Positions 1-64,000 of a stretch of DNA of 64,000 nt are shown one piece after another (the first letter of the stretch is position 1; the number at the start of each line of letters is the position of its first letter). Location: positions 22,526-86,525 of the forward strand of contig JAWXAU010000159.1 in NCBI GenBank assembly GCA_034439655.1, in the 5' to 3' direction. The notes below the pieces were generated by a model that was not told the DNA's origin, did not search any database, and saw only the letters and a list, made by a program, of their open reading frames with translations. This stretch comes from Bacteroidota bacterium. GTDB lineage: Bacteria; Bacteroidota; Bacteroidia; UKL13-3. The position numbers and the translations under genes were made by a program.

Positions 1-1122
1 GACACTAGCATTACACATACTTTTAGCGGACCAGGCACCTATAAAGTTTTATTAACCGCTTTTGATAGTTTGGGTCTATACTTCGATACTATTTCTATGT
101 ATATAGGAGTTGATAGTGTGTTAAAGGCAACTATTGCAACTGCTAACCAAACTATTTGTCCCGGTGAAATTGTGCAATTGGTTTCTACAGTTAATTTGGT
201 GGGAGGTGCCACCGTAATTTGGCAACCCGGAGGCAGTCTCATAGATTCCACGTCATTGGTGGTGGCTGCAAAACCAAATAATACTACGCGATACAAATTG
301 ACCTATAGTAGAAACGGTTGTAGTGATACAAATTCTGTTTTGATAACGGTGCTTGCCCCTCCATTATTTGATATACTATTCGACACGGTTTGTTTTGGTA
401 CTCCTACTTTTATCAGAACCGCACAAAATATTTCTTCCACACTTAATTTTATTTGGGATTTGGGAGATGGCGACACCAGTACTAGCAAAACCCCCATGCA
501 TACTTATGCAAAAGCGGGTGATTATAATGTAACCATTACCGCTACACAGGGAATTTGTTCGCAATTATCTTCCAGAACCATTACCGTAAAACCGCTACCG
601 GAAACAATTTTTTCCTATTCACCAAACGAAATATTTTTTGATAATCCCAAAATTACTTTTGTAGACGGGGGGAAGGATATTGCTCGTCGTTTATGGGATT
701 TTGGCGATGGAATTACCGATACAGATTCTGTAGTAGTTCATAATTTTTTAGATACAGGGTATTATAATGTTTCACTCATTAATTTTAGTGCTTTTGGTTG
801 CACAGACACTGTTTCCCAAACTATATTAATTAGACCCATTATACTACTTTATGTACCCAATGCATTTACCCCAAACAGGCAAGGCCCTATCGAAAACGAA
901 ACATTTTACCTTACTTGCAACGACCATTTGCCAGAGTTTCATTTTGTTTTATATAATAGATGGGGCGAAAAAATATATGAGACCTTCGATCAAAAATTTG
1001 TTTGGGACGGTACTTTTAAAAACAAGCCAGTTGAAGCAGGACTCTTTATTTGGAGAATGAATTTCCGAATCTCTGCCGAGAAAGGTGAAGTAAAAACTGG
1101 TGAATTAATTTTATATAGATAA
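1..1122 (+). CDS. PKD-domain cell-surface protein with T9SS type-B (gliding-motility-associated) C-terminal sorting domain; 5'-truncated by window edge
   Basis: Frame 1 is open from nt 1 (DTSITHTFSGPGTYKVLLTAFDSLG = PKD signature). Second PKD-like motif HTYAKAGDYNVTITATQGICS. C-terminus LYVPNAFTPNRQGPIENETF...YNRWGEKIYE...WDGTFKNKPVEAGLFIWRM matches the type-B T9SS CTD (TIGR04131-like). Confidence 0.8.
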   Translation, partial: DTSITHTFSGPGTYKVLLTAFDSLGLYFDTISMYIGVDSVLKATIATANQTICPGEIVQLVSTVNLVGGATVIWQPGGSLIDSTSLVVAAKPNNTTRYKLTYSRNGCSDTNSVLITVLAPPLFDILFDTVCFGTPTFIRTAQNISSTLNFIWDLGDGDTSTSKTPMHTYAKAGDYNVTITATQGICSQLSSRTITVKPLPETIFSYSPNEIFFDNPKITFVDGGKDIARRLWDFGDGITDTDSVVVHNFLDTGYYNVSLINFSAFGCTDTVSQTILIRPIILLYVPNAFTPNRQGPIENETFYLTCNDHLPEFHFVLYNRWGEKIYETFDQKFVWDGTFKNKPVEAGLFIWRMNFRISAEKGEVKTGELILYR

Positions 1123-1604
1123 TGCAAAGATCAAAACATTCAGCTTTCAAAACTATAATACTCTCTGCGGTTATTATTTTCTTTTCTTCATTTGTATATG
1201 ATAATAAAGCAGAGGTGGACCTTTTATGGAAAGCAGAGATTATGCCTGCTTGTACACTAAAAAAAGGTGACACGGCATGGGTGGTACTGCAAACAGATAT
1301 TCCCAAAGGATACCATTCTTATTCGAATGAAAATACGTCAGATGATGGTCCCATTCTCACTCAGCTCAACTTTGAAAAGAAGAAAAAATATAAACTTATA
1401 GGTAAAGATATTATAGAAGGGGAAAAAGAAGTAGTGTATGAAGAAGTGTTCAAAGCTAAGTTTACCAAGGTGAAAGGGCACATGGTGGTGAAACGAAAAT
1501 TTAAAGTAACTAGTAAAACCATCAAATTTAAAGTAATGACACAAATATGCGACGAAAATGTATGTATACTAAAAGAAAAAGATTTTGAGTTAAAAATATA
1601 TTAA
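1122..1604 (+). CDS. hypothetical secreted protein (N-terminal signal/TM; Cys-containing; possibly DsbD-associated)
   Basis: ATG overlaps the stop of the upstream gene by 1 nt. Hydrophobic N-terminus TIILSAVIIFFSSFVY. Lys-rich. Lies immediately upstream of dsbD. Confidence 0.35.
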   Translation: MQRSKHSAFKTIILSAVIIFFSSFVYDNKAEVDLLWKAEIMPACTLKKGDTAWVVLQTDIPKGYHSYSNENTSDDGPILTQLNFEKKKKYKLIGKDIIEGEKEVVYEEVFKAKFTKVKGHMVVKRKFKVTSKTIKFKVMTQICDENVCILKEKDFELKIY

Positions 1605-1616
1605 TAGAAATTATAA

Positions 1617-3695
1617 ATGAAAAAAATGAAGTATATATATATATTATTATTTAGTTTAATATTTAATGCTAGTTTTGCTCAAGAAAAAGTGCAACCCATA
1701 AAATGGAGTTTTGAAATTAGCCCATTTAAATTAAAGATTGGCGAAGAAGCTACAATTATATTTACGGGAACTGTGCCTTCAACCCAAACTATATATACTT
1801 CCGACGACCCACTTTATCCCTGTTTCGCTGAATATAAAACAATGGATGGGTTTAGCTTGCTGGGAAATCTTATTACATTGGGTAAACCAGAAAAACATTA
1901 TGATGACCTTTTTGGTAGTGATAGAATCTTCTTTAAAGGTAAATTACAATGCAAACAAAAAATTAAAATCACAAAAAACATAGTAAAGATTTCTGGTTCA
2001 ATTGATGGCCAAACTTGTTCTGATGCCAGTTGTACACAAACAAAATCTTCGTTTAATATACCAATTTCTGTATTGGCTGCAACAACAACTATTATTATAG
2101 ATTCGCCAAAAAATATTGACACCGCCTCTCAAACTATTATAGAAAAGAAAACTGATACGATTCATAAAACTGATGAAATAAAAGTTGCAACACCCACCAA
2201 TAAAACTCCCGATGACGACCTTTTGGGTTTCATATTACAAGCCTTAGCGGTTGGATTTTTGGCCATCTTCACGCCTTGTGTATTCCCAATGTTACCTATG
2301 ACGGTTTCTTTCTTTATACGCAGTGCTGCAAAGGATGAAGAGGAAAAGAAAAAAGCAAAACGCAGAGGTATTCGTAGTGCATTATTATTCGGACTATTTG
2401 TAATAGTTATATATACAATTCCTGGGGCATTGATATCGGGAACCAAAGGGCCTGAGTTTAATAATTGGCTCAGCACACATTGGTTGCCCAATATATTTTT
2501 CTTCTTAGTATTTATGGTTTTTGGGTTCTCATTTTTGGGGTGGTTCGAAATTATACTACCGAGCAGATTTGTAAACAAAATGGACAGTAAATCGAGCAAG
2601 GATTCTTTAGGAGGCTTGTTTTTTATGGCATTCACTTTGGTATTGGTTTCTTTCTCTTGTACTGGACCATTTGTGGGAAGTTTATTGGTAGAGGCGTCAA
2701 CAGGACATATATTAAAACCTGTAATGGGAATGTTCTTTTTCTCGTTAGCTATTGCTTTGCCATTTGTATTATTTGCGATATTCCCAAATATGCTACATAG
2801 CCTTCCCAAATCAGGTGGATGGCTTAATGCGGTGAAGGTTTCATTTGGATTTTTTGAAATAGCCTTTGCATTCAAATTCCTTTCAATTCCAGACCAAACA
2901 TATCATTGGGGTATCTTAAGTCGCGATATATTCTTTGCTATATGGATAGTCGTATTTTTATTATGGGGATTATATCTTTTGGGTAAAATTAAATTACCGC
3001 ACGATAGTGATATGAACCATATCGGAGTTCCACGCTTGTTATTGGCTATTATAGTTTTATCATTCACTGTTTATATGATACCAGGCATGTGGGGTGCACC
3101 AGTCAAATTACTATCGGGCATTACGCCACCATTGCAATATCAGGAGTTTGATATTAATGCAGGTAGAACAAATAATACTGCTAGCACAGATCCAAATGAT
3201 ATTGACATGAGCAAAGTTAAATATGGAAACTTGCATAAAATGCCAAATGGACTCAAAGGCTTTTTCGATTTTAAAGAAGCTAGTGAATACAGCAAAAAAG
3301 TAGGCAAACCCATGCTCATAGATTTTACCGGTAATGCCTGTACAAACTGTCGTAAAATGGAAGAGTATGTTTGGGTAAAACCTGAAGTATTGACTCGTAT
3401 GAAAGAGAATTTTGTATTGGCATCATTATATGTTGATGATAGACACAAGCTGCCCGAGAACGAATGGTATACCAGCAAAAGGGATGGTGAAGTAAAGAGA
3501 ACATTGGGTGACCAATTGAGTGATTTTCAAATTACCAATTACAAAACCTCAAGTCAACCACAATATATTATAACGGACGCGGAAGGTAATAATCTATTAG
3601 GTAGTGAAACTACAACTTATGATTCAGACGAACAAATCTATATTACATTCCTAGATAAAGGTTTAGCAGCATACAAAGCTAAATTTAAGAAATAG
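1617..3695 (+). CDS. dsbD: thiol:disulfide interchange protein DsbD (protein-disulfide reductase)
   Basis: Signal peptide. Periplasmic N-domain with Cys pairs. Multi-TM core with TPCVFPMLP motif (CcdA/DsbD family). C-terminal thioredoxin-like domain with GNACTNCRKMEE (CxxC). Confidence 0.8.
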   Translation: MKKMKYIYILLFSLIFNASFAQEKVQPIKWSFEISPFKLKIGEEATIIFTGTVPSTQTIYTSDDPLYPCFAEYKTMDGFSLLGNLITLGKPEKHYDDLFGSDRIFFKGKLQCKQKIKITKNIVKISGSIDGQTCSDASCTQTKSSFNIPISVLAATTTIIIDSPKNIDTASQTIIEKKTDTIHKTDEIKVATPTNKTPDDDLLGFILQALAVGFLAIFTPCVFPMLPMTVSFFIRSAAKDEEEKKKAKRRGIRSALLFGLFVIVIYTIPGALISGTKGPEFNNWLSTHWLPNIFFFLVFMVFGFSFLGWFEIILPSRFVNKMDSKSSKDSLGGLFFMAFTLVLVSFSCTGPFVGSLLVEASTGHILKPVMGMFFFSLAIALPFVLFAIFPNMLHSLPKSGGWLNAVKVSFGFFEIAFAFKFLSIPDQTYHWGILSRDIFFAIWIVVFLLWGLYLLGKIKLPHDSDMNHIGVPRLLLAIIVLSFTVYMIPGMWGAPVKLLSGITPPLQYQEFDINAGRTNNTASTDPNDIDMSKVKYGNLHKMPNGLKGFFDFKEASEYSKKVGKPMLIDFTGNACTNCRKMEEYVWVKPEVLTRMKENFVLASLYVDDRHKLPENEWYTSKRDGEVKRTLGDQLSDFQITNYKTSSQPQYIITDAEGNNLLGSETTTYDSDEQIYITFLDKGLAAYKAKFKK

Positions 3696-3725
3696 TTAAT
3701 GTGGCAGCACTATAATTGCTTCCTT

Positions 3726-5228
3726 ATGAATAAACATTTCTGCTATATTATTATCGTATTCTCCTTGCTGCAAGCTTGCCGCACGGATATAAAGGGTACT
3801 AAAAATAACAATAAAGCACCTCGTACATTTTTGGTATGCGATACCATAGCCCGTAGTGGTAATAACAGGCTTTCTTCCACAGTACAACTACAATGGTGGG
3901 GCGATGATGCAGATGGATATATTTCTCACTATAAATATTCGTTTGATGGTATAAATTGGTTAACTACCAAAATACAAGACTCTGTTTTTAATTTACAAAT
4001 ACCTCCAGGTAAAGATACTTTTGATTTTAAATTTATAGTAAAAGCAGTGGACAATATGGGCTTGGAAGACCCTGTAGGTGCATCACTAGGCGTGCCAGTA
4101 AAAAACTCTTCACCCAATATAGATTTTATCATTCCTACCGGTAGTGCTGGCTCTTCTACCCGAAACCCTATTAAAACATTCCCTGTCCTCAAATATTATT
4201 GGCAAACCAATGACCCTGATGGTGCAGCAGATGTAGACCATATAGAACTATATTTAAATGATACGAATAGTATGCCTGTAAATGTGCCTGCTAATTTTAA
4301 TGAGGTGACTTTAGTGGCTAAAAACCCCACTCAAATAACGAGTGATTGTAATATATTACAAGGAAGCAATCAGACTTTGTCAGCAAGTGTACTTAAAGGT
4401 ATGGTGCTAGATGCAAGCAATGTATTATATATTCGTTCAGTTGATAAAGTAGGAGCAAAATCATTATATAAACCATCGCAAAATATATTTGTGAAAAAAG
4501 TACATGGGTCTGTTTTATTGGTCAATGGAATGCTGAGTAGTAGCGGCAAAATAAGCTCACAACAATTTTATGAAACAGCATTAAAAAACATGAATCTATT
4601 AAGCTATGATACTTTATTGAGCAACGATATTCAAAATAATAATTATACCGAACTGGCTCCTGACAATCAAACGCAAGCCCTGATATTCGGACTTTTCCCA
4701 CATATTATATGGTTCACCGATGATGCAAATACCGCTCTCAATTTTGCAAAGAAAACACTTCCCACATTTTTCTCAAATAACGGAACATTACTTATGAGTG
4801 TGGCTTTTAATTCTTCGTTTGATACCACAGCAAATTTTCTAGACTTCACACCTGCAAGTCAACTCGTATATATGCCACAAGGTCAAACATACCGACTTAA
4901 CAATAGTGCGAATATAGACCCAGTAAGTAGTGGCTGGCCCAATTTAGTAAGTAGTTCGCCTCCCTTTGTTTGCCGACCTATATATAAACTAGATAACAAT
5001 CAAAATTACAATTACGAATATTTATATAATGCACACATCATTATATCGGGTAGTGTGAACAAGACATGGCAGCAGGCAGACAGTACGAATGTGATGATAA
5101 AACGTATAAAAACCAGTACTAACAAAACAGATTTTATCATTACATCTGTGCCCCTTGAAAAAGTAAACGGCAATAGCAATATTCAACAATTTATGGATAA
5201 AGCACTCAAAACGGAATTGGGATTTTAA
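3726..5228 (+). CDS. hypothetical lipoprotein (about 500 aa, unknown function)
   Basis: MNKHFCYIIIVFSLLQAC lipoprotein-type signal with lipobox-like LQAC. The ORF could also start at 3699. No recognisable catalytic motif. Confidence 0.45.
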   Translation: MNKHFCYIIIVFSLLQACRTDIKGTKNNNKAPRTFLVCDTIARSGNNRLSSTVQLQWWGDDADGYISHYKYSFDGINWLTTKIQDSVFNLQIPPGKDTFDFKFIVKAVDNMGLEDPVGASLGVPVKNSSPNIDFIIPTGSAGSSTRNPIKTFPVLKYYWQTNDPDGAADVDHIELYLNDTNSMPVNVPANFNEVTLVAKNPTQITSDCNILQGSNQTLSASVLKGMVLDASNVLYIRSVDKVGAKSLYKPSQNIFVKKVHGSVLLVNGMLSSSGKISSQQFYETALKNMNLLSYDTLLSNDIQNNNYTELAPDNQTQALIFGLFPHIIWFTDDANTALNFAKKTLPTFFSNNGTLLMSVAFNSSFDTTANFLDFTPASQLVYMPQGQTYRLNNSANIDPVSSGWPNLVSSSPPFVCRPIYKLDNNQNYNYEYLYNAHIIISGSVNKTWQQADSTNVMIKRIKTSTNKTDFIITSVPLEKVNGNSNIQQFMDKALKTELGF

Positions 5229-5240
5229 ATATATAATAGT

Positions 5241-5516
5241 ATGAACGAAGACTTAGACCCCTTAGAAATGGATGTGCTCAATTGCCTATATTTTGTAGAG
5301 CCCTTCCAAACTATATTAGAAGAAACTGGTTTGAGCCCAGCAATAGCGGGAGATGTATTGAAAACACTTATTGCCAAAAAATGGGTAAGCCCGATGAAGT
5401 TTGATGAGAAGGAACAAGAATATATTCGTAGTTTTATATATGATACCGACCACATGCACGATTATCGATATATGGCCACCAAAGAAGGGTTGATGAAACA
5501 TAATGGACTCGAATAA
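5241..5516 (+). CDS. hypothetical small protein (91 aa)
   Basis: ORF only. Located between convergent genes. Confidence 0.25.
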   Translation: MNEDLDPLEMDVLNCLYFVEPFQTILEETGLSPAIAGDVLKTLIAKKWVSPMKFDEKEQEYIRSFIYDTDHMHDYRYMATKEGLMKHNGLE

Positions 5517-7019
5517 CTACAAGTTTTTTAATCTATTGTAGTCAATTTTTGTATGATGTCGTGGGTCTTTGGGTAATGAATCAAGTTTTCTTGTTTCAAT
5601 ATTACCTAAACCAAGTTTACTTAATTCAGAAGTAAAAAACGCCTTATCAAAATCAGCACTAGGCACAAAAAATATAATTGGAATATTATTGATTTGTATA
5701 ATAGTTCCTTCTTTAATTCCTGATATATTTTTTAAAGTATATTCAAGAATAAATGGGAATACGTAGGTGTTATGGTATACAAATGATTCTTTGCAACGAC
5801 CTAGTAAATAAAGTACGCCGTCATTGCCTAGCCTTCCCGCATCACCTGTACGATGCCACAAACCCGAGTTGGTTTTAATTTTATTATTGAGTTGGTCTTT
5901 TGCTAAACCTAAATAATTTTCTAAGACATGTTTCCCTTTTACAACAATTTCTCCAAACTGTCCAACGGAACATTGTATGTTTTCCCATTCATTGCCACTA
6001 TATTCATGGTAAGTATCTGGCAAAAATTGTATAATACATAATTCTGTTTGTGCATCGGGAATACCGACAGGCAGACCATTTTCTAATGTGTAATATTGAA
6101 GTTTATTTGCATCAATGTGGCTAATAGGTTCCGCTTCGGTACTTCCATATACTATCATATTTTTGGCATCTGGAAAAGTATATACTATATCTTTTGCTAC
6201 ATCAGGGAATACAGGCCCACCACCAGTTACCAAATGCTTTACTGTATAATTTTGGAATTTGTTCTCAACTCCATATTTCCCTAAAGATGCAGTATAATAT
6301 GGAGATGCTACAATACTTTCTATGTAGTACCTTTCTATATCGCTATATATATTCTCTGGTATAAATGTTTTAGGTTTAGATGTTTTAAAACTCGGTATAA
6401 CTGTGGTTTTTCCATGTCCCAAATTAAGCATCGTAACAATAGGCAAGGTGCATAATTCTGTAAAGTTTTCACTCCCAGCTATTAAATGTTCGAGTGCATT
6501 AAACTGCTCAAACAAAAAACCATGTGTGCGATTGGCAGCCTTCGGTATACCTGTACTTCCACTCGTAAGCGTAATTAATGCAGAAACGTTTTCCTCCATC
6601 TCAACAGGTAGATGATTATATATATTAGTTTGCTTAGTAATAAATACTTTAAGAGGGATTGTTCTCAAATCCTTATTGAACCATGCAAACAACGTAGCTT
6701 TCCAACCCCCTGCAAACCCTTTGCAGTCAATCATTCTGCAACATTGGCTAATACGCTCTTTGTTGGCCCATTCATCAATAAATACAGCTACAGAACCATT
6801 ATAGAAAATAGCAAGTAGCATAATATATAAGTCTATGCTCATCGGAATATAGACCAAGACTTTATCGCCTTTTAATATATTCTTTTCTTGCAAATATGCT
6901 ACTTGTTGTAATACTTTTACTTTTAATTGTGCATAGGTAATTTCCATTCCCTTATGAATCAGTGCGACTTTGTCGGGATACTGCTCTGCCGCTTCCAGAA
7001 AGAGATTAACGATATTCAT
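5517..7019 (-). CDS. AMP-dependent synthetase/ligase (acyl/aryl-CoA ligase family, ANL superfamily)
   Basis: AMP-binding motifs TLTSGSTGIPKA (TSGSTGxPK) and YGSTEAE (YGxTE). C-terminal GKIDYNRL-like lysine motif. 500 aa. Confidence 0.8.
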   Translation of the reverse strand: MNIVNLFLEAAEQYPDKVALIHKGMEITYAQLKVKVLQQVAYLQEKNILKGDKVLVYIPMSIDLYIMLLAIFYNGSVAVFIDEWANKERISQCCRMIDCKGFAGGWKATLFAWFNKDLRTIPLKVFITKQTNIYNHLPVEMEENVSALITLTSGSTGIPKAANRTHGFLFEQFNALEHLIAGSENFTELCTLPIVTMLNLGHGKTTVIPSFKTSKPKTFIPENIYSDIERYYIESIVASPYYTASLGKYGVENKFQNYTVKHLVTGGGPVFPDVAKDIVYTFPDAKNMIVYGSTEAEPISHIDANKLQYYTLENGLPVGIPDAQTELCIIQFLPDTYHEYSGNEWENIQCSVGQFGEIVVKGKHVLENYLGLAKDQLNNKIKTNSGLWHRTGDAGRLGNDGVLYLLGRCKESFVYHNTYVFPFILEYTLKNISGIKEGTIIQINNIPIIFFVPSADFDKAFFTSELSKLGLGNIETRKLDSLPKDPRHHTKIDYNRLKNL

Positions 7020-7022
7020 TGT

Positions 7023-8027
7023 TTATAGTGCTTTACCAAATAAGGTATAGTGTCTAAAATCATTACCTGAAAACTTCGCTGATACATTCACGGATTTATT
7101 TTGCACGTGCATAAAAGCATGGTATAATTTTGTAATATGATTTTGGGATGCGTATTGCACAATCATATCACAAAGCAATTGAGTAATTCCAGCATATTTT
7201 CTTGCAGGATTCCTAGCCAATGTTTTTATTATAATACTTTGCTTACTTGCATCAAATAAATCTGGAATTGCAAATATAAATCCTGCTAATTTACCTGTCA
7301 CTGTGTCTTCTGCCAGAATAATCAAATCAGGATTGAGAATTGGCATTAGCAGTAAATACAGGTTTAAGAAATCTTTTGATGAGATAGGCGTATACAGAAA
7401 ATTATGAACAAAAACCTCGCTACACAAATCATATAACAGTAGTAATTCTTTCTCCAAATTGTTCATATCAATTGAACGGATATTTATTTGCTGTTGATCA
7501 AATCTTTCTTTTAAATATAAGTATTTTCCGAACGCCAAATCGGTATCGACTTGAGATAGGTAATGTGAAATTGCTCCAAACCCATTTGCTTCGAACTGCT
7601 GCGAGTAATAATGTTGATGAAGGTTTTCAGTAAAAAATAGTGGGTTTGTTTGACTATCTATAAATCGATAAGCTTTCCAAGTGCTTCCATTCATTGGGCC
7701 AATAATATAAGTATAGTCCTTTTCTTTGGCAATTTCAAATGCTGAATTTAATAATGTTTTTGCAGCTTCATGTTTGTCAATGCATTCATAATTACCTATT
7801 GCAATCGCAGATGTATTATTATATAATAAATCTTTGTTTTCATATAATGCCAAACGTCCGCAAGGCATATCCTCTTCCATTAGTAATAAACAAGTTGCTA
7901 TGCCTGCTAGGGCAAATTGATTTTTAAAACGCTGCGACCTATCACCATACAAATCAAAAGGGAAATTTATAAAATCCTCATACTTTGCATGAAGCTCATT
8001 TACCACAATCGTATGATACTTTTCCAT
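7023..8027 (-). CDS. hypothetical protein, GNAT-like (putative N-acyltransferase) fold
   Basis: C-terminal KTLARNPARKYAGITQLL resembles GNAT motif A (R/Q-x-x-G-x-A/G). 334 aa. Tightly packed between the AMP-ligase and the membrane protein. Confidence 0.3.
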   Translation of the reverse strand: MEKYHTIVVNELHAKYEDFINFPFDLYGDRSQRFKNQFALAGIATCLLLMEEDMPCGRLALYENKDLLYNNTSAIAIGNYECIDKHEAAKTLLNSAFEIAKEKDYTYIIGPMNGSTWKAYRFIDSQTNPLFFTENLHQHYYSQQFEANGFGAISHYLSQVDTDLAFGKYLYLKERFDQQQINIRSIDMNNLEKELLLLYDLCSEVFVHNFLYTPISSKDFLNLYLLLMPILNPDLIILAEDTVTGKLAGFIFAIPDLFDASKQSIIIKTLARNPARKYAGITQLLCDMIVQYASQNHITKLYHAFMHVQNKSVNVSAKFSGNDFRHYTLFGKAL

Positions 8028-8028
8028 C

Positions 8029-8724
8029 TTATACTTGTATATTAAACATCCATAAATAATTTACCGCAATGCAAGCAAGGGGAATAAAGAAATTATCAGA
8101 GCCTTTGCTGGCTAACAGTTCCGTGACGGCGGTGATAACTGACATTAACAAAACAAAAGTATATATATTTCCAAGAATAGGTGCATGGAGAAAATGGGCC
8201 AATAAACTTGTTACTATAGCAGCTACTATAATAAAACCCACAAATCCCGAGAGAGATTTTTTGTCGCCAAAGATGTACATAATTCCTATTGGGAAACCTC
8301 TACCACAGAGAGCCGCAGCAGGGTCGGCCAATGCCATAACCAATACCGGTTGATAGAACCAAAAATAACTCTGGAGGCCTGTATGTCCTCGCATAAAATC
8401 GTAAAATAAAAAACTCATGTATACTGCCACTGGATATAAAATACTCCCATGAGATTTGCGGTCTATAGCATTAATAGAACGAAGCAAATTAAATTTCAAA
8501 CTTACCACTAACAGGATAACAAATGATGAACAAATACCCAATACCCACCAATGTGAGCTGAATAATATAGGGAACAGCATGGTGAGTAAACCTGAACCTA
8601 TATGTACCACTTTCCGTGAATGCTCACCTTGTACTTTCAATTTATGATACAATACTTCTGCCGTTGCAAATAAAACGATATATGCTCCCGATAATATAAT
8701 ATAATGTAGTAAATCAGTATTCAT
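8029..8724 (-). CDS. CTP-transferase-family (CdsA/dolichol-kinase/phytol-kinase-like) integral membrane protein
   Basis: Multi-TM. ALADPAAALCGRGFPIG...GDKKSLSGFVGFI resembles the C-terminal DxxAxxxGxxxG...K..S..G signature of PF01148 but lacks the canonical CdsA SPxKTxEG. 4-bp overlap with the upstream DUF3419 gene. Confidence 0.45.
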   Translation of the reverse strand: MNTDLLHYIILSGAYIVLFATAEVLYHKLKVQGEHSRKVVHIGSGLLTMLFPILFSSHWWVLGICSSFVILLVVSLKFNLLRSINAIDRKSHGSILYPVAVYMSFLFYDFMRGHTGLQSYFWFYQPVLVMALADPAAALCGRGFPIGIMYIFGDKKSLSGFVGFIIVAAIVTSLLAHFLHAPILGNIYTFVLLMSVITAVTELLASKGSDNFFIPLACIAVNYLWMFNIQV

Positions 8725-9803
8725 ATTTTTTGATCAACTATATATTGATTGTAAAAAAAGCATTTATCAATGCTATGTAGTTTGTTGGAGAGTTCCTTTT
8801 GAAAAGCAAACTGCGTAGGATAACTTTCTGACAAACGCCTTGGCACCATCAGGTTCCAATAGGCTACACGGGCATTTGGGTTGGAATAGGTAGAAATAAT
8901 ATCTGCGTTTTCTCTCATTTGCCCTTCGCTCATGTATTCAAATATATCCGACAAGTTAAACCCATCAAATTTTCCGTAGGTGCTTAAAATTTCTTCTGCT
9001 GTTCCCTGTACAAATTTTATATTCTTTATATTAGCTCTTACTTTCTTCAAGTTTTCGGGTAATAGATATTGGGGCAATTGCGGACTAAATTTACCTGTAA
9101 ATATATATGATAAGTACTCATTATTTTGGCAAGAAACCGACATCAAATGTTCGTCAGCCCGTTGGTATATAAATTCACCTACATTGAGCTTTACATGTTT
9201 CATGAATTCAGGGGAACGGCCTGCATTACCCATTACCTTCTTGCTATAGAACAACTTGAAAAGCAGTTTCCACCGCCATGAATTCCATTTGTAATTATAA
9301 AATTTTGCTTGTTCTATTTCTGCTTTTTTGTCTAGTAATTTCTTAGTAGTTCCTTTCGAATGAATAAAGGGTAATACCCATTTGCGAAACAAAGAAAAAT
9401 ATTTTTCGAATTTTCCCGCATGTATAATACCTTTTTCTATATCGCCCAGATGCTGGTCAAAATATTTTTTAGCGTCACTATGCAATTCAAGTCTGAAAGA
9501 TTTATATATCTTTACTCTTTGGCTACTGTCCGTAAATCCCAAGAATGCCAATAACTCATCGTCCTCAAGCTGAGTGATAGCAAGCTTTTTCAACTCGCAT
9601 AAATATAATTGGATGGGGTTCAAATCTCCAGCAACTATAAGTTCCGGATTTAAGGTGAGTAGCGAAAAACTATTATCGCCCGCTGATGCAATAGAGAATA
9701 TCTTCCCCCCTTGTGCGGTTTTTAATCCTTCTAATAATACAGATGAATCTTCCCAACAATTGGCATATCTTATAATATCAAAATTGGTATTTTTGAATTG
9801 CAT
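8721..9803 (-). CDS. DUF3419 / BtaA-like protein (SAM:diacylglycerol 3-amino-3-carboxypropyl transferase-like)
   Basis: N-terminal IRYANCWEDSSVL...IFSIASAGDNSFSLL matches the conserved A-x-CWED start of BtaA/DUF3419 family proteins. 360 aa. Confidence 0.6.
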   Translation of the reverse strand: MQFKNTNFDIIRYANCWEDSSVLLEGLKTAQGGKIFSIASAGDNSFSLLTLNPELIVAGDLNPIQLYLCELKKLAITQLEDDELLAFLGFTDSSQRVKIYKSFRLELHSDAKKYFDQHLGDIEKGIIHAGKFEKYFSLFRKWVLPFIHSKGTTKKLLDKKAEIEQAKFYNYKWNSWRWKLLFKLFYSKKVMGNAGRSPEFMKHVKLNVGEFIYQRADEHLMSVSCQNNEYLSYIFTGKFSPQLPQYLLPENLKKVRANIKNIKFVQGTAEEILSTYGKFDGFNLSDIFEYMSEGQMRENADIISTYSNPNARVAYWNLMVPRRLSESYPTQFAFQKELSNKLHSIDKCFFYNQYIVDQKI

Positions 9804-9807
9804 GGTA

Positions 9808-12396
9808 TTATATAGTTTCTAAAATTTTTATATTTCCTGTCGAACCATCCATCTCCACCCAGTCTCCTGTTTTCAATCTTTGCAATAGTCCTGAAATACC
9901 CACCACACATGGTATCCCCATCTCGCGTGAGACAATAGCTGAGTGGCTGAGCAAACTTCCACGTTCCACCAAAATGCCTGAAGCAGTTGGAAATAATGAT
10001 ACCCAGCCTGGGTCGGTGCTGCTGGTTACCAATATATCTCCATCTAATCCTTCGGCTTCGGAAGGGTGTGTCAATACCCGTACTTTTGCTTTTACAACAC
10101 CTGCACAGCAAGGAATTCCCTTTAAGTCTCCTTCCAAAATTTGCATATTTTTTTCTGCAGCCATTTTGTTGCCTGCATATAAAGGTCCATAACTTTTTAT
10201 CCTTTCTGCTGGATTCATCTTTTCAAAATCGAGATACATTTGTTTGCGAAGTAAAACTAAATCTTTCAAATTACTATGCACGAATGTTCCCTTAATGGCT
10301 CCGAAAATTTCAATTTGTGTTAGATAAAAAATATCAGCAGCGTTTTCCAATAAATGTTCTGCATAGAACTTATTCCCTATCTCCGTAAAAATATTCCTCA
10401 CCATGGCAAAACCTCTGGTCCTTTCGTAGCGAAGGTTTTCACGATTGCTCACTAGATACCGTGCTTTGCCCATGATATAATTGAAGAAGAATTTTTTAAT
10501 GGGTTTATTTTTTAACTTATTATATATAAACAACTCCGCTTCTTTCCTCACTTTGGGTTCTGTATGCACACCTCTAATACTTTCTGCTTTCAAATATCCT
10601 TTTAATATTTGGATATACATTTCTGGTTTTTGACGGTACGTAATTGTTTCCAATTTAAGTTCGCCCACCGTTCTATCTCCCCAACGATCCAAATATTTAT
10701 CTATTTTTTGCTTGAGTTCAAAATACTTTTCATCATGAAGCATTCTCCATATTTTCAGATTGTCCTTTTCCTCAAATAAAGTTTTATATAATATATTTTG
10801 TTTAATAAAGGAGACAAGTTCAAGCCCCATCATAACAGGCTCCACAGAAACAATATCGCCTGATCCTGCCATCAAATCATTATGTAAATTGCTATGTTCA
10901 TCACCAGATATTTTCACCACCAATTTTTGCAAGAGTCCGAAATATATCATACAAAAAAAGTCATTGGTAAGTGGTGCTTTCCATTTTTTCACCAAGGTAT
11001 CTTCAAACTCTAGATAATCATTCATCAATTCATCAGGTCTGCGTTGTGAGAAATCTATCTGTTTATATGTGGTAATAACCTTATTGAAATGTTCTAAGAA
11101 TTCTCTTCGTTGCTTGTCTACCGTAAACAAATTATATAATACAAATCGAATAGCACGCAACACATCCATATAATCACGTAATCCTGCTCGCTTAGGCTCT
11201 TCCGTATTAAATGATTCCTTAACACCCATCATTTTCTCCATGAACTTGGCATTGATGGAAAAGCCAGGCAATAGTGCCAAGGCATTATACCAATTATTCA
11301 AATTATAATATACACGTCCATATATATGTCCCAGCATATTGGCATATACTTCTCCATTGGCTGCAATCACAGAGGGACGAATACCCATGATGGCACTGAA
11401 TTGCCGGTACACACTATCATACATTTTCGCAATAAATGAAAAAGTTAGTGGCAGGGTGAAACCCGGGTATGATTCTATAATATTACTATTGTCCCAAATG
11501 GTGGATTTTGCTCCTGAATCAGGCACGTGCACATGGCTAGTAATAGGACGAGCCTGCAATAAGTATAATATATTGTTTTTATAAGCAAATTCTATATCTT
11601 GGTATTTGTGAAAATACTTATATAATGTATTTAATACTTCTGCTACTTCATAAATTTGTGCATCGCTCAAAGAAGCCTGATTTTGCTTGCCTTCGGGTAC
11701 TGCTACTATTTTTACTCCTGATTTATTCTCAATATCAAAAACCAACATTTCAGTTTTTACTGCAATCTGTTTTTCTATATTGTTTTCTTTGACAGTAAAT
11801 GTATCTGCTAATAATTCTCCCGATACCAAACCTTCACCCAACCCATATAAAGTACTAATCGTTTTCACAGTTCTATTTCCGTCCAATGGGTTGATACCAA
11901 AGCCCACCCCAGCGACATCTGCATCAATCATTTCTTGTATAATTATAGATACAGGGACAATTCTACTTTCACCTGCATTATATACTTTTACCCTAAGTGC
12001 GTATGCCGATTTCCACACTTTTTTAATGGCATTATATATTTCATTGAAGGGAACATATAGTAAAGTTTCATACTGTCCTGCAAAAGATTTATCTCCAGTA
12101 TCTTCTGCAATTCCCGATGATCTTACTGCAAAATATTTAGATTCGTCTACTCCAAAATATGCTTTTAAAGAACTTAGCAGTGCATCATCAAATATATAAT
12201 TGTCAATGATAGTTTCTGGCTTTTCGTTAGGATTGCTTTCAATTTCGTAAATAATAATCGCTGCGGGAACTACTGCATAGTCGGGTACTCTGAGTCCTAT
12301 ACTTTGCAAATGAAATAAATTCCAAGCTTTCATACCAGTGATTTGTTCATCACCGCTTTGTATTTTATAATCTTTAGAAAAAATAATTTGTTTCAT
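9808..12396 (-). CDS. PEP-utilising phosphotransferase, PEP-synthase / rifampin-phosphotransferase-like architecture (PPDK_N ATP-grasp + C-terminal His swivel domain)
   Basis: N-terminal GMKAWNLFHLQSIGLRVPDYAVVP (PEP/pyruvate-binding domain, GxKAxNL). C-terminal GSLLSHSAIVSREMGIPCVVG (PEP-utilisers mobile His domain). 862 aa, as in RPH-family enzymes. Confidence 0.75.
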   Translation of the reverse strand: MKQIIFSKDYKIQSGDEQITGMKAWNLFHLQSIGLRVPDYAVVPAAIIIYEIESNPNEKPETIIDNYIFDDALLSSLKAYFGVDESKYFAVRSSGIAEDTGDKSFAGQYETLLYVPFNEIYNAIKKVWKSAYALRVKVYNAGESRIVPVSIIIQEMIDADVAGVGFGINPLDGNRTVKTISTLYGLGEGLVSGELLADTFTVKENNIEKQIAVKTEMLVFDIENKSGVKIVAVPEGKQNQASLSDAQIYEVAEVLNTLYKYFHKYQDIEFAYKNNILYLLQARPITSHVHVPDSGAKSTIWDNSNIIESYPGFTLPLTFSFIAKMYDSVYRQFSAIMGIRPSVIAANGEVYANMLGHIYGRVYYNLNNWYNALALLPGFSINAKFMEKMMGVKESFNTEEPKRAGLRDYMDVLRAIRFVLYNLFTVDKQRREFLEHFNKVITTYKQIDFSQRRPDELMNDYLEFEDTLVKKWKAPLTNDFFCMIYFGLLQKLVVKISGDEHSNLHNDLMAGSGDIVSVEPVMMGLELVSFIKQNILYKTLFEEKDNLKIWRMLHDEKYFELKQKIDKYLDRWGDRTVGELKLETITYRQKPEMYIQILKGYLKAESIRGVHTEPKVRKEAELFIYNKLKNKPIKKFFFNYIMGKARYLVSNRENLRYERTRGFAMVRNIFTEIGNKFYAEHLLENAADIFYLTQIEIFGAIKGTFVHSNLKDLVLLRKQMYLDFEKMNPAERIKSYGPLYAGNKMAAEKNMQILEGDLKGIPCCAGVVKAKVRVLTHPSEAEGLDGDILVTSSTDPGWVSLFPTASGILVERGSLLSHSAIVSREMGIPCVVGISGLLQRLKTGDWVEMDGSTGNIKILETI

Positions 12397-12402
12397 AATA
12401 GA

Positions 12403-13329
12403 TTATATAAGATTGCCAATCATGGGGCCTGCACCTAAAATTAAATACATACAGATGCTCCAAATTCCTGAAGATAATTCAATTTGCTTGGCATATTTTG
12501 TTTGCATATTGCTCCTGAACATCAATGCGGGTATACAACATACCACAAACAATACAGCCAATATAATATATGGACCCACATTATAATTTGCATAATAACA
12601 AGCACCCATTGCCAGCATCATAGTTCCCAATAGACACAATATCCAATATATGGGAGCAGCTTTATGACCCATTAGATTGGTATAAGAAACAACACCAGGT
12701 TCTTCCTTATCTGGAGTTTTTATTTTGCGACCTATCTCCAATACAATTCCATTCATAAACGAAACCAAAAAGAAAAATATCAAACCCTTGGGAGCAGAAG
12801 CTCCCGCCAGGAACCAATCGTAGCCGCTTGCGTACACATCGACCAAAGGTATAATAAGCATGTGCGATACCACATACCAAAATTGTCTTTTTCGCAACCA
12901 TTCTACTATAAAGAATTCTTTCAACATTAACATCATATATAGCATCGCTACTAAATACAATATAATCATATTGGGGTAGGTAAATATTTGCACGAGTATT
13001 TGCAAACCTGCTACACAAAAACCTATATATTTTAGTTCGTTTAAAGATATAATACCACGGGGAACTGGCAAATAACTTCTATATAATTTATCTTCTTCAG
13101 CATCCTTATGTTCATCGCAAATTCGCAATAATAAAAACAAGGTAATGGTATTAAATATACAAACCAGATAAGGCTCCCATGCTATGAAACCATCGGCTCC
13201 ACGGCAAATTCGAGAATACGATATGGCAGAAAAACTAAATGCTGCGATGAGCAAACCGTGTGTTGCAAACGGAAATCTTTCTTTTTGATATATATAAAAT
13301 CGTTTGATGAATGAATCCATAATATACAA
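12403..13329 (-). CDS. UbiA-family-like integral membrane prenyltransferase (putative)
   Basis: About 8 predicted TM segments. Asp-rich motif RICDEHKDAEEDK (DxxxDxxxD) after TM2 as in UbiA-superfamily enzymes. 308 aa. Confidence 0.4.
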   Translation of the reverse strand: MYIMDSFIKRFYIYQKERFPFATHGLLIAAFSFSAISYSRICRGADGFIAWEPYLVCIFNTITLFLLLRICDEHKDAEEDKLYRSYLPVPRGIISLNELKYIGFCVAGLQILVQIFTYPNMIILYLVAMLYMMLMLKEFFIVEWLRKRQFWYVVSHMLIIPLVDVYASGYDWFLAGASAPKGLIFFFLVSFMNGIVLEIGRKIKTPDKEEPGVVSYTNLMGHKAAPIYWILCLLGTMMLAMGACYYANYNVGPYIILAVLFVVCCIPALMFRSNMQTKYAKQIELSSGIWSICMYLILGAGPMIGNLI

Positions 13330-13373
13330 TTAAGTTTGTTTGAATTATTATATATAATTTCTACCTCCGCGGA

Positions 13374-14648
13374 TTATTTTTTTCTTCCGAATATTTTATG
13401 TGCTTTCGAAAAATTACCAGACGCCATTGCTGCGGCAATAGATAGTTCGCCACAGAGCACGGTTGCACCGCATATTTCTGCAAACTTTCGTGCCGAACCA
13501 GGCCCCACACAATCCAATAAATTTAAACATTCGCGTTGGGTGGGTAATCCAGTTCCGCCACCCACCGTACCCACCATCAAACTGGGCAAAGTAACTGCTA
13601 AATATAAATCGCCATTGCCCACAACTTCCATCCTAGTAACACCCACAAAAGCTTCCGATACACATGCTACATCTTGCCCGCAAGCCATAAATATAGCAGT
13701 TAATCCATTGGCAAAATGCCCTTGAATGCCGATGCTTCCGCTCAATACCGATGCTACTGAAGAAGTTTGCCAATATATAGCAATATCTTCGGGCGTGGAA
13801 CCCAATACTTCTTTTACCACCTGCCGCGTTATTTGTGCTTCGGCAGTTACTTTTTTTCCACGCACGGACGAAAATGAAACTGCGGTAGCTTTTTTATCGC
13901 CTGCATAATTACTTTCAATATACCATTGCTTTGGTTTTATGGGCAAGTGTTCTATTATATAATGACATACAGCATCAGTACATATCGTCACCATATTTTG
14001 TCCTGCGGCATCGCCAGTTGTATAATCAAAAATCATCACAGCTTGGTTGCCTTCCATATTCAATCTGAAATCTTCCAGTTTTGCATGATTGCTATGTTTA
14101 CTTACAATTTCGCGAAATACTTCAATTTTATCCAGAACCCAAAACATAAAGGTACCCAATTCGCTCAATGAATTAAATCGAAAAACAGGAGCTCTTTGAA
14201 CAGCTTCGGTAAGGCAAACCGAGGTTATACCTCCGCATAGCCGTGATGCTTTTGCACCTCTGTTATACGATGCCACCAACGCCCCTTCACTAGTAGCCAT
14301 TGGCACATAGAAATCGCCCTGTGCAAGCGTGCCGCTTATATGGAGTGGCCCCATAATTCCAGTTGGTATTTGGGTCATTCCTATATAATTTTCTATATTG
14401 CCCCGCAAAGATTCTGTGTCTTCAAATTTTGATACCCCGGTTAAAAAGGGCAACTCCATGTTCTTTTCCTTTTTTATAAAATCTAAACGATGCTCCCAAG
14501 CTTCCTTACTCCAAGAAATAGGACCCGGAATGGAAGGGCTGATACCTGAACTTTCTCGCAACTTCAAGTCTTCGAGTACTTGCTCGAAAGGCTTGATACG
14601 GGTAAATAGTTCAATAAGTTTGCGTGCTTTTTCGCTGCTTGTCGACAT
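13374..14648 (-). CDS. hydroxymethylglutaryl-CoA reductase (class I, NADPH), mevalonate pathway
   Basis: ENYIGMTQIPTGIMGPLHISG, GDAAGQNMVT and VGTVGGGTGLPTQRECL match the conserved HMGR catalytic motifs (ENVIGxxxIPxGxAGPL, DAMGMN, GTVGGGT). Confidence 0.9.
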   Translation of the reverse strand: MSTSSEKARKLIELFTRIKPFEQVLEDLKLRESSGISPSIPGPISWSKEAWEHRLDFIKKEKNMELPFLTGVSKFEDTESLRGNIENYIGMTQIPTGIMGPLHISGTLAQGDFYVPMATSEGALVASYNRGAKASRLCGGITSVCLTEAVQRAPVFRFNSLSELGTFMFWVLDKIEVFREIVSKHSNHAKLEDFRLNMEGNQAVMIFDYTTGDAAGQNMVTICTDAVCHYIIEHLPIKPKQWYIESNYAGDKKATAVSFSSVRGKKVTAEAQITRQVVKEVLGSTPEDIAIYWQTSSVASVLSGSIGIQGHFANGLTAIFMACGQDVACVSEAFVGVTRMEVVGNGDLYLAVTLPSLMVGTVGGGTGLPTQRECLNLLDCVGPGSARKFAEICGATVLCGELSIAAAMASGNFSKAHKIFGRKK

Positions 14649-14773
14649 AAATTGTTAATTATTAAAGATTGACAAAGATATGTTTACAATTGGTAATACA
14701 AAATCTGATTTATCGTAAAGTACAACCAAGAATTGTATAAACCATTAAGAAGTTAAGGGGCATTAAGCATATT

Positions 14774-14945
14774 TATACCAATTCTTAAACTAAAATAGTT
14801 CTCCGCCTGTGGCGGATTTGGTTTTTAGAATGGTAATGCCGAACTACATCCCGAAAGCCCCGCTTAATCCCGATAATTATCGGGATGCGGGGGGTTTAGC
14901 CCCTTTCTTTTCGACTATTATATATTGAGTTTCGGTATTACTTAA
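14774..14945. repeat. interspersed repeat element, copy A (long form with internal CCCGATAATTATCGGG palindrome)
   Basis: Shares tataccaattcttaaactaaaatagttctccgcctgtggcggattt...tagaatggtaatgccgaactaca...ctttcttttcgactattatatattgagtttcggtatta with copies at 25924, 41858 (reverse complement) and 52124. Confidence 0.8.
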
Positions 14946-15017
14946 TATTCTTAACTCTTTCCCGCCGCGGCTGGAATATTATGTTTTGTGCTGTAAAGAG
15001 AATTGTAAAAAGGTCTA

Positions 15018-15980
15018 TTATATAATACCCTCCCTATTCAAATCATGAATATGCAAAAGGCCGACGTACTTCCCTGAATCGGTGACTAGAAGTTGCGAAA
15101 TTTTATATTCTCTCACTAGCTCCAAAGCCTCGGTAGCCATAGCATTTTTTTCTATTTGCTTGGGAGCAGTATTCATCAAATTCGTAGCCGTAGTGCCAGC
15201 CAAATTATCAGTTTTTTCTATCAATCGACGCAAGTCCCCATCGGTTATAATACCGCATATCTTATCACCATTAATTACCGCAGTTGCACCTAACCGCCCA
15301 CTACTTATGGAATATATAACTTCTTTTAAAGGTGAATCAGGATTTACAATTGGTTTTTCTGATGATATAATATCACCAACTTTCATATATAATTTTTTGC
15401 CCAAAGCACCGCCTGGGTGAAACTTGGCAAAATCTTCAGGACCAAAATTTCTGCATGATAATAATGCAACTGCAAGTGCGTCACCCATCACCAATTGAGC
15501 CGTGGTACTGCTTGTGGGGGCAAGGTTATTGGGACATGCCTCGGTGCTTATGGTGCAATTCAATAACATATCAGCATGTGTGGCCAAGTAAGAATTTGTA
15601 TTGCCCACCATCGCTATCAATTTATTGCCTGCTCTTTTCAATAATGGGGTGAGTACTTTTATTTCGGAAGTCTCCCCACTTTTACTAATTGCTATTATAA
15701 TATCATCTTGTTGCAAAGTTCCCAAATCTCCGTGCACGGCATCGGCGGCATGCATAAATACGGAGGGCGTTCCCGTACTGTTGAGCGTAGCTACAATTTT
15801 TTGCCCGATAATGGCACTTTTGCCAATGCCCGTAACCACTACTCTTCCCGTGCTTTGTATAATACATTGTACCGCATCTGCAAAACCAGAATCTATATGT
15901 TGTTCCAAAGCCAATATCTCCGCAGCTTCGGTACGAATAGTTTGTTTGGCATTGTCAATGATTTCTTGGGGTGAGAGCAT
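15018..15980 (-). CDS. kpsF: arabinose-5-phosphate isomerase KpsF/GutQ (SIS + tandem CBS domains)
   Basis: GIGKSAIIGQKIVATLNSTGTPSVFMHAADAVHGDLG (SIS). C-terminal CBS pair. Start set at MLSPQEII (ATG at 15980, complement). The track ORF to 16139 is an upstream extension. Confidence 0.85.
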   Translation of the reverse strand: MLSPQEIIDNAKQTIRTEAAEILALEQHIDSGFADAVQCIIQSTGRVVVTGIGKSAIIGQKIVATLNSTGTPSVFMHAADAVHGDLGTLQQDDIIIAISKSGETSEIKVLTPLLKRAGNKLIAMVGNTNSYLATHADMLLNCTISTEACPNNLAPTSSTTAQLVMGDALAVALLSCRNFGPEDFAKFHPGGALGKKLYMKVGDIISSEKPIVNPDSPLKEVIYSISSGRLGATAVINGDKICGIITDGDLRRLIEKTDNLAGTTATNLMNTAPKQIEKNAMATEALELVREYKISQLLVTDSGKYVGLLHIHDLNREGII

Positions 15981-16281
15981 GGGCTTTTTGTTTGGAATTT
16001 GTGGTGCAAATATATGGGGGAGTTTGCAGTTTTTGGTAGACAGTTGTGACCCTGAACGTTCCCGAAAGTATTCGGGAGACAGGTGTAGTTTAGTGTACCT
16101 GAATAAAAATGAATATATAATACTTACTAAAACTATCACTTAGTAATACTGATTATATATATAAAAGTGACGAAAAATACCCAGACATAAAAAGTATTTA
16201 TGTGATTTGGATATTTGGGAAATAGGGATACCATTGAAACGACATTTATAAGACAAATAAGTAAGTTAGCTGTAATTTGAT

Positions 16282-16761
16282 ATGAAGGTAATTTTTCTCG
16301 ATATTGATGGAGTTCTTAATTCCATGGACCATTTGGATAGCCTGATGAAAATAAAACCATACAAAAAAAAACTTGAGCAATTTGATGAAATTACTCATGA
16401 AAAATTTGGTGAAAAATTTGATTTTCGTTGCTGCAATTGGCTCGAATATATTATTGGAGCAACAAAAGCAAAAATTGTTATTTCATCAAGTTGGAAAGAA
16501 ATAGGAATTGTTGGATTAAAAGAAATGTGGATTAAAAGAGCTTTACCAGGAGAAATACTGGATATTACCAAGGAATTAAAATCCTCCAGAGGACAAGAAA
16601 TTGATAATTGGGTTATTGAAAATAATCCTTCATCCTATGTTATAATTGATGATACCGCAGATTTTTTTTTACACCAAAATAAAAATTTAATACTAACCAA
16701 TAGTAAATTTGGACTAACAAGGGAACTATCAGACTTGGCAATTAAAATTTTAGGTACATAA
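16282..16761 (+). CDS. HAD-like small phosphatase-fold protein (HAD_SAK-type)
   Basis: MKVIFLDIDGVLNS (HAD motif I DxDGV), ISSSWK, IIDDTADF motifs. 159 aa. Paralog of the ORF at 42161. Confidence 0.55.
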   Translation: MKVIFLDIDGVLNSMDHLDSLMKIKPYKKKLEQFDEITHEKFGEKFDFRCCNWLEYIIGATKAKIVISSSWKEIGIVGLKEMWIKRALPGEILDITKELKSSRGQEIDNWVIENNPSSYVIIDDTADFFLHQNKNLILTNSKFGLTRELSDLAIKILGT

Positions 16762-16966
16762 CTAATCTGATAATAATCTATAAATTGGGTTAAACAAACT
16801 ACCCCAAACACGGGTTTTGCAATTATAGCCCGAGCCATTTTGCAAGCAGATTGATAAATGAAACGGGTTAGTGTCAAATGATTCAGATGGTTATAAAACA
16901 CAAATCGGCTCGGGTGGGAAACGTTATAAATTTTTGTTTTAAATATTACCAATTATTACTAGCTTT

Positions 16967-17227
16967 GTGAAAAAAATTATGGCACGAAACACCTGTGTTT
17001 CTTTGGGTAATTATTTTGAAACCTTTGTTGATAGCAGCGTTTCAGAAGGTAGATTTAAAAATGCCAGTGAAGTTATTAAAGCTGGTTTAAGATTATTGGA
17101 AGAAGAAGAAAATAAAATTAGGACACTTAAAATTGCCATAAACGAAGGAATTGAAAGTGGCATTGCTGAAGACTTCAATCCCAAACTTCATCTTAAATCT
17201 TTAAAAGCCAAAAGGAAAAATGGCTGA
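16967..17227 (+). CDS. parD: type II antitoxin ParD (RHH/CopG-like)
   Basis: VSLGNYFETFVDSSVSEGRFKNASEVIKAGLRLLEEEENK is a typical ParD sequence. Stop overlaps the start of the downstream toxin by 8 nt. Confidence 0.8.
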   Translation: MKKIMARNTCVSLGNYFETFVDSSVSEGRFKNASEVIKAGLRLLEEEENKIRTLKIAINEGIESGIAEDFNPKLHLKSLKAKRKNG

Positions 17228-17519
17228 GTATAAACTTACTAAAAAAGCTGTTGAAGATTTATCTAAAATTTGGGACTACACATATAGAGCTTGGTCTGAA
17301 AATCAGGCAGACAAATATTATTGTCAACTCCTTGAAGTTTGTCAAGAATTAGTTGAGAATCACAATTTGGGCAGCAATTATAACGACATTGGAAATGAAG
17401 TTTTGGGCTGCAAATCTCGCGAACATATAATTTTTTACAGAATTCTTAATAATAAAGTAATTGAAATTACTAGATTTCTTCACATAAGAATAGATTTGAA
17501 AAACAGGATTCAAGAATAA
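17220..17519 (+). CDS. parE: type II toxin ParE/RelE family
   Basis: 99 aa. YKLTKKAVEDLSKIWDYT...IIFYRILNNKVIEITRFLH matches ParE toxins. Translationally coupled to parD. Confidence 0.8.
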   Translation: MAEYKLTKKAVEDLSKIWDYTYRAWSENQADKYYCQLLEVCQELVENHNLGSNYNDIGNEVLGCKSREHIIFYRILNNKVIEITRFLHIRIDLKNRIQE

Positions 17520-17621
17520 AACTGCAGTTAACATATATATAGCTAAATTTCAAAAATAATATTACACTATATAATAAAAGTGAGAATTATATAAGATGAA
17601 AAAATCAGAAAAAAAATTAAA

Positions 17622-17993
17622 ATGATTGTAGAAAAAACCAAAACGGGCTTTTCTGCTTTTTCTGAGGAATATCCAATATTCACTGCAGCTAGGTCTATTA
17701 GTGAGTTAATAGATAATTCATACGAAGCGGCGAATCTCTATTTTGTCGATGATAAAATTAAAATAACGCACGATAATTTAAAACTTGAAATTGATTTCAA
17801 ACACTTTTTTAAATATTATAAAGTTTTAAATTCAAAATTTTTGGCTAATAAAATAGGAAAGAATCCTACTCTTTTGTCACAATATGTACAAGGTCATAAA
17901 AAACCCTCGCATACACAAACAGAAAAAATATTATCAGGTGTACATCAGATTGGTCAAGAACTTTCGGAGATAAATTTGATATATAGACGATAA
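17622..17993 (+). CDS. hypothetical protein with C-terminal XRE-type HTH (HicB/HigA-antitoxin-like?)
   Basis: LANKIGKNPTLLSQYVQGHKKPSHTQTEKILSGVHQIG resembles an XRE HTH. N-terminal part of unknown fold. Confidence 0.35.
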   Translation: MIVEKTKTGFSAFSEEYPIFTAARSISELIDNSYEAANLYFVDDKIKITHDNLKLEIDFKHFFKYYKVLNSKFLANKIGKNPTLLSQYVQGHKKPSHTQTEKILSGVHQIGQELSEINLIYRR

Positions 17994-18065
17994 TACTATA
18001 ATAAAAATTCAAATAAACATATTTTTTTACCATCAGAACAATATTAGAATAAAACAATATAAACA

Positions 18066-18530
18066 ATGAAACAATATTTTTTAAGACAAATTAAATCAGA
18101 AATTTGGGCAAACAAAATGATAGCAGATGCTATTGAAAAAGCCCACGAACCTGCTGAGAGAACCTTAGTACTTTTTTCACATATACTATCTGCATACAGT
18201 ATGTGGTTAAGCAGAATAAATGGTACCGCAATTACCTGTACACTTTTTCAGGATAGAACTTTAGCCGAATGTAAAATATTGATGAATGAAGTGTTCGAAG
18301 GTTATACAAACCATATAACAAATGCCGATGAAAATGAATTAAATAGAATCGTACATTTTACCTTTCCGCTTGATGGAAGCAAACGCAAAATGGCTGTCGC
18401 CGATGCCCTCACACATGTGGTAACACATTCATTCTATCACCGTGGGCAAATTGTAACAAGCCTAAAAGGAAAGATAGAACCATTACCGCTTACAACGTAT
18501 ATTGCTTTCGCAAGTGAGATGGATTCTTAG
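18066..18530 (+). CDS. DinB/YfiT-like family protein (putative metal-dependent hydrolase fold)
   Basis: LTHVVTHSFYHRGQIV C-terminal motif and about 150 aa length are typical of the DinB_2 family. Confidence 0.5.
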   Translation: MKQYFLRQIKSEIWANKMIADAIEKAHEPAERTLVLFSHILSAYSMWLSRINGTAITCTLFQDRTLAECKILMNEVFEGYTNHITNADENELNRIVHFTFPLDGSKRKMAVADALTHVVTHSFYHRGQIVTSLKGKIEPLPLTTYIAFASEMDS

Positions 18531-18619
18531 TTAAAAACTAAAAACTAAAAGTGCTTACGCCACCCTTTTCCCGAATACTTTCGGGAACGCTCAGGGTTAC
18601 AACTGTAAACTAATATATT

Positions 18620-19357
18620 ATGACACGAATAGAATTAATTAATCAGATTTTTGATCAAACGGATTTTACAAACTACCTCGAAATAGGTACTGAAAAAGGA
18701 TTTTCTCTATTGCCTATCAAATGCAAAAACAAAATCTCGGTAGACCCTTTTTACAAGATAAAATTGCGTACAAAACTGAAGTGGCTTATTAAAATTCCTG
18801 CTAATTTTAATAACAAATATTTTGAAGAAACAAGTGATGATTTTTTTGATAAAAGAAAAAAAGTATTACAAGATTTTGGCTCAATTGATATCGCATTTTT
18901 AGACGGTCTTCACACCTTCGAAGCTTCGCTAAATGATGTATTAAATTCACTTAAGTATTTAAACCCCAAAGGTATTATAATCATGCACGATTGCTTTCCA
19001 CCCCACAAAGCAGCGGGCTTGCCCACTAGAGATTTCCCCCGTGATGACGAACAACAAGTTGAAGGTTGGACTGGTGAATGGTGCGGTGATGTATGGAAAA
19101 CTATTGTATACCTACGCACCAATTTATCTGAGCATTTGGATGTATGTGTTATCAATACCGATTATGGATTGGGTATTATAAGGATTAAAAGTAAAAATGA
19201 TACCGATTTAAGTATTGATAAAAAATCATTCGATGAAATTGATAAGATGGATTACGATGCTATGATACAAAATGGTGCATCAATGATAGATTTGAAAAAT
19301 GTTGACTACGCAAAGAAAATCATTGAAGAAGTTGCGGCTAACTTTCCAAAAGTTTAA
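18620..19357 (+). CDS. class I SAM-dependent methyltransferase (TylF/MycF / CmcI-like)
   Basis: LEIGTEKGFS (motif I), DIAFLDGLHTFEASLNDV and IIMHDCFP match metal-dependent O-methyltransferase-like class I MTases. Confidence 0.5.
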   Translation: MTRIELINQIFDQTDFTNYLEIGTEKGFSLLPIKCKNKISVDPFYKIKLRTKLKWLIKIPANFNNKYFEETSDDFFDKRKKVLQDFGSIDIAFLDGLHTFEASLNDVLNSLKYLNPKGIIIMHDCFPPHKAAGLPTRDFPRDDEQQVEGWTGEWCGDVWKTIVYLRTNLSEHLDVCVINTDYGLGIIRIKSKNDTDLSIDKKSFDEIDKMDYDAMIQNGASMIDLKNVDYAKKIIEEVAANFPKV

Positions 19358-19754
19358 ACCTTTTGGAAAGTTTAAAAACAGCCCAATGTGTGAATTATGT
19401 AATTATTTAACCTTGTTATGTAATTTTTCTGAGCATCGTGCTGTTCATATTTGCGTATGAATAATTTATTTAGAACTATCATTGCTGGTTATACCGCAAA
19501 AAAATTAGGTGGTGGATGTCTAGGAACCATTATAATTTTTATAATTGTATATATGATGTTGGAACGGTGTTAATACATCGAAACGCTAAAAGGAAAGATT
19601 TCTTTTGTTACAAAGTAATTCCCTAGCTGGCAAGGCGAATGCTTGATTTTAAACGAGATCAAAATGTGGGAATTATGTAATATTTTAAAATGATTATATA
19701 GCATTGCTCTCGCGGTACTATCTCACTTTTGTGTCAAGTATCAATATAAGGATT

Positions 19755-19934
19755 ATGGCAAAAAAAGCAATAGACAAAGTTGAAAAAGTGATGCACGAGT
19801 TCAAGGAAGGCACTTTAAAATCGGGCAAGGAAGGGGACGGTGGGATTGTAAAAAGCAGAAAGCAAGCAATAGCAATTGGGTTAAGCGAAGCAAGGGAAGC
19901 AGGTGCCAATGTACCAAAAAAGAAAAGCAAATAA
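19755..19934 (+). CDS. small conserved stress-associated protein (DUF6496-like)
   Basis: MAKKAIDKVEKVMHEFKEGTLKSGKEGDGGIVKSRKQAIAIGLSEAREAGA resembles the small KGG/DUF6496-type proteins. Start chosen at the internal Met of ORF 19704..19934. Confidence 0.4.
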   Translation: MAKKAIDKVEKVMHEFKEGTLKSGKEGDGGIVKSRKQAIAIGLSEAREAGANVPKKKSK

Positions 19935-20808
19935 TGCTATGCAGAAGACTAACCCGAAGAAAAAACTCTTCAAAAAACAATCGCAGCCCCATCCAGGCAT
20001 GGAATACAAAATGGATCCTTTGCCAATATACGACAATGATTTACTAGGAAGCAACAAACTCTTAAACAAAAAATGTATTATTACTGGAGGAGATAGTGGG
20101 ATAGGAAGAGCAGTGGCTATTGCTTTTGCAAAACAAGGTGCAGACATTGCTATACTTCACCTTGAAAGCGAAAAAAGAGATGCAAATGCTACTGCCAAAT
20201 ATATACAAGAAAAGTATCATAGAAACTGCATTGCTTTGGCCGCTGATATTTCAAAAGAAGGTAATTGTAAAACAGCTATTCACACCCTAATAAAAACATT
20301 TCATAGTATAGATGTATTGGTGAACAATGCTGCCGTGCACTATCCTGTTGATGATATTTTAAAAATTACTACCAAACAATTAATCGAAACTTTTTCGGTA
20401 AACATTTTTTCAATGTTTTGGCTTACAAAAGCTGTGTTGCCATATATGAAGAAAGGTTCTAATATTATCAATACTACCTCGGTAACAGCCTATCGTGGAA
20501 GTGGGGGCCTGTTAGACTATAGTGCCACAAAAGGAGCCATAGTTTCATTTACACGAAGCCTTTCTGCTAATTTAATGGAAAAAGGAATACGGGTGAATGG
20601 TGTATCACCTGGCCCAGTGTGGACGCCTTTGGTACCCGCAAGCTTTTCCTCATCCCAAGTGGAAGTATATGGTACTGATACACCTATGAAACGACCAGCT
20701 CAGCCCTCGGAAATTGCACCTGCTTATGTGTTTTTGGCAAGTGACGATGCCAGTTATATTTCAGGGCAATTTATACATGTTAACGGTGGCGAAATTATAA
20801 ACGGATAA
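19903..20808 (+). CDS. SDR-family oxidoreductase, general-stress-protein-39 (YhxC/YdaD)-like
   Basis: Lys-rich N-terminal tail then PGMEYKMDP...ITGGDSGIGRAVAIAFAKQGADIAI (TGxxxGIG Rossmann motif) and NAAVHYP, as in YhxC-type SDRs. Alternative starts at 19939 or 19999. Confidence 0.75.
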   Translation: MPMYQKRKANNAMQKTNPKKKLFKKQSQPHPGMEYKMDPLPIYDNDLLGSNKLLNKKCIITGGDSGIGRAVAIAFAKQGADIAILHLESEKRDANATAKYIQEKYHRNCIALAADISKEGNCKTAIHTLIKTFHSIDVLVNNAAVHYPVDDILKITTKQLIETFSVNIFSMFWLTKAVLPYMKKGSNIINTTSVTAYRGSGGLLDYSATKGAIVSFTRSLSANLMEKGIRVNGVSPGPVWTPLVPASFSSSQVEVYGTDTPMKRPAQPSEIAPAYVFLASDDASYISGQFIHVNGGEIING

Positions 20809-20821
20809 TATAATAATATAT

Positions 20822-21592
20822 ATGAAAGCAATTTGGAAAGGAGCAATCAATTTTGGACTGGTAAATATACCTGTAAAACTATATAGTGCCACCGAGCAAA
20901 GTAATCTTGATATGGATATGGTTGATAGCAGAGACATGAGTAAAATTCGTTTTCAACGCGTAAATGAAAATACGGGGAAGGAAGTGAAATGGGAAAATAT
21001 AGCAAAAGCATATCTGTTAGATGGTGAGTTTATAATGTTAGAGGACGCTGATTTTGAGCAGGCGGCACCCGAAAAAAGTAAAATAATTGAGGTTAACCAT
21101 TTTATTGATGAAGGTGAAATTGATACCATCTATTTTGAAAATTCATATTATGTGGAACCAGAAAAAAGTGGTGAAAAAGCTTATGCGTTATTGCATGAAG
21201 CTCTCGCAAAATCGGGCAAGGTGGGCATTGCTCAGTTTGTGTTGCGGACAGCAGAAACAATAACCGTATTGAAACCACTTAACAATATTTTAGTATTGAG
21301 TAAAATACGATTTGCACAAGAAATACGAAGTACAGAAGATTTTAACCTCCCTGCAAAATCTGTGGTGAAGCCCGCTGAACTAAAAATGGCCATCTCACTT
21401 ATTGAACAATATACAGAACCTTTCAATATTGAAAAATACAAAGATGAGTATGCCAGCGAACTGCTTAAAGTAATCAAAGCCAAAGCCACAGGCAAGAAAA
21501 TTAGAGGCCCAAAACTAAAAGTAAAATATAATAAAACAGATAACCTCATGGATCAACTCAAAGCTAGTTTATCGAAAAAGAAAGTATCATAA
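20822..21592 (+). CDS. ku: Ku protein (NHEJ DNA end-binding)
   Basis: MKAIWKGAINFGLVNIPVKLYSATE is the classic bacterial Ku N-terminus. 256 aa. Confidence 0.9.
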   Translation: MKAIWKGAINFGLVNIPVKLYSATEQSNLDMDMVDSRDMSKIRFQRVNENTGKEVKWENIAKAYLLDGEFIMLEDADFEQAAPEKSKIIEVNHFIDEGEIDTIYFENSYYVEPEKSGEKAYALLHEALAKSGKVGIAQFVLRTAETITVLKPLNNILVLSKIRFAQEIRSTEDFNLPAKSVVKPAELKMAISLIEQYTEPFNIEKYKDEYASELLKVIKAKATGKKIRGPKLKVKYNKTDNLMDQLKASLSKKKVS

Positions 21593-21596
21593 CACA

Positions 21597-24089
21597 ATGA
21601 GCTTATCACTATATAAAAAGAAAAGGAATTTTGCAAATACACCAGAGCCCGATGCTGCAAAAGGAGTGAAAAAATCGACACTAAGTTTTGTAGTGCAGCG
21701 GCATCATGCCTCTAATTTGCACTATGATTTCAGACTAGAAATGGAAGGCGTACTGAAAAGTTGGGCTGTACCTAAAGGTCCTTCCATGGTAGCTGGGGAG
21801 AAACGCTTGGCAGTGCTCGTAGAAGACCATCCATTACCTTACGGAAAGTTTTATGGAGAAATACCAAAAGGAAATTACGGGGCGGGCACTGTAGAAATAT
21901 GGGATGCAGGAACCTATCGCACTATTGAAGAAAGTAGTAATGAAGAAAAAACATTGCTGGCACAGTTATATAAAGGGGATGTGAAATTTATAATAAACGG
22001 CAATTATTTACAAGGTGAATTTGCATTGGTACGTATGAATGATGGTGAAAGAAAAAATTGGTTATTGATCAAAAAAAAAGATGGATTTGCACAAAATAAT
22101 TTTAATATAGAATCATTGCCGCCATTAAAATCAACCAATAAAAAAAAAGTAAAACCTGGCAGCAAGAATATAGCAGTGCCTAAAAAAGCACAACCTCTAA
22201 AAGAGGACCCATTCCCAACAGAAGTTATTAAACCAATGTTGGCAAAACTTGGCGAGACCGTAATAGACGATACAGATTGGCTCTATGAAGTAAAGTACGA
22301 TGGTTATAGGGCAATCGCCAAAATAAATAATGGTAAGGTGGAAATGTTTTCACGCAATGGTAATAATTTCACCAACACTTACCAACTATTGGTAAGTGAA
22401 TTGGCAACCATTCAAGAAAATATTATTTTGGATGGTGAAATGGTCATAGAAAATAAAAAAGGGGTAAGCGATTTTCAATTATTGCAAAACTATAGTAAAA
22501 CCAAACAAGGAGTATTAAAGTATTATATATTTGATTTGCTTTATTTGAATGGCCATAGTACCGTTTCGTTAACCTTAAAAGAAAGAAAAGAACTGCTTGA
22601 AATGTTCTTTAAGAATTATAATTTTAAGAACATTTACAATTCCGCTTTTCAAATCGGCGATGGTAAAACTTTGTTCAACAAACTTTCTGTGAAGGGTTAC
22701 GAGGGAATCATTGCAAAAGACCCCGATAGTAGGTACCTACTAGGTAGACGTAGTGAAGCATGGTTAAAAATAAAAGTGACTATGATGCAAGAAGTTGTTA
22801 TATGTGGGTACACATTGCCACAAAATAGTCGTAAATATTTTGGTTCACTTATACTGGGATTATATGATGGCAAAGTACTAAAATATATTGGAAATTGTGG
22901 TACTGGATTTACAGAAGTTTCGCTTAAGGAATTGCATACTTTTTTTGAGAAATTAAAAACCACAGAATGTCCCTTTATTATTCAACCAAAACTTGCAGGT
23001 ACAAAAGGCAAGCCCGTATGGCTAAAACCTAATTTAGTATGTAATGTCAAATTTTCTGAATGGACACAGAATGAGCACATGCGAGTACCTGTTTTTATGG
23101 GTATTCGCACCGATAAAAAAGCGGAGGAAGTTATTAATGAAACTATAAAAACAACAGAAAAAACTAACAGCCAATCCGAAAAAGAAAAAACCATAATTAT
23201 AGCAGGCAAAAAAGTAAAGTGTACTAATATAACAAAAGTATACTGGCCTGAGCAAGGTTATACCAAAGGCGATTTACTTAATTATTATCAAACAATTTAT
23301 AAATACCTGCTGCCGTACTTAAAAAACAGGCCGCAATCATTAAATAGGCACCCTAACGGGATTACAGGCCATAATTTTTACCAAAAAGATATGGAAGTAA
23401 AGCAATTGCCTGATTGGATTAAAACGGTAAAGTTGTATTCAAAATCGAACAACTCATATATTAACTATTTACTGTGCAATGATGCAGCCACCCTTATTTT
23501 AATGGCCAATATGGGCTGCATAGAAATCAACCCATGGCATAGCACCTTTATGAATGTAGATGAACCTGATTATATGATCCTTGATTTAGACCCGGGTAAT
23601 ATTTCATTTGTGGATGTAGTTGATACTGCTTTGGTGATACAAGAAATATGTACTGAAATACAAATTCCTTCTTATTGTAAAACAAGTGGTGCCACGGGTT
23701 TACATATTTATATTCCACTGGGAGCCAAATATAATTACGCCGAAGTAAAAATATTTGCAGAATTATTAGCGGTTATTACTCACAGCAGGCTACCACATAC
23801 TACAAGTATTGAACGTTCAGTGGCAAAACGTCCAGATAAAATATATATAGATTTTTTACAAAACAGGAAAGGGCAAACAATAGCAGCCCCCTACAGTATT
23901 CGTCCCAAAAATTTTGCAACTGTTTCTACCCCGCTTTTATGGAAAGAAGTGAATCATAAATTAACGCCTGAAAAGTTCACGATAAAAAATACAGAAAAGC
24001 GATTGCAAAAAATGGGAGATTTGTGGCAGCCTGTTTTAAAAAAAGGGATCATACTTGCCAAAGCACTGAAATTAATCGAGAAGTTATAA
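21597..24089 (+). CDS. ligD: ATP-dependent DNA ligase LigD (phosphoesterase - ligase - polymerase domain order)
   Basis: N-terminal FVVQRHHASNLHYDFRLEMEGVLKSWAVPKGPS (3'-phosphoesterase). EVKYDGYRA adenylation lysine motif. C-terminal primase-polymerase domain. 830 aa. Confidence 0.9.
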   Translation: MSLSLYKKKRNFANTPEPDAAKGVKKSTLSFVVQRHHASNLHYDFRLEMEGVLKSWAVPKGPSMVAGEKRLAVLVEDHPLPYGKFYGEIPKGNYGAGTVEIWDAGTYRTIEESSNEEKTLLAQLYKGDVKFIINGNYLQGEFALVRMNDGERKNWLLIKKKDGFAQNNFNIESLPPLKSTNKKKVKPGSKNIAVPKKAQPLKEDPFPTEVIKPMLAKLGETVIDDTDWLYEVKYDGYRAIAKINNGKVEMFSRNGNNFTNTYQLLVSELATIQENIILDGEMVIENKKGVSDFQLLQNYSKTKQGVLKYYIFDLLYLNGHSTVSLTLKERKELLEMFFKNYNFKNIYNSAFQIGDGKTLFNKLSVKGYEGIIAKDPDSRYLLGRRSEAWLKIKVTMMQEVVICGYTLPQNSRKYFGSLILGLYDGKVLKYIGNCGTGFTEVSLKELHTFFEKLKTTECPFIIQPKLAGTKGKPVWLKPNLVCNVKFSEWTQNEHMRVPVFMGIRTDKKAEEVINETIKTTEKTNSQSEKEKTIIIAGKKVKCTNITKVYWPEQGYTKGDLLNYYQTIYKYLLPYLKNRPQSLNRHPNGITGHNFYQKDMEVKQLPDWIKTVKLYSKSNNSYINYLLCNDAATLILMANMGCIEINPWHSTFMNVDEPDYMILDLDPGNISFVDVVDTALVIQEICTEIQIPSYCKTSGATGLHIYIPLGAKYNYAEVKIFAELLAVITHSRLPHTTSIERSVAKRPDKIYIDFLQNRKGQTIAAPYSIRPKNFATVSTPLLWKEVNHKLTPEKFTIKNTEKRLQKMGDLWQPVLKKGIILAKALKLIEKL

Positions 24090-24119
24090 ATTACTATATA
24101 GTTTTGAATAGCAATTGTA

Positions 24120-24992
24120 TTATAATACATTCAACACTTGTTCCTTCACTTTCTCTAGTTCATCCTTCATTCCCACCACCAGTTGTTGTATTTCAAAATG
24201 GTTTGCTTTGCTACCCATTGTATTTATTTCGCGTAGCATCTCTTGGGCAATAAAACCAAGCTTCTTCCCTGATTCGGCTTCATCAATATTTTGTAAAAAA
24301 TAATTTAAGTGTTGTTGCAAACGTGTTTTTTCTTCTGCAATATCTAGCTTTTCTATATAATATATAATCTCTTGCTCCAAGCGGTTATTGTCTATATTCT
24401 CGGGCAATATATATTTGTTGAGTTGTGTTTGTATTTTTTCTCTTACGGCAATTAATCGGGCTGGCTCAAAAGTAGCAACTTTATCCAATTTTTGTTGAAG
24501 GTTATTGATACACTCTTTCAAATGGTTCTCGATAGTTTTTCCTTCATCAGCCCTAAAAATATTGAGACTGGCACATGCTTCCAAAATTAATTTTTCGGTG
24601 AGAATCCAATCTTGCTCAGCAAGTTCACGGTCGTTGGGCACTAGCACTTCGGGCAAAGTGAGTACTTGGTTATATATACCTTTGGCTTCAAAATTCATAT
24701 TTTTGGTTGCCTCTCGTATCTCTTTTATATAATTTGCCAGTACCGCCCCATTAATGGTATTTGCAAGCGATGCTTCCGATTTATATTGCCAAGTTATATT
24801 GCATTGTATGGTGCCACGCACTATTTGTTGGTTCAACATATTCCGTACTTGCAATTCTTTGGAAGAAAGCAAGCGAGGCAACCTGAGGTTAAATTCTGCG
24901 AACTTCCCGTTGAGGGTTTTAATCTCTACTTTGGCATGTAGTTTTTCGCTTTCGAACCTAGCAAGGCCATATCCAGTCATGGATTTTATCAT
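24120..24992 (-). CDS. yicC: YicC/YloC-family stress-induced protein
   Basis: MIKSMTGYGLA N-terminus (YicC_N) and coiled-coil C-terminal region. 290 aa. Confidence 0.8.
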   Translation of the reverse strand: MIKSMTGYGLARFESEKLHAKVEIKTLNGKFAEFNLRLPRLLSSKELQVRNMLNQQIVRGTIQCNITWQYKSEASLANTINGAVLANYIKEIREATKNMNFEAKGIYNQVLTLPEVLVPNDRELAEQDWILTEKLILEACASLNIFRADEGKTIENHLKECINNLQQKLDKVATFEPARLIAVREKIQTQLNKYILPENIDNNRLEQEIIYYIEKLDIAEEKTRLQQHLNYFLQNIDEAESGKKLGFIAQEMLREINTMGSKANHFEIQQLVVGMKDELEKVKEQVLNVL

Positions 24993-25894
24993 ACTGTAGC
25001 TTTTTTATATAATTTATTATTTACCAAAAACACTCCTGCAAAAATAAGTAAGGTATACCCTGCTTTTTCTAGCGTCATTTTATCTTCTCCAGCCATTTCT
25101 GCAAGTAAGGTGGTCAATACTGGCTGCAAATATATATAACTTCCCACCAAACTAGAACTTCCATGCCTTAATGACCATGCATTGAGCAGATAGGTAACAA
25201 AGGAAGAAGCTATAATAATAAATGCGATATATATCCAGATTTGTGAAGGGATTTGTTCCCATTTTACTTCAGAAATTTCAACAAGGCCAAAGGGCAACAC
25301 AAATATACTTCCATATAGAAATGTCCATTTAGAAACTGTGATGGGATTGTATTTCGACATTAAAGGACGGGAGTATACCAAATAGAAAGAATATATAATA
25401 GCATTTATTGTTATCATTAAATCGCCGGCTGCTGTTTCGCTGCTGAATTTTAAATCGGGACCAGCTATTAATAAAGTAGCACCTGTGGTGGCAATTAATA
25501 CACCTGCTAGTTTGCCTAATGTGAGCTTCTCTGTTCCATATATAGCGGCCACTATCACCACAAATATGGGTGTACAAGTCATTAAAACCGCACCATTGAT
25601 AGGCACTGTATTGGCAAGCCCTTTAAAGAACAATAACATATTTGCCCCAACCCCAAACACGCTGCAAATAATAAATTTGATATGGTCTTTTTTGTCAACT
25701 ATTTTTTCCTTAACAAATAACTGGTGAATTAAGAGATATAATAATGCTGATACGGAAACTCGCAACAAAATGAAACCAAAAGGATGAATATATACATTCA
25801 TTACCTTGCGGGCAATAATAAATGTAACGGCATATATAAGTGCTACAACAAATAAGGCCAAGTGGACTTTTATAGAAGTGCTTTTAGAAATCAA
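24989..25894 (-). CDS. DMT-superfamily (EamA) transporter
   Basis: 10-TM pattern, two EamA-like halves. 301 aa. 4-bp overlap with yicC. Confidence 0.7.
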   Translation of the reverse strand: MISKSTSIKVHLALFVVALIYAVTFIIARKVMNVYIHPFGFILLRVSVSALLYLLIHQLFVKEKIVDKKDHIKFIICSVFGVGANMLLFFKGLANTVPINGAVLMTCTPIFVVIVAAIYGTEKLTLGKLAGVLIATTGATLLIAGPDLKFSSETAAGDLMITINAIIYSFYLVYSRPLMSKYNPITVSKWTFLYGSIFVLPFGLVEISEVKWEQIPSQIWIYIAFIIIASSFVTYLLNAWSLRHGSSSLVGSYIYLQPVLTTLLAEMAGEDKMTLEKAGYTLLIFAGVFLVNNKLYKKATV

Positions 25895-25923
25895 GCCACG
25901 AAAATCGGTGAAAATTCGTATAA

Positions 25924-26024
25924 AATACCATTTCTTAAACTATAATAGTTCTACGCCAACGGCGGATTTCCGTATTAGAATGGTAATGCCGAACTACATC
26001 CCGAAAGCCCTTTCGGTATAATAC
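25924..26024. repeat. interspersed repeat element, copy B (short form)
   Basis: ttcttaaactataatagttctacgccaacggcggatttccgtattagaatggtaatgccgaactacatcccgaaagcc matches copies A/C/D, with a compensatory-looking change in the hairpin (cgccaacggcg versus ccgcctgtggcgg). Confidence 0.75.
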
Positions 26025-26058
26025 CAAAACCCTTGTGTATGTTTTTATTTGGTGGTGA

Positions 26059-26088
26059 TATCGGGCGTTCGCCGCGACGAACACCCGA
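26059..26088 (-). terminator. GC-rich hairpin downstream of ppx/gppA (putative intrinsic terminator)
   Basis: atcgggcgttcg-ccgcg-acgaacacccgat near-perfect inverted repeat placed 9 nt after the stop of the minus-strand gene. Confidence 0.4.
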
Positions 26089-26096
26089 TTCTTAAA

Positions 26097-26984
26097 TTAC
26101 AAAATAGCTTTATCAGTTACAAACTCATCAACCAGTTCTTTGATGATGCCGTCTTTGAGACCCACATTGGGGGCATATATTTTTTTGATGCCTGCCCATT
26201 TCATGATGGAAAGATATATTTTCAAAGCAGGCTCTATCACATCTGCTCGGTCAGGATTTAGCTTTAATTTATAGATACGCTCTTTCATGGTATGGTCTTT
26301 AATCATATTGCTTAAAGATTTCAACTTTTCAAAACTGACTGAATCACGGTCGCCAATACCCAGCATACGCAGCGATTTATTGATATTCCCTCCTGTTCCG
26401 ACTGCCATAAGCGATTTCAAATTTTTTGAATTAGATACAACCCAATTATGCATTTTGTCCCATTCTTCATCAGTTACATTGCCATATAATAAACGAACCG
26501 TACCAATATTGAACGACTGAGAATATACAGGTTCACGGTCATGGATAATCGTAATTTCAGTACTGCCGCCACCTACATCAATATTTAAAAAATCGCCATC
26601 CTTAGGGAAGAAGTCCATGACAGACTCTAAAATTAACTTTGATTCTTCATTGCCATCAATGATTTCTATATGGATACCTGTTTCCTTTTCGATACGTTCC
26701 ACAACCTCTCGTCCATTTTTAGAATCACGCATGGCCGATGTGGCACAAGCCCTATAATGCGATACATGGTGTACCTCCATTAACAGTGCAAATGACTGTA
26801 TGGTTTTAAGTAATTGGACTTCTTTTACCTCCCCAATAAACTTTTGACTGAACACATCATCGCCCAAACGGAGAGGTACACGGATAAATTCGGCACGCTT
26901 CAATTGTGTGCTACCGTTTTGCATTACCCTGTTAATGATAAGCCTGACGGCGTTTGAGCCAATATCTATGCCTGCAAGTTTCAA
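26097..26984 (-). CDS. Ppx/GppA-family phosphatase (exopolyphosphatase / guanosine pentaphosphate phosphohydrolase)
   Basis: MKLAGIDIGSNAVRLII (actin-like ATPase fold start typical of Ppx/GppA). 295 aa. Confidence 0.8.
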   Translation of the reverse strand: MKLAGIDIGSNAVRLIINRVMQNGSTQLKRAEFIRVPLRLGDDVFSQKFIGEVKEVQLLKTIQSFALLMEVHHVSHYRACATSAMRDSKNGREVVERIEKETGIHIEIIDGNEESKLILESVMDFFPKDGDFLNIDVGGGSTEITIIHDREPVYSQSFNIGTVRLLYGNVTDEEWDKMHNWVVSNSKNLKSLMAVGTGGNINKSLRMLGIGDRDSVSFEKLKSLSNMIKDHTMKERIYKLKLNPDRADVIEPALKIYLSIMKWAGIKKIYAPNVGLKDGIIKELVDEFVTDKAIL

Positions 26985-27135
26985 ATTATATATGATGAAA
27001 ATATGAACTGCAAAAATGGTTGATATATGTTAAATCTATGTGAACAAACTATCAACGGATTTTGGGCCTCTAAGGGTTTTATTATTTGTCGCCGAGCAGA
27101 TAAGATGTAAACCATTGAATGATTTATCGAAATCT

Positions 27136-27576
27136 TCAGAGCGTTTTTTCAAAAACTAAACCCAATACAAAAGCAGCATTTATTACTAAAAAGATAATAC
27201 CAATGTTATTAAAATAATATAATTTGTTGAGTGGGTCCTTTATTTTATAAATACCCCAAACTCCTATAATTAATAAAAACAAGCATATTAATAACCCGGC
27301 TAGTTCAAAAGCAAAAGGCAATGCAACACTAGGGAACCAAAGAGTCAAATATAATAATAATAGACTTCTTTGTACTTGCTTTATATTGGGGTTTTCTATA
27401 TTCCTAAGTGATATTATTGCTGCTACAATAAAAGGAATACTGGTAAATAAATTCACTGCGATTAACCAATCTCCCCATGCAAAAGGATTGAAAAAATAAT
27501 AGCTTACTAAAGTTATAGATACCGAAGCTAACCCTGTAATATTAATCCAACTTATAATTTTTACCGACAGCTTCAT
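27136..27576 (-). CDS. hypothetical integral membrane protein (4 TM)
   Basis: Hydrophobicity pattern only. Confidence 0.3.
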   Translation of the reverse strand: MKLSVKIISWINITGLASVSITLVSYYFFNPFAWGDWLIAVNLFTSIPFIVAAIISLRNIENPNIKQVQRSLLLLYLTLWFPSVALPFAFELAGLLICLFLLIIGVWGIYKIKDPLNKLYYFNNIGIIFLVINAAFVLGLVFEKTL

Positions 27577-27677
27577 TTTTCAGTAGTCAAATAGTTTATA
27601 ACTTTTACGTGATTAGAATTTATATAATACTATAATCAGCTACAAATACTGCAAACTACAAGCTCTCAGCTGTCAAC

Positions 27678-29948
27678 TCAATGAAACACCAACACCTTAC
27701 CCACCTTATGTTGAAACGCGTCACTCGTATTTGCGAAGATGAGATACACCCCTGTATGAACACGCTCGCCTTTAAAATTTTTGATATCCCAAGTGGCAAT
27801 GCCACCGCTTGATTGTATCTCGTTTACGATGTTTCCTACAGCATCTGTTATCTTGATATTAGAATTATCGATGAGTCCTTTAATAGTTACATTGCCATGA
27901 TAGTTAGAGTTTACGGGATTGGGAAATATAACAAGACTATCATAGTTTTCTGCACCTTGGTTGGCATCACCTTTTACAGATACCATTCCTTTGTCGGTAG
28001 ATATAAATACCTCGCCAGTGGTAGGATTCACGCCAATACGTGATACAAAATTAGATATAAGCGGGCTATTGTCTTTGGTATAATTTTTCAATATTTTCTG
28101 TCCATCGGCACTAATCAAATATGCCCCATTTCGTGTGCCCACCCACTTGCGATTTGCAGGATCAACAGCTACACAGTTTACCACATCCTCCCCAAAAAGC
28201 CATTGCGGTTTGCCATTTACTGTTATCACAATTCGCTGTGCATCGAAATTGGTTTTTGTAGAAAATATATTGCCCGGTGAATAAAAAACTACCAAGCCTT
28301 TTTTGGTGGCCACCCACATATTGCCCTCTCTATCTTTGGCTACCTGCGATACTTCCAAATCGGGCAATAGCCCGCCCCCTACATCAGTTCCCAATAATTT
28401 GGAACGTGGTGGCCCGGGATTATTATTATTATTACCTTCGTCGAAAACTATGATACCTTTTCCGCGTGGTGCAACCATCCATTTTTGGCCAAGATCGTCG
28501 AGAACAATATCTACAAATACATCGGATATACCTGATAAGGAACCTAAATTATATGATTCCCATTTATAGTTGGTATCCATTTTTACTATTACATCCTTAG
28601 TGCCGGGATTTGAAATCCAAAGGTTTCCTTTGTCATCGAAAGTGAGACCACTAATTTGAAAAATAGAATAGGTGCCTAGTTTTAAACTATCCAATTTACA
28701 CCCATTAACTCCAGGAATAAATGCTTGCGTTACTTTGTTGTTCACCATCTCAATTAACCCATACCCGAATGAGCCGATATATACTTTTTTGTTAAATGGA
28801 TTCACGGCTATTTTATAAAAGTCACGCATATTATCCATGATAGGATCGGGCTGTGTATAGTTTATCCATTTCTCACCGTCGTAAAGCGAGAAACGATCAT
28901 TCCCATATAATGGCGAAAATATTTGGTTAGGACCCGTGGAGGCCGTCCACAGGTTAGTTTCATCGAAGCACATATCGGTTAGCCTTTTGCTTGTGGGGCC
29001 ATTGGGAGAGATAAACCCCAAGTTTCCATTCGCTTGATATACGATTAACCCGTACGCATAGTCAGCTATATAAATATCGTCATTCTTTATTTGAATAACA
29101 TGCCTTTTTTGTACTTCCACAATTGCTTTAACCAAGCTTTTGTTTTTTAATATTATAATACTATCACCTTTGTTCACAATCAAACTACCATAGTTACTTT
29201 CCAAACTATATAACAGACTTTTTCCTATACTATAATAGTTGCTAAAAACACCATTAGCATAAGTTTGGAGTGTACTATCTACGCCAACTACAATTGTGTT
29301 TTCATGATTAATTATATGTGAACAGCCACCCCCTTGGTATATATACTTCCACTGATGGTAATCGGCTAGGTTAGGTGAAAGGATAGATGCGGATATGATA
29401 CCCGTAGGAGTAGCGGCAAATATTGAATCCTCTTTGATGGTTAGCGAATTTATTTCTACCGAACTTCCTCCCTGTCCTAAATTTTCATACGATTCCGATA
29501 TTTCGCGTTTATCTAAATCGAATCGAACAATACCAAAACTACATGACAGATAAGCAAAATTCTTATGATAATATATATGATTTATTTGTTTCTTACCAAT
29601 AATAGGTGTTTTTAAAATATCGGGGTAATGTGAAACATTCTCGTTTTCTATAATATCAATATTGGTATTAGCATAAGCAACCAAGAATAATTTTTTGCCC
29701 TCATTGTATCTTATCAGTGTAGCCTCCGTTTCTCCCAGTCCTTCCACAGTGGTAAAAGTGCGAACTGTATTATAGGTGGGGTCATAAATAAAAAGACCGC
29801 TATTGGTTGCAGCCCACACCTCACCACTTCCCTCGGTTACATTGTTTACATGCGTAAAAGGCATGTGGGCTTTCCATGTTCCAATTCTCTGTGCTGCCAC
29901 ATTGCCCAAAAAAAACATGCACAAAATGTATAAATTTATTCTTCTCAT
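27678..29948 (-). CDS. secreted beta-propeller (two-component-regulator-propeller-like repeats) protein with T9SS type-A C-terminal sorting domain
   Basis: Signal peptide. Repeated W/Y-containing propeller-blade motifs. C-terminus FPNPVNSNYHGNVTIKGL...GVYLIFANTSDAFQHKVGKVLVFH matches the Por_Secre_tail (type A CTD). Confidence 0.6.
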   Translation of the reverse strand: MRRINLYILCMFFLGNVAAQRIGTWKAHMPFTHVNNVTEGSGEVWAATNSGLFIYDPTYNTVRTFTTVEGLGETEATLIRYNEGKKLFLVAYANTNIDIIENENVSHYPDILKTPIIGKKQINHIYYHKNFAYLSCSFGIVRFDLDKREISESYENLGQGGSSVEINSLTIKEDSIFAATPTGIISASILSPNLADYHQWKYIYQGGGCSHIINHENTIVVGVDSTLQTYANGVFSNYYSIGKSLLYSLESNYGSLIVNKGDSIIILKNKSLVKAIVEVQKRHVIQIKNDDIYIADYAYGLIVYQANGNLGFISPNGPTSKRLTDMCFDETNLWTASTGPNQIFSPLYGNDRFSLYDGEKWINYTQPDPIMDNMRDFYKIAVNPFNKKVYIGSFGYGLIEMVNNKVTQAFIPGVNGCKLDSLKLGTYSIFQISGLTFDDKGNLWISNPGTKDVIVKMDTNYKWESYNLGSLSGISDVFVDIVLDDLGQKWMVAPRGKGIIVFDEGNNNNNPGPPRSKLLGTDVGGGLLPDLEVSQVAKDREGNMWVATKKGLVVFYSPGNIFSTKTNFDAQRIVITVNGKPQWLFGEDVVNCVAVDPANRKWVGTRNGAYLISADGQKILKNYTKDNSPLISNFVSRIGVNPTTGEVFISTDKGMVSVKGDANQGAENYDSLVIFPNPVNSNYHGNVTIKGLIDNSNIKITDAVGNIVNEIQSSGGIATWDIKNFKGERVHTGVYLIFANTSDAFQHKVGKVLVFH

Positions 29949-30044
29949 TATTTACAAGATTTCAGAATCTCCAATTTGGTTGCAAATTACCACGAAGTTT
30001 TGTCAAAAAAAACTTAATTGTTCAAACAGTCAAGTTGTTAAAAA

Positions 30045-30971
30045 TCACTGCATCGCAACAATTTTTTGCAAAAGCACCTTCGCTATATTTTCATAACTTT
30101 GGGCACTCCAACCGCCCACATGGGGCGTAAAAACACAATTGGGGTGATTGATTAAATAATCAAAACGCTGTTTTTCTGCGTGGCTGAGTATATGCAAATT
30201 CTCGTTTTCAAACACGTCCAAGCAGCACCCAATTATTTTTCCTGATACTAAATTTTCGACCAAAGCATTTGTGTCTACAACGCCCCCCCTACTCAAGTTC
30301 ATGAGTATCATATTTTTTTTGAAGGATTTGATAAATTGATCGTTCGCATAATGCTTGGTTTCGGCATTAAGTGGTATATGAAATGATATAATATCTGCTT
30401 GTTCAAAAATAGTTTCTAAATTACCCGCTTTTATATAATTATTTTCTGTAATATCTATATACTTATCGTAGGCCAAAACATTTACCCCAAAGCCCGATAG
30501 CATACTGGCAAAGGCTTTTCCTGTATAACCATAACCAATAATTCCAATGGTTTGATGTTGCAATTCGATACCCTCATTTCCATAACGATCGATTATATAT
30601 TTTCGTACTTGCGAATCACCCCAATTTATACGGTGCAATAGGCTCAATAACATTCCTACAGCATGTTCACCTAAAGAATTTGCATTGGCTCCTGCAGCAT
30701 GTATACAAGCAATATGGTGTTGTTGTGCATACAGTTCATCCACATTGTCCATCCCTGCACCAGCACGGGCTATAAATTTTAACTGGCTTGCATTGGCCAA
30801 TAATTCTGCATTGATATTGGTTTTTGAACGAACTACAATACCTTCATAATTTTGTATAGTTTCTATAATCTGTTCTCTGGAAATGTTAGGTTCATAATCT
30901 ACTTCAAATCCTTTTTCCAGCAAGCCTTCCTGCATGCATGGGTGCATTTTTTCGATGATAAGTATTTTCAT
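30045..30971 (-). CDS. D-isomer-specific 2-hydroxyacid dehydrogenase (phosphoglycerate-dehydrogenase-like)
   Basis: GIIGYGYTGKAFASML NAD-binding GxGxxG. Catalytic R/E/H pattern of the D-2-HDH family. 308 aa. Confidence 0.8.
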   Translation of the reverse strand: MKILIIEKMHPCMQEGLLEKGFEVDYEPNISREQIIETIQNYEGIVVRSKTNINAELLANASQLKFIARAGAGMDNVDELYAQQHHIACIHAAGANANSLGEHAVGMLLSLLHRINWGDSQVRKYIIDRYGNEGIELQHQTIGIIGYGYTGKAFASMLSGFGVNVLAYDKYIDITENNYIKAGNLETIFEQADIISFHIPLNAETKHYANDQFIKSFKKNMILMNLSRGGVVDTNALVENLVSGKIIGCCLDVFENENLHILSHAEKQRFDYLINHPNCVFTPHVGGWSAQSYENIAKVLLQKIVAMQ

Positions 30972-31996
30972 TATTGAGCATTTAATGGAGCTGCCAATTG
31001 ACTCCTCCTACGCAGCAAATTTCCAAATACATAATCTTGCAAAATCATCCCTTCCTTATTACCGTTCTTAAATGCATAATACCGATCGGTATCATACTTC
31101 GATGCCTGCATACTTATGGGGTCAAACTGTGCCTTGGTACGATCACTCACGTGCTTGGCATGTATTCTTAGCACATCTGGCTTATGGTCATTTTGCGTAA
31201 CAGTCAATATTACCATAGGTTTTGACTTATATATAGAGTCCATGTTTTCTATAGTAGTTTCAGCACCAAAAGCTTCGGCTGAAACACCTTCGCCCTTTTT
31301 GCCATTGAAAAATCCTTTGATATAATATATAAAGCCAGAATCAATTTTTGTAGTAATGGTTGGCGATATAGTATATGTTGAATTGTGGTAATCTACCTCA
31401 TACGATTCGGCCATATTATCTGGGAATTCCAGTTTAACAGATTGTATATTGTCTGGTTTAATTCGGAACACCATCCGGTTACGCCATCGTTTCAAATCGG
31501 TATGAAACTGTGGATTGAGGATGCCTTCAAAGCCTGGCACTTCTACTACAAATGGTTCCGACGAACCTGCCAAAAGCATATAAGTACCGTTGCCTTGCGA
31601 GTTGCCCTGACTTATAAAATAGGTCTTGAAAATTTGATTACTTTTATATACTTCTACTTTTGTGTGCGAGACCGAAATTAATTTAATAACGCTTTCCATT
31701 TGACTTTGAGGAATGGGGGTTTTAACCTGAAGCTTTTGCAAAGTTTCGAACATTTGGTCTAAGTATGCCGAATTCGCTTCATAGGTTTTATTCACCATCC
31801 ATATTCCATTTATATTTTCGAGCAAAATATCTTTACCGTTTTTTTCTACCAAATATATTTTATTGATTCCCGAAGTATCCTTAATGGCAAAATCTTTTAA
31901 TGCCTTATTCCCAAAAAACCAACCTTGCTTATTGCCCCAAAAGGCAACACAAAGTAGTGCAATAAATACGAGGAGGATTATTATAGTTTTGTTCAT
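30971..31996 (-). CDS. DUF4340-domain protein (GldG-associated)
   Basis: Signal/TM N-terminus. Position immediately downstream of the gldG-like gene, as in the conserved ABC-GldF-GldG-DUF4340 cassette. Confidence 0.5.
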   Translation of the reverse strand: MNKTIIILLVFIALLCVAFWGNKQGWFFGNKALKDFAIKDTSGINKIYLVEKNGKDILLENINGIWMVNKTYEANSAYLDQMFETLQKLQVKTPIPQSQMESVIKLISVSHTKVEVYKSNQIFKTYFISQGNSQGNGTYMLLAGSSEPFVVEVPGFEGILNPQFHTDLKRWRNRMVFRIKPDNIQSVKLEFPDNMAESYEVDYHNSTYTISPTITTKIDSGFIYYIKGFFNGKKGEGVSAEAFGAETTIENMDSIYKSKPMVILTVTQNDHKPDVLRIHAKHVSDRTKAQFDPISMQASKYDTDRYYAFKNGNKEGMILQDYVFGNLLRRRSQLAAPLNAQ

Positions 31997-32019
31997 TTTT
32001 TTGTGAGTTGTGGGTTGCT

Positions 32020-32082
32020 AGATGTGGGTTGTGAGTTGTGAGTCCCGATAACTATCGGGTTGCTGTCGCCTTATGGTCTCGC
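32020..32082. promoter_or_regulatory. long inverted repeat (about 15-bp arms around a CCCGATAACTATCGGG palindrome) between the gldG-like stop and the DUF4340 start
   Basis: gttgtgagttgtgag...cccgataactatcggg...ctcgcaactcacaac. The nested palindrome is a variant of the one in repeat copies A/C. Confidence 0.4.
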
Positions 32083-32107
32083 AACTCACAACTATATAAC
32101 GTTCAAA

Positions 32108-33826
32108 CTAAGTATTGCGTTGCTTTCTAATAAAATTATTGATATAACCAAATATAACAACCAGTAAAATAGGGAATACAATATTGAACCATTGGTACTG
32201 GCTTTTATATAATTTTATTTTTTCGCGGTCGAGGGGTCTTATCTCTACCTTTTTACTGCGGGCATCCATCAATTTTGTTCCCTCCACCAAGTATTCAATG
32301 CAGTTCATCAGAAATTTTTTATTACCGTATGTTTTAGGTATTTGGTCCGTATTGTCAAAGCCTAAGGGTACTATTTCATTACCCCGTTGTACCAATACTT
32401 TATTTTTTATAATATCACCGTCCGATATAATAATCATGCGATTGTCGTCTATCTGATTTTTATAGCCTAGCAGTTTGGTAATGCTATCATTACCATAGTT
32501 TTTAAATATAGAATTGAACTTGCCTTCTAATAAAACCGCAATTGGTAAAAATTCACTTCGATACAATATCATATCTTGCTGCTTAACCAAACTACCCTCA
32601 ATGCTTAATAAAACTGGGGCTTGCAAGGTAGTAGCATGATCGCTCGAGCGTAGCAAAACGGTTTTTGTCACCCCTTCGCGACTCACCGTATCAAGTGTGC
32701 CACTAAACATGCCAGCTACGGGTTCTAAATTGCGAACAATTGGGTGTTCACTTTGTGTAAAATATAATGGAGCAAAAGTCCAAGGTTTAAACACAGGGCG
32801 TGTGCCCCCATTGGCCAGTTTTTCGGTGAGTTGGATACGGGTACATGCAAGGTCTTTGAGTAATACTGAATTTAAACGCACGCCATATCTAAACAACATT
32901 TCTTCTAAACCAGTGTTCACAATGGGTGCAAAGGTTTGTCCGCGGCTTTTGAGGCTATCCATTTCGGCTCTAACGTTTTCTACCAACATCAATAGTTTGC
33001 CGCCATGCATCACATATTGATCGAGTTTGGACAAATCATAATTCTCGAATAGTGAATCGGGTTTTGCTACAATCAAGCAAGCATACTTATTAAGTTCTGC
33101 TGCTGGAAAATCACTAATCCGAATTCTTTCTACATCATAATAATCACTGAGCTCATTGGTAAGACTGGCGGTATAATCCTTTCCCAACTCTCCATGCCCC
33201 ACAGTATATGCAATTTTTTTCTTTTTAATGTTTACACATTTTTTCAAGGCATTGCTTATATCATATTCTAAATTTTCGATGCTTTGGTTAAGGGCAATTT
33301 CTGCCGGCATTCCAAACTGTTCACGTAAAAAATTCATAGGAAATTCCTTGGTGCCTTTAAATGAAACTAAGGCTCCAGGGAAAATAGTTTTGCGAGAAAA
33401 TTCATTCTCTTGGTCTACTTGCAAGGAAGTGGGTTTCAACCCCAAATCGATTAATTGTTGCATACGTGAATGCCGCTCCTGCTTTTCTTCCACAGTGCCC
33501 GAGGAGTCCATGATTTCGGTATTGGGATCTATAAACTCGTACTGTATTTTTCCATTAGAATAGCTTTGAAATTCATCTAATGTTTCTTTCAATGATTGTT
33601 GTAAGCGTTTGAAACGTGCATCAAAATCGCCTTCTAAAAATATTTTAAAATATACTACATCGGGAAGCGAGGCTGCAATTTCTTTGGATGAATTTGATAA
33701 AGTAAAACGTTTCTCTTTGGTTAAGTCCAGCCTAATAAAATTGGTAGTCGCCACAAAGTTGAGCAATACCAATAGTATACCCACCAGAGTGATTTCTATA
33801 ATAGCTTGCTTCTTGTAATTTTTCAT
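32108..33826 (-). CDS. gldG: gliding-motility-associated ABC transporter auxiliary component GldG-like
   Basis: 572 aa. N- and C-terminal TM anchors with large periplasmic domain. Directly downstream of the ABC-2 permease (GldF-like) and the GldA-like ATPase. Confidence 0.6.
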   Translation of the reverse strand: MKNYKKQAIIEITLVGILLVLLNFVATTNFIRLDLTKEKRFTLSNSSKEIAASLPDVVYFKIFLEGDFDARFKRLQQSLKETLDEFQSYSNGKIQYEFIDPNTEIMDSSGTVEEKQERHSRMQQLIDLGLKPTSLQVDQENEFSRKTIFPGALVSFKGTKEFPMNFLREQFGMPAEIALNQSIENLEYDISNALKKCVNIKKKKIAYTVGHGELGKDYTASLTNELSDYYDVERIRISDFPAAELNKYACLIVAKPDSLFENYDLSKLDQYVMHGGKLLMLVENVRAEMDSLKSRGQTFAPIVNTGLEEMLFRYGVRLNSVLLKDLACTRIQLTEKLANGGTRPVFKPWTFAPLYFTQSEHPIVRNLEPVAGMFSGTLDTVSREGVTKTVLLRSSDHATTLQAPVLLSIEGSLVKQQDMILYRSEFLPIAVLLEGKFNSIFKNYGNDSITKLLGYKNQIDDNRMIIISDGDIIKNKVLVQRGNEIVPLGFDNTDQIPKTYGNKKFLMNCIEYLVEGTKLMDARSKKVEIRPLDREKIKLYKSQYQWFNIVFPILLVVIFGYINNFIRKQRNT

Positions 33827-33833
33827 ATACTAA

Positions 33834-34562
33834 TTACCATTTCCTACTTCCAAACACCGTTTTACTTCCCCATAAAAACATCACAATCACACTTACAAAG
33901 TATAATATATCTCTACTATCCACCAAGCCCACACTTATATTTTTATAATGGGTTTCTATACTGAACCATTCTACCAATCTATCATAAGTACCGAATAATT
34001 TGAAGTCGCTCAACAGGCTGAAACCTTGATATAGGAAGAAGCACAGGAACATGGAAACCAAAAAACTCACAATCTGGTTATCAGTAATTGCACTTCCAAA
34101 AATTCCGATGGAAGCATATACAGCACCCAAAAAAAACAAACCTATATAACTTCCCATAATAGCTCCCGTATCGAGGTTTCCTACTGGGTTTGAAAGTTTG
34201 TATACTGATACATAAAATATAATAGTGGGTATTAATGAAAATAAAACCAACACTACCGAAGCGAAATATTTTGCCAATACAATTTGCCAATCCGTAAGCG
34301 GTTTGGTGGTGAGCAATTCTATAGTTCCTGATTTTTTTTCTTCGCTAAAACTCCGCATGGTGATAGCCGAAATCAAAAATATAAATACCCAAGGTGCAAT
34401 ATTGAATAGCGTGTCCAGATTGGCATAACCGCCATCGAAAACATTATAACCTGGAAAAACCCACATAAATAATCCGATAGCCAATAAAAAAACTATAATA
34501 ACCACATAGGCTATAAGCGAACTTAAAAAACTCCTGATTTCTTTTACAAAAACACTATACAT
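33834..34562 (-). CDS. gldF: ABC-2 type transporter permease (GldF-like)
   Basis: 242 aa, 6 TM. Sits between the gldA-like and gldG-like genes. Confidence 0.6.
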   Translation of the reverse strand: MYSVFVKEIRSFLSSLIAYVVIIVFLLAIGLFMWVFPGYNVFDGGYANLDTLFNIAPWVFIFLISAITMRSFSEEKKSGTIELLTTKPLTDWQIVLAKYFASVVLVLFSLIPTIIFYVSVYKLSNPVGNLDTGAIMGSYIGLFFLGAVYASIGIFGSAITDNQIVSFLVSMFLCFFLYQGFSLLSDFKLFGTYDRLVEWFSIETHYKNISVGLVDSRDILYFVSVIVMFLWGSKTVFGSRKW

Positions 34563-34565
34563 TTT

Positions 34566-35477
34566 TTACTGATCTTTTTTTGTCAGGGTTTTAAATACGT
34601 CTTCCAATTTTTGCTTTTCCAGACTTAATCCTAGTAAATTCATATTGTTTTCGTAGGCTGCTTTATTTATTTGTTCGCGTATATCTTTATCGCAAATAAG
34701 TCTGTATTGGTTGCTTTGAAGTCTTGTTATACTCTTTACGCCACCCATTTTTTTGAGTATATTATCATTAATTTCTTTTCCAAACTCTACTATAATAATA
34801 TACTCTTCTATCTCTTGCTTGCCAAGGTTTTCAGTAAGGTCATCCGCTACTATTTTTCCTTGATTTATAATAATAACTCGCTTGCACATGGCTTGTACTT
34901 CTTGCATAATATGTGTAGAAAGTATTACAGTGCGGTCTCTTCCAATTTCTTGAATAAGGTTGCGAATATCTACTATTTGATTAGGGTCGAGACCCGAGGT
35001 AGGTTCGTCCAAAATCAATACTTTGGGATTGTGCAGCATGGATTGTGCGAGACCCACACGTTGCCTATAACCTTTGGAAAGTTGCCCAATTTTTTTATGT
35101 GCTTCAGGAGTTAGCCCCACATTGCTGATCATTTCCTCCACACGCTTTTTCGCTGTTTTTCCCAATCCGTGAATTTGTGCCATAAACCTTAAATATTCAC
35201 GCACATACATATCGGTATATAAGGGGTTCAATTCGGGTAAATACCCAATGACTTTGCGAACCTCCAGTGGCTTTTCTGTAATACTAAAATTGCAAACTGT
35301 GGCAGTGCCCGATGTTGGGGGAATATAACACGTCAGCATTTTCATGGTAGTCGATTTGCCAGCTCCGTTAGGCCCTAAAAAACCAAGTACTTCACCCGGT
35401 TTAGCCTCGAACGATATAGAATCTACGGCCTTTTGGGTGCCATAGTGTTTGCTCAAATTTTCTACAATAATCGACAT
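34566..35477 (-). CDS. gldA: ABC transporter ATP-binding protein (GldA-like)
   Basis: GPNGAGKSTTMKM (Walker A), LSKGYRQRVGLAQ (ABC signature), ILDEPTSGLD (Walker B). N-terminus closely resembles flavobacterial GldA. Confidence 0.7.
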   Translation of the reverse strand: MSIIVENLSKHYGTQKAVDSISFEAKPGEVLGFLGPNGAGKSTTMKMLTCYIPPTSGTATVCNFSITEKPLEVRKVIGYLPELNPLYTDMYVREYLRFMAQIHGLGKTAKKRVEEMISNVGLTPEAHKKIGQLSKGYRQRVGLAQSMLHNPKVLILDEPTSGLDPNQIVDIRNLIQEIGRDRTVILSTHIMQEVQAMCKRVIIINQGKIVADDLTENLGKQEIEEYIIIVEFGKEINDNILKKMGGVKSITRLQSNQYRLICDKDIREQINKAAYENNMNLLGLSLEKQKLEDVFKTLTKKDQ

Positions 35478-35645
35478 GCTGTTTTTGTTCGTTGCAAAAA
35501 TACAGGTTTCTATCAGTTATACCGATATGGTATCTGTTTTAGAAATTTGTTTTCTAACAGATACACAGTCGGCATTACCATTCTATGCAACAAAAAAAGC
35601 AAAAATATTTTTTGTTGCAAGAATTGGTATTACTTTGCAGCCCAC

Positions 35646-36890
35646 ATGATTTTTTTGTACGACTGTTTCATCGCCCTGTATTCTTTAGTAGCCAAACTAA
35701 TGGCTATAGCAGGCCACAAAAAGGCCAAGCTATGGGTAGAAGGAAGAGCTGGGGATAGAGAAGAATTTAAAAAGTATGCACTACAGCAGTCTCCCCTCAG
35801 GGATTCGCCGCGGCGAATAGTGGGGCAAAGCCACCAAACTCTCTGGTTCCACTTCGCTAGTCTCGGTGAGTATGAGCAAGGTCGACCTGTTATGGAGAAA
35901 TTAAAATCGGAGCGAAAGAATATAAAAATAGTTGCCACTTTTTTCTCGCCCTCGGGATATGAATATTGTAAAGATACCCAACTCATAGATTATAAATTTT
36001 ATTTACCTGCCGACATAGAATCAAATGCGAAAAAATTTGTGGAATTTATTAATCCCAGTGAAGTTTTTTTTATCAAATATGAATTTTGGTATCACTACCT
36101 GCATATATTAAAAGAGAAGAAGATTCCTGTATATTTGGTGTCGGGATTATTCCGTCGCAAGCAAGTATTTTTTAAATGGTATGGTGGACTTCACAGAAAA
36201 ATGTTGTCCTGTTTTACCCACTTTTTTGTGCAGAATGAAAGTGCTCAAAAACTATTACAATCATTGAACTATAATAATGTAACAGTAACAGGAGATACCC
36301 GATACGACCGCTGTTTGCAGATAGCCGATACACCTTATATAAATGATATTATTAAAGACTTTATCGGACAAAATTTTTGTTTGGTTGCTGGTAGTACTTG
36401 GACAGAGGATGAGAATATAATTTTAAATCATACAGATAAGTTCAAAATTATTTTAGCACCACACGATATATCGCGTTCTGAAAGTTTATATAAACAGTTT
36501 AGCGATTCGGTACTATTTTCACAGTACAATAATAATTCTGATAAAAACATATTAATCATCGACAATATTGGCATGCTTGCTAATATATATCGCTTTGCAA
36601 GTATTGCTTATGTAGGCGGGGCATTTGGTAGTGGTTTGCATAATATTATAGAACCATTGTCGCATGGAAAACCTGTAATTCTCGGACCTAAAACTGATAA
36701 GTTTCCTGAGGCGGCAGAAGCCATTAATGCAGGAGTAGCTCATCAAATAGAAATGGCAGACGAATTATATATCATCGCAGAAAAATATATCAGTAATGAC
36801 ACGTATTTACAGCAACAACAAAACAGGGCAAAACAATTTGCAGTAGGAAATAAAGGGGCTGCTGAAAAGATTTTGAGAGGACTGTACTAA
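35646..36890 (+). CDS. waaA: 3-deoxy-D-manno-octulosonic-acid (Kdo) transferase WaaA/KdtA
   Basis: N-terminal TM helix then LWFHFASLGEYEQGRPV (WxHxxSxGE motif of the Kdo transferase N-domain). Start set at ATG 35646. The track ORF from 35433 is an upstream extension that overlaps gldA. Confidence 0.8.
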   Translation: MIFLYDCFIALYSLVAKLMAIAGHKKAKLWVEGRAGDREEFKKYALQQSPLRDSPRRIVGQSHQTLWFHFASLGEYEQGRPVMEKLKSERKNIKIVATFFSPSGYEYCKDTQLIDYKFYLPADIESNAKKFVEFINPSEVFFIKYEFWYHYLHILKEKKIPVYLVSGLFRRKQVFFKWYGGLHRKMLSCFTHFFVQNESAQKLLQSLNYNNVTVTGDTRYDRCLQIADTPYINDIIKDFIGQNFCLVAGSTWTEDENIILNHTDKFKIILAPHDISRSESLYKQFSDSVLFSQYNNNSDKNILIIDNIGMLANIYRFASIAYVGGAFGSGLHNIIEPLSHGKPVILGPKTDKFPEAAEAINAGVAHQIEMADELYIIAEKYISNDTYLQQQQNRAKQFAVGNKGAAEKILRGLY

Positions 36891-36894
36891 CCTC

Positions 36895-37254
36895 CTAATA
36901 CTGCCCCGTCCTCAACAATACCAAGGTACAAGCCTCCATATATGCTATACCATTTTCATCGAGAAAACTATATAATTCTTCGTTTTCTGTTCCTGGATTA
37001 AATATAATACGTTTGGGTTTTAGCTGCAGCAAATCATTATAATACTGCTTTTGTATTTGAGGATTTATATACAATGTTACGGTATCAAAATTATCGTTTT
37101 CCGGAAATTCGTTAATGAAACGAACGCCATCAATTTCATCTTTTTTTATACTGAGCAAAACCACCTCATGTCCATGGCTACGCAACAGTTTAAAAGCCTT
37201 ATAGGCATATCGTTCGGGATTGGGGCTTGCACCTATTAGTAATACTTTTTCCAT
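36895..37254 (-). CDS. CoA-binding domain protein (YccU-like)
   Basis: MEKVLLIGASPNPERYAYKAFKLLRSHGHEV matches the CoA_binding_2 family. Start set at ATG 37254 (complement). Confidence 0.6.
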   Translation of the reverse strand: MEKVLLIGASPNPERYAYKAFKLLRSHGHEVVLLSIKKDEIDGVRFINEFPENDNFDTVTLYINPQIQKQYYNDLLQLKPKRIIFNPGTENEELYSFLDENGIAYMEACTLVLLRTGQY

Positions 37255-37287
37255 TTCACAAAAATAAATCTTAACATTGCAAGTTAA

Positions 37288-38379
37288 ATGGAAGAAATCA
37301 TAATACCCTCCGAAAAACTGCACCGCTTTGTGGTTCAAGTATTTGAACATGTCGGTTTTTCTGTTGATCATGCCACAGAAAGTGCAGATGCACTTTTGGA
37401 CGCCGATTTACGCGGAATCGACTCACATGGTGTCGCCCGTTTATCGGGTTATTTGCGATTACTGGAATCAGGCCGTGCCAATGCAAAACCAAATATATAT
37501 ATAACGCGTGAAACACCTTCTACCGCTAATATCGACGCCGATTTGGCTTTAGGTTTAGTGTCTGGAACTTATGCCATGCAAGTAGCGATACAAAAAGCAA
37601 AAAATGTAGGAACCTCATGGGTAACTGTTCATAACTCAAATCATTTTGGAATTGCTGCACACCATGCCATGAAAGCTTTACCACACGATATGATAGGAAT
37701 TGCGATGACGAATGCGAGTCCACTTGTTGCACCCGCAGGCAGCAAACAACGAATGCTTGGAACCAATCCGATGTGCTTTGCATTTCCTGCACACAATCAA
37801 AATCCCGTTGTGGTTGATACTGCAACTTCCGCAGCCGCAAATGGAAAATTGGAAATTGCACAACGCAAGAATAAATCTGTGCCCAAGGGCTGGGTACAAA
37901 CTGCAGATGGCGAAAATACAACCGATGCCAATGCGTTAAAAAATAAAGGTTCCTTGCTGCCTTTGGGCAGTTTTGAAGAGTTGGGCTATCATAAAGGTTA
38001 CGCTTTGGGAGCAGTGGTTGATATATTTTCTGGCGTATTGGGAGGTGCGAATTTTGGCCCTTTTGTTCCACCCTTTGTCAGTTTTTTGCCTGTATTGCCC
38101 AATGCCCCCGGCAAAGGAATCGGGCATATATTTGGAGTGATACGTGTGGATGCTTTCCAAGAGTTGGATGACTATTATAAAAATATGGATTTGTGGATTG
38201 AAACATTTAAAAAGTCAACTCCAATTAATATAGAAAAACCTGTTTTAATTCCTGGCGAACCAGAGCATAATAATGCGGAGTATCGTATGCTATATGGAAT
38301 CCCCTTACATAAATTAGTATATGATGATTTGGTGGAAATAGGAGAGAAGTATGATATAGAAGGAATAAGGAAGGAATAA
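37288..38379 (+). CDS. Ldh_2 family (malate/L-lactate/ureidoglycolate-type) NAD(P)H oxidoreductase
   Basis: About 360 aa. DLRGIDSHGVARL and overall pattern match the PF02615 family. Confidence 0.65.
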   Translation: MEEIIIPSEKLHRFVVQVFEHVGFSVDHATESADALLDADLRGIDSHGVARLSGYLRLLESGRANAKPNIYITRETPSTANIDADLALGLVSGTYAMQVAIQKAKNVGTSWVTVHNSNHFGIAAHHAMKALPHDMIGIAMTNASPLVAPAGSKQRMLGTNPMCFAFPAHNQNPVVVDTATSAAANGKLEIAQRKNKSVPKGWVQTADGENTTDANALKNKGSLLPLGSFEELGYHKGYALGAVVDIFSGVLGGANFGPFVPPFVSFLPVLPNAPGKGIGHIFGVIRVDAFQELDDYYKNMDLWIETFKKSTPINIEKPVLIPGEPEHNNAEYRMLYGIPLHKLVYDDLVEIGEKYDIEGIRKE

Positions 38380-38454
38380 GGAGTAAGGAGTAAGGAGTAA
38401 GGCCATACGGCAGATGGCATGCCCACTTGCTCCTTACTCCTTACCCCTTACTCC
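38380..38454 (+). terminator. long perfect-ish hairpin built from mirrored AAGGAGT x3 tandem units (putative terminator)
   Basis: ggagtaaggagtaaggagtaagg...ccttactccttaccccttactcc starts at the first nt after the Ldh_2 stop codon. About 23-bp stem. Confidence 0.5.
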
Positions 38455-38480
38455 TAAAATAAAAATATAAAATTCAAAAC

Positions 38481-39212
38481 ATGAAAATAGCATTAGTCGG
38501 TTACGGTAAATTATCCAAAATAGTTGAACAAGTTGCAAAAGAACGTGGACATGAAATTGGGTTGATTATTAACTCACAAAATTTGCATGAATTTACCCAA
38601 GAAAATATATCAAAATGCGAGGTGGTTATCGAACTTAGCACTCCCGAAAATGCATTTGATAATATATTAAGATGTATAGATTTTAAAATACCTGTGGTGA
38701 GCGGAACTACTGGGTGGTACACGCATTTGCATGATGCAGAAAAATATTGTGTAGAACAAAACGCTTGTATGCTTACGGCAACTAATTTTAGTCCGGGCGT
38801 GAATATATTTTTTAAAATTAATGAACAGTTGGCAGGATATATAAACAAATTAAAAGACTATCATATATCTATCGACGAAATACATCATATACATAAAAAA
38901 GATCATCCAAGTGGAACAGCTTCTACATTGGCTGCGGGAATTTTTGCAAACCACAAGGACTATCATACTATCAAAGCTTCTTTGGAAAATGAAAGTATGG
39001 AAATAAATTCAGGAGAATTGTCCATTTTAAGCAGACGAGATGGTGAAGTTCCTGGAACACATCAGGTGAATTATGATAGTGCTATTGATTCCATTCAAAT
39101 TACGCACACCGCCCATAACCGCAATGGCTTTGCACTGGGAGCTGTTTTGGCGGCTGAGTATATATATAATAAGCAAGGGGTTTATTATATGAGTGATGTT
39201 TTGGGCTTGTAA
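38481..39212 (+). CDS. dapB: 4-hydroxy-tetrahydrodipicolinate reductase DapB
   Basis: MKIALVGYGKLSKIVEQVAKERGHEI N-terminus and C-terminal ITHTAHNRNGFALGAVLAAEYI are both characteristic of DapB. 243 aa. Confidence 0.8.
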   Translation: MKIALVGYGKLSKIVEQVAKERGHEIGLIINSQNLHEFTQENISKCEVVIELSTPENAFDNILRCIDFKIPVVSGTTGWYTHLHDAEKYCVEQNACMLTATNFSPGVNIFFKINEQLAGYINKLKDYHISIDEIHHIHKKDHPSGTASTLAAGIFANHKDYHTIKASLENESMEINSGELSILSRRDGEVPGTHQVNYDSAIDSIQITHTAHNRNGFALGAVLAAEYIYNKQGVYYMSDVLGL

Positions 39213-39377
39213 CAATACTCATTAGAAGCAGAATATTTTAACCACAGTGTTACACAGAGTTGGGCACAGAGTTTCACTGAGGGGGACAGCTTGTTAGACT
39301 TTCCACACCAATTCGTGCAAAGTTTCTTCATAAAGAAATGGTGGGGTTGCCTTATTCTCAAATAACTTTGCACCATC

Positions 39378-41228
39378 ATGGCAAAATCAACTTATAACGA
39401 AGACAGCATACGCTCGCTCGACTGGAAAGAGCACATACGCCTAAGGCCGGGCATGTATATAGGCAAACTGGGCGATGGCTCAGCAATGGATGACGGTATT
39501 TATGTGCTAGTAAAAGAAATCATTGACAACAGTATAGACGAGCATGTAATGGGCAATGGTAAAACCATAGAAATCACTATATCTGACCACAAAGTAATGG
39601 TTCGTGACTTTGGCCGCGGTATCCCATTGGGCAAGGTGATAGACTGTGTAAGCAAAATTAATACAGGTGGGAAATATGATAGCAAGGCTTTCCAAAAAGC
39701 AGTGGGACTGAATGGTGTGGGAACAAAAGCGGTGAATGCCTTGTCGGCTTATTTTAAAGTGCAAAGTGTGAGAGATGGCCGTACTAAAATTGTTGAATTT
39801 GAACGCGGTGTTATACTAAAAGACCACAAGGAAGCAAAGACCACGGAGGAAAATGGAACTATTATAACTTTTACACCCGATGAAACCATCTTTAAAAACT
39901 ATAGATTTATTCCCGAGTTTTTAGAGAATCAAATTAAGAATTATGCATACCTAAATGCAGGCCTTGCACTATATTATAATAAACAAAAATTCCAATCAAA
40001 GAATGGGTTATTAGATTTGATGACGGAAAAAACGAATGAAGATACGAACCGTTATCCCATTATACATTTGAAAGGCGATGATATAGAAGTTGCCTTTACG
40101 CATGCCGACCAATATGGTGAAGAGTATTATGCATTTGTAAATGGACAGCATACAACCCAAGGTGGAACACATCTATCAGCTTTTCGTGAGGCGATGGTGA
40201 AAACCATTCGTGAGTTTTATAAAAAAGATTTTGAGGCTGCCGATGTTCGTGCATCTATTATAGCTGCAATTTCCGTAAGAGTGCAAGAGCCAGTGTTCGA
40301 AAGTCAAACAAAAACCAAACTAGGTTCGCAAAATATAGCACACGATGGGCCAACAGTTAAAATGTTTGTAAACGATTTTCTCAAAAAAGCACTAGATGAC
40401 TTCTTGCATAAAAACCCTTCGGTAGCAGATGCTCTACAGAAAAAAATAATGCAGAGTGAACGCGAACGCAAAGATATGGCAGGCATTAAAAAATTGGCCA
40501 ATGAGCGTGCAAAAAAAGCAAATCTTCATAATAAAAAATTACGCGATTGCCGTTTTCATTTGGGCGAGGAGAGTGATGACAAAACGATGGAAACTACTTT
40601 GTTTATTACCGAGGGCGACTCGGCTAGTGGCTCGCTCACCAAAAGTCGCAAAGTAGAAACACAAGCTGTATTTAGTTTGCGTGGCAAGCCTTTGAATTGT
40701 TACGGGCTTACTAAAAAAGTAGTATATGAAAACGAAGAATTTAATTTATTACAACATGCACTTAATATAGAAGATGGTATTGAAGGTTTGCGTTATAACC
40801 GCATAGTAGTAGCCACCGATGCCGATGTGGATGGAATGCATATACGTTTGTTGTTGCTCACTTTTTTCTTACAATTTTTTCCTGATATTGTTCGCAACGG
40901 ACATGTATTTATTTTGGAAACACCATTGTTCAGGGTAAGGAATAAACAAAAAACTATATATTGTTATGATGAAGCAGAAAAGCAAGTTGCCATGACGGAG
41001 CTTGGCAGCAAGCCTGAGATAACGCGTTTCAAAGGACTGGGAGAAATATCTCCGGGCGAGTTTGAGCAGTTCATTGGTGACCACATGCGATTGGTTCCTG
41101 TATTCTTAAAATCAGATTCTAATATACAAAAAATGCTCGAATACTTTATGGGCAAAAACACACCTGACAGGCAAACATTTATTATAGATAATTTGCGTGT
41201 GGAATTGGATGATTTGGTGGAGGCATAG
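39378..41228 (+). CDS. parE: type IIA DNA topoisomerase subunit B (topoisomerase IV ParE-type, 616 aa)
   Basis: GHKL ATPase ([14 protein letters not shown]), transducer, TOPRIM (EGDSA...) domains. Lacks the long GyrB insertion, consistent with topo IV B. Confidence 0.7.
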
Positions 41229-41327
41229 TGACTGCTGATATCCCCAGTTTTGAATTTTGAATTGAATAAAGGGGAGCAACTTCAGCTACATTCACATAAA
41301 TTTGTACCATATAAAATTAATTAATTT

Positions 41328-41639
41328 ATGAGGTCAATTATAATTATACTTTTAGTTTACCTAACACTAGTAGGTTGTTCAAATGGAAAAATAGATTATA
41401 GGAAAACTAAAAACGGATGTATAGTTTTTAATTCAAGTGATGACTATGCCAAGGATAGCCTTAAAGAGCACAAGGAAGAACCGAATACTGTCAGAATTCT
41501 TTCTGAAGAAGAAAAAATATTTGAAGATAAGCAAAAAGAATCATCTGAAGCATATTTAGTCAACACCTCGAAATCTCATATAATATCATTTACTGTAAAG
41601 TTTCTTCGGAGGATACTGCGGATGAGTCACAAACAGTAG
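41328..41639 (+). CDS. hypothetical lipoprotein (103 aa)
   Basis: LVYLTLVGCSNG lipobox. Followed by an in-frame coding-looking extension after the TAG stop. Confidence 0.35.
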   Translation: MRSIIIILLVYLTLVGCSNGKIDYRKTKNGCIVFNSSDDYAKDSLKEHKEEPNTVRILSEEEKIFEDKQKESSEAYLVNTSKSHIISFTVKFLRRILRMSHKQ

Positions 41640-41857
41640 TATATAATTTGAATCCAGGTCAAGAAAATTCTTTGGGTTGCAGCATGTTTTGGGAATTTGG
41701 GTCAGAGAAAATTTTAAAAAGAAAGTTTGAAATCGTAGGGGAGGTAATAGATAAATAATATATGCCAAACACCTTTTCACAAAAATATATTCAGGTTGTG
41801 TTTACAGGGAAGTACAGGGAAGCTTTAATTGATTTAGCTTGGGAGGAAAGATTATAT

Positions 41858-42025
41858 AATACCGACACTCAATATATAATAGTCCAAAAGAAAGGGACTA
41901 ATCCCCCCGCATCCCGATAATTATCGGGATTAAGCGGGGCTTTCGTGATGTAGTTCGGTATTACCATTCTAAAAACTAAATCCGCCACAGGCGGAGAACT
42001 ATTTTAGTTTAAGAATTGGTATAAA
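41858..42025. repeat. interspersed repeat element, copy C (long form, inverted orientation relative to copy A)
   Basis: Reverse complement aligns almost base-for-base with copy A, including the CCCGATAATTATCGGG palindrome segment. Confidence 0.8.
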
Positions 42026-42160
42026 TATATAACAGGTATATCAAAACAAAGAAAACATTCTTATTGCATAAAAACTTGGTGAAATTAAATGTTGATCTCG
42101 CTTTTTTGTTATCATATATATATATATCACTATATTTGTAGTAATTATAATAAAAATTTA

Positions 42161-42571
42161 ATGCGAAAATTATATATAGACATTGACGGAATTATCCTCG
42201 CATCCCGACCAACTAAAGTGGCAAATTTTGCAATCCCTTTTATACATTACATCATCGAAAATTTCGATTGCTATTGGCTAACAACGCACTGCAAAGGTAA
42301 TACAACGAATGTGATGAGGTATTTGAAAAAGTATTTCGATGAGGATACAATGAAACTGTTGATGAAAATAAAACCCACAAATTGGAAAAATTTAAAAACA
42401 GAAGCAATAGATTTTACAACTGATTTTATATGGATAGAAGATAATCCTTTGGAAGAAGAACGAGCTATATTAAAAAAGCACTATGCGGAGAAAAAAGTAT
42501 TACTATTGGAAGAAAAAAATCCTGATGCCTTATTGCAATTAATATCAACTTTTAGAAAATTCAATAGCTAA
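42161..42571 (+). CDS. HAD-like small phosphatase-fold protein (HAD_SAK-type), paralog of 16282..16761
   Basis: [15 protein letters not shown] (DxDG motif). Start moved from track ORF 42089 to ATG 42161. The upstream 24 codons look spurious. Confidence 0.5.
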
Positions 42572-42590
42572 TCGTTATAATATAATAACC

Positions 42591-43007
42591 ATGGAAAATC
42601 AAAAACTACCATTGCCTCCATTTACTTTGGAAACTGCTCTTCAAAAAATAAAAATGGCTGAAGATGCTTGGAATAGCAAAGACCCAGAGCGTGTATGTAT
42701 GGCTTATACCATTGATACCGAATGGAGAAATCGGAAGGAATTTATTAATGGCCGTGAAGAAGTAAAAGCATTTTTAAAACGCAAATGGGAAGCAGAGAAA
42801 CATTATAAACTTAAAAAAGAATTGTGGGCATTTAGAGAAAATAGAATCGCAGTTCGTTTTGAATATGAATACCAAGACGCTAACGGGCAATGGTGGCGGG
42901 CCTATGGCAATGAAAATTGGGAGTTTGATGAAAATGGTTTCATGGCAAAAAGATATGCCAGCATTAATGATTTAGCTATTAATGAAACTGACAGAAAATT
43001 ATTGTAA
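42591..43007 (+). CDS. DUF1348-family (SnoaL-like fold) protein
   Basis: [29 protein letters not shown]...[22 protein letters not shown] matches the conserved DUF1348 sequence. Confidence 0.75.
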
Positions 43008-43025
43008 TTTATTATATTAAATAGC

Positions 43026-43817
43026 TTGATGAAATATACACCGACACTAAGCAAAATTACTATATATCCGGTAAAATCACTCGATGGGATTTCCTTACAG
43101 AAAGCGGTGGTGACGCATGGTGGGTGCCTGTTGCATGATAGAGAATATGCAATTACAAATGAGGAAGGAAACTATATTATTGGTAAGTCTAATCCATTAG
43201 TGCATAGCCTACGAACGGAATTCGATTTAGAAAACAGTATCATATCTTTTCGACGTCAAAATGAAAGCATTGTAAGTCAATTTAATTTAACGAATGAACG
43301 CTCGCTAATTGAAAAATATCTTTCTGATTATTTTGGAGAATATATAAAATTTCACCAAAATAAAACTGGGCGTTTTTTGGATATACCCGATTTAAGTGGT
43401 GTTACAGTTATTTCGAATAGTAGTCTCGAAACTGTTTCATCATGGTATAATAATTTAGATGTGGAGGAAGCTAGAAGAAGATTTAGAGCAACATTAGAAA
43501 TAGCGAATGTACCTGCTTTTTGGGAGGATTATTTATTCACTGCTGACGGTTCCCGTGTTGAATTTAAAATAGGAGAGGTTACCATACAAGGGGTGAATCC
43601 CCGAGCGAGATGTGTCGTCCCAACCCGTCATCCGCTTACAGGTGAGGTTTTATTTGGATTCCCAAAAATATTTGCTAAACATCGTGCAGAAACTTTGCCA
43701 GTGTGGTCAGCATTAGAATCGCACGGGCATTATTATCATTTATCGGTTGATTGTTATATCGCTCCTTCTGAAATTGGCAAATCATTATCGGTAGGAGATG
43801 AATTGAGAATAGGGTAA
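43026..43817 (+). CDS. MOSC-domain protein (MOSC N-terminal beta-barrel + MOSC)
   Basis: KITIYPVKSLDGISL N-terminal beta-barrel motif and conserved Cys in ARCVVPT region. 263 aa. Confidence 0.65.
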   Translation: MMKYTPTLSKITIYPVKSLDGISLQKAVVTHGGCLLHDREYAITNEEGNYIIGKSNPLVHSLRTEFDLENSIISFRRQNESIVSQFNLTNERSLIEKYLSDYFGEYIKFHQNKTGRFLDIPDLSGVTVISNSSLETVSSWYNNLDVEEARRRFRATLEIANVPAFWEDYLFTADGSRVEFKIGEVTIQGVNPRARCVVPTRHPLTGEVLFGFPKIFAKHRAETLPVWSALESHGHYYHLSVDCYIAPSEIGKSLSVGDELRIG

Positions 43818-43827
43818 ACCGCAGTCT

Positions 43828-45606
43828 TTAAAAATTATTCACATACCCCAAATGTACCCTTCCATTCGCAACACTGAAAGGCGTTCCCGCAGTTTGACCC
43901 AAAGCATAAAAAAGTTTTAAAATACCGCCACCAGTTTTTAATTGTACCCCTGCTCCCACACTATATATAATATTTTGGGTATAGCCTTTATCCCACTTTT
44001 TTTCGTACCAACCACTATTTAGAAATGCAACTGCGTGAGAGTATGTAGAAAGTAAATATCTATATTCATAATTGCTAATGGCGTAAGTGGTAGCAAATAT
44101 GGATTGCTCGTTAAAACCCCTCACCGTATTGAGTCCGCCGATACGATACATATCATTTTGAAATATATGGTTGATAAAATTTGCACCTCCGTTTAAGCTC
44201 CATAGCACGCAGGAGTATTTACTGACTTTTATATATATATTACTTTTAAAAATTAGTTTATACTGAACGGTATTTAGTTTAATACTATCATATATATGAT
44301 AGGAATCACCTTGTTGACTTTTAAATATCATATCATTTATTTGTTTATTTTTTTGCAAATTACGCAAGCCTACTTGTGCTGTAGCGTCTATCGAATATCC
44401 TTTCAGTGGATTGGGTGCAAAATCTAATTTTTTTAGGCTAATATTAATACCATAATTCCCTGCGGTTAAGTCATTGAAATTGGGTAATTGCCTTGTTTGT
44501 CGGATAGCGAGAGTATCTATATTGAGTAAAAATATATTTTGGTGTTCGTAAAAAACCCTAAGATAATTCGATGGATTGGGCTGATAGCGAAAACCAATTT
44601 GTGTATTCACATCTATATAAGTAGTATCAAATTTCAGTACAGAAATAGCTGCGTCCACCCCTAAAGGGCTTTTCAAGAAATTGGGTACATTTACTTTAGT
44701 TTTAAAATCTTGTGAGTTGCCCGCAAAGCTGCGGTAATCCAAAGTAGTTTCAACACCGCGGTTAAATAAATTTGGGATTTGCAAATGGAATTCACCTGTT
44801 AGTATAAAGCTACGTTTGCCTGTTTCATCGGGTTGTAACCCAACTACTCCATCAAAATTATTGGCCTTGCTCTGGTTCAAAAAAATGCGAACCTTTGCCT
44901 TGCTTCCTTCAAAATATACTTGGATGGGTTTATATACTGCAACAAAACTTAGTTGTCGTAATTTATTGTCGGCAGAAACGATCATAGATTCATTATAGTT
45001 AGTCCCTTTTTTAACCCCTATATAATATTCGATATAGCTTTGCCGTATTTTCGCATCGCCTATCACTTCTACCTGATCTATGATAAACTGTGGCCCTGCG
45101 TTGAATATGAGGTTTGCTTCAACAATACGTTCAGTTAAAGTAGTAGGCTTTATATAGAAACTCGCAAAAGGATATCCATTATTTTCATAGATATTTAAAA
45201 ATTTTTGTATCGATTTTTCTAGAGCTAAACCTGTTGCTTTATTTCCCACTATATGATATATATTTTTGGTATCAACTTGCAAAATATTGGAAGTATCGTT
45301 GAAACTTTTTATGATATATTCATATTTGAAACCCTTTGAAATATACAATTCAAATGAAGAGTCTTTATTGCTGATTTCGATGTTGGGGTTCATATATCCA
45401 AAAGCAGCCAGTGTTCCCTTTACTTTTTCAAGCAGTTGGGGAAGGTGAAAGGAATCTGCTTGAAATTTGCGGTTGAACGATTTGTACAAAGCCAAATCCT
45501 GGCTTGAATCGGAAAGTGTGATATGGACAGGCAAAATCCTTTGTGCATTTGCCACTGAACAAGCAAATACCAATACAAATACGCCTATTATTTTCCGAAC
45601 AATCAT
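43828..45606 (-). CDS. outer-membrane beta-barrel protein (Omp85/BamA-like?)
   Basis: Signal peptide MIVRKIIGVFVLVFACSVANAQ. C-terminal aromatic residue (..YVNNF). Alternating beta-strand pattern. Start set at ATG 45606 (complement). Confidence 0.4.
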   Translation of the reverse strand: MIVRKIIGVFVLVFACSVANAQRILPVHITLSDSSQDLALYKSFNRKFQADSFHLPQLLEKVKGTLAAFGYMNPNIEISNKDSSFELYISKGFKYEYIIKSFNDTSNILQVDTKNIYHIVGNKATGLALEKSIQKFLNIYENNGYPFASFYIKPTTLTERIVEANLIFNAGPQFIIDQVEVIGDAKIRQSYIEYYIGVKKGTNYNESMIVSADNKLRQLSFVAVYKPIQVYFEGSKAKVRIFLNQSKANNFDGVVGLQPDETGKRSFILTGEFHLQIPNLFNRGVETTLDYRSFAGNSQDFKTKVNVPNFLKSPLGVDAAISVLKFDTTYIDVNTQIGFRYQPNPSNYLRVFYEHQNIFLLNIDTLAIRQTRQLPNFNDLTAGNYGINISLKKLDFAPNPLKGYSIDATAQVGLRNLQKNKQINDMIFKSQQGDSYHIYDSIKLNTVQYKLIFKSNIYIKVSKYSCVLWSLNGGANFINHIFQNDMYRIGGLNTVRGFNEQSIFATTYAISNYEYRYLLSTYSHAVAFLNSGWYEKKWDKGYTQNIIYSVGAGVQLKTGGGILKLFYALGQTAGTPFSVANGRVHLGYVNNF

Positions 45607-45751
45607 TTTGCTACGAATTACACGAATTATTCCGAATGTTAAACCAATTGTTTTTATAAAACATTCCAAACTGTTTTATAAATTTACAATGGTAATGCCA
45701 ATAATACATGAAAATAGCATAATAACCTTTGTGTAAATTGGACTATGTTGA

Positions 45752-46765
45752 ATGTTAAATCGATATTATTCACATAAATTTGCAGAAATTTTTTTATACG
45801 TGGAATCGCTCATACAATTGCTCAACAAAGGCATCAATGATTATAATACCGCAACGCAAGATTACCAGACTGCTGAGCAACAAAAATACCTAATGGATTT
45901 AGGTGGCAAGCGGGTACGTCCGCTGCTGGCTTTAATCTCGTGTCAAATGTTTGGCAAAGACCCCGAGGCCGCATTACCTGCTGCACTGGCCGTAGAGGTA
46001 TTTCATAATTTTAGTTTGGTACACGATGATATCATGGACCAAGCACCGATGCGAAGGGGCAAAGAAACTGTACATCAAAAATGGAATCCTGCAACTGCGA
46101 TTCTCACAGGCGATGTGATGTTGGTGAATGCTTATGAATTGCTGCTACAACTTGATAATGATGTGCTCAAACAATCGATGGAATTATTCAGCACCACAGC
46201 CATTCAAGTATGCGATGGACAAATGTTGGACATGAGTTTTGAAGACAAAGCAGAAGTTAGTATTAACGAATATATAAATATGATAACTCTAAAGACCGCA
46301 GTATTACTGGGCTGTTCGCTCAAGCTGGGAGCTATTGTGGCACAAGCCCCCCATACTTTTGCCAATCATTTATACCATTTTGGGGTGAAACTGGGAATCT
46401 CTTTTCAATTGCAAGATGATATATTGGATGTGTATGCAGAAGGTGATGCGTTTGGCAAACAAATAGGAGGTGATATACTGGCCAATAAAAAAACTTTTTT
46501 ACTTATTTCTGCAATGGAAAAAGCAACAGGCGAAGATAAAAAATTATTAGATTTTTGGTTGACCCATCCCAATCCTGAGCCTCGTGACAAAGTAAAAGCT
46601 ATAACAGAACTGTATAATAAATTGGGAATTGCAGCACAGGCAAAAAACATGATGGAAAACTATTATAATGACGCAATGGACCTATTGGCAGCAGTGGAAG
46701 TAAACCCAGAAGCTAAACAACCATTATATAAATTGGCACAGCAATTATTGAACAGAAATTCTTAA
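45752..46765 (+). CDS. polyprenyl synthetase family (trans-isoprenyl diphosphate synthase: FPP/GGPP/longer)
   Basis: First Asp-rich motif LVHDDIMD and second QLQDDILD (DDxxD). 337 aa. Confidence 0.85.
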   Translation: MLNRYYSHKFAEIFLYVESLIQLLNKGINDYNTATQDYQTAEQQKYLMDLGGKRVRPLLALISCQMFGKDPEAALPAALAVEVFHNFSLVHDDIMDQAPMRRGKETVHQKWNPATAILTGDVMLVNAYELLLQLDNDVLKQSMELFSTTAIQVCDGQMLDMSFEDKAEVSINEYINMITLKTAVLLGCSLKLGAIVAQAPHTFANHLYHFGVKLGISFQLQDDILDVYAEGDAFGKQIGGDILANKKTFLLISAMEKATGEDKKLLDFWLTHPNPEPRDKVKAITELYNKLGIAAQAKNMMENYYNDAMDLLAAVEVNPEAKQPLYKLAQQLLNRNS

Positions 46766-46851
46766 TTTCCATATAACAATAAATTCTGAATAGTATACAA
46801 AATGCCTTTGGTTGTCCTGAATGCATTCGGGACCGCCGACCACTAATTACT

Positions 46852-47223
46852 TTAATTTCCGTACAACAATAAATTTTCTTGGGTCTTGTTTCCTTTTTTA
46901 TCGGAAGCTTCAATATGCAAAACAAATGTTGACTTGGTAGAATACGTCAAGGTCCACGATTTTTGTACTTTGATTTGTTTTAACCCCACACTCTCTGTTT
47001 GCACCAATTCTTCTTTTTGCGTAGTTTCATTACTCAGTTTCATGCTGTAACTACTTATCTCTTCATTGTCCGATACCAAAAAATCGATATTGAGCACATC
47101 GCCTTTATTAATATGCTTACCATCAAATGGATTGTTTATGTTGATGCCCGGCGGGTATGGGTCTTTGCTATTGCAGCACATAAAAAAGAAGATAATTAAA
47201 TAAAAGAGTATATTTTTTTTCAT
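46852..47223 (-). CDS. hypothetical lipoprotein
   Basis: MKKNILFYLIIFFFMCCNSKD signal/lipobox. Start set at ATG 47223 (complement). Confidence 0.35.
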   Translation of the reverse strand: MKKNILFYLIIFFFMCCNSKDPYPPGININNPFDGKHINKGDVLNIDFLVSDNEEISSYSMKLSNETTQKEELVQTESVGLKQIKVQKSWTLTYSTKSTFVLHIEASDKKGNKTQENLLLYGN

Positions 47224-47283
47224 TATTGTTCTGCAAATAAACGAAAGGGTTTCGTTATTTGCAGCAAAATTACAAAAGAAACA

Positions 47284-47772
47284 ATGCAAATAAGAATTAT
47301 CGTTACGGGAGGCACTTTCGACAAAGAGTATAATGAACTCAATGGGCAATTATTTTTCAAAGAGACGCACTTGCACGATATGCTTGGTCTGGGGCGTTGC
47401 CTGTTGAATGTTTCCGTCGATATTCCGATGCTTATCGATAGTCTCGACATGACTGATAAAGACCGAGAAATTATAGCTGCTGAGATTTCTAAATGCAGCG
47501 AAGACCGTTTGGTAATTACACACGGTACTGATACGATGGTGGATACCGCTACGTATCTAGCTGCAAAAAAATATAATAAAACTATCATACTAACAGGGGC
47601 CATGGTACCCTACAAATTTGGTAGTAGCGATGGATTATTTAATTTAGGTTCGGCATTAGCATTTGCTCAAACTTTGCCGCATGGCGTATATGTAGCAATG
47701 AATGGTCGTTATTTTAACTGGAACAATGTGTGGAAGAATAAGGCCTTTGGGGTTTTTGAGGAGAAGGGGTAA
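47284..47772 (+). CDS. asparaginase N-terminal-domain-like protein (162 aa, single domain)
   Basis: IVTGGTFDKEY (TGGTIA-like threonine motif) and ITHGTDTMVDTA (hGTDTM motif) of the L-asparaginase N-domain. No C-terminal domain present. Confidence 0.5.
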   Translation: MQIRIIVTGGTFDKEYNELNGQLFFKETHLHDMLGLGRCLLNVSVDIPMLIDSLDMTDKDREIIAAEISKCSEDRLVITHGTDTMVDTATYLAAKKYNKTIILTGAMVPYKFGSSDGLFNLGSALAFAQTLPHGVYVAMNGRYFNWNNVWKNKAFGVFEEKG

Positions 47773-47879
47773 TAGGATTGGGGATTCAGTTCGCCGCGGC
47801 GAATGGGGTCGCGATGCGGATGAATTGAGTGTCTGAATGCCCGTGGTTGTGTGTTCCCACCAACCACAACATTGATATA

Positions 47880-48599
47880 TTATCCACCAAATCTCATCAC
47901 CTTAGTCGCATTCATATATATTCTAATATCGGGAGCATTTAATATTTGATTGGTAGGTATGAGCAAATATCTGATTTTGATACAGGTAATCAAACTTCCA
48001 GTTTTCAATTTTGATATAGCAGTTTTCATTTCTTTCGTGAACACAGCACCTTTGGCATATAGCGTATCAAACTTTGTATTATTGTTGAGCACCATCGCAA
48101 ATTCTACTACGCCACCCCTAAATATATCGTCGGCAGGGAAGGTGGCTGAGAGGTGGCCATAAGCCATTAGGTTCAGTTTCTCTGCAACACTGTCAGGTAT
48201 TACATCGTTTATTTTTATTAAAGGTTTAGGGACAGGACGTACTATATATTTTTTGTTGAGCAACAATACATTTTCGCCTTTTGAGTTGGTACCGTATATG
48301 TGCATGTTTGCAAATATAGCATTGTTCAAACCTTCTATCACCCACTCACTATCATTACGTCCCGATAGATATCGGGTTGCTTTTGCACCTTCCATGCTTA
48401 TATTACTTATTTTGCCGATAGAATTCGTAATAACAAATCTTTGCTTCATTCCTATATATAATACATTCACATTAGGAAGCACAGAAACTTCTTGCATGCT
48501 TGCTATTACTTTAATGATTCGAATAGAATCTTTTTGTGCAAAAAGGCAAATTGGAAAAAAGGCGAACGCCACCCATCCGCCACGGCGGAGTAGTGGCAT
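47880..48599 (-). CDS. hypothetical secreted protein
   Basis: Signal-like MPLLRRGGWVAFAFFPICLFAQ. The N-terminal codons lie in a GC-rich palindromic segment. Confidence 0.3.
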   Translation of the reverse strand: MPLLRRGGWVAFAFFPICLFAQKDSIRIIKVIASMQEVSVLPNVNVLYIGMKQRFVITNSIGKISNISMEGAKATRYLSGRNDSEWVIEGLNNAIFANMHIYGTNSKGENVLLLNKKYIVRPVPKPLIKINDVIPDSVAEKLNLMAYGHLSATFPADDIFRGGVVEFAMVLNNNTKFDTLYAKGAVFTKEMKTAISKLKTGSLITCIKIRYLLIPTNQILNAPDIRIYMNATKVMRFGG

Positions 48600-48680
48600 C
48601 CAGCCTCTTACAAAACACCTGCATCTGTATGCTGACATATCTTTATAACGTATTAATTAATTTTTTATTGTATAAAATCA

Positions 48681-50432
48681 TTAATTCAAATTCAAAAATT
48701 CTGCAATATCACCTTCAGTTTTCAAATCTTTTTCGCTCACCCGCATCGCAAAGGTAAGTTGATTGATTCCTTCTTTTTTCGGCTTTAATTTTTTTACCTC
48801 CGCGGGTTCTATCATGGCAATTTTCCCATCATTGGTTACCACCCAAAATGTAGTGGACGATTCTGGATTATAAGTTAAATTTGCTTTGTCACCTCCATTA
48901 GATATAGTATATAATGCATTACGTCCATGGTCGACCATATATAATGTAGTGAATGCTATCGTTTTTCCTTTATCGTCGGTAACACTTGCTAGAACTGTAG
49001 CTCCAGTGGGAAAAGAGCTAGGGCAATCGCCATTATACATTCCAAACTGACGGACTTGAAAAGCTCTATAACCTATACTTTGTATATAGGATGATTTGTT
49101 TTGTTTTTCCCAGGCTTCTGCTTGTTTCCTGCGAAATTCTTCCATGGCCTTTTCATACTTTGCAAAATCTTCTTTTTGTTTAGCTTCGTCTTCTATTAAT
49201 TTTTTCTGATTGCGTTCTTGATTAAGGACTTTACCTGTATATCTACTTTCATATTTTGCATATAAAGTATTATAAGTTTCCATAGCAGCATCATAATCTT
49301 TTCCAGTAAATACGGGACTGCAATTGGTCAGTGAATATATGCTAGGGTCACCGCCCCTATTGGCTTTTACCAACGTAAAATCATAATATCCTTCGGTTAT
49401 GCTTTTCATCATTTTCACATCTTCAAAATCATTCTTCTCAAAATTAGCAGGTAACTTATTATATTGTGCCAAAGGAATTTCGAACAATACATCTTTATAT
49501 ACTGCAATCTCTGGAAACTGCCCTGGGTCTACTTCTAGCTTAAAAGTATTTTTCATATCCTTTAGTTTGGCGGGCTTGGCAGGCTTGATTTCTGCAATTG
49601 GTTTATAAACAGGCTTTACAAAGGCTCCACTAGGAACAAGTATAGGTTTACTATCTTCTGCTTTAATAGCCTCTACGAAGGTAATTTCTGTATTTGTATC
49701 TACTGGTACTTTAATAATATCACTTTTGCTTGAAATTATTTCTTTTTTAGGTTTTTTAATTTCATCAATTGTCTCCTCAGTTTTCACCAACTCACTCTTC
49801 CCTAAATAAACCCAAGTTTTAGAAACAGTATCTAATACATATTTATTATATTTATTTTCGCCAAAAGCAGTACTCATTTTCACATTCAAACTTTTTCCTT
49901 CTGCAATCTTTATTGGAGCACCGCCTACAAAGCCTGTTAAATCAAACATCCCGGCAGATTCAAAAGTATATTTAGTTCCTGCACTATCATACGTCATGGG
50001 AATTCCTGATACAAAAAAATCTGTGGGTTTGCGAAACTCTCTATACTTTAAATCAATCATTCCTTTTACTATACTACCATCCATATTTGCAAAAGCATTG
50101 GCGGGAACTTCTATCATACTTCCACTGGGTAATATAATAGTTCCTCCTGTTGAGGCATTTATCTGCAAAGTAGTGTCGGGTAAGTTAACCCCAGTAATAG
50201 GAGGGTTTACAAAAGGTTGGGTTGATATTAAAGGAGCATCGGTTTTTAAATAACTGTAGGCCATAATGCCTACTACAGCTATAATACTTGCAGCCGCACT
50301 CCATAGCATCGGTTTATTATATACTTTTGGTTTGGGAGATGTGTTATAATTATTTAATAAACTCTCAAAATTTTTGCTTGATTCTATTTCTGCATCACCG
50401 ATGGGTGCTCGGTTTTTATTATACTTGTTCAT
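48681..50432 (-). CDS. putative anti-sigma factor (single TM, large extracytoplasmic domain)
   Basis: Cytoplasmic N-terminus, TM MLWSAAASIIAVVGIMAYSYL, about 500-aa periplasmic/outer part. Immediately downstream of the ECF sigma factor. Confidence 0.5.
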   Translation of the reverse strand: MNKYNKNRAPIGDAEIESSKNFESLLNNYNTSPKPKVYNKPMLWSAAASIIAVVGIMAYSYLKTDAPLISTQPFVNPPITGVNLPDTTLQINASTGGTIILPSGSMIEVPANAFANMDGSIVKGMIDLKYREFRKPTDFFVSGIPMTYDSAGTKYTFESAGMFDLTGFVGGAPIKIAEGKSLNVKMSTAFGENKYNKYVLDTVSKTWVYLGKSELVKTEETIDEIKKPKKEIISSKSDIIKVPVDTNTEITFVEAIKAEDSKPILVPSGAFVKPVYKPIAEIKPAKPAKLKDMKNTFKLEVDPGQFPEIAVYKDVLFEIPLAQYNKLPANFEKNDFEDVKMMKSITEGYYDFTLVKANRGGDPSIYSLTNCSPVFTGKDYDAAMETYNTLYAKYESRYTGKVLNQERNQKKLIEDEAKQKEDFAKYEKAMEEFRRKQAEAWEKQNKSSYIQSIGYRAFQVRQFGMYNGDCPSSFPTGATVLASVTDDKGKTIAFTTLYMVDHGRNALYTISNGGDKANLTYNPESSTTFWVVTNDGKIAMIEPAEVKKLKPKKEGINQLTFAMRVSEKDLKTEGDIAEFLNLN

Positions 50433-50444
50433 GATAATTCTTTT

Positions 50445-51014
50445 TTAATAGTTTTTGAAAATGTTACGTAATTTTTCCAATACACGGTACATTCGAGTTT
50501 TGCAGGTAGCCTCGGGAATGTCAATAATTTGGGCTATTTCGGCAAATGGCCGCTGCTCAAAATAACGCATCTCCACCAACCATAGCTCATCGGCATCAAG
50601 TTGGTTCAGGGCTTTGTATAATAGTTCATCGTCCTGCACCTGTGTGTCGGTCTCGCTCAACAACGGTGGTAATTCTTCGCTTTGCAGGTTAATAGTGCGT
50701 TGCACTTTGTTCTTGCGGAACATCATATTCATTTCGTTCACTGCAATGCGAAACATCCAAGCCATAAATGGCAAACCCTTGTCTCTATATGAATCCAACT
50801 TTACTAAAGCTTTCAGAAAAACCTGTTGGGTTACATCTGCCGCTTCATCTTTGCTATTGAGCCTACGGTATACGAATCGGAATAAATCTTTATAATACCG
50901 ATTGTATAGATGCTCAAATGCAGCAGGGTCTTTGCGTGCAGCACTTACCCATTCACTATCGTTGTTGGGCTTGTGCTGTGTGGTACTCATTTGGGTTTGT
51001 GATATAATGGCCAT
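50445..51014 (-). CDS. RNA polymerase ECF-type sigma-70 factor
   Basis: Region 2 (FEHLYNRYYKDLFRFVYRRL...DVTQQVFLK) and region 4 (ELWLVEMRYFEQRPFAEIAQII...TCKTRMYRVLEKLR). Confidence 0.85.
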   Translation of the reverse strand: MAIISQTQMSTTQHKPNNDSEWVSAARKDPAAFEHLYNRYYKDLFRFVYRRLNSKDEAADVTQQVFLKALVKLDSYRDKGLPFMAWMFRIAVNEMNMMFRKNKVQRTINLQSEELPPLLSETDTQVQDDELLYKALNQLDADELWLVEMRYFEQRPFAEIAQIIDIPEATCKTRMYRVLEKLRNIFKNY

Positions 51015-51263
51015 AGCTGTTGGCGGATTTGTATATGCTTAATGCAATACCTCATCAAAAGCTTCAAAACTTTTTCAAATTAAAATGTAAAAAATTGATT
51101 TACAATGAGGAAATATTTTTTCAAGCCGTCATTTTGAGTCCGATGGCTATCAGACTCGCTTCGAGACAAAAAATCTGTTGGAAGTTAAGTAATATTATTT
51201 TTTCGACATCGACCCGAACAGATTCTTCGCATTGAATCCCGATAAGTCGGGATCAGAATGACG

Positions 51264-51842
51264 TTAGGCCCCAGCAGCCCACTTCGCTGCATAACTCGCA
51301 GCAATATCTACAAAGTTTTTCATGCTCTTATCATATTGTAGATTTCCTTTCGAGCTTCCCGTTTCATCAATATGTTCGTGGGTACTGTAGCCCTCAAAAT
51401 AACGGGGACATATAAAACTATGGTAATTCATAATCCCCAAAACTTTGTTCAGCATAATACCCATTTGTATAATGGGCATCCTGCCACCACGACCATTGGA
51501 AACACCCGCCAGGGCAAATACTTTATTATGCCACATGGTCGTATATTCTTTGCCCGTCATTTGGTTGAAGAAGTTTACAATCTCTGCACTAGGCATCCAG
51601 TTATATTCTGGCGAAAGTATAAAAACCAATTCCGCTTTTTCCATATCGTTGTATAATGTTTGCTGGAAATTACTCAAACTTCCATGCTCCATTTTTCCCT
51701 GGCCTTCTAGTGGAATATCATAATGAGCAAAGTCTATTACACTAACTTCGTGATGTTCCTTCGCCAAGCTTTCTATAGCTTTGGCTAGTTTAACGGTATT
51801 AGAATTCCAGCGGGGTGAACCCGAGATGATGCAGATATTCAT
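51264..51842 (-). CDS. NAD(P)H-dependent FMN reductase-like oxidoreductase (flavodoxin-like fold)
   Basis: MNICIISGSPRWNSNTVKLAKAI matches the NADPH-dependent FMN reductase family N-terminus. 192 aa. Confidence 0.7.
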   Translation of the reverse strand: MNICIISGSPRWNSNTVKLAKAIESLAKEHHEVSVIDFAHYDIPLEGQGKMEHGSLSNFQQTLYNDMEKAELVFILSPEYNWMPSAEIVNFFNQMTGKEYTTMWHNKVFALAGVSNGRGGRMPIIQMGIMLNKVLGIMNYHSFICPRYFEGYSTHEHIDETGSSKGNLQYDKSMKNFVDIAASYAAKWAAGA

Positions 51843-52123
51843 GTGATGTATTGTGTTGCAAGGTATAACAACTTACGATATTTTCAAACAGATTTGTGCG
51901 GACATTGTTTTATTGACTCTGACCCGTAGCTAAAAAAAATTGATTATTGACTATTGATAGTAAAAAGTAAAGTGTAAACAAAAAATTGGGTTTTATAGAT
52001 ATTGTATATTTCAAACAGTTCATGACTTGGTTGGTGAGGACACCAACCAAGTCATGCAGTCCCTGCCCTATGTCCTTTCAATACGTGTCCAGAAGAGGTG
52101 ACAGCCCGCCCATAAAGGGACTT

Positions 52124-52250
52124 TATACCAATTCTTAACCTAAAATAGTCCTCCGCCTGTGGCGGATTTGGTTTGTAGAATGGTAATGCCGAACTACAAT
52201 ACATTTAGTCCCTTTCTTTTGGACTATTATATATTGAGTTTCGGTATTAA
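52124..52250. repeat. interspersed repeat element, copy D (short form; flanked by aaagggac/gtcccttt inverted repeat)
   Basis: tataccaattcttaacctaaaatagtcctccgcctgtggcggatttggtttgtagaatggtaatgccgaactaca...ctttcttttggactattatatattgagtttcggtatta. Confidence 0.8.
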
Positions 52251-52366
52251 TATAAAAAGCAAAAATCTTACGAACACATCAAATGTCCTCACCAAAGAGC
52301 AATTTCTTATTGCAAACTATATCTTAAGCAGGTTTGCGAAGATTGTTTTTTTAGGATATTTATACA

Positions 52367-55300
52367 CTATCTAATCAAAGTCAGCGACCCAATTGTATTA
52401 TATAAGCCATTAGGATACAGCTTGCCTGGCCATACACTTCCATCAATAAAGGTAGCGTCAATTTTCCAAACATAAACATCTTGCTTGCAGGGTTTTCCCT
52501 TCCAAGTTCCGTCCCACGATTCTTTGGGTTTGGTGCCCTCCAATTCGGTGCTCTCCCAAATTAATTCACCCCAAGTAGTAAATACACGTACATGATACGT
52601 TTGCAATCCCACACCCTGCGGTTGGAATACTGCTGCATCGTTTTTAAATCCATCAGGGCTCATCGCATTGCTCACCCACAATCCTTTCATCAGCTCCACA
52701 TGTATTGTTTGTACAAAAGTATCATAACAACCAAAATTGGTATTCACGATTAAAGTTACTATATAATCTTTGGGTTGTTGATAGCGATGTGTCGGATGTT
52801 CATCGACCGATTGTGTACCATCGCCGAAGTTCCAGAAGTAGGAAATTGCTCCCACACTTTGGTTGGTAAATTTAATGGTGCCCGATGGTGGTGGCCCATC
52901 ATCGACCCATGTAAAACCTGCTAATGGCAAGGGGTATACGATAATCGTATCTTCATTCGCTGTATCAAAACAGTTACCATTTTTTATAATTAAAGTTGGC
53001 ATATAAGTTCCCGCTTTATCATATATATGCGTAGGCGATGCTATAATACTACCTTGCCCATCGTTAAAATTCCAGAAATTGAAAGTATTATTGGTGCTTA
53101 CGTTTTCAAATTCTACCACCAAAGGTTCGCAACCTGCATGTGGTTTCAATTTAAAAATTGCTTTGGGTTGTATCGCTACTATATAAGGCAAGGTCATAGA
53201 GTCCATGCAACCCGCAGTAGTAATAGCTGTGAGCACAACATTATAGGTTCCATTATTTATATATATTGCAGTAGGACTTGTTAATGTGGATGTCTTCCCA
53301 TTTCCCAATTCCCAAATATATGCCGTAGCGTTTTGACTTATATTAATACAATTTGCAGTAATTGGAGTATCGCATGCTGCGGTTGGATTTATATAGAAGT
53401 TCGCAGTAGGATCTTGATATACTACTGCATGGTGTTTTGAAGTATCACTACAACGATATTGGTTGAAAGTTATGAGGTTTGGATAATAATTCCCTGGCTG
53501 TATATAACCATGAGTGGGCGATGCAAGAGTAGAATTATTATTTACACCACCGCTTAAAGGATCATCAAAATCCCATAACCAACTCACTGCATCGCTGCTA
53601 CTTTGGTCGGTAAATTTAAGAATAAGTTGCACACATTCTGCAGTATCACTCAAACTGAAATCAGATTTTGGCTTAGGGGTAACTGTATATATATGATTGG
53701 TGGAATCGCTACAGCCATAGTCAGAAGTAACCCATAGTCTTACTGTATAATTTCCAGCAGTATTATAGAAGGTTGATGGGTTCTTAAGTACAGATGTTTT
53801 CCCATTTCCAAAATCCCAGAACGATTTTAATGCTCCAAAATCAATGGTACTTTGGTTAAAATAATCGTAAGCTTGATTGTTCACACATTGCGAATCTTGG
53901 TTCACTGCAAATAAGGCAACAGGCATAGCACGCACTACTACTGCACGTTTCAGCGTGTCCACACAACCCATATCCGAAGTGGCAATGAGAGAAATTATAT
54001 AAGTTCCTGCCACACTATAACTATGTGTTTGTTGACCACTACCACTGTTTATAGTGCTATTACCATCGCCATAATACCAATCGTAAGTCATGGTGCCACT
54101 TAGTATACTACAGTTGTTTGTATATATAAATGAATTCCCTGTGAGACATTGGTCCGTATCATTAATAGCAAATGCTACTGTGGGTTTGGGCCATACTGTA
54201 ATTTGTTTGGTAATAGAATCTTCACAACCTAATTGTGTGGTTACAACCAATTTTACATTATAAGTTCCTGCACTTGTATATACATGCGAAGGTGATTGTG
54301 CGGTTGATGTTTTACCATCACCGAAATCCCAAGCGTAGAAAAGGTTTCCGCCAGGTATGGTGGTTAAATTTATATAAGAAAAACTATTAATATTCAAACA
54401 TTGTGATTGTGTATTGATAGCAAAATCTACCGTAGGTTTGGGAGCTACTATAATACTATTTGTAACAGAATCTTTACAACCAAAATCGCTAATCGCAACT
54501 AGTTTTATATCATACATTCCATAGTTTGCATAAGTATGTGATACATTCTTAGAACTATTGTTAATGGATGTTTGAGCATCGCCAAAGTACCAGTCATACT
54601 GCATGCTTCCACTAAATATCGTACTGTTATTGGTATATATAAAATTTTGATAATTCACACATTGCATCGAATCATTCACCGTGAATATAGGTGAAGGTTT
54701 GGGCCAAACTATAATAGTATGGGTAACAGAATCTGTGCACCCAAAACTACTGTTTACTTTTAGTTTTATATTATATGTTCCTGCTGTGGCATAACTATGC
54801 TTTACCGCAGATTGATTGTTCCCTGTATTTTGTGTATTGCCATCGCCAAAATCCCAGAAAAGACTGAGGGTGCCATAAGGTATAGTAGCGGTTGGTGTGT
54901 ATTTAAATGTATTGCCGTTGAGACACATATTGGTATCGCTCAATATAAAATCTAATGTTGGTTTTGGACGAACATACACCGTTTTTGTGAGTGAATCCAC
55001 ACATCCATTATCCGTTGTTGCATACAATGTTACTTTATATACTCCAGTATCTGCATAAGTATATGTTGGGTTTGTAGCAGTGGAGTTTTGTCCATCACCG
55101 AAAAGCCAATTATAATCATTATAACCACTGCTCACACTAGATGAATTTGTGAATGAGAAAAACTGACTGTTCACACATTGATCAGTATCATTAATAGCAT
55201 ATACCATGTTTGGTTTAGGCCACACTATAATAGTATGTGCAGCCGAATCTATACAACCTTGTGTAGTGGTTGCCAGTAATCGAACTATATATGTTCCTGA

Positions 55301-58300
55301 AACTGTATAACTATGATTTGCAGCAGTAGTACTTGCTACTATAATATTTTGTTTTCCATCACCCCACTTCCAGGTGAAACTAGTCAAACCTGCTGCGGCA
55401 CTAGCATTTGCAGTAAAATTAAACTGTTGTGTATTTACACATTGCAATGAGTCGTTCACACTAAAATCAACAAGCGGAAGTTTGTTTACTACTATTTGTC
55501 GGGTAGCAGAATCAATACAGCCGTCAGATCCCGTCATCGTCATTATCATAGTATATGTTCCTGCTGTGAACCAATTATGTTTTATGGTACGTCCTGTGTC
55601 GGTAACACCATCGCCAAAATCCCATTCCACTTTTTGTGGATTTACATTGGGGCTTTGATAGGTTCCCTTAACACCCAAACATAATATCGTATCAATGGCA
55701 ACAATTTTTAAAGTATCATTGCCACCAATCTTAATTAATTTGGAAGTAGAATCCACACAACCATTTACAGTGGTAACTTTTAATTTGAGTTTATATATTC
55801 CAGGTTTTGCCCAAGTATGATTTACGGAGTTAAATACGTTAGATGTTTGGCCGTCGCCGAAATCCCAAACGGCTGCAGCAGCATTGCTGCTCGATATATT
55901 ATTGAATGACAATGTTCCGGGGAAACAAGCAAATGTATCAATGGCACTAATACCCGCTTTTGGCTTCGCATATACTGTTATAGTGGTAAACGCAGAATCG
56001 CTGCAGCCATTTACATTGTTATTAACTAGACGAACTTTGTAAGTAGTATCGTTTCCTAAAGTAGTATATGTTTGTTGTGGATTGATATTGGTTGAAGTAT
56101 TTCCATTCCCAAAATCCCAGAAATAATTGTTGGTATGGGTAGAACCCAATGCACTAAAATTAACTACCAAAGCTTCGCAACCATTGGTGGCAGAAGCTGA
56201 CAATGATGGGACAGGTTTATTATATATAGTTATATATTTACTAAAAGTGTCAACACAAGTCTGACCCGTAGAATCAATATTGCGGGCACTAAGTATCACT
56301 TTATATATTCCACCACTATCATATAAATGATTTGGACTTGTAGCAATGGAAGTATCGCCATCTCCAAAATTCCAACTATAACTATTGGCATTAATTGTTT
56401 TATTGGTGAAATATACAGTTCCAGGTTCACAATATTTTCCTGAATCACTAAAGCTCACGATTGGAGGGTCGGTAACAAGGATCGCAATATATATAGAAGT
56501 ATCACTACAGGCATTTGCGGCATTCATCTCCACATTATATATTCCTGCTTTGGTAAAAGTCCATTGTGCATTTTTGGTATTCGTTCCATTCACACTATCA
56601 AACTTCCATGTAAACGAATTTGCACCTGTAGTATTGTTGGTAAAGGTTACTGTAAGTGGATTACAACCTTGTCCGTTTGCTGGTAATATAGAAGTGAGGG
56701 GAACAATACTATTCGGATATACAATTAACTGATGTGTTTGACTATCGACTCCACATTGATTATAAGCCCAAAGTTTCACATAAAATGTATCGGTACTTCC
56801 TACTATATAAGTATGTGTTCTGTTCAATTTATTTTTAACGGTATCGATGGGGGTTCCGTCGCCAAAATCCCAAACCATATAGTCGGTAACTAAGTTAGAA
56901 TCGATACCCAAGGTAGTATTTACAAAAACTGCTTTAAAGGGCGAACAACCTACTTGCTTAAGCGGCGTAACAAAGGCATAAGGTGTTGTTCTTATTCTCA
57001 CAGAGTCTATAATAGTTGCAGTATCACAATTATTCCATGCGGTGAACTTAACTATATAAGTACTGTCTTTCCCTGTTTTGTTTAAACCATAATTTACGGT
57101 ACTTGGATTTAATAAATTAGAACTATCGCCATTCCCAAAAAGCCACTTATATTTTACATGCGTACCTGCTAAATTATTGGTAATAAATCCTGTGAATTTC
57201 ACATTGGGATTACAGGTAAGTGTATCACTTTGTGTAGTGGTAATATGGGGCGGTTCAAGTACTGTAAGCCTAGCACTATCAATAGTTATACGGCATTCGT
57301 TCACCGCAGTGAGTTTCAGTTTATAGATACCTTCATTTGTATAATTATGCGAAAAATTATTTTTAACCGTAGTAGTTAAAAATGTAGTATCTCCAAAGTC
57401 CCAAAAGAAAGTATCTACATTTCCGAAGGATAGATTTTGTATATTTAGCGTAGCAGTTCCGCCATGAGTGCATAATAAAGTATCTGATATACTAAACTGA
57501 GAAGTTGGTCCGGGCTTCACGTTGATAGTGCGGTTCACCGTGTCTTTACAACCAAATGATGATGTAACAAAAAGTGTAATAGTATATACTGTATCTTGCG
57601 TATTGCTTGAGTTATAAGTATGTGTCGGGTTTGTTGCAGTATCAGCATTTCCATCACCTAAATCCCAATTGTAATTCATGGAAGTATTGGAAGTGCTTTG
57701 GTTGGTAAACGTAACTAAAACAGGGCCACAAGAATTAATGCTATCGGCCACAAAAGCTCCACGGGGCCTAGGGTGCACGGTGAATGTATTTGTAATAGTA
57801 TCTTTACAACCATTATTTCCTGTGGCAATTAATTTAATGGTATATATACTATCAGCAGTGCCTTTATTTTCAGGAACAGTAACTGTTGGATTTGTTGCAG
57901 TGGTACTGCTAATTGTTATATTGGTATGCGTAGTACTCCACTTATAACTTAATGCATACAATGAATTATTCTGCAAATTAAATACCGCTGGACCACAGCT
58001 ATTGGTAGGGTTCACATCGAATGATGCAATAGGTCTGCTGGGCAAAACAATCGGCAAAGAAATAGAATCGAAACATCCAAAAATAGATTTGGCAATTTGT
58101 TTTACTGTATAATTTTTATAGGCTCCTGTTTTGTTGTCAGGTAAATTTATAGTGGTAGAAGTTGATGCACTATCATTTGCTATAACCACACTTGTATCTG
58201 GAATTACTCGCCACAAGTATGATTTAATGAGCGGAACAAGCGATGAACTATTGGTTGCGGTAAATGCGAAAGGCCAACAAATGGTGTCCGTTGATAAACC

Positions 58301-61300
58301 AAAATTAGGATTGGGAAGTGGCTTTGCCGTCACCGTTTTACTAATGCTATCTTTACAACCCGAACCTGCAGATACCACCAATTTAACCGTATAAATCGAA
58401 TCGACGATTCCTGAATTATTATAGTTAATATTTGTTGGGTTTTGAATTGTTGAAGTTTGCCCATTGCCTAGTGTCCACTCATATACCAAACCACTGGTAG
58501 GCGTTGACGCATCCGCAAGATTAATTACAAATTGATGGCAGCCTACGGTATCACTTCGCACAAAATTTGGAGTAGGGTTAGCGATGGTTCTGAACCATAG
58601 CTTTTGCGTATCATTTTTGCATCCGTTCTTACTAATTGCCACCAAACTAATTAATATAGAATCGTTGGCATTGGTGATACTGGTGCCTGGAAAAGATAAA
58701 GTAGCACCCGTTTGCGTTGCACCAAGTTGTGTAGCATTTGTAAACCATTTGTATTGGCTATTGGCAGTACCATAATGCGTCGCAGAAATTTTAGAAGTCG
58801 GAATATTATAGGGAGCACAACTCACGCTATCAGTAGCGGTGAAGTATGCTTTTGCATCAGGTCTTATAGTTAAGTAAGTAGATTGTGTATCTAAACAATT
58901 ATATATATTGGTAGTGGTGAGTGAAATATTATATATACTATCATTTACTGAGGTATTATAATAAATTAAACTCGTATCTCTACTTGTTGCAGAAATTCCG
59001 TTACCATAATTCCAATTGTAGTTTAATCCATTATAAGGAGAAGAATTATTGCTAATATATATCCTCACGGGTCCACAAGTATCAGCACGTGACAACGCCA
59101 GTGCAGCAAGAGGTGTGGGATATAGGTTATAGGACTTGATAATTGTATCTTTACATCCTCCACTCGTAGTTGCAATATTTTTGATTGTATATGTTTTGAT
59201 AACACTATCTATATAATTTCCAAAGGTGAATGTGGGATTTGTTGCCGCACTGCTGCTTAAAAAAACTCCAGTGGCCGGAGCTATACTCCAATTGTAACTG
59301 GCAGCAAATTGACTACTATTACTTACAATAAATGTATCGGGGCCGCAGGAAGCAGTATCGCTAGTGAAAGCTGCAATGGGACGTGTTTTCACAGTTAAAG
59401 CAGATATCGTCGAATCTATACAACCTTTGTTTGTGGTAGCAATTAATCGTATATTAAAATTACTATCACTTCCTGTTTGATTATCGCCAAATATAAATGA
59501 GGGGTTTTTTATTATACTACTTTTCACCACAGCTCCTGAATATATAATATTCCAATTCCAAGTTGATACCGTAGGTACTGCTGCCGTATTATTGGAGGGG
59601 CTTAAAGTAACAGGTGCACACACACTACTGGTATAAGTAAATGTAGGGGTTGGCTTTGGATTTATAACAACTGGTTTTGATAAAGTATCAATACATCCAA
59701 AAGTAGAAGTGATGGTTAATTTATTTATATAAGTTCCTCCTGTTGGATATATATGTGTAGGGTTCACTACAGAAGAACTATCCCCATCTCCAAATTTCCA
59801 ACTATATATGTTTCCCGATGCTGATGAGAAGGTAGATGAATCTGTAAATGTTGTTGTTAAACGCTGACAAACCGTGTCGTTACTGTATTTAGCTAAGGGT
59901 CTACTATGTATAGTAAATGTTTTTTGTATAGAATCGGTACATGCACTTGCAGTGGTACTATATAACCAAATGTTAAACGAACTATCGATTCCCGATTGAT
60001 TGCCATTAAAAGTAAAAGTAGGATTTGCTAATGTAGAAGTTTTATATAAACTTGAACCATCATTCACATTCCATTTCCAACTTGATATAGCCGGCGATGC
60101 TGCGGTATTATTGCTAGGGCTAATGCTAGCAGGAACACAAAAATCGGTACCGACCGTAAACATAGGTTGTGATGATGGGTGAACGACGATATTTTTAGCA
60201 ATAGAATCTTTACAACCTGCTCCGGCAAGACCTATCAATTTTACTTTCCATGTGGTATCAGAAGTACCAGTATTGGTAAATGTATAATATAAGGAATCGG
60301 TTTGTGTACTTGTATTACTTGAGTTGCCAAACTGCCATTGATAGGCCAAGCCTGTGGGTGTTGATGTATTGGTAAACAGTACAATTAAGGGATTACAACC
60401 AATCGTATCACTTCTCACAAAATTGGGTTGTGGATTGGTAATAGTCTTGAACCACATTTGTATACTATCATCCTTACAACCTTTGAGCGAAGTAACTTTT
60501 AATTTAATCAATACCGAATCGTTTGAGTTGGTAATAGTATAGCCTGGGAAGGTAGCCGCAGAACCAATCAGACTTCCATTCGCATACCACTTATAAGTAC
60601 TATTGGCATTCGTAAATAGCTGGGTTGAAATAACAGAAGTGTCAATCACGAAAGGAGCACAGCCCGATGTATTGGTAGCATTATATATAGCTTTTGCATT
60701 GGGTTTTATATTCACGGTGCGTACACTATCATCAAAACACCCCAAACTTGATTTAGCTTTAAGTGTAATGGAATATCCAGAATCATTTCCTGAAGTATTA
60801 TAATATATAATTGAAGTATCTTTAATAGTTGAACTCACGCCATTTCCAAAATCCCAATTATAGGTGGTGCCCGCAGAGGGAGTGGTTGTATTTGTTAAAT
60901 ATACACGCAAGGGCCCACAGCTATCTATATTACTCATGGTAAATTTAGCATTGGGGTCAGCATATACTTTTACTGTATCATTCAATGAGTCCTTACAGCC
61001 ACCAGCATTTGCAATAACGAGTTTTATAATATAATTGATAGTACTACCCGTTTGATTTCTTGCTAAAGTTATTATGGGCTGGGCAATTGTCGTATTACTA
61101 AATGAAGTACTCGGATTGCTGCTCCAGTTATAACCTGTCGCATTCAAACTATTATTTTGAATCGTGAATACTATAGGGCCACAACTATCATTCACAAAGG
61201 TATACAATGCTTTTGGTCGACTCTTTATAGTTATAGTAACCGTGGTCGAATCTTTACAACCATCTTTGCTAGTAGCTTTTAATTTTATAGTATAATTAGA

Positions 61301-64000
61301 ATCGGTACCACTTTGTATATCGGGGAAAGTAAAGGTAGGCTGCTTCGCTGTATCGTTCGATATAGTAACACTACTATTACCTTGTATACTCCATTTCCAA
61401 GCAGTAATAAAGGGAGAAGCCGCTGAACTATTAGTTACAGCACTCGTATAAGGTGCACAAAAACTAGTTGCTCCAAAAGTAAAACTTGGTATAGGCATCG
61501 CATATATAGTTATATTTCTCGACAAACTATCTTTACAACCTTTGCTATTTGTTATAATTAATTTCACACTATATACTCCTGCACTGCTATATGTTTGTGC
61601 GGCTGGTGAAGCTGAAGTGGAAGTATTTCCATTTCCAAAATCCCAAGCATAGTTTGTAATAGTTCCACCATTTGCAGTGGAGGTACTATTATAAGAAAAA
61701 CTATTCCCTGTTAAGCATTGATCGGTGTCATTTATAGTAAACGAAACACTTGGCCCATTCAATACTTTCATCGTTTTTGAAACACTGTCTTTGCAACCAT
61801 TATTACTTATAGCAATTAGTTTTGTTATATAAGTTCCTGTATCTGCAAAACTATGTGTAGGGCTTGTGCTGTTTGATGTTGCGGTATCTCCAAAAGTCCA
61901 TTTAAAAATAGAAATACTTCCCAAGGTGATAGAGGTCAAATTGGTATATACAAAACTATTTCCACTAATACATTGTATACTATCATTCACGCTAAACGAA
62001 ACTTGTGGTTTGGGATATACAATTATATTTTTTGACAAACTATCACTACATCCAAAGCTATTGGTGATCACTAATTTCACAGTATAGGTTCCGGCACTTG
62101 TATAAGTATGGCTAGGATTTGTAGCAGTTGATGTATTGCCATCGCCAAAATACCATTTGCGAGAAGTGATGCTAGAACTGGGTGCGGTAGATGAATCCGT
62201 AAACTGTATAGCCGAATCTAAACATTTATTTACAGCACTAAATTTCACAACGGGTATATCAAAAACCTTCATTTTTTTTGTTGCAGTATCAGTGCATCCA
62301 TTCGCATCGGTATAAGTATATTTTAAGGTAAATAAGCCCACACCCGAAGTACTCGGATTAAACACACCACCACTGCTAACGGCTGTTCCACTCCAAGTGC
62401 CACCCGTAGGGCTATATCCTGAGAGTGTAAAATTTCCATTGTTCAAACATATACTATCTATACTTTTTCCCGCATTCACGGTAGGCGGATTAAATACCGT
62501 AAAACTTCGCGTTGCAGAATCTGTTCCGCACTCATTTGTTGCTTTTGCTACCACCGTATAAGTACCCGCGGAACTATATACAATTGTTCCTGCACTTTGT
62601 GTGTTCTTCGTAGCAGGACTACCACCTGTAAATGTCCAACTATAGGCAGAGATAGTTGAATTATTACTATTATAGGTTGCCGAAGGCGAAATACTATAAG
62701 GCTTACAACCATTTGCAATCGCTGGCAAGGTTACCGCTGGTTTTGTTTTTACCTTGATAGTATCATATATATAAACTGTAGTGCAGGGATTGGTAACTGC
62801 AAGTTCTACCACAAACAATCCAGCAGAAGTGAATTTGAAAACAGGATTTGTGGAAGTATTTGAAGTGCTACCTGTATAGGAGAAACCTGTGGTAGGGCTC
62901 ACGATCCACACATAGGTTAATCCTTTGCCCGTACTTTGATTTATCATAGTGTCTGTAAACGTCACACAACCAGAATCGGGCTTGGGCGTGAAGGCGGCAA
63001 CGGGTATATCAACAACATATATAGTTTTTACTGCCGAATCAAGTCCGCATGTATTCCCTTTATTTGCTACAATTATTTTTGTAGTATAGGCTCCTGTATC
63101 AGTATACTGTGCAGTAAAAGTAGAAGTTCCCCAAAAAGCACTGTTATTACTCGTATACCATTTTGTTGAATCGCCCATTGAGCCGCTGGTTATACTTGTA
63201 TTAGCAGTGGGAGACATTTTCCACAAGCGTTTTTTTGTTGAATCGCAACTCGAAGCAGTAGGGAGAAAAACTCCTGCCAATGAATTATCAGTGAATGTTA
63301 CGGTACTGTTTTTACAAATGGTATCGGCACTGCTCGAAAGCTTTGCTACCGGTCTTTGATTTACCGTAATGGGCTCAACTGTTCCAGCAGAAACACCGCA
63401 AGGATTTGTAGCATCGATACGCAAATGGAATGAATTGGCAAAACTTCCTTGACTTGTATATCCGCAACTTCCCCTGTTAAAAGTCCACAACACGGTATCT
63501 GGCGGTGGATGCGAATAACTCAGGGAAGTATTCCCATCGTTCGACGAAACTATATAAGTTGTACCGGGTGGGTTACTACTCGTGCTTGTAACAGGGAATT
63601 TTAATTGTATAGGTCCGCATAAATTTGTTGTACCTCCTGGGTTTGCAAAGCCTACAGATGGGTTTGTGCCATTAAAAACCGAATATGTTTTTGTATTGAT
63701 GCATTTATTTTTTCCAGTAACAGTTACTTTCAAAGTAAAAAACCCCAGATTATTGTACGTATTGGTATCACTGCTGAAAGAAGCATTGGTAATTGTATCT
63801 TTTCTTCCATTATCCCAATCAATAAAATATACTGAATCGGTAGAGGAGGTAGTAGATGATTTATCTATTTGTAATAAAAAACTTCCCAAACTACAATTTG
63901 TAAAAGAAACGGTAGAGTTCACGTCAACCACTGTGCCATCAGGTCTTTCCTTAACACGAACTGTTTTGGTGGCAGAATCTTTACAACCTGCATTCGACGT
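52367..64000 (-). CDS. giant (more than 3,870 aa) PKD-repeat adhesin-like protein with T9SS type-B C-terminal sorting domain; N-terminus beyond window end
   Basis: Reading frame is open to nt 64000 (the listed Met at 63931 is an internal GTG). Dozens of about 80-90-aa repeats each containing W.FGDG..S....P.H.Y...G.Y.V.L......GC.DS. C-terminus ...NAMSPDGFKNDAAVFQP...WGELIW...WDGTWKGKP... = gliding-associated type-B CTD. Confidence 0.85.
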   Translation of the reverse strand, partial: TSNAGCKDSATKTVRVKERPDGTVVDVNSTVSFTNCSLGSFLLQIDKSSTTSSTDSVYFIDWDNGRKDTITNASFSSDTNTYNNLGFFTLKVTVTGKNKCINTKTYSVFNGTNPSVGFANPGGTTNLCGPIQLKFPVTSTSSNPPGTTYIVSSNDGNTSLSYSHPPPDTVLWTFNRGSCGYTSQGSFANSFHLRIDATNPCGVSAGTVEPITVNQRPVAKLSSSADTICKNSTVTFTDNSLAGVFLPTASSCDSTKKRLWKMSPTANTSITSGSMGDSTKWYTSNNSAFWGTSTFTAQYTDTGAYTTKIIVANKGNTCGLDSAVKTIYVVDIPVAAFTPKPDSGCVTFTDTMINQSTGKGLTYVWIVSPTTGFSYTGSTSNTSTNPVFKFTSAGLFVVELAVTNPCTTVYIYDTIKVKTKPAVTLPAIANGCKPYSISPSATYNSNNSTISAYSWTFTGGSPATKNTQSAGTIVYSSAGTYTVVAKATNECGTDSATRSFTVFNPPTVNAGKSIDSICLNNGNFTLSGYSPTGGTWSGTAVSSGGVFNPSTSGVGLFTLKYTYTDANGCTDTATKKMKVFDIPVVKFSAVNKCLDSAIQFTDSSTAPSSSITSRKWYFGDGNTSTATNPSHTYTSAGTYTVKLVITNSFGCSDSLSKNIIVYPKPQVSFSVNDSIQCISGNSFVYTNLTSITLGSISIFKWTFGDTATSNSTSPTHSFADTGTYITKLIAISNNGCKDSVSKTMKVLNGPSVSFTINDTDQCLTGNSFSYNSTSTANGGTITNYAWDFGNGNTSTSASPAAQTYSSAGVYSVKLIITNSKGCKDSLSRNITIYAMPIPSFTFGATSFCAPYTSAVTNSSAASPFITAWKWSIQGNSSVTISNDTAKQPTFTFPDIQSGTDSNYTIKLKATSKDGCKDSTTVTITIKSRPKALYTFVNDSCGPIVFTIQNNSLNATGYNWSSNPSTSFSNTTIAQPIITLARNQTGSTINYIIKLVIANAGGCKDSLNDTVKVYADPNAKFTMSNIDSCGPLRVYLTNTTTPSAGTTYNWDFGNGVSSTIKDTSIIYYNTSGNDSGYSITLKAKSSLGCFDDSVRTVNIKPNAKAIYNATNTSGCAPFVIDTSVISTQLFTNANSTYKWYANGSLIGSAATFPGYTITNSNDSVLIKLKVTSLKGCKDDSIQMWFKTITNPQPNFVRSDTIGCNPLIVLFTNTSTPTGLAYQWQFGNSSNTSTQTDSLYYTFTNTGTSDTTWKVKLIGLAGAGCKDSIAKNIVVHPSSQPMFTVGTDFCVPASISPSNNTAASPAISSWKWNVNDGSSLYKTSTLANPTFTFNGNQSGIDSSFNIWLYSTTASACTDSIQKTFTIHSRPLAKYSNDTVCQRLTTTFTDSSTFSSASGNIYSWKFGDGDSSSVVNPTHIYPTGGTYINKLTITSTFGCIDTLSKPVVINPKPTPTFTYTSSVCAPVTLSPSNNTAAVPTVSTWNWNIIYSGAVVKSSIIKNPSFIFGDNQTGSDSNFNIRLIATTNKGCIDSTISALTVKTRPIAAFTSDTASCGPDTFIVSNSSQFAASYNWSIAPATGVFLSSSAATNPTFTFGNYIDSVIKTYTIKNIATTSGGCKDTIIKSYNLYPTPLAALALSRADTCGPVRIYISNNSSPYNGLNYNWNYGNGISATSRDTSLIYYNTSVNDSIYNISLTTTNIYNCLDTQSTYLTIRPDAKAYFTATDSVSCAPYNIPTSKISATHYGTANSQYKWFTNATQLGATQTGATLSFPGTSITNANDSILISLVAISKNGCKNDTQKLWFRTIANPTPNFVRSDTVGCHQFVINLADASTPTSGLVYEWTLGNGQTSTIQNPTNINYNNSGIVDSIYTVKLVVSAGSGCKDSISKTVTAKPLPNPNFGLSTDTICWPFAFTATNSSSLVPLIKSYLWRVIPDTSVVIANDSASTSTTINLPDNKTGAYKNYTVKQIAKSIFGCFDSISLPIVLPSRPIASFDVNPTNSCGPAVFNLQNNSLYALSYKWSTTHTNITISSTTATNPTVTVPENKGTADSIYTIKLIATGNNGCKDTITNTFTVHPRPRGAFVADSINSCGPVLVTFTNQSTSNTSMNYNWDLGDGNADTATNPTHTYNSSNTQDTVYTITLFVTSSFGCKDTVNRTINVKPGPTSQFSISDTLLCTHGGTATLNIQNLSFGNVDTFFWDFGDTTFLTTTVKNNFSHNYTNEGIYKLKLTAVNECRITIDSARLTVLEPPHITTTQSDTLTCNPNVKFTGFITNNLAGTHVKYKWLFGNGDSSNLLNPSTVNYGLNKTGKDSTYIVKFTAWNNCDTATIIDSVRIRTTPYAFVTPLKQVGCSPFKAVFVNTTLGIDSNLVTDYMVWDFGDGTPIDTVKNKLNRTHTYIVGSTDTFYVKLWAYNQCGVDSQTHQLIVYPNSIVPLTSILPANGQGCNPLTVTFTNNTTGANSFTWKFDSVNGTNTKNAQWTFTKAGIYNVEMNAANACSDTSIYIAILVTDPPIVSFSDSGKYCEPGTVYFTNKTINANSYSWNFGDGDTSIATSPNHLYDSGGIYKVILSARNIDSTGQTCVDTFSKYITIYNKPVPSLSASATNGCEALVVNFSALGSTHTNNYFWDFGNGNTSTNINPQQTYTTLGNDTTYKVRLVNNNVNGCSDSAFTTITVYAKPKAGISAIDTFACFPGTLSFNNISSSNAAAAVWDFGDGQTSNVFNSVNHTWAKPGIYKLKLKVTTVNGCVDSTSKLIKIGGNDTLKIVAIDTILCLGVKGTYQSPNVNPQKVEWDFGDGVTDTGRTIKHNWFTAGTYTMIMTMTGSDGCIDSATRQIVVNKLPLVDFSVNDSLQCVNTQQFNFTANASAAAGLTSFTWKWGDGKQNIIVASTTAANHSYTVSGTYIVRLLATTTQGCIDSAAHTIIVWPKPNMVYAINDTDQCVNSQFFSFTNSSSVSSGYNDYNWLFGDGQNSTATNPTYTYADTGVYKVTLYATTDNGCVDSLTKTVYVRPKPTLDFILSDTNMCLNGNTFKYTPTATIPYGTLSLFWDFGDGNTQNTGNNQSAVKHSYATAGTYNIKLKVNSSFGCTDSVTHTIIVWPKPSPIFTVNDSMQCVNYQNFIYTNNSTIFSGSMQYDWYFGDAQTSINNSSKNVSHTYANYGMYDIKLVAISDFGCKDSVTNSIIVAPKPTVDFAINTQSQCLNINSFSYINLTTIPGGNLFYAWDFGDGKTSTAQSPSHVYTSAGTYNVKLVVTTQLGCEDSITKQITVWPKPTVAFAINDTDQCLTGNSFIYTNNCSILSGTMTYDWYYGDGNSTINSGSGQQTHSYSVAGTYIISLIATSDMGCVDTLKRAVVVRAMPVALFAVNQDSQCVNNQAYDYFNQSTIDFGALKSFWDFGNGKTSVLKNPSTFYNTAGNYTVRLWVTSDYGCSDSTNHIYTVTPKPKSDFSLSDTAECVQLILKFTDQSSSDAVSWLWDFDDPLSGGVNNNSTLASPTHGYIQPGNYYPNLITFNQYRCSDTSKHHAVVYQDPTANFYINPTAACDTPITANCINISQNATAYIWELGNGKTSTLTSPTAIYINNGTYNVVLTAITTAGCMDSMTLPYIVAIQPKAIFKLKPHAGCEPLVVEFENVSTNNTFNFWNFNDGQGSIIASPTHIYDKAGTYMPTLIIKNGNCFDTANEDTIIVYPLPLAGFTWVDDGPPPSGTIKFTNQSVGAISYFWNFGDGTQSVDEHPTHRYQQPKDYIVTLIVNTNFGCYDTFVQTIHVELMKGLWVSNAMSPDGFKNDAAVFQPQGVGLQTYHVRVFTTWGELIWESTELEGTKPKESWDGTWKGKPCKQDVYVWKIDATFIDGSVWPGKLYPNGLYNTIGSLTLIR

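Follow-up and report, generated by a model that had tools for sequence, protein, structure and literature searches.

Seven abutting, co-oriented genes in the window (the whole 64,000-nucleotide stretch of Bacteroidota DNA that was analysed) would, at slightly better than even confidence, make up one operon encoding a self-contained and horizontally mobile pathway to an undescribed membrane-associated amphiphile. Hundreds of bacterial species, belonging to no fewer than three phyla, carry the cluster with its gene order kept. A full-text literature search found no paper describing the seven-gene cluster, in agreement with the initial annotation, which had termed it a candidate undescribed pathway, and two of its members are labelled 'hypothetical' in RefSeq.

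Operon layout and upstream region

The seven minus-strand ORFs of the initial annotation were all recovered in place (Table 1), and the gene order in its title was corrected to HMG-CoA reductase (HMGR), UbiA-like, PPDK-like (the Rph-like phosphotransferase), DUF3419, CTP-transferase-like, GNAT-like and ANL. The spacing between consecutive genes in this order is 44, 6, 4, -4 (an overlap), 1 and 3 bp. Together with synteny elsewhere, this close packing in one orientation is consistent with the single operon that had been proposed. For the UbiA-like ORF, an ATG start at 13320 is more likely than the TTG at 13329.

Table 1. Coordinates of the seven genes and the upstream intergenic region within the window
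Feature	Coordinates	Strand	Basis
Class-I HMG-CoA reductase (HMGR), gene 1	13374..14648	-	PF00368, TIGR00533
Divergent UbiA-superfamily membrane prenyltransferase, gene 2	12403..13329	-	PF01040 (sub-threshold), NF010118, orthologue profile
Rph/PigC-like ATP-grasp and swivelling-His phosphotransferase, gene 3	9808..12396	-	PF01326, PF00391
DUF3419 protein (BtaA superfamily), gene 4	8721..9803	-	PF11899
Phytol/dolichol-kinase-like CTP-transferase-family integral-membrane protein, gene 5	8029..8724	-	PF01148
Tandem-GNAT acyltransferase, cluster-specific marker family, gene 6	7023..8027	-	AF2 model and Foldseek
ANL-superfamily adenylate-forming ligase, gene 7 (last)	5517..7019	-	PF00501
Intergenic region upstream of the operon	14649..15017	-	Terminator-like hairpin, repeated structured element, putative promoter

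The 369-bp intergenic region between gene 1 and the upstream kpsF is structured (folding z = -3.77) and had no Rfam match. It holds a terminator-like hairpin of kpsF, TCCGCCACAGGCGGA, followed by a T-run, and an element of approximately 175 nt that is repeated at ~41865-42040 with ~96% identity. A Bacteroidetes-type -7 box, TAtcTTTG, was read by eye at 14680-14673, ~25 nt before the ATG, with a TTTG 18 nt further upstream; this pair is the putative operon promoter.

Family assignments and catalytic motifs

The family assignments of the initial annotation were reproduced for all seven proteins by profile searches and, for the GNAT, through structure prediction. Every NCBIfam equivalog scored below its cut-off, which counts against the favoured single-pathway reading; that none of the quinone, carotenoid or phospholipid equivalog models was reached counts for it. 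Catalytic motifs are intact in HMGR, the ANL ligase, the swivel-His enzyme and the first motif of the UbiA-like protein.

HMGR matched PF00368 (E 3e-115) and scored 323 bits against the NADPH-type model TIGR00533 versus 39 bits against the class II model TIGR00532. Its closest solved relative is archaeal (6hr7, E 1.6e-80), and it retains the ENxIG, DAxGxN, DKK, GQD and GTVGGGT motifs as well as the C-terminal His. The UbiA-like protein reached 62 bits against NF010118 and 30.3 bits against PF01040, under the gathering score of 34.2. The initial annotation had named identity with MenA/UbiA of quinone synthesis as a refutation; the protein is neither of these, as it matched none of the quinone equivalogs, and when 33 orthologues were combined into a profile, the solved structure matched best was the archaeal-lipid enzyme DGGGPS (6m31, E 4e-4). 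The first motif (D72-E73-xx-D76-xxx-D80) is invariant and PVPRG is retained; the second Asp-rich motif has become N193...E198xxR201K202...E209. With that motif missing, the protein may be no conventional prenyl-diphosphate transferase, which counts against the favoured reading.

The Rph-like protein (PF01326, E 5e-51; PF00391, E 9e-25) is a PEP-synthase-family enzyme without the PEP/pyruvate domain, and its homologues additionally carry PF27448 (Rph_4th). The closest solved relatives are rifampin phosphotransferases (5fbs and 5hv1, E 3e-63), and the phospho-His motif is retained as LLSHSAIVSRE. Its three parts, an ATP-grasp, a substrate domain (Rph_4th) and a swivelling phospho-His domain, are arranged as in Rph and in the prodigiosin ligases PigC and RedH. 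It differs in scoring well below their cut-offs (268 versus 999 for Rph, 290 versus 1300 for PigC) and in its operon context, which is lipid and isoprenoid rather than antibiotic resistance or pyrrole condensation.

The DUF3419 protein covers the full PF11899 model (E 1e-62), with a predicted SAM-binding Rossmann-like N-terminus; a sequence-based search for solved relatives found none. The BtaA-like label of the initial annotation holds only at family level, PF11899 being BtaA's Pfam family: a Bacteroidota 'BtaA family protein' from Chondrinema, whose gene adjoins a methyltransferase, is 27% identical (E 3e-18). The two proteins share N-terminal CWED, SAGxN and DxNPxQ motifs, and by the simplest analogy with BtaA a lipid alcohol would receive its head group from SAM. 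Unlike the true BtaA/BtaB pair of DGTS synthesis, which is adjacent in Chondrinema, the operon has no BtaB methyltransferase beside DUF3419, which is partnered instead by an acyl-activation and N-acyl-transfer pair; this suggests acylation of the amine in place of trimethylation. Given the low identity to BtaA and the occurrence of other DUF3419 proteins in unrelated acyl clusters, aminocarboxypropyl transfer is not assured.

The CTP-transferase-like protein scored 25.7 bits against PF01148 (gathering score 24). As had been claimed, the CdsA signature is absent, and the protein groups with phytol/dolichol-kinase-like proteins; its homologues are named phytol kinase or dolichol kinase by JGI. 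Invariant residues are R37, K38, H41, D134xxAAxxG141, K156...G160, E202 and G208xD210, with N211 conserved in at least 90% of sequences. The only PDB relative of its AF2 model (pLDDT 92.4) was TmCdsA (E 0.05, TM 0.36). Outside the Bacteroidota, its counterpart is longer, at ~450 aa, and matches it over the N-terminal half (hhalign probability 99.5).

No Pfam match was found for the GNAT protein of the window. Its AF2 model (pLDDT 92.6) matched tandem GNATs in Foldseek, namely 4zm6, 2wpw, 7q3a, 5kf1, MshD, Eis, FemX and L-PGS (E 2e-14 to 1e-8), and a cut-off of E ≤1e-30 gives the family 1472 clusters at 50% identity. The ANL ligase (PF00501, E 1e-34) retains TSGSTGIPK, YGSTE, TGD, GRxKE and the C-terminal Lys. 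Its top NCBIfam match was NF006754, 'fatty acid CoA ligase family' (276 bits, cut-off 478), with OleC-type families next.

Conservation and mobility of the cluster

The cluster-specific GNAT was used as the query for a conservation scan of 185,579 species genomes (one genome per species), and relatives were found in 342. All seven genes were collinear in 43 of the 51 species-representative loci with room for all of them, an arrangement far beyond chance. The initial annotation had allowed that these genes might never be syntenic elsewhere; the observed synteny is strong. Per-gene co-occurrence ranged from 48/57 (HMGR, at the gene-1 position) through 57/60 (UbiA-like), 58/61 (Rph-like) and 66/67 (DUF3419) to 67/67 (ANL ligase). 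High-GC lineages, Brevibacillus laterosporus and a Roseinatronobacter plasmid all have this gene order, and one locus, L003, has it permuted. Flanking genes vary with every lineage, kpsF being kept in 2 of 85 loci, and transposases lie beside the cluster in two loci (L001 and L089). The seven genes are inherited and transferred as a unit.

Natural fusions join the tandem GNAT to the ANL ligase (P0306), to DUF3419 (P0390) and to the ~450-aa membrane kinase-like protein (P0399). By co-occurrence and fusion, DUF3419, the GNAT and the ANL ligase are the tightest-coupled genes. DUF3419, the kinase-like gene, the GNAT and the ANL ligase also occur as a stand-alone set of four in two loci (L014 and L020), which suggests that the two halves of the cluster may make separable products and argues against the favoured reading. 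In keeping with the favoured reading, accessory genes of lipid type sit at varying positions, among them an SRPBCC protein (22 loci), a fatty-acid desaturase (one locus) and a P450 (two distant cluster versions). As a further such accessory, a CdsA-like gene and a CDP-alcohol phosphatidyltransferase are inserted as a pair in 10 loci (about 1 in 8), which suggests a branch to a phosphodiester-linked derivative.

Candidate pathways and product

One possible alternative, less likely than the favoured reading, is that mevalonate is itself a building block: HMGR would supply it, the ANL ligase would form mevalonyl-AMP or mevalonyl-CoA, the tandem GNAT would mevalonylate an amine, and prenyl phosphates would come from the host. 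The view of HMGR as the committed mevalonate step for isoprenoid supply, put forward in the initial annotation, was weakened by linkage. HMGR, present in 63 loci of a 99-locus set (1.64 Mb), was the sole linked mevalonate-pathway enzyme, with no match in the 99 loci to mevalonate kinase, phosphomevalonate kinase, diphosphomevalonate decarboxylase, IDI-2 or HMG-CoA synthase, so that its role as isoprenoid supplier is doubtful. HMGR also accompanies the set in its transfer to Brevibacillus and to the alphaproteobacterial Roseinatronobacter plasmid, which suggests that mevalonate may have a different use; diphosphomevalonate decarboxylase was not found on the PLSDB replicons of these hosts. Mevalonate may be an acyl building block instead of an isoprenoid precursor. 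Streptomyces meroterpenoid clusters likewise place a class-I HMGR inside a specialised biosynthetic cluster with a prenyl-handling step, but those clusters, which need isoprenoid flux, hold all six genes of the mvk-mvaD-pmk-fni-hmgr-hmgs cassette, whereas the operon HMGR stands alone and is only 36% identical to theirs. On Sinorhizobium plasmids, class-I HMGRs are found in settings unrelated to isoprenoids, and in L003 the ANL ligase directly adjoins HMGR.

Fungal siderophore synthesis offers a precedent for this use of mevalonate, in that the ligase SidI makes mevalonyl-CoA and SidF is a transacylase of two GNAT domains (PMC3709128, PMC11751504). By enzyme logic, the SidI/SidH/SidF fusarinine branch resembles the operon in combining HMGR, an ANL ligase and a two-domain GNAT, and in using HMGR without the rest of its pathway linked. 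It differs in that the operon lacks an enoyl-CoA hydratase (SidH), an ornithine hydroxylase and an NRPS and has four further obligatory enzymes, two of them integral membrane proteins. Against mevalonate as a building block, SidF was absent among the best 50 of 333 Foldseek matches of the GNAT (E ≤0.001), and the top ANL matches are fatty-acyl and OleC-type ligases. Furthermore, many Bacteroidota carry mevalonate-pathway genes (PMC6107057), and, as the linkage count covers 99 loci rather than whole genomes, the hosts may have a lower mevalonate pathway elsewhere.

It is unlikely that a housekeeping HMGR merely happens to precede a six-gene unit for prenol salvage, in which the kinase-like and Rph-like proteins would produce a prenyl diphosphate for attachment by the UbiA-like protein. 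In favour of this reading, 9 of the 57 loci that could hold HMGR lack it, so the rest can exist without the gene in cis; insertion of an SRPBCC protein is frequent, and chlorophyll synthase is the next solved relative of the UbiA-like profile after DGGGPS. In plants, VTE5 and VTE6 feed tocopherol and chlorophyll synthesis. As in phytol salvage by VTE5, VTE6, homogentisate phytyltransferase and chlorophyll synthase in plants and cyanobacteria, a prenol-kinase-like membrane protein accompanies a UbiA-superfamily enzyme, and the second phosphotransferase could take the part of VTE6. That enzyme is, however, an Rph-type dikinase and not VTE6/DUF92, the second UbiA motif is lost, and an aromatic-acceptor pathway, tocopherol cyclase and methyltransferase set are lacking. 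The HMGR position is moreover constant across three phyla and on a plasmid, all three nearest HMGR homologues sampled in a reverse test were cluster-linked, and prenol salvage offers no explanation for DUF3419, the GNAT or the ANL ligase.

An archaeal-type ether phospholipid pathway, with the UbiA-like protein as DGGGPS, the CTP-transferase-like protein as CarS and CDP-alcohol transferases adding head groups, is less likely still. Among solved structures, DGGGPS comes closest to the UbiA-like profile, the Roseinatronobacter orthologue weakly matches DGGGPS NCBIfam models, the membrane partner falls in the CarS superfamily, and CDP-alcohol transferases do occur as accessories. These matches are nevertheless weak (E 4e-4, and 25 bits versus cut-offs near 300), and the membrane partner resembles prenol kinases and has no CdsA/CarS signature. 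No GGGPS or G1P dehydrogenase lies near the operon, a GGGPS/PcrB signature was found in no plausible gene of 90 loci, and only a minority of loci carry the CdsA-like gene, there as an additional copy. Such a pathway would also give no role to a lone HMGR, DUF3419, the GNAT or the ANL ligase.

We consider a soluble signal or chelator, of N-acyl-homoserine or siderophore-like type, to be very improbable. CoA-dependent acyl-homoserine-lactone and hydroxamate pathways follow the same logic of pairing an ANL ligase with a GNAT, and P0390 fuses the putatively SAM-dependent DUF3419 protein to the GNAT. The Brevibacillus cluster is closely preceded by two FecCD iron-siderophore permeases and an ABC exporter, and that of L090 is followed by an EamA exporter; these transporter neighbours, however, vary between loci. 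An N-hydroxylase and a LuxI-type enzyme are absent, and the core includes two integral membrane enzymes, one of which is fused to the GNAT in P0399. Chance juxtaposition of unrelated genes is scarcely credible in view of the cross-phylum collinearity, the member-member fusions and the changing flanks.

Under the favoured reading of a single pathway to a membrane-associated amphiphile, the membrane kinase-like protein would phosphorylate an isoprenoid-type alcohol with CTP, and the Rph-like enzyme would act on a hydroxyl, phosphorylating or activating it with ATP by way of a phospho-His intermediate. The UbiA-type enzyme would transfer a prenyl group from a diphosphate donor to form the lipid anchor. 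DUF3419 would add a SAM-derived head group; if it works as BtaA does, a hydroxyl would receive a 3-amino-3-carboxypropyl (homoserine-type) group. The ANL ligase would activate a carboxylic acid and the tandem GNAT would move the acyl group to the head-group amine at the membrane, with mevalonate from HMGR serving either as precursor of the isoprenoid part or as the activated, transferred acid. The prenylated or aminoacylated lipid suggested in the initial annotation is a conjecture, as is this step order; the product would probably be a membrane-associated, N-acylated, SAM-derived lipid that contains an isoprenoid or mevalonate part.

Organization, conservation and spread of the operon

The seven minus-strand reading frames of the initial annotation were recovered at exactly the same coordinates, with spacings between successive genes of 44, 6, 4, -4, 1 and 3 bp and an unremarkable base composition. 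For the UbiA-like ORF, the listed TTG start is probably wrong, as orthologue alignments start at the ATG at 13320 (MDSFIKRF...). The end of kpsF and the HMG-CoA reductase (HMGR) gene, the first of the operon, are separated by a spacer of 369 bp containing a terminator-like hairpin (folding z = -3.77 against shuffles). At the end of this spacer a Bacteroidetes-type -7 box, TAtcTTTG at 14680-14673, was read by eye and is a putative promoter of the operon. No Rfam family, riboswitch or other, was matched in the operon leader. At the opposite end, the convergent 91-aa ORF finishes at 5516, immediately adjacent to the ANL ligase stop codon, leaving no space for a terminator.

Features of the operon and of its surroundings in the window
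Feature	Position	Strand	Remarks
HMGR	13374-14648	minus	gene 1
UbiA-like protein, 308 aa	12403-13329	minus	gene 2
Rph-like protein, 862 aa	9808-12396	minus	gene 3
DUF3419 protein, 360 aa	8721-9803	minus	gene 4
Kinase-like membrane protein, 231 aa	8029-8724	minus	gene 5
Tandem GNAT, 334 aa	7023-8027	minus	gene 6
ANL ligase, 500 aa	5517-7019	minus	gene 7
91-aa ORF	5241-5516	plus	convergent, downstream of the ANL gene; no Pfam or NCBIfam match
kpsF	15018-16139		upstream of the operon; TIGR00393, 308 bits
Structured element, copy upstream of HMGR	~14782-14955	minus
Structured element, second copy	~41865-42040	plus	next gene: ORF 42089-42571
86-aa ORF	16967-17227		just upstream of the ParE toxin gene
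ParE toxin gene	17220-17519	plus
Ku and multidomain LigD	20822-24089	plus	non-homologous end-joining pair
Polyprenyl diphosphate synthase	45752-46765	plus	PF00348, 1.6e-73; FARM motif LVHDDIMD
Giant ORF, >3877 aa	52367-64000	minus	runs past the window end

The window, from a metagenome-assembled genome, is a stretch of ordinary Bacteroidota chromosome, carrying type IX secretion cargo, PorZ, GldF/G-like ABC genes, KdtA and Ku/LigD. It also holds two copies, ~96% identical, of a structured intergenic element of ~175 nt, each lying directly 5' of the next gene and co-oriented with it. The palindrome CCCGATAATTATCGGG within this element has four matches at two or fewer mismatches against 0.03 expected, the further ones being at 32044 and 48361. 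The element also has a terminator-like hairpin and no Rfam match, and could be REP/MITE-like or a regulatory or terminator module.

With the tandem GNAT, which is specific to the cluster, as query against one genome per species, relatives were found in 342 species, and the best 80 of these loci were all from Bacteroidota (Dyadobacter, Parapedobacter, Sphingobacterium, Chitinophagaceae, Saprospiraceae, Fluviicola and others). Co-occurrence was counted for each gene at loci where the contig was long enough. Collinear partners were HMGR at 48 of 57 loci, UbiA at 57 of 60, the Rph-like gene at 58 of 61, DUF3419 at 66 of 67, the kinase-like gene at 69 of 71 and ANL at all 67, with the complete set of seven collinear at 43/51. 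The flanks of the cluster varied everywhere, kpsF being kept in just 2 of 85 loci. In the reverse test, the three nearest long-contig homologues of HMGR (64-70% identity) all headed the same cluster. This pattern of linkage shows that the seven genes form one unit.

Outside Bacteroidota the cluster occurs in high-GC lineages (51-65% GC), with its order permuted once. It was found in Brevibacillus laterosporus and in the alphaproteobacterium Roseinatronobacter sp. S2, in the latter on a plasmid of 137 kb. In the plasmid record the HMGR gene runs across the origin and is therefore missing from the gene table distributed with PLSDB. The RefSeq names on this plasmid are generic, two members being called 'hypothetical protein'. 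A WavE LPS-synthesis family protein, two GT2 glycosyltransferases and a HAD phosphatase precede the plasmid cluster on the same strand (L092/L093; NZ_CP121116.1, 851-5029), and this version may be an extended, glycosylating pathway. The Brevibacillus locus (L091) lies on NZ_CP011076.1, a 1.38-Mb 'plasmid' with just 16 annotated features that is probably chromosomal. There, the genes preceding the cluster encode two FecCD iron-siderophore permeases as well as an ABC exporter, a translationally coupled P450 follows it and a gene for an ETX/MTX2 toxin is found 2 kb downstream.

At two loci (L014 and L020) DUF3419, kinase-like, GNAT and ANL genes stand alone amid housekeeping genes, which indicates two separable modules, one of HMGR, UbiA and Rph-like genes and the other of the remaining four. 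Several loci carry insertions. A true CdsA-like cytidylyltransferase (PF01148, 145 bits) was present together with a CDP-alcohol phosphatidyltransferase at 10 loci, in at least three positions, and an SRPBCC/START-like protein between GNAT and ANL at 22 loci. A fatty-acid desaturase was inserted at one locus, and two high-GC contigs had insertions, a sulfotransferase with a P450 in the first and an EamA exporter in the second. These accessory genes point to lipid chemistry.

Two sets of labels in public metagenome-assembled genomes are probable taxonomic errors. The 'Hydrocarboniphaga daqingensis' locus (L054) is nearly collinear with Bacteroidota loci L053 and L068, this species being a gammaproteobacterium. 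Proteins P0025 and P0153 are labelled Fimbriimonadaceae and belong to Chitinophagales according to nr.

Family membership of the seven enzymes

HMGR matched PF00368 at 3e-115 (385.6 bits against a gathering score of 27) and is of class I, with 322.9 bits for TIGR00533 versus 39 for the class-II model TIGR00532, although the former remains below its NCBIfam equivalog cut-off of 441.8 bits. The nearest solved structure is the archaeal 6hr7, to which ENYIG, DAAGQN, DKK, GQD, GTVGGGT and the C-terminal H align, so that the catalytic Glu, Lys, Asp and His are kept.

The UbiA-like protein scored 30.3 bits for PF01040, under the gathering score of 34.2, and its orthologues at loci L001, L003 and L086 gave an unmarked PF01040 match. 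A profile of 33 orthologues matched DGGGPS (E 4e-4) and chlorophyll synthase. Members of the UbiA superfamily are recognized by (N/D)DxxDxxxD followed by RPxPxG, and by a second motif, DxxxD. The first Asp-rich motif, D72-E73-xx-D76-xxx-D80, and LPVPRG were invariant in the 33 orthologues and aligned to the DGGGPS motif, whereas the second was absent and an invariant N193...E198xxR201K202...E209 was present instead. Among NCBIfam models there was no MenA/UbiA match, only NF010118 (62 bits versus 443) and NF009523 (19 bits). The identification of this gene as MenA or UbiA was rejected, as no quinone prenyltransferase equivalog was matched.

The Rph-like protein is built like rifampin phosphotransferase and PigC, with an ATP-grasp domain, a middle domain and a swivelling His, and its best solved relatives are Rph structures. 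The window protein matched PF01326 and PF00391 only, with PF27448 (Rph_4th) also found in homologues. All equivalog models were far below cut-off, including that for Rph (NF041857, 267.6 versus 999 bits) and that for the PEP synthase PpsA (TIGR01418, 206 versus 740 bits), and the PEP-utilising TIM barrel PF02896 was absent.

The 231-aa kinase-like protein is an integral membrane protein that reached 25.7 bits for PF01148 against a gathering score of 24, with no NCBIfam match. It lacks SPxKTxEG ... GHGGxxDRxD, the CdsA signature that the accessory CdsA-like genes at L018 and L028 do have, and its identification as the CdsA of the genome was therefore rejected. Its model (pLDDT 92.4) gave only a marginal Foldseek match in the PDB, to TmCdsA (E 0.05, TM 0.36), and PDB sequence searches with single sequences and profiles returned nothing for either this protein or DUF3419. 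The invariant residues were D134, A137, A138, G141, K156, G160, G208, D210, P215 and an E (E202), with N211 in at least 90% of sequences; the motif set of polyprenol kinases of the COG0170 type is DxxAxxxG ... K(T/S)xxG ... GxDN(L/I)xxP. Together with the name phytol/dolichol kinase given to homologues by JGI, these residues suggest the phytol/dolichol-kinase branch. The motifs presumably also resemble those of DOLK and VTE5. Outside Bacteroidota the protein corresponds to the N-terminal half of a longer membrane protein, ~450 aa in length (hhalign probability 99.5).

The DUF3419 protein is a full-length member of PF11899 (1e-62, 213 bits, whole model covered). It shares 27% identity and the N-terminal SAM-type motifs with the 'BtaA family protein' of Chondrinema (Bacteroidota), whose gene adjoins its methyltransferase. 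Another DUF3419 subfamily lies in a different cluster on a Rhizobium plasmid (L095; CP041205.1, ~98-104 kb), where its neighbours are a ketoacyl-ACP synthase III, an oxidoreductase, an MBL hydrolase and an adenylate-forming 'CoF synthetase'. Outside betaine-lipid synthesis, DUF3419 proteins recur beside acyl-activating enzymes.

The window GNAT protein matched no Pfam GNAT model, and distant members of its family matched PF00583, PF13508 or PF01233. Its AF2 model (pLDDT 92.6) consists of two consecutive GNAT folds, with Foldseek matches to tandem GNATs at E 2e-14 to 1e-8 and TM up to 0.68, and resembles MshD, Eis, glucosamine N-acetyltransferase and FemX/L-PGS. An exhaustive profile search (E<=1e-30) placed the family at 1472 clusters at 50% identity. 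Natural fusions join the GNAT to the ANL ligase (P0306), to DUF3419 (P0390) and to the kinase-like membrane protein (P0399), and these are the strongest evidence that the four act jointly and at the membrane. The ANL ligase itself matched PF00501 at 120 bits and has core motifs A3, A5, A7, A8 and A10 (TSGSTGIPK, YGSTE, TGD, GRxKE and a C-terminal K). Its nearest models were 'fatty acid CoA ligase family' followed by OleC-type enzymes, both under cut-off.

Role of the HMG-CoA reductase

The initial annotation described an HMGR-anchored operon as a candidate pathway for an isoprenoid-derived lipid or metabolite. The operon unit and the family assignments stand, but the role given to HMGR, that of the committed step feeding isoprenoid synthesis, is doubtful, as no other gene of the mevalonate pathway was linked to the cluster in 99 loci. 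Using the complete Streptomyces cassette as tblastn queries, together with a motif scan, there were no matches to mvk, mvaD, pmk, fni or hmgs across these loci (~20 kb each, 1.64 Mb), while HMGR was found in 63 of them. HMGS, MVK, PMK, DPMD and IDI likewise had no matches in the 64-kb window, and diphosphomevalonate decarboxylase was not found on the plasmid-labelled PLSDB replicons of the Brevibacillus and Roseinatronobacter hosts. Near the cluster there were no mevalonate-pathway, polyprenyl-synthase or GGGPS genes apart from the polyprenyl diphosphate synthase 31 kb from the operon. This is the only other isoprenoid gene of the window, and it has no linkage to the cluster in other genomes.

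A serious rival explanation is that mevalonate serves as a building block, an acyl unit, and not as an isoprenoid precursor. It is supported by the isolation of HMGR from the five other pathway genes, and also by its transfer as part of the cluster, which has reached three host phyla and a plasmid. A documented precedent is the fungal trio of HMGR, the mevalonyl-CoA ligase SidI (ANL) and the two-domain GNAT SidF, in which mevalonate is used as an acyl unit (PMC3709128, PMC11751504). Class-I HMGRs are moreover found in clearly non-isoprenoid contexts. On several Sinorhizobium plasmids, a homologue (L098; S. meliloti CP140923.1, 109720-110964) lies between genes for acyl-CoA carboxylase beta, biotin carboxylase, biotin carrier and MmgE/PrpD proteins, a catabolic or carboxylation context for CoA esters. 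The explanation was retained on these grounds of linkage, mobility, HMGR context and fungal precedent. Against it, many Bacteroidota have mevalonate-pathway genes (PMC6107057), HMGR is missing in cis from 9 of 57 loci, and the best matches of the ANL ligase are fatty-acyl ligases.

In a rough NJ tree of 15 sequences, calculated without bootstrap, the HMGRs of Bacteroidota clusters formed one clade and those of the other clusters a sister clade, which included an 'orphan' class-I HMGR of Vibrio fluvialis (L096; NZ_AP028132.1, 51558-52820). The Vibrio protein is 62.5% identical to that of locus L090 and 57.8% to that of Brevibacillus, and none of the other six cluster genes was found near it. 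It may be a remnant of the cassette. The HMGR of the Streptomyces cassette was just 36% identical. An HMGR on an Alteromonas plasmid, with genes for an AMP-binding protein and for a 'thermostable hemolysin' nearby, was considered as a homologous mini-cluster and rejected (BLASTP E 0.009, hhalign probability 0.1).

Proposed product and its significance

All seven enzymes come from known superfamilies and none reaches a curated equivalog. Two defining features of neighbouring families are missing: the UbiA-like protein has no second Asp-rich motif, and the kinase-like protein no CdsA signature. The operon also differs from each of the systems compared. DGTS synthesis has BtaB, whereas no BtaB-type N-methyltransferase was found among the seven genes. 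Phytol salvage to tocopherol has VTE6, a cyclase and methyltransferases, and fungal siderophore synthesis has SidH, a hydroxylase and an NRPS, all of which the operon lacks. Archaeal ether-lipid synthesis needs GGGPS, and the GGGPS (PcrB) motif was not found in any plausible gene at 90 loci. Streptomyces meroterpenoid cassettes carry the full mevalonate set, whereas the operon has HMGR alone. No description of the cluster was found in full-text searches of the literature, and the UbiA and HMGR neighbourhoods mentioned in the Lipocone paper are different from it. The operon is an apparently undescribed combination of known biosynthetic enzyme types.

A possible mechanism was drawn up from the observed gene linkage, fusions, folds and intact motifs. 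Hydroxyl groups would be phosphorylated or activated by the kinase-like membrane protein using CTP and by the Rph-like enzyme using ATP via a phospho-His, and the UbiA-type enzyme would join an isoprenoid, activated as its diphosphate, to an acceptor. DUF3419 would add a head group from SAM, an aminocarboxypropyl group by analogy with BtaA. The ANL ligase would then activate an acid for transfer by the tandem GNAT, at the membrane, to the amine so formed. The optional pair of CdsA and CDP-alcohol transferase suggests a phosphodiester-linked branch.

As a speculative proposal, to which we give a low probability, the operon would produce bacterial membrane lipids of a new class, with an isoprenoid anchor and a SAM-derived, homoserine-type head group. 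The ANL ligase and tandem GNAT would attach mevalonate (or another acid) to the amine of this head group. HMGR would then be a dedicated supplier of mevalonate outside isoprenoid synthesis. The cassette has passed horizontally between Bacteroidota, Bacillota and Pseudomonadota, and the Vibrio 'orphan', long a puzzle, would be a remnant of it.

Descriptions of Bacteroidota strains routinely list 'unidentified aminolipids'. A cassette of seven enzymes that hundreds of species from soil and freshwater carry, and that has moved between phyla, would be a concrete genetic handle on such an aminolipid, with cultured carriers in Dyadobacter, Parapedobacter, Sphingobacterium and Brevibacillus laterosporus. 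It would also give functions to DUF3419 proteins other than BtaA, to a tandem-GNAT family of 1472 clusters that has no Pfam model, and to Rph-like dikinases outside antibiotic resistance. The finding bears on why bacteria without a linked mevalonate pathway retain a class-I HMGR. We know of no earlier bacterial parallel to the fungal SidI/SidF branch, and if mevalonate is the acyl unit, this operon would be the first.

What the first reader, a model, noticed from the sequence alone, without database searches (positions are those of the whole stretch)
8721..9803. Stand-alone BtaA-like (DUF3419) gene without a BtaB methyltransferase partner
The conserved A-x-CWED N-terminus identifies the family of the betaine-lipid (DGTS) synthase BtaA. 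Canonical DGTS synthesis needs BtaB, which is absent from the operon. Its stop overlaps the start of a CTP-transferase-like membrane protein, implying tight functional coupling. An orphan BtaA-like enzyme in Bacteroidetes could make a homoserine-type lipid head group (DGHS-like) or modify a different acceptor.
Basis: partly seen in the sequence, partly recalled or inferred. Interest (0 to 1): 0.55.

Follow-up and report, generated by a model that had tools for sequence, protein, structure and literature searches.

The report
BtaA-like gene in conserved lipid operon
The gene is a real relative of the betaine-lipid enzyme BtaA, but it is not a stray copy: it is one of seven genes of an uncharacterised operon, found in hundreds of bacterial species, that probably builds an unknown membrane lipid carrying an amino-acid-like head group.

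Summary
Window 8721-9803 (-) is an intact 360-aa DUF3419 protein (Pfam E 1e-62) with the ANCWED motif and a SAM-binding class I methyltransferase core. Its stop overlaps (ATGA) the start of a 231-aa CTP_transf_1-like membrane protein. No BtaB homologue lies in the window.

"Stand-alone" is misleading. The gene sits in a seven-gene minus-strand operon: HMG-CoA reductase homologue, divergent UbiA-type transferase, rifampin-phosphotransferase-type dikinase, DUF3419, dolichol/phytol-kinase-like membrane protein, tandem-GNAT acyltransferase, acyl-CoA ligase.

The same set occurs around this DUF3419 subfamily in at least 578 species genomes. Most are Bacteroidota, but Verrucomicrobiota, Lentisphaerota, Gemmatimonadota, Geobacteraceae, Planctomycetota, Chloroflexota, Brevibacillus and an alphaproteobacterial plasmid also carry it. 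Gene order is shuffled in these groups, yet the genes stay clustered.

Natural fusions join DUF3419 to the reductase, the dikinase, the GNAT and a CDP-alcohol phosphatidyltransferase. BtaAs that are followed by btaB score 73-98 bits on the subfamily profile; cluster-linked members score 320-457.

My best reading is a new BtaA-like subfamily acting in an uncharacterised pathway for an N-acylated, aminocarboxypropyl-bearing isoprenoid or phospholipid conjugate, not DGTS or DGHS. The chemistry is inferred. I found no paper on this operon.

The parts
13374..14648 (-). Gene 1: class I HMG-CoA reductase homologue (424 aa), the first gene of the operon.
   Evidence: It matches Pfam HMG-CoA_red at 3e-115. 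It scores below the NCBIfam equivalog cut-off: TIGR00533 322.9 bits against 441.8. The best PDB match is the archaeal class I enzyme 6hr7. The ENxIG, DAAGQN and GTVGGGT motifs, the cis-loop S..DKK and the C-terminal His are conserved, but the Lys aligned with human K735 is not. It is co-located with the cluster in 61 of 87 loci. Homologues occur fused to DUF3419 (P0323) and to an APH-type kinase (L069).
12403..13329 (-). Gene 2: divergent UbiA-superfamily intramembrane transferase (308 aa; the TTG start is uncertain).
   Evidence: It matches Pfam UbiA at 30.3 bits, below the 34.2 cut-off; the Brevibacillus orthologue scores 56.8 bits. The family profile's best PDB hit is M. jannaschii DGGGP synthase 6m31 (E 4e-5), then chlorophyll synthase. 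The first Asp-rich motif D72/D76/D80 is conserved. The second is replaced by E198-x-G-R201-K202...E209. It is present in 71 of 87 loci and stays paired with the dikinase in all but one of the rearranged loci that hold both genes (L076).
9808..12396 (-). Gene 3: rifampin-phosphotransferase/PigC-type dikinase (862 aa).
   Evidence: It matches Pfam PPDK_N at 5e-51 and PEP-utilizers at 9e-25. Orthologues also hit Rph_4th. The best PDB matches are the Listeria rifampin phosphotransferase entries 5fbs/5hv1, and window His818 aligns with the catalytic His825. It is present in 82 of 87 loci. Natural dikinase-DUF3419 fusions exist: P0296 and P0392.
8721..9803 (-). Gene 4, the finding: a DUF3419/BtaA-superfamily SAM-dependent transferase (360 aa) of a distinct, cluster-linked subfamily.
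8029..8724 (-). Gene 5: dolichol/phytol-kinase-like (CTP_transf_1 superfamily) membrane protein (231 aa), translationally coupled to gene 4.
   Evidence: It matches Pfam CTP_transf_1 at 25.7 bits, cut-off 24. JGI names homologues 'phytol kinase' or 'dolichol kinase'; NCBI names them 'phosphatidate cytidylyltransferase'. It equals the N-terminal half of a ~440-450-aa protein in other phyla. It is present in 76 of 87 loci and almost always lies directly after DUF3419. The ATGA overlap is shown.
7023..8027 (-). Gene 6: tandem-GNAT N-acyltransferase (334 aa).
5517..7019 (-). Gene 7: adenylate-forming acyl-CoA ligase (500 aa), the last gene of the operon.
   Evidence: It matches Pfam AMP-binding at 1e-34. 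The best NCBIfam hit is PRK09274 'fatty acid CoA ligase family', 276 bits against a cut-off of 478, ahead of olefin beta-lactone synthetase at 136 bits. It is present in 72 of 87 loci. The next ORF, 5241-5516 (+), is convergent, so the operon ends here.
14649..14816 (-). Upstream intergenic region: a terminator-like hairpin after the KpsF-like gene (14816-14802), followed by the AT-rich leader of the operon.
   Evidence: The hairpin has 6 pairs, 5 of them GC, with a T-rich tail. The sequence was read. No promoter was established.

Best explanation
Shown: the ORF is an intact SAM-binding enzyme of the DUF3419/BtaA superfamily, and it belongs to an orthologous group separate from btaB-linked BtaA. 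It is one of seven co-directional, tightly spaced genes: an HMG-CoA reductase homologue, a divergent UbiA-type intramembrane transferase, a rifampin-phosphotransferase-type dikinase, DUF3419, a dolichol/phytol-kinase-like CTP-dependent membrane enzyme, a tandem-GNAT N-acyltransferase and an acyl-CoA ligase. This set travels with the subfamily across many phyla. It survives gene-order shuffling, with three adjacencies that mostly hold: reductase-DUF3419-membrane protein, UbiA-dikinase, and GNAT-ligase. Several components occur as natural fusions with DUF3419.

Inferred: the operon is a dedicated pathway for a membrane-associated conjugate, not for DGTS.
- By homology with BtaA, DUF3419 transfers the 3-amino-3-carboxypropyl group of SAM onto a hydroxyl of a lipid or isoprenoid-type alcohol intermediate. 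This makes a homoserine-type ether and releases methylthioadenosine.
- The tandem GNAT then acylates the new alpha-amino group with an acyl-CoA made by the ligase.
- The reductase homologue makes a primary alcohol (mevalonate or an analogue) from a CoA thioester.
- That alcohol, or the lipid, is phosphorylated by the dolichol-kinase-like enzyme and the dikinase. In some lineages an APH-type kinase fused to the reductase takes the place of the membrane kinase.
- The UbiA-type enzyme joins the phosphate-activated piece to its partner.
- In some lineages an extra CdsA-like cytidylyltransferase plus a CDP-alcohol phosphatidyltransferase indicate a CDP-activated, phosphodiester-forming step, so the product may be phospholipid-like.

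The order of steps and the identity of the acceptor are not established.
For: Family and fold.

The operon in the window.

Conservation:
- The same seven genes occur in Dyadobacter, Sphingobacterium and Sporocytophaga, on a Roseinatronobacter plasmid and in Brevibacillus laterosporus, where a P450 follows.
- The genome scan found at least 578 species.
- tblastn of the seven proteins against 87 loci found the dikinase in 82, the membrane protein in 76, the GNAT in 76, the ligase in 72, UbiA in 71 and the reductase in 61.
- 43 of 81 loci have the window's exact order. At least nine other gene orders also occur; most of them keep the UbiA-dikinase and GNAT-ligase pairs adjacent.

Separation from BtaA: btaB follows btaA in L007, L088, L089 and L090, but no btaB occurs in any cluster locus. 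Subfamily-profile scores are 320-457 bits for cluster-linked members and 73-98 bits for btaB-linked BtaAs.

Natural fusions:
- DUF3419-GNAT in L047, L069 and L073, and in P0299; P0267 (672 aa) has a C-terminal extension of the same length, but only its DUF3419 domain was detected.
- Reductase-DUF3419 in P0323.
- Dikinase-DUF3419 in P0296 and P0392, within the same cluster context.
- CDP-OH_P_transf-DUF3419 in P0284, followed by the membrane protein, GNAT and ligase.
- Reductase-APH kinase fusion in the loci that lack the membrane protein.

Accessory genes: a CdsA-like gene in six loci, with a CDP-alcohol phosphatidyltransferase gene beside it (five by ORF clustering, the sixth by tblastn).

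Partner identities:
- The GNAT model resembles the tandem GNAT MAB_4324 and MshD.
- The dikinase keeps its catalytic His.
- The UbiA profile is nearest to DGGGP synthase and chlorophyll synthase.
- Homologues of the membrane protein are named phytol or dolichol kinase.
Against: No biochemical or genetic data exist for any gene of the cluster, so every catalytic step is inferred from family membership.
- Aminocarboxypropyl transfer cannot be told from methyl transfer by sequence. Identity to btaB-linked BtaA is only 23-27%.
- In Bacteroidota the reductase may simply be the housekeeping mevalonate enzyme placed next to the cluster. Its catalytic residues are canonical, and it is absent from some cluster loci such as L082, L080 and L001.
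- The UbiA-like protein lacks a normal second Asp-rich motif, so ordinary prenyl transfer is uncertain.
- The CTP_transf_1 hit of the membrane protein is marginal, and its profile finds no solved structure.
- The CDP module is present in only about 7 loci.
Confidence: 0.55

Rival explanations
1. One reading: an orphan BtaA acts on diacylglycerol and makes diacylglyceryl-homoserine (DGHS) as an end product, because no BtaB methylates it.
For: The protein is in the same Pfam family as BtaA and keeps the SAM-binding core. There is no BtaB in the window or in the related loci. The neighbour belongs to the CTP_transf_1 superfamily, which also holds enzymes of diacylglycerol and phosphatidate metabolism.
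Against: The gene belongs to a different orthologous group from btaB-linked BtaA. It is never alone: six other genes that DGHS synthesis would not need are conserved with it and are fused to it in nature. The acceptor-side motifs differ; the subfamily has NLSDIFEY and YWNLMVPR where BtaA has LLDHQDW.
Confidence: 0.1
2. Ordinary DGTS synthesis: a btaB homologue lies elsewhere in the genome and the enzyme is a normal BtaA.
For: Only 64 kb of a MAG could be inspected, so a distant btaB cannot be excluded. A Bacteroidota (Chondrinema) does carry btaA-btaB on a plasmid.
Against: In all four btaA loci examined, btaB directly follows btaA. None of the 80+ loci of this subfamily has a btaB within 10 kb. 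The Chondrinema BtaA scores only 98 bits on the subfamily profile. Conserved linkage to six unrelated genes is unexplained by this reading.
Confidence: 0.04
3. The enzyme uses SAM differently in this subfamily, as a methyltransferase or in another SAM-dependent alkyl transfer. It decorates an isoprenoid or natural-product intermediate, so the product has no homoserine-type group.
Against: The only characterised members of the family transfer aminocarboxypropyl. A tandem GNAT, an amine acylase type, is fused to or adjacent to the enzyme. An aminocarboxypropyl transfer would create exactly the free amine such an enzyme needs.
Confidence: 0.2
4. The cluster is mainly an isoprenoid-precursor or prenol-salvage route: thioester to alcohol to phosphate to diphosphate to UbiA transfer. 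DUF3419 and the GNAT have an accessory or regulatory role.
For: The cluster holds a reductase, two or three phosphorylating enzymes and a UbiA-type transferase. A reductase-kinase fusion exists. Homologues of the membrane protein are named phytol or dolichol kinase.
Against: DUF3419 is the best-conserved member of the set, and it is the component physically fused to the reductase, the dikinase and the GNAT. The reductase and the membrane kinase are the dispensable members (L080, L082, L049). No decarboxylase or isomerase of a mevalonate-type route is conserved in the cluster.
Confidence: 0.1

Closest known systems
BtaA/BtaB betaine-lipid (DGTS) synthesis (Rhodobacter sphaeroides, rhizobia, algal BTA1)
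   Same: Both share the Pfam family DUF3419, the class I SAM-binding core with invariant G42 and D60, and the N-terminal Y-x-x-CWED motif. The presumed chemistry is also shared: transfer of the SAM aminocarboxypropyl group to a lipid hydroxyl.
   Different: There is no BtaB partner. The gene belongs to a separate orthologous group, with btaB-linked BtaAs scoring 73-98 bits against 320-457 bits on the subfamily profile. The acceptor-side motifs differ. The gene sits in a seven-gene operon with a reductase, a UbiA-type transferase, a dikinase, a membrane kinase, a GNAT and a ligase. The product is therefore unlikely to be DGTS or DGHS.
Archaeal-type phospholipid assembly (DGGGP synthase, then CDP-archaeol synthase, then CDP-alcohol phosphatidyltransferase)
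   Same: The cluster holds a UbiA-superfamily membrane enzyme whose profile is nearest to DGGGP synthase. It also holds a CTP_transf_1-superfamily membrane enzyme and, in about 7 loci, a CDP-alcohol phosphatidyltransferase. A mevalonate-pathway reductase is linked to it.
   Different: The similarity to DGGGP synthase is weak (E 4e-5), and the second Asp-rich motif is altered. No GGGP synthase or G1P dehydrogenase lies in the cluster; a probe hit 1 of 96 loci, and only weakly. The dikinase, DUF3419, GNAT and ligase have no counterpart in the archaeal pathway.
Rifampin phosphotransferase, prodigiosin ligase PigC and flavonoid phosphate synthetase type dikinases
   Same: The window protein has the same three-part architecture (ATP-grasp PPDK_N, a central domain, a swivelling His domain). 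Its catalytic His818 aligns with His825 of the Listeria enzyme.
   Different: The central substrate-binding region is not alignable to a known substrate site. Here the enzyme is an operon partner of UbiA and DUF3419, and in some organisms it is fused to DUF3419. It is not a resistance or pigment enzyme.
Mycothiol synthase MshD and other tandem GNATs
   Different: No sequence-level family assignment is possible for the window protein. The acyl donor and the acceptor are unknown.
Fungal siderophore mevalonate branch (SidI mevalonyl-CoA ligase, SidF transacylase); recalled from memory, not tested here
   Same: It combines HMG-CoA-reductase-derived mevalonate, an adenylate-forming CoA ligase and a GNAT-type N-acyltransferase. 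This would explain why a reductase, a ligase and a GNAT travel together even in lineages that I recall, without testing it here, as normally relying on the non-mevalonate (MEP) route to isoprenoids.
   Different: No hydroxyornithine pathway, NRPS or enoyl-CoA hydratase lies in the cluster. No homology test against SidI or SidF was done.
Plant phytol salvage (VTE5 phytol kinase, VTE6, then a UbiA-type phytyltransferase)
   Same: A CTP-dependent membrane prenol kinase homologue is combined with a UbiA-type transferase. A second phosphorylating enzyme is also present.
   Different: The second kinase here is a PEP-synthase-type dikinase, not a VTE6 homologue. No aromatic-acceptor pathway is present.

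Membership tests
[quoted passage not shown] | Full-length match to the DUF3419 (PF11899) profile. | tested here: met
   E 9.9e-63, 213 bits, covering 3-382 of the 385 profile positions.
[quoted passage not shown] | SAM-binding class I fold: a glycine-rich loop after strand 1 and an acidic residue at the end of strand 2. | tested here: met
   [not shown]
[quoted passage not shown] | Genetic pairing with the N-methyltransferase BtaB. | tested here: not met
   A BtaB homologue follows btaA in L007, L088, L089 and L090. None was found in the window or in more than 80 loci of this subfamily. The rest of the MAG could not be searched.
[quoted passage not shown] | Orthology with btaB-linked BtaA. | tested here: not met
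   On the subfamily HMM, cluster-linked proteins from four other phyla score 320-457 bits and btaB-linked BtaAs score 73-98 bits. Pairwise identity is 23-27%.
[quoted passage not shown] | Aminocarboxypropyl transfer to diacylglycerol (enzyme activity). | not testable with these tools
   This needs an enzyme assay that tells methylthioadenosine from S-adenosylhomocysteine release, with an acceptor panel.
Conserved reductase-UbiA-dikinase-DUF3419-membrane kinase-GNAT-ligase operon (unnamed; defined here) | Co-location of the seven genes with the subfamily DUF3419. | tested here: met
   All seven are contiguous in the window. The exact order recurs in 43 of 81 loci, and the components occur in 61-82 of 87 loci.
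Rifampin-phosphotransferase/PigC-type dikinases (gene 3) | PPDK_N ATP-grasp domain plus a PEP-utilizers swivel domain with the catalytic His. | tested here: met
   Both Pfam domains match. His818 aligns with His825 of 5fbs.
UbiA prenyltransferase superfamily (gene 2) | Two Asp-rich Mg2+/diphosphate-binding motifs in a multi-helix membrane protein. | tested here: inconclusive
   The first motif is conserved (D72, D76, D80). The second is replaced by E198-x-G-R201-K202...E209. The Pfam score is below the cut-off for the window protein and above it for the Brevibacillus orthologue.
Dolichol kinase / phytol kinase / CdsA superfamily, CTP_transf_1 (gene 5) | Match to PF01148 and the conserved polar motifs in a multi-pass membrane protein. 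| tested here: inconclusive
   The match is 25.7 bits against a cut-off of 24. The long forms from other phyla have no Pfam hit. Source annotations say phytol or dolichol kinase. The family profile finds no PDB relative. E34, R37, K38, H41, D134 and G141 are invariant.
Class I HMG-CoA reductase (gene 1) | Catalytic Glu/Lys/Asp/His and HMG-binding residues. | tested here: inconclusive
   The catalytic and cis-loop residues are conserved. The Lys aligned with human K735, which I recall as the salt bridge to the HMG carboxylate, is replaced by S/T/variable residues in 24 of 24 cluster-linked sequences. The score is below the TIGR00533 equivalog cut-off.
Tandem GNAT N-acyltransferases (gene 6) | Two GNAT domains in one chain. 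| tested here: met
   [not shown]

The most novel reading that the evidence does not exclude
The seven-gene operon encodes the synthesis of a so far undescribed class of bacterial membrane lipid. This lipid would have an isoprenoid-derived, possibly ether-linked and phosphate-containing core. Its head group would be an N-acylated O-(3-amino-3-carboxypropyl), homoserine-type, unit donated by SAM. It would be made by hundreds of Bacteroidota species and by scattered members of at least seven other phyla. If the UbiA-like enzyme acts like DGGGP synthase, the pathway could also be the missing downstream use of the archaeal-type GGGP synthase activity already demonstrated in Bacteroidetes (PMC7852524).
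Probability: 0.2. Interest if true: 0.8.

Novelty: new variant of a known kind. Interest (0 to 1): 0.6.

Why it matters
DUF3419 is widely used as a marker for betaine-lipid (DGTS) synthesis, for example in PMC6642084. This analysis shows a large bacterial subfamily, with at least 578 species genomes and 438 clusters at 50% identity, for which that inference is probably wrong. These proteins belong to a different, conserved and still uncharacterised multi-enzyme pathway.

If the pathway makes a new aminolipid or isoprenoid conjugate, it would add a lipid class to Bacteroidota envelopes, where I recall 'unidentified aminolipids' being routinely reported in polar-lipid profiles. It would also give the first function to this subfamily of rifampin-phosphotransferase-type dikinases and to a divergent UbiA clade. 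It would explain why an HMG-CoA reductase homologue sits in this cluster in lineages such as Brevibacillus, Geobacteraceae and Verrucomicrobiota, which I recall as normally relying on the non-mevalonate (MEP) route (not tested here).

The natural fusions give a ready-made guide for ordering the steps experimentally.

Tried and rejected
- Literature: nine full-text searches found no paper on this gene set. They covered DUF3419, BtaA with Bacteroidetes, combinations of UbiA, HMG-CoA reductase, PEP synthase, GNAT, AMP-binding and phytol kinase, 'BtaA-like', and GGGP synthase with Bacteroidetes.
- The 'conserved operon' around the flavobacterial UbiA-297 (PMC9235831) looked promising. It is the ebo cluster, a different gene set.
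- NCBIfam has no model that hits either this protein or a btaB-linked BtaA, so it gives no membership test.
- PDB sequence searches found nothing for DUF3419 as a single sequence. The UbiA-like single sequence gave only one chance-level 15.6-bit match (5x0s, E 0.098). The membrane-protein profile also found nothing.
There is therefore no recurrent co-location, and the archaeal-lipid link stays speculative.
- KpsF as an eighth member: it is adjacent in the window and in L008 and L034, and lies within 5-8 kb of the last cluster gene in L094 and L096. It is absent from the other loci, so I did not count it.
- Other recurrent ORF families in the loci turned out to be antisense shadow ORFs or unrelated ABC transporters.
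- A Kelch-like ORF upstream in L049 and the neighbours in L080 gave nothing relevant.
Full report
**1. The observation**

The ORF reported at 8721-9803 exists on the minus strand. It runs ATG to TGA and encodes 360 aa. It is a full-length match to Pfam DUF3419 (PF11899): E 9.9e-63, 213 bits against a cut-off of 28.2. It carries Y-A-N-C-W-E-D at residues 13-19.

Its TGA shares the tetranucleotide ATGA with the start of the next ORF, 8029-8724, 231 aa. That ORF matches CTP_transf_1 just above threshold, at 25.7 bits against a cut-off of 24. None of the neighbouring genes is a methyltransferase.

To test for BtaB I needed a genuine example. A tblastn of the window protein against plasmids found a 'BtaA family protein' directly followed by a class I methyltransferase on a plasmid of Chondrinema litorale, a Bacteroidota. 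With that methyltransferase as query, a homologue lies directly after the btaA-like gene in three rhizobial plasmids (L088, L089, L090). Nothing was found in the 64-kb window or in any related locus at E<=1e-3, apart from one 40-bit generic hit.

**2. The gene is not alone**

On the minus strand, seven ORFs follow each other, with gaps of -4 to +44 nt:
- 13374-14648: HMG-CoA reductase homologue.
- 12403-13329: UbiA-like.
- 9808-12396: PPDK_N plus PEP-utilizers.
- 8721-9803: DUF3419.
- 8029-8724: the membrane protein.
- 7023-8027: no Pfam hit.
- 5517-7019: AMP-binding.

Upstream, a KpsF-like gene is separated from the run by 369 nt that contain a terminator-like hairpin. Downstream, the next ORF is convergent.

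The closest database protein is 100% identical and comes from a Bacteroidota MAG. Looking up homologues from cultured Dyadobacter, Sphingobacterium and Sporocytophaga showed the same gene series in each.

The series also occurs outside Bacteroidota. It is on a plasmid of the alphaproteobacterium Roseinatronobacter. It is in Brevibacillus laterosporus, where the sixth gene hits GNAT profiles and a P450 follows.

**3. How widespread and how conserved**

Of these, 578 encode a relative. Most are Bacteroidota: Flavobacteriales, Cytophagales, Sphingobacteriales, Chitinophagales and Saprospiraceae. The best 80 also include Verrucomicrobia, Lentisphaerae/Victivallales, Gemmatimonadota, Geobacteraceae, Parachlamydiales, Pirellulaceae, Caldilineaceae, Chitinispirillaceae and Kapaibacterium.

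A full HMMER pass over 1.84 billion representatives gave 438 clusters at E<=1e-30.

I ran tblastn with the seven window proteins against 87 loci:

| Component | Loci with a hit (of 87) |
|---|---|
| Dikinase | 82 |
| Membrane protein | 76 |
| Sixth gene (GNAT) | 76 |
| Ligase | 72 |
| UbiA-like | 71 |
| Reductase | 61 |

Many of the absences are contig ends. Of the 81 loci of the subfamily, 43 have exactly the window's order, and at least nine other orders occur. In the rearranged loci three adjacencies mostly persist: reductase-DUF3419-membrane protein, UbiA-dikinase and GNAT-ligase. The exceptions are L080, which splits GNAT from the ligase, and L076, which splits UbiA from the dikinase.

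The junction between DUF3419 and the membrane gene has a median gap of -4 nt and lies within +-30 nt in 70 of 76 loci. Clustering that survives rearrangement across phyla is strong evidence that the genes work together.

**4. Relation to true BtaA**

An HMM was built only from Bacteroidota-type members (A3). On it, cluster-linked proteins from Lentisphaerae, Geobacteraceae, Brevibacillus and Roseinatronobacter score 320-457 bits. The four btaB-linked BtaAs score 73-98 bits. A DUF3419 from a different rhizobial context scores 121 bits.

The alignment shows shared SAM-side residues (W17-E18-D19, G42, D60, Q65). The C-terminal motifs differ: the subfamily has NLSDIFEY and YWNLMVPR where BtaA has LLDHQDW. 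The window protein is therefore a member of the superfamily but not an orthologue of BtaA.

**5. The protein itself**

The glycine-rich loop after strand 1 (S-A-G-D-N, 40-44) and the acidic residue ending strand 2 (D60) are invariant.

No solved structure of the family exists. Whether the enzyme transfers aminocarboxypropyl or methyl cannot be read from the sequence. I infer aminocarboxypropyl from the family, and from the presence of an amine acylase next to it (see section 6).

**6. The partners**

- Gene 3 is most similar to Listeria rifampin phosphotransferase, and His818 aligns with the catalytic His825. NCBIfam places it nearest 'PRK06241.2-2', and it also resembles PigC and RedH.
- The family profile of gene 2 hits DGGGP synthase (E 4e-5) and chlorophyll synthase (E 0.003) as its only PDB relatives. 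The first Asp-rich motif is conserved, but the second is replaced by E-x-G-R-K...E.
- Homologues of gene 5 are called phytol kinase or dolichol kinase by JGI, and phosphatidate cytidylyltransferase by NCBI. Outside Bacteroidota the protein is about 440-450 aa, and the window protein corresponds to its N-terminal half.
- Gene 7 is a generic adenylate-forming CoA ligase.
- Gene 1 has all catalytic motifs of class I HMG-CoA reductase. In all 24 cluster-linked sequences, however, the position aligned with human K735 is not Lys. I recall that Lys as the salt bridge to the HMG carboxylate (Istvan and Deisenhofer). This is a lead, not a test.

**7. Fusions and accessory genes**

Natural fusions link DUF3419 to almost every partner:
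- DUF3419-tandem GNAT: L047, L069, L073 and P0299. P0267 (672 aa) has a C-terminal extension of the right length, but Pfam detected only its DUF3419 domain.
- Reductase-DUF3419: P0323.
- Dikinase-DUF3419: P0296 and P0392. Both sit in a UbiA > fusion > long membrane protein > GNAT > ligase context.
- CDP-alcohol phosphatidyltransferase-DUF3419: P0284, followed by the membrane protein, the GNAT and the ligase.

The three loci with the DUF3419-GNAT fusion lack the membrane protein. Instead they carry a divergent reductase fused to an APH/choline-kinase-type domain. I read this as a kinase replacing the membrane kinase and acting on the reductase's alcohol product. This is an inference.

Six Bacteroidota loci have a bona fide CTP_transf_1 cytidylyltransferase inserted in the cluster (E 1e-31), with a CDP-alcohol phosphatidyltransferase beside it; five by ORF clustering, the sixth by tblastn. 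Eleven to 18 Bacteroidota loci, depending on how they are counted, carry an SRPBCC lipid-binding-type ORF; in the 11 counted strictly as intra-cluster it lies between the GNAT and the ligase.

**8. The most likely mechanism**

Putting these together, the most economical reading is a dedicated pathway to a membrane-associated conjugate:
- DUF3419 installs a SAM-derived 3-amino-3-carboxypropyl group on a hydroxyl.
- The tandem GNAT N-acylates the new amine with a CoA thioester supplied by the ligase.
- The reductase, one or two phosphorylating enzymes and the UbiA-type transferase supply and attach an isoprenoid-type or other alcohol-derived piece.
- Some lineages add CDP-activation and phosphodiester formation.

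The conservation, the fusions and the fold assignments are shown. The substrate identities and the order of steps are inferred. I put 0.55 on this general statement and much less on any single step.

**9. Rivals**

- DGHS from diacylglycerol: 0.1.
- DGTS with a distant btaB: 0.04.
- A different SAM chemistry, such as methyl transfer: 0.2.
- A precursor or prenol-salvage route in which DUF3419 is accessory: 0.1.

The evidence for and against each is given in the structured fields.

**10. Novelty**

Nine full-text searches found nothing on this gene set. The flavobacterial UbiA operon described in PMC9235831 is the ebo cluster, not this one.

PMC6642084 uses DUF3419 as a DGTS marker. The present subfamily shows that this inference does not hold for many bacteria.

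PMC7852524 notes that Bacteroidetes GGGP synthases are active in vitro and that bacterial DGGGP-synthase-like UbiA proteins have unknown roles. A link to this cluster is conceivable. However, a GGGP synthase probe found no recurrent neighbour, so I list the link only as the novel case.

**11. Verdict**

This is a real gene, correctly assigned to its family, and the 'no BtaB' observation is correct. It is not an orphan. It marks a widespread, conserved and apparently uncharacterised seven-gene pathway. I classify it as a new variant of a known kind, with interest 0.6.

Noticed in passing
window 52367-63931 (-); also 70-1122 (+): A 3854-aa ORF carries at least 23 PKD domains. At the other end of the window, a 350-aa PKD protein has a CHU_C type IX secretion signal.
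   Followed up: partly
window 15018-16139 (-); L094 23246-24011; L096 21285-22328; L008; L034: A KpsF-like arabinose-5-phosphate isomerase gene (SIS plus CBS domains) lies directly upstream of the operon. A 45%-identical homologue also lies within 5-8 kb of the last cluster gene in two distant lineages that carry dikinase-DUF3419 fusions. Whether this is coincidence or a link to envelope (Kdo) synthesis is not resolved.
   Followed up: partly
window 20822-24089 (+): A Ku plus multidomain LigD gene pair, the non-homologous end-joining genes.
   Followed up: no
window 18620-19357 (+): A Methyltransf_24 ORF, the only methyltransferase seen in the window. It is on the other strand, 9 kb from the finding, and is not similar to BtaB.
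   Followed up: partly
window 45752-46765 (+): A polyprenyl synthetase gene lies 31 kb from the operon. It is a possible source of prenyl diphosphate for the UbiA-like enzyme, or simply a housekeeping gene.
   Followed up: no
window 13374-14648 (-), residues 292-299; alignment A7: The cluster-linked HMG-CoA reductase homologues have Y-W-[QRK]-[ST]-S-[TS] where archaeal, plant and human enzymes have ...K-N-L.... The Lys aligned with human K735 is therefore missing in all 24 sequences examined.
   Followed up: partly
L047 4131-6413 (-); L069 3261-5570 (-); L073 3036-5345 (-): A divergent HMG-CoA reductase is fused to an APH/choline-kinase-like domain (760-769 aa). It is transcribed divergently from a cluster variant that lacks the dolichol-kinase-like gene.
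   Followed up: partly
L006 (Rhizobium plasmid pMK-2) 817-7155; L095 7421-17891: Other DUF3419 proteins sit in quite different natural-product-like contexts. One lies with KAS III, an oxidoreductase, an MBL hydrolase and a CoF-synthetase-like ligase. Another is an MFS-DUF3419 fusion with a P450, a sulfotransferase, a shorter Rph-like dikinase and an aminotransferase.
   Followed up: no
L094 19135-19968; L096 17924-18844: A second UbiA gene lies just downstream of the cluster in the two dikinase-DUF3419 fusion lineages. The L094 copy is canonical (186 bits on Pfam UbiA); the L096 copy was only seen as a precomputed Pfam UbiA hit.
   Followed up: no
[not shown]
   Followed up: no
L082 11071-12420; L004 10071-11390; L005 4932-6251: Outside Bacteroidota the dolichol-kinase-like protein is twice as long. 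It has an extra C-terminal multi-pass membrane half that matches no Pfam family and has no separate counterpart in the Bacteroidota loci.
   Followed up: partly

Follow-up and report, generated by a model that had tools for sequence, protein, structure and literature searches.

Few substrates are known for dikinases of the rifampin phosphotransferase (RPH) type, namely rifamycins, the bipyrrole aldehyde and prodiginine precursor MBC, and phenolics, and the characterised relatives phosphorylate hydroxyl or carbonyl oxygens of rifampin, MBC or phenolic compounds (PMC4844700, PMC13534948, PMC12167813). For RPH-Lm from Listeria monocytogenes, a catalytic role of the Arg-Glu...Lys block has been described, with mutagenesis revealing K22, R666 and E667 to be required for the two half-reactions (PMC4844700). 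Enzymes of this type do not use pyruvate; the validated RPHs, which make up clade A of Stogios et al. (2016), share more than 42% identity, and an RPH homologue from a distant clade tested by the same authors conferred no rifampin resistance (PMC4844700). PigC, HapC and RedH join MBC to a pyrrole by transient phosphorylation of a carbonyl or hydroxyl and condensation with the second substrate under loss of the phosphate, all in the same active site (PMC13534948). The two-component enzymes HpeHI, CreHI and phenylphosphate synthase PpsAB phosphorylate small hydrophobic molecules and thereby start a pathway (PMC12167813). Here, a dikinase encoded in a window of 64,000 nucleotides (the whole stretch of DNA analysed, from contig JAWXAU010000159.1 of a Bacteroidota bacterium) is compared with these systems.

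Domain layout and catalytic residues of the dikinase

The dikinase open reading frame occupies positions 9808..12396 of the minus strand, stop codon included, and its translation from ATG to stop comprises 862 amino acids; the plus-strand translation of the same interval is riddled with stops. GMKAWNLFHL was located at residues 21-30 and LLSHSAIVSREMGIPCVVG at residues 815-833. A Pfam scan revealed PPDK_N at residues 77-288 (E 5e-51) within an ATP-grasp, nucleotide-binding domain (residues 1-294; 11515..12396, minus strand) and the PEP-utilizers mobile domain at residues 785-854 (E 9e-25) within a C-terminal phosphohistidine swivel domain (residues 751-862; 9808..10146, minus strand). The two matches are about 497 residues apart, and the intervening part contains the predicted central substrate-binding domain (residues 295-750; 10147..11514, minus strand), to which Rph_4th, a precomputed Pfam domain in all dikinase homologues, was assigned. 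The homologues number in the thousands, by which the reading frame and its layout are far beyond chance. In the AlphaFold2 model (pLDDT 87, pTM 0.79), the layout was likewise evident, since RPH-Lm (5hv1) was the only full-length PDB match in Foldseek (E 4e-42). The preliminary description of this DNA, which gave no strand, had proposed an 862-aa ORF of three-domain RPH type with about 500 aa between the N-terminal and the extreme C-terminal domain, and all of this was borne out.

Alignment with RPH-Lm placed the predicted catalytic histidine at His818 (9943-9945, codon checked; RPH-Lm His825) and the catalytic Arg666-Glu667...Lys670 block of RPH-Lm at R652-E653-N-L-R656 (10429..10443), while in the ATP-grasp domain K23 (12328-12330), R92 (12121-12123) and T111 (12064-12066) correspond to K22, R117 and T136, all on the minus strand. 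Among 61 family members, R652, E653, R656 and H818 are invariant and K23 and R92 nearly so, T111 being the only residue equivalent to a catalytic residue of RPH-Lm that is not (nearly) invariant. On the same helix as R652 and R656, the invariant R659 and the nearly invariant R661 (at least 90%) were found, both of which are absent from RPH. With an N-terminal PPDK_N, a large helical domain, the swivel at the extreme C-terminus, the swivel His, the Arg-Glu(-Lys/Arg) block and the Lys/Arg ATP ligands, the enzyme belongs to the RPH/PigC-type small-molecule dikinase superfamily.

A role in central metabolism, as a true phosphoenolpyruvate synthase or pyruvate phosphate dikinase, is what many automatic annotations imply and would conform with the names of the nearest NCBIfam models, which are all called 'phosphoenolpyruvate synthase', and with the JGI name 'pyruvate, water dikinase' for some relatives. 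The domain content refutes this reading, whose probability is next to nil: the pyruvate-binding TIM barrel (PEP-utilizers_C, PF02896) gave no match in the Pfam scan of the dikinase, the swivel is C-terminal and not central, and PEPS and PPDK structures cover only about 350-450 of the 862 residues in Foldseek, being the ATP-grasp or swivel parts. The scores stayed below the cut-offs in TIGR01418 (206 vs 740 bits), NF005057 (227 vs 598) and TIGR01828 (50 vs 843). The top NCBIfam model, NF004881, aligned in one stretch (18-861) with 710 bits against a cut-off of 883, and the enzyme likewise remained below cut-off in every curated RPH, PigC, RedH and PEP synthase model. The rejection of PEP synthase in the preliminary description is thus upheld, and both pipeline names are wrong for members of the clade described below.

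That clade, the cassette-associated dikinases, was defined in this analysis by sequence motifs (WDNSNIxESY..PLTFSF, GRVYYN..WY..LLPG, MMGV and RENLR(F/Y)xRT) together with gene order. The dikinase of the window carries the motifs as WDNSNIxESYPG..PLTFSF (301-321), GRVYYNL..WY..ALLPG (360-378), MMGVKE (389-394) and RENLRYERTR (652-661); its gene is immediately preceded by a divergent UbiA-type gene, with a DUF3419 gene coming next. The motifs are retained across phyla, since homologues from Brevibacillus, Roseinatronobacter and Sericytochromatia that are 34-38% identical carry them as well. Within the clade, residues 295-500 have a mean conservation of 0.71 compared with 0.57 for the ATP-grasp domain, and neither a 61-sequence profile nor a single-sequence search aligned them with RPH, even at E <= 10. 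Residues 295-500 constitute a conserved, clade-specific predicted pocket, which makes the enzyme well suited to structural and functional study.

The pocket bears on the suggestion that the dikinase inactivates rifamycins as a resistance or proto-resistance phosphotransferase whose operon position has no functional meaning. The three-domain architecture and the catalytic His, Arg and Glu are those of RPH-Lm, and JGI pipelines call some family members 'rifampicin phosphotransferase'. Identity to RPH-Lm is only about 22%, well below that within clade A, and the RPH models scored far under their cut-offs (NF041857, 268 vs 999 bits; NF000283, 178 vs 1700 bits). The counterpart of the rifampin cradle (RPH P356, A357, M359, V368, L387) could not be aligned even at E <= 10, and segment-level sequence alignment did not reveal the conserved RIF-binding block (Gln336/337; hydrophobic cradle). 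Of the alignment to RPH-Lm proposed in the preliminary description, the catalytic histidine was therefore recovered and the rifampin-pocket region was not.

The seven-gene operon and its conservation

The dikinase is the third gene of an operon in which all seven genes are on the minus strand in the order HMGR-like, UbiA-like, dikinase, DUF3419, CTP_transf_1-like, GNAT and AMP-binding, with spacings of 44, 6, 4, -4, 1 and 3 bp. Upstream of the first gene, TATCTTTG (14673..14680, minus strand) matches TAnnTTTG, which we take to be the Bacteroidetes -7 promoter consensus; this candidate, a pattern match only, is located 24 nt from the HMGR-like ATG. Further upstream, at 14802-14816, is the hairpin terminator of kdsD. 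A sigma-70 promoter scan stayed at background (57 found vs 50 expected), as expected for a Bacteroidota host, and neither the tRNA nor the Rfam scan gave a match in the window.

The first gene (13374..14648) encodes a class-I HMG-CoA-reductase homologue of 424 aa with 386 bits in Pfam HMG-CoA_red and 323 bits in TIGR00533, which is under the cut-off of 442. Its catalytic residues are kept, the position of human S684 is Glu in 70/70 cassette copies and that of K735 is never Lys (residue roles from PMC9500038). The homologue thus looks non-canonical in its sequence, with an altered HMG-carboxylate site in which two contacts are missing. The second gene (12403..13329), 6 bp upstream of the dikinase, encodes a divergent UbiA-superfamily membrane transferase of 308 aa with a Pfam UbiA score of 30 bits, under the gathering score, and an invariant first Asp-rich motif, D72-E-x-K-D76-x-x-x-D80. 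In its AlphaFold2 model (pLDDT 90), the top PDB folds were those of archaeal DGGGP synthase (6m31/7bpu; E 6e-5, TM 0.64-0.69) and next ApUbiA. The PDB sequence search gave chance-level matches only, and the UbiA profile found DGGGPS alone, at E 0.16.

Downstream of the dikinase, a DUF3419 protein of 360 aa (8721..9803) matches Pfam DUF3419 over its full length with 213 bits, the family to which BtaA belongs, and its stop is overlapped by 4 bp by the start of the next gene (8029..8724). The latter encodes a polytopic membrane protein of 231 aa with a CTP_transf_1 (PF01148) score of 25.7 bits at a cut-off of 24; the match was obtained in 9/35 members of its family. The C-terminal E...G-x-D-N-x-x-x-P of this protein, which is without the CdsA signature, resembles, as we take it, dolichol and phytol kinases. 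The GNAT-fold acyltransferase-like protein of 334 aa (7023..8027) gave no Pfam match at default thresholds, and Acetyltransf_1 was found in 21/33 orthologues (best E 2e-9) and in the Brevibacillus orthologue at E 4e-11. PDB sequence searches returned no match for the DUF3419 protein, the membrane-protein profile or the GNAT-like protein. The last gene (5517..7019) encodes an adenylate-forming (AMP-binding) enzyme of 500 aa with 120 bits in Pfam AMP-binding, for which the nearest NCBIfam model is NF006754 (fatty-acid CoA ligase family; 276 vs 478 bits). Taken together, these enzymes suggest that the product is an undescribed membrane lipid or a similar metabolite. Of the lipid/isoprenoid operon claimed previously, membership of the dikinase in the operon is real, and the word 'isoprenoid' depends on the divergent UbiA-type protein and on the HMGR homologue without two HMG-carboxylate contacts.

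In 84 related loci, the UbiA-type gene was present in 81, DUF3419 in 76, the HMGR-like gene in 69, the membrane protein in 68, GNAT in 67 and AMP-binding in 64, and the majority of the missing genes were accounted for by loci at contig ends. The UbiA-type gene directly precedes the dikinase in 81/84 loci; the median gap is -2 bp, a spacing indicative of translational coupling, and DUF3419 comes next after the dikinase in 76/84. Conservation does not extend to the genes on either side of the cassette. Fusions were encountered between dikinase and AMP-binding domains (relative P0181) and between DUF3419 and GNAT (L073 and L078), and in about a quarter of the loci the cassette includes a CdsA-like and CDP-alcohol phosphatidyltransferase pair. 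Two cassettes (L019 and L037) carry insertions (prolyl oligopeptidase, DUF4337, HipA) that are unrelated with the sole exception of one BtaB-sized methyltransferase.

The cassette occurs in hundreds of Bacteroidota species-representative genomes and, beyond this phylum, in Brevibacillus, on a Roseinatronobacter plasmid and in Sericytochromatia; it has been transferred to Bacillota, Alphaproteobacteria and Sericytochromatia. NF004881 was the top curated model for the cassette homologues from other phyla, too, with 636-810 bits, all below the cut-off of 883. The rest of the mevalonate pathway was looked for in the Brevibacillus and Roseinatronobacter cassettes and was absent from them, and the Sericytochromatia cassette is without the HMGR-like and CTP_transf_1-like genes and is adjoined by a DAGK_cat lipid kinase gene. 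A full-text literature search found no paper on the cassette and no published product or function; the dikinase marks it as a compact seven-gene unit.

The recurrence of the same cassette around the orthologue in nearly all 84 loci and in other phyla leads us to reject coincidental operon membership, which had been left as an option in the preliminary description together with a resistance function. Synteny with six biosynthetic genes across phyla speaks against the latter as well. A plasmid search returned only distant dikinase relatives (at most 38% identity), the two best being full cassettes and not stand-alone resistance genes, and a scan of most neighbouring ORFs revealed neither mobile elements nor resistance genes in the vicinity of the cassette. 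In view of identity, RPH-model scores, pocket segment and synteny, the dikinase is very probably not a rifamycin resistance enzyme, and a resistance role is highly improbable. Naming clade members 'rifampicin phosphotransferase' would lead to overestimated resistomes in environmental metagenomes, which are rich in Bacteroidota.

Proposed role in the cassette pathway

Since the dikinase is a fixed part of a widespread seven-gene cassette, it most likely phosphorylates a pathway intermediate and not an antibiotic or pyruvate. We assign a probability of roughly 0.6 to its being a pathway-dedicated small-molecule dikinase of the RPH/PigC superfamily that acts on a lipid-like intermediate of the cassette. 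Judging from conserved residues and homologues, ATP would be bound by the ATP-grasp domain and its beta-phosphate attacked by His818 of the swivel domain, presumably releasing AMP and Pi and leaving phospho-His818. The swivel would then dock on the central domain, where R652, E653 and R656 may position the phosphoryl group for transfer to an oxygen of an intermediate from the co-transcribed cassette. The gene neighbourhood suggests as most likely substrate an amphiphilic, probably anionic lipid precursor, a candidate being a primary alcohol formed by the adenylating enzyme and the HMGR-like protein acting as four-electron reductase. The absence of the HMGR-like and CTP_transf_1-like genes in Sericytochromatia means that the alcohol-from-reductase idea cannot hold everywhere. 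The phosphate ester could serve as acceptor or donor for the DGGGP-synthase-like UbiA transferase and the CTP_transf_1-like membrane enzyme, while DUF3419 (BtaA family), GNAT and the adenylating enzyme may build an N-acylated amino-acid-type head group; the order of these steps is guesswork. UbiA-type enzymes normally take diphosphate donors, which a monophosphorylating dikinase would not supply, and this is a point against the pathway-dedicated reading.

Diphosphate supply is at the centre of a quite unlikely alternative, according to which the CTP_transf_1-like protein is a CTP-dependent polyprenol/phytol-type kinase and the dikinase, as second kinase of prenol activation, turns the prenyl monophosphate into the diphosphate for the UbiA-type transferase, forming a phosphoanhydride. 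The predicted coupling to the UbiA-type gene, the PF01148-family protein in 68/84 loci and its presumed likeness to dolichol and phytol kinases are consistent with such a route; R659 and R661 beside R652/R656 suggest an anionic acceptor, and in Sericytochromatia, where the membrane protein is missing, the adjoining DAGK_cat gene would fit. We know of no RPH-type dikinase that phosphorylates a phosphate, which counts against the route, as does the weak PF01148 assignment. A salvage route would need a reason, given that de novo isoprenoid synthesis ends in diphosphates anyway.

It is unlikely, too, that the dikinase is a PigC-like ATP-dependent ligase joining head-group and lipid parts through a transiently phosphorylated carbonyl or hydroxyl, a role that would suit a cassette with several building-block enzymes and no obvious joining enzyme. 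The PigC and RedH models aligned in one stretch (16-858 and 57-860) with 290 and 269 bits, whereas the RPH model, at 268 bits, aligned only as two end pieces, and the HapC mechanism employs the same His and Arg pair (PMC13534948). However, the PigC and RedH scores are far under the cut-offs of 1300 and 1350, prodiginine-pathway neighbours are absent, and the CTP_transf_1-like enzyme and the CdsA-like/CDP-alcohol phosphatidyltransferase pair fit a stable phosphate ester better.

Returning to the pathway-dedicated dikinase, we offer as a speculative and improbable extension that the cassette is a widespread, undescribed route to a new membrane-lipid class, which might consist of ether-linked phospholipids of the N-acylated amino-alcohol or homoserine type. 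The HMGR-like enzyme would be neofunctionalised and reduce a non-HMG acyl thioester to an alcohol, and the dikinase would activate this alcohol, or its monophosphate to the diphosphate, for DGGGP-synthase-like UbiA transfer. A lipid-pathway substrate, if true, would widen the chemistry of the RPH-type family and make this the first lipid-biosynthetic RPH-type dikinase, possibly the first phosphoanhydride-forming one.

Comparison with characterised dikinases

With RPH-Lm (PDB 5FBS/5FBT/5FBU, 5HV1-3), the dikinase has in common the domain order of ATP-grasp, large helical and C-terminal His swivel domains, the catalytic Lys, Arg, Arg-Glu and His and, presumably, the conversion of ATP to AMP, Pi and a phosphorylated substrate. 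It differs in the low identity, in the pocket-forming part at residues 295-500, which is without detectable sequence similarity, in Arg replacing K670, in two extra conserved arginines and at residues 763-764, an invariant Cys-Cys in place of the Val-Ser of RPH. Moreover, the dikinase gene is chromosomal and inside a conserved biosynthetic cassette rather than standing alone as a resistance gene.

PigC, HapC and RedH have the three-domain layout and the His/Arg phosphotransfer residues of the dikinase, and the PigC and RedH models align over its whole length, central domain included; the low scores and the lack of pig/red neighbours set the dikinase apart. Like the role proposed for the dikinase, theirs is in biosynthetic pathways and not in resistance (PMC13534948).

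The small-molecule dikinase superfamily also includes HpeHI, CreHI and PpsAB, and the N-terminal domain of the dikinase gave a match to HpeI (9goj), the component with the ATP-grasp fold. In these catabolic enzymes, which use phenols as substrates, the activity is divided between two polypeptides, in contrast to the single-chain dikinase of an apparently anabolic, membrane-lipid-type cassette.

PpsA and PPDK contain homologous ATP-grasp and phosphohistidine swivel domains and use the same two-step swivel mechanism. Their swivel is central and followed by the PF02896 barrel, whereas the dikinase has an RPH-type helical domain before the swivel, a domain architecture with which the name 'phosphoenolpyruvate synthase' of NF004881 (PRK06241.2-2) is at odds.

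Architecture and family placement of the dikinase

The dikinase is encoded on the minus strand at 9808-12396 as an ORF of 862 codons with an ATG start, the plus-strand translation of the same interval being stop-riddled. Two stretches quoted in the preliminary description, GMKAWNLFHL and LLSHSAIVSREMGIPCVVG, were located at residues 21-30 and 815-833, respectively. Pfam placed the PPDK_N ATP-grasp domain at residues 77-288 and the PEP-utilizers mobile domain at residues 785-854, with a spacing of ~497 residues where ~500 had been estimated, and the scan revealed the PEP-utilizers_C barrel to be absent. A Bacteroidota MAG protein (P0001) is identical to the dikinase of the window, and 4768 representative relatives were counted at E < 1e-30.

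The AlphaFold2 model, calculated from 61 homologues, was confident (pLDDT 87.3, pTM 0.79). In a Foldseek search, its sole full-length matches were six entries of Listeria monocytogenes rifampin phosphotransferase (RPH-Lm), with 5hv1 at the top (E = 4e-42, 925 aligned columns, 22% identity), whereas PEP synthase and PPDK covered only the ATP-grasp or swivel parts (~350-450 columns). Since the full-length fold match is to RPH-Lm only, we conclude that the RPH-type three-domain layout, proposed from sequence reading and also borne out by the Pfam domain order, is real and that the enzyme is not a genuine PEP synthase.

None of the curated NCBIfam models reached its own cut-off on the dikinase. 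The top model, NF004881, which carries the name 'phosphoenolpyruvate synthase', scored 710 bits against a cut-off of 883 over a single stretch (residues 18-861), followed by other PRK06241 subfamily models. Genuine PEP synthase models gave 206-227 bits (cut-offs 598-740); together with the missing barrel and the partial structure matches, this upheld the earlier exclusion of that enzyme, the probability of which we regard as negligible. The models of the prodiginine-condensing relatives PigC and RedH gave 290 and 269 bits (cut-offs 1300 and 1350). A PigC-like ligase, in which phosphorylation would be coupled to condensation, is an unlikely reading of the dikinase.

In the JGI data, several proteins of the cassette-linked clade are named 'rifampicin phosphotransferase' and others 'pyruvate, water dikinase' (e.g., P0039, P0046, P0068, P0093, P0106 for proteins so named). 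These names are likely to be systematic misannotations, and such misnaming would distort resistome surveys.

Catalytic residues and the central region

Sequence alignment paired K22, R117, T136, R666-E667, K670 and H825 of RPH-Lm with K23, R92, T111, R652-E653, R656 and H818 of the dikinase, so that the catalytic His is kept. Except for T111, the mapped residues were invariant or nearly so among 61 relatives at ~50% identity. In RPH-Lm, K22, R666 and E667 are required in two half-reactions, as determined by mutagenesis (PMC4844700). Unlike RPH, which has Met and Asn at these positions, the clade of cassette-associated dikinases carries an invariant R659 and a nearly invariant R661 on the same helix; its invariant Cys763-Cys764 replaces Val-Ser of RPH-Lm. 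In the Bacteroidota members, C830 is invariant, as is the C763-C764 pair with which the swivel domain starts (window 10105-10110); in other phyla the second Cys varies (Ala, Ser or Gly); a redox or metal role for the conserved cysteines is possible.

Among solved structures, the top sequence matches were Listeria RPH entries, aligning in two end pieces only (the ATP-grasp domain and residues 555-860), and a 61-sequence profile lengthened the C-terminal piece only to about residue 500. Residues 295-500 as lone query yielded chance-level matches only (E ≤ 10). As to the rifampin-binding residues, whose conservation the preliminary description had raised, this region was unalignable to RPH, and it was the catalytic Arg-Glu block that was found kept. 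Within the clade, mean column conservation was 0.71 in residues 295-500 versus 0.57 in the ATP-grasp domain, with 58 of 206 columns invariant. Homologues encoded by the cassettes of Brevibacillus, Roseinatronobacter, Sericytochromatia and further lineages, whose overall identity is 34-42%, retain the clade motifs WDNSNIxESY..PLTFSF, GRVYYN..WY..LLPG, MMGV, W(K/D)xPxxND, DRCxxELKLE and RENLR(F/Y)xRT. Such a pattern is to be expected of an enzyme with a single conserved substrate other than rifampin, and conservation outlines a clade-specific pocket with putative substrate-contacting residues.

Validated RPHs share >42% identity with RPH-Lm; in distant RPH clades, the Arg-Glu-Lys block is retained and the rifampin residues are lost, and one distant-clade homologue conferred no resistance (Stogios et al., PMC4844700). 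A rifamycin resistance enzyme, the alternative previously offered, would agree with the RPH-type fold but is disfavoured by an identity to RPH-Lm of 22%, a score of 268 bits against the cut-off of 999 for the rifamycin phosphotransferase model and the unalignable pocket, and is considered highly improbable.

The cassette in the window and across genomes

The minus strand carries seven head-to-tail genes between 14648 and 5517, which encode an HMGR-like enzyme (13374-14648), a UbiA-like protein (12403-13329), the dikinase, a DUF3419 protein (8721-9803), a CTP_transf_1-like membrane protein of 231 aa (8029-8724), a GNAT-like protein of 334 aa (7023-8027) and an AMP-binding enzyme (5517-7019), with intergenic gaps of 44, 6, 4, -4, 1 and 3 bp in this order. 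Upstream, a hairpin terminator (14802-14816) ends the unrelated kdsD gene, and a TATCTTTG box 24 nt before the HMGR-like ATG fits TAnnTTTG, the Bacteroidetes -7 promoter consensus. From the tight gaps, the terminator and this box, co-transcription of the seven genes is predicted to be likely.

A 91-aa ORF (5241-5516, plus) converges on the cassette end with zero spacer and is Pfam-negative, as are ORFs of 509 aa (3699-5228, plus) and 583 aa (48681-50432, minus). Outside the operon, the window is ordinary Bacteroidota chromosome with type IX secretion genes, a GyrB/ParE-type topoisomerase subunit and a LigD of three domains (phosphoesterase, ATP-dependent ligase, primase-polymerase; 21597-24089, plus); the LigD points to non-homologous end joining in this Bacteroidota genome. 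A giant ORF of 3854 aa (52367-63931, minus) reaches almost to the window end; SprB/CHU_C-type giant surface proteins lie near the cassette at related loci (L002). The tRNA and Rfam scans of the window gave zero matches, and among the ORFs scanned near the operon, none was identified as part of a mobile element.

Scanning one genome per GTDB species revealed at least 576 confirmed stretches with the cassette pattern. The best 80 of these lie in Bacteroidota-labelled genomes, or on MAG contigs with a Bacteroidota-like cassette, and take in Sphingobacterium, Parapedobacter, Dyadobacter, Botryobacter, Fluviicola, Saprospiraceae and Chitinophagales; for several MAG loci, the assigned taxonomy is unreliable. 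In 84 related loci, tblastn detected the UbiA-like (81), DUF3419 (76), HMGR-like (69), membrane protein (68), GNAT (67) and AMP-binding (64) genes, those missing being mostly at contig ends. Gene order and strand were constant, and conservation stopped outside the HMGR-to-AMP-binding block. The distance from UbiA stop to dikinase start had a median of -2 bp and was ≤60 bp in 67 of 79 loci. Some loci carry optional extra genes: in 16 loci, a gene for an SRPBCC protein separates the GNAT gene from the AMP-binding gene, and ~20 loci have a pair of CdsA-like and CDP-alcohol phosphatidyltransferase genes.

Outside Bacteroidota, the cassette was found in Brevibacillus laterosporus (L089, NZ_CP011076; dikinase 38% identical), on a plasmid of Roseinatronobacter sp. 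S2 (L090/L091, NZ_CP121116; 36% identical), at L085 and L086, and in reduced form, lacking the HMGR-like and membrane-protein genes, in a Sericytochromatia MAG (L087). The HMGR-like gene is present in L086, L089 and L090; other mevalonate-pathway genes near the cassette were absent from the Brevibacillus and Roseinatronobacter (L090) loci. The presence of cassettes in these lineages, with dikinases at 34-40% identity, implies that the cassette has been passed on horizontally as a unit. Cassette components are also linked through natural gene fusions of two kinds: a 1371-aa protein of RPH-type dikinase and C-terminal AMP-binding domain (P0181, GCA_016648615.1), and DUF3419::GNAT fusions of 661-672 aa (L073:8697-10682, L078:12518-14536), the CTP_transf_1-like gene being missing from both of the latter loci. 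Linkage of the dikinase to the six other genes is obligate; given this synteny, the cross-phylum cassettes and the fusions, operon membership is a defining property of the clade, not the coincidence that the preliminary description had allowed for. A literature search on the cassette found no paper.

Single loci carry further neighbours. Present at one locus only, a 218-aa class-I SAM methyltransferase directly 3' of DUF3419 (L019:13771-14427) recalls, with it, the btaA-btaB pair of betaine-lipid synthesis. Cytochrome P450 genes adjoin the distant or non-Bacteroidota cassettes at L086 (L086:20047-21393 and L086:21390-22040, with a PAP2 phosphatase as well) and L089 (L089:17738-18964). The Brevibacillus cassette is immediately preceded by genes for two FecCD-type permeases and an ABC exporter.

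Partner enzymes and the proposed reaction

The UbiA-like protein belongs to a narrow divergent subfamily (1273 database relatives at E ≤ 1e-5) and retains the first Asp-rich motif, D72-E-x-K-D76-x-x-x-D80. The closest fold to its AF2 model (pLDDT 90) was that of DGGGP synthase, an enzyme of archaeal lipid synthesis (E = 6e-5, TM 0.64-0.69), with ApUbiA only slightly behind. That the dikinase converts a prenyl phosphate to the diphosphate for this enzyme would, if true, be chemistry novel for the RPH/PigC-type family, and we consider it quite unlikely.

The 334-aa protein is a GNAT (Acetyltransf_1 match in 21 of 33 orthologues). The 231-aa protein shows weak PF01148 (CTP_transf_1) membership, and its kinase-like motifs are weak as well. 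The DUF3419 protein scored 213 bits to its Pfam family, which also holds the betaine-lipid enzyme BtaA.

The HMGR-like residues were compared for the window (13374-14648, minus) and loci L001-L090 and L092-L094. The catalytic residues (human E559, D690, K691, K692, H752, N755, D767, H866) are kept. At the human S684 position, 70 of 70 cassette copies have Glu, and at K735 they have S/T/A/N/M (Lys in 0 of 70). Human HMGR, archaeal HMGR (6hr7) and a Streptomyces HMGR inside a complete mevalonate operon have Ser and Lys; the two positions are Asp/Met in a lone Vibrio HMGR (L092) and Ala/Tyr in an Alteromonas plasmid copy (L093). Of the two residues, S684 is a contact in the cis-loop, and K735 is salt-bridged to the HMG carboxylate (PMC9500038). 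With both sites altered, the cassette enzyme may therefore reduce a non-HMG thioester.

We consider the dikinase to be a pathway-dedicated small-molecule dikinase, neither RPH nor PEP synthase (probability roughly 0.85). By analogy, it would cleave ATP to AMP and Pi, with a phospho-His818 intermediate swivelling to the central domain. Gene context tentatively suggests an amphiphilic cassette intermediate as the acceptor, any particular substrate class being doubtful. In one coherent order of steps, a thioester formed from an acid by the AMP-binding enzyme would undergo four-electron reduction to a primary alcohol by the HMGR-like enzyme, and the dikinase would form the phosphate ester, which the CTP_transf_1-like protein and the DGGGPS-like UbiA enzyme could then use; DUF3419 and GNAT might assemble an N-acylated amino-acid-type head group. 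As an overall explanation of the dikinase, this account is favoured with some reserve.

The RPH/PigC-type superfamily and its swivel mechanism are already known (PMC4844700, PMC13534948, PMC12167813), and Stogios et al. predicted other small-molecule substrates for distant RPH clades (PMC4844700). New here are the predicted conserved pocket of the clade and the constant membership of the clade in a widespread cassette that spans phyla, as well as the atypical HMGR and UbiA partners of the dikinase.
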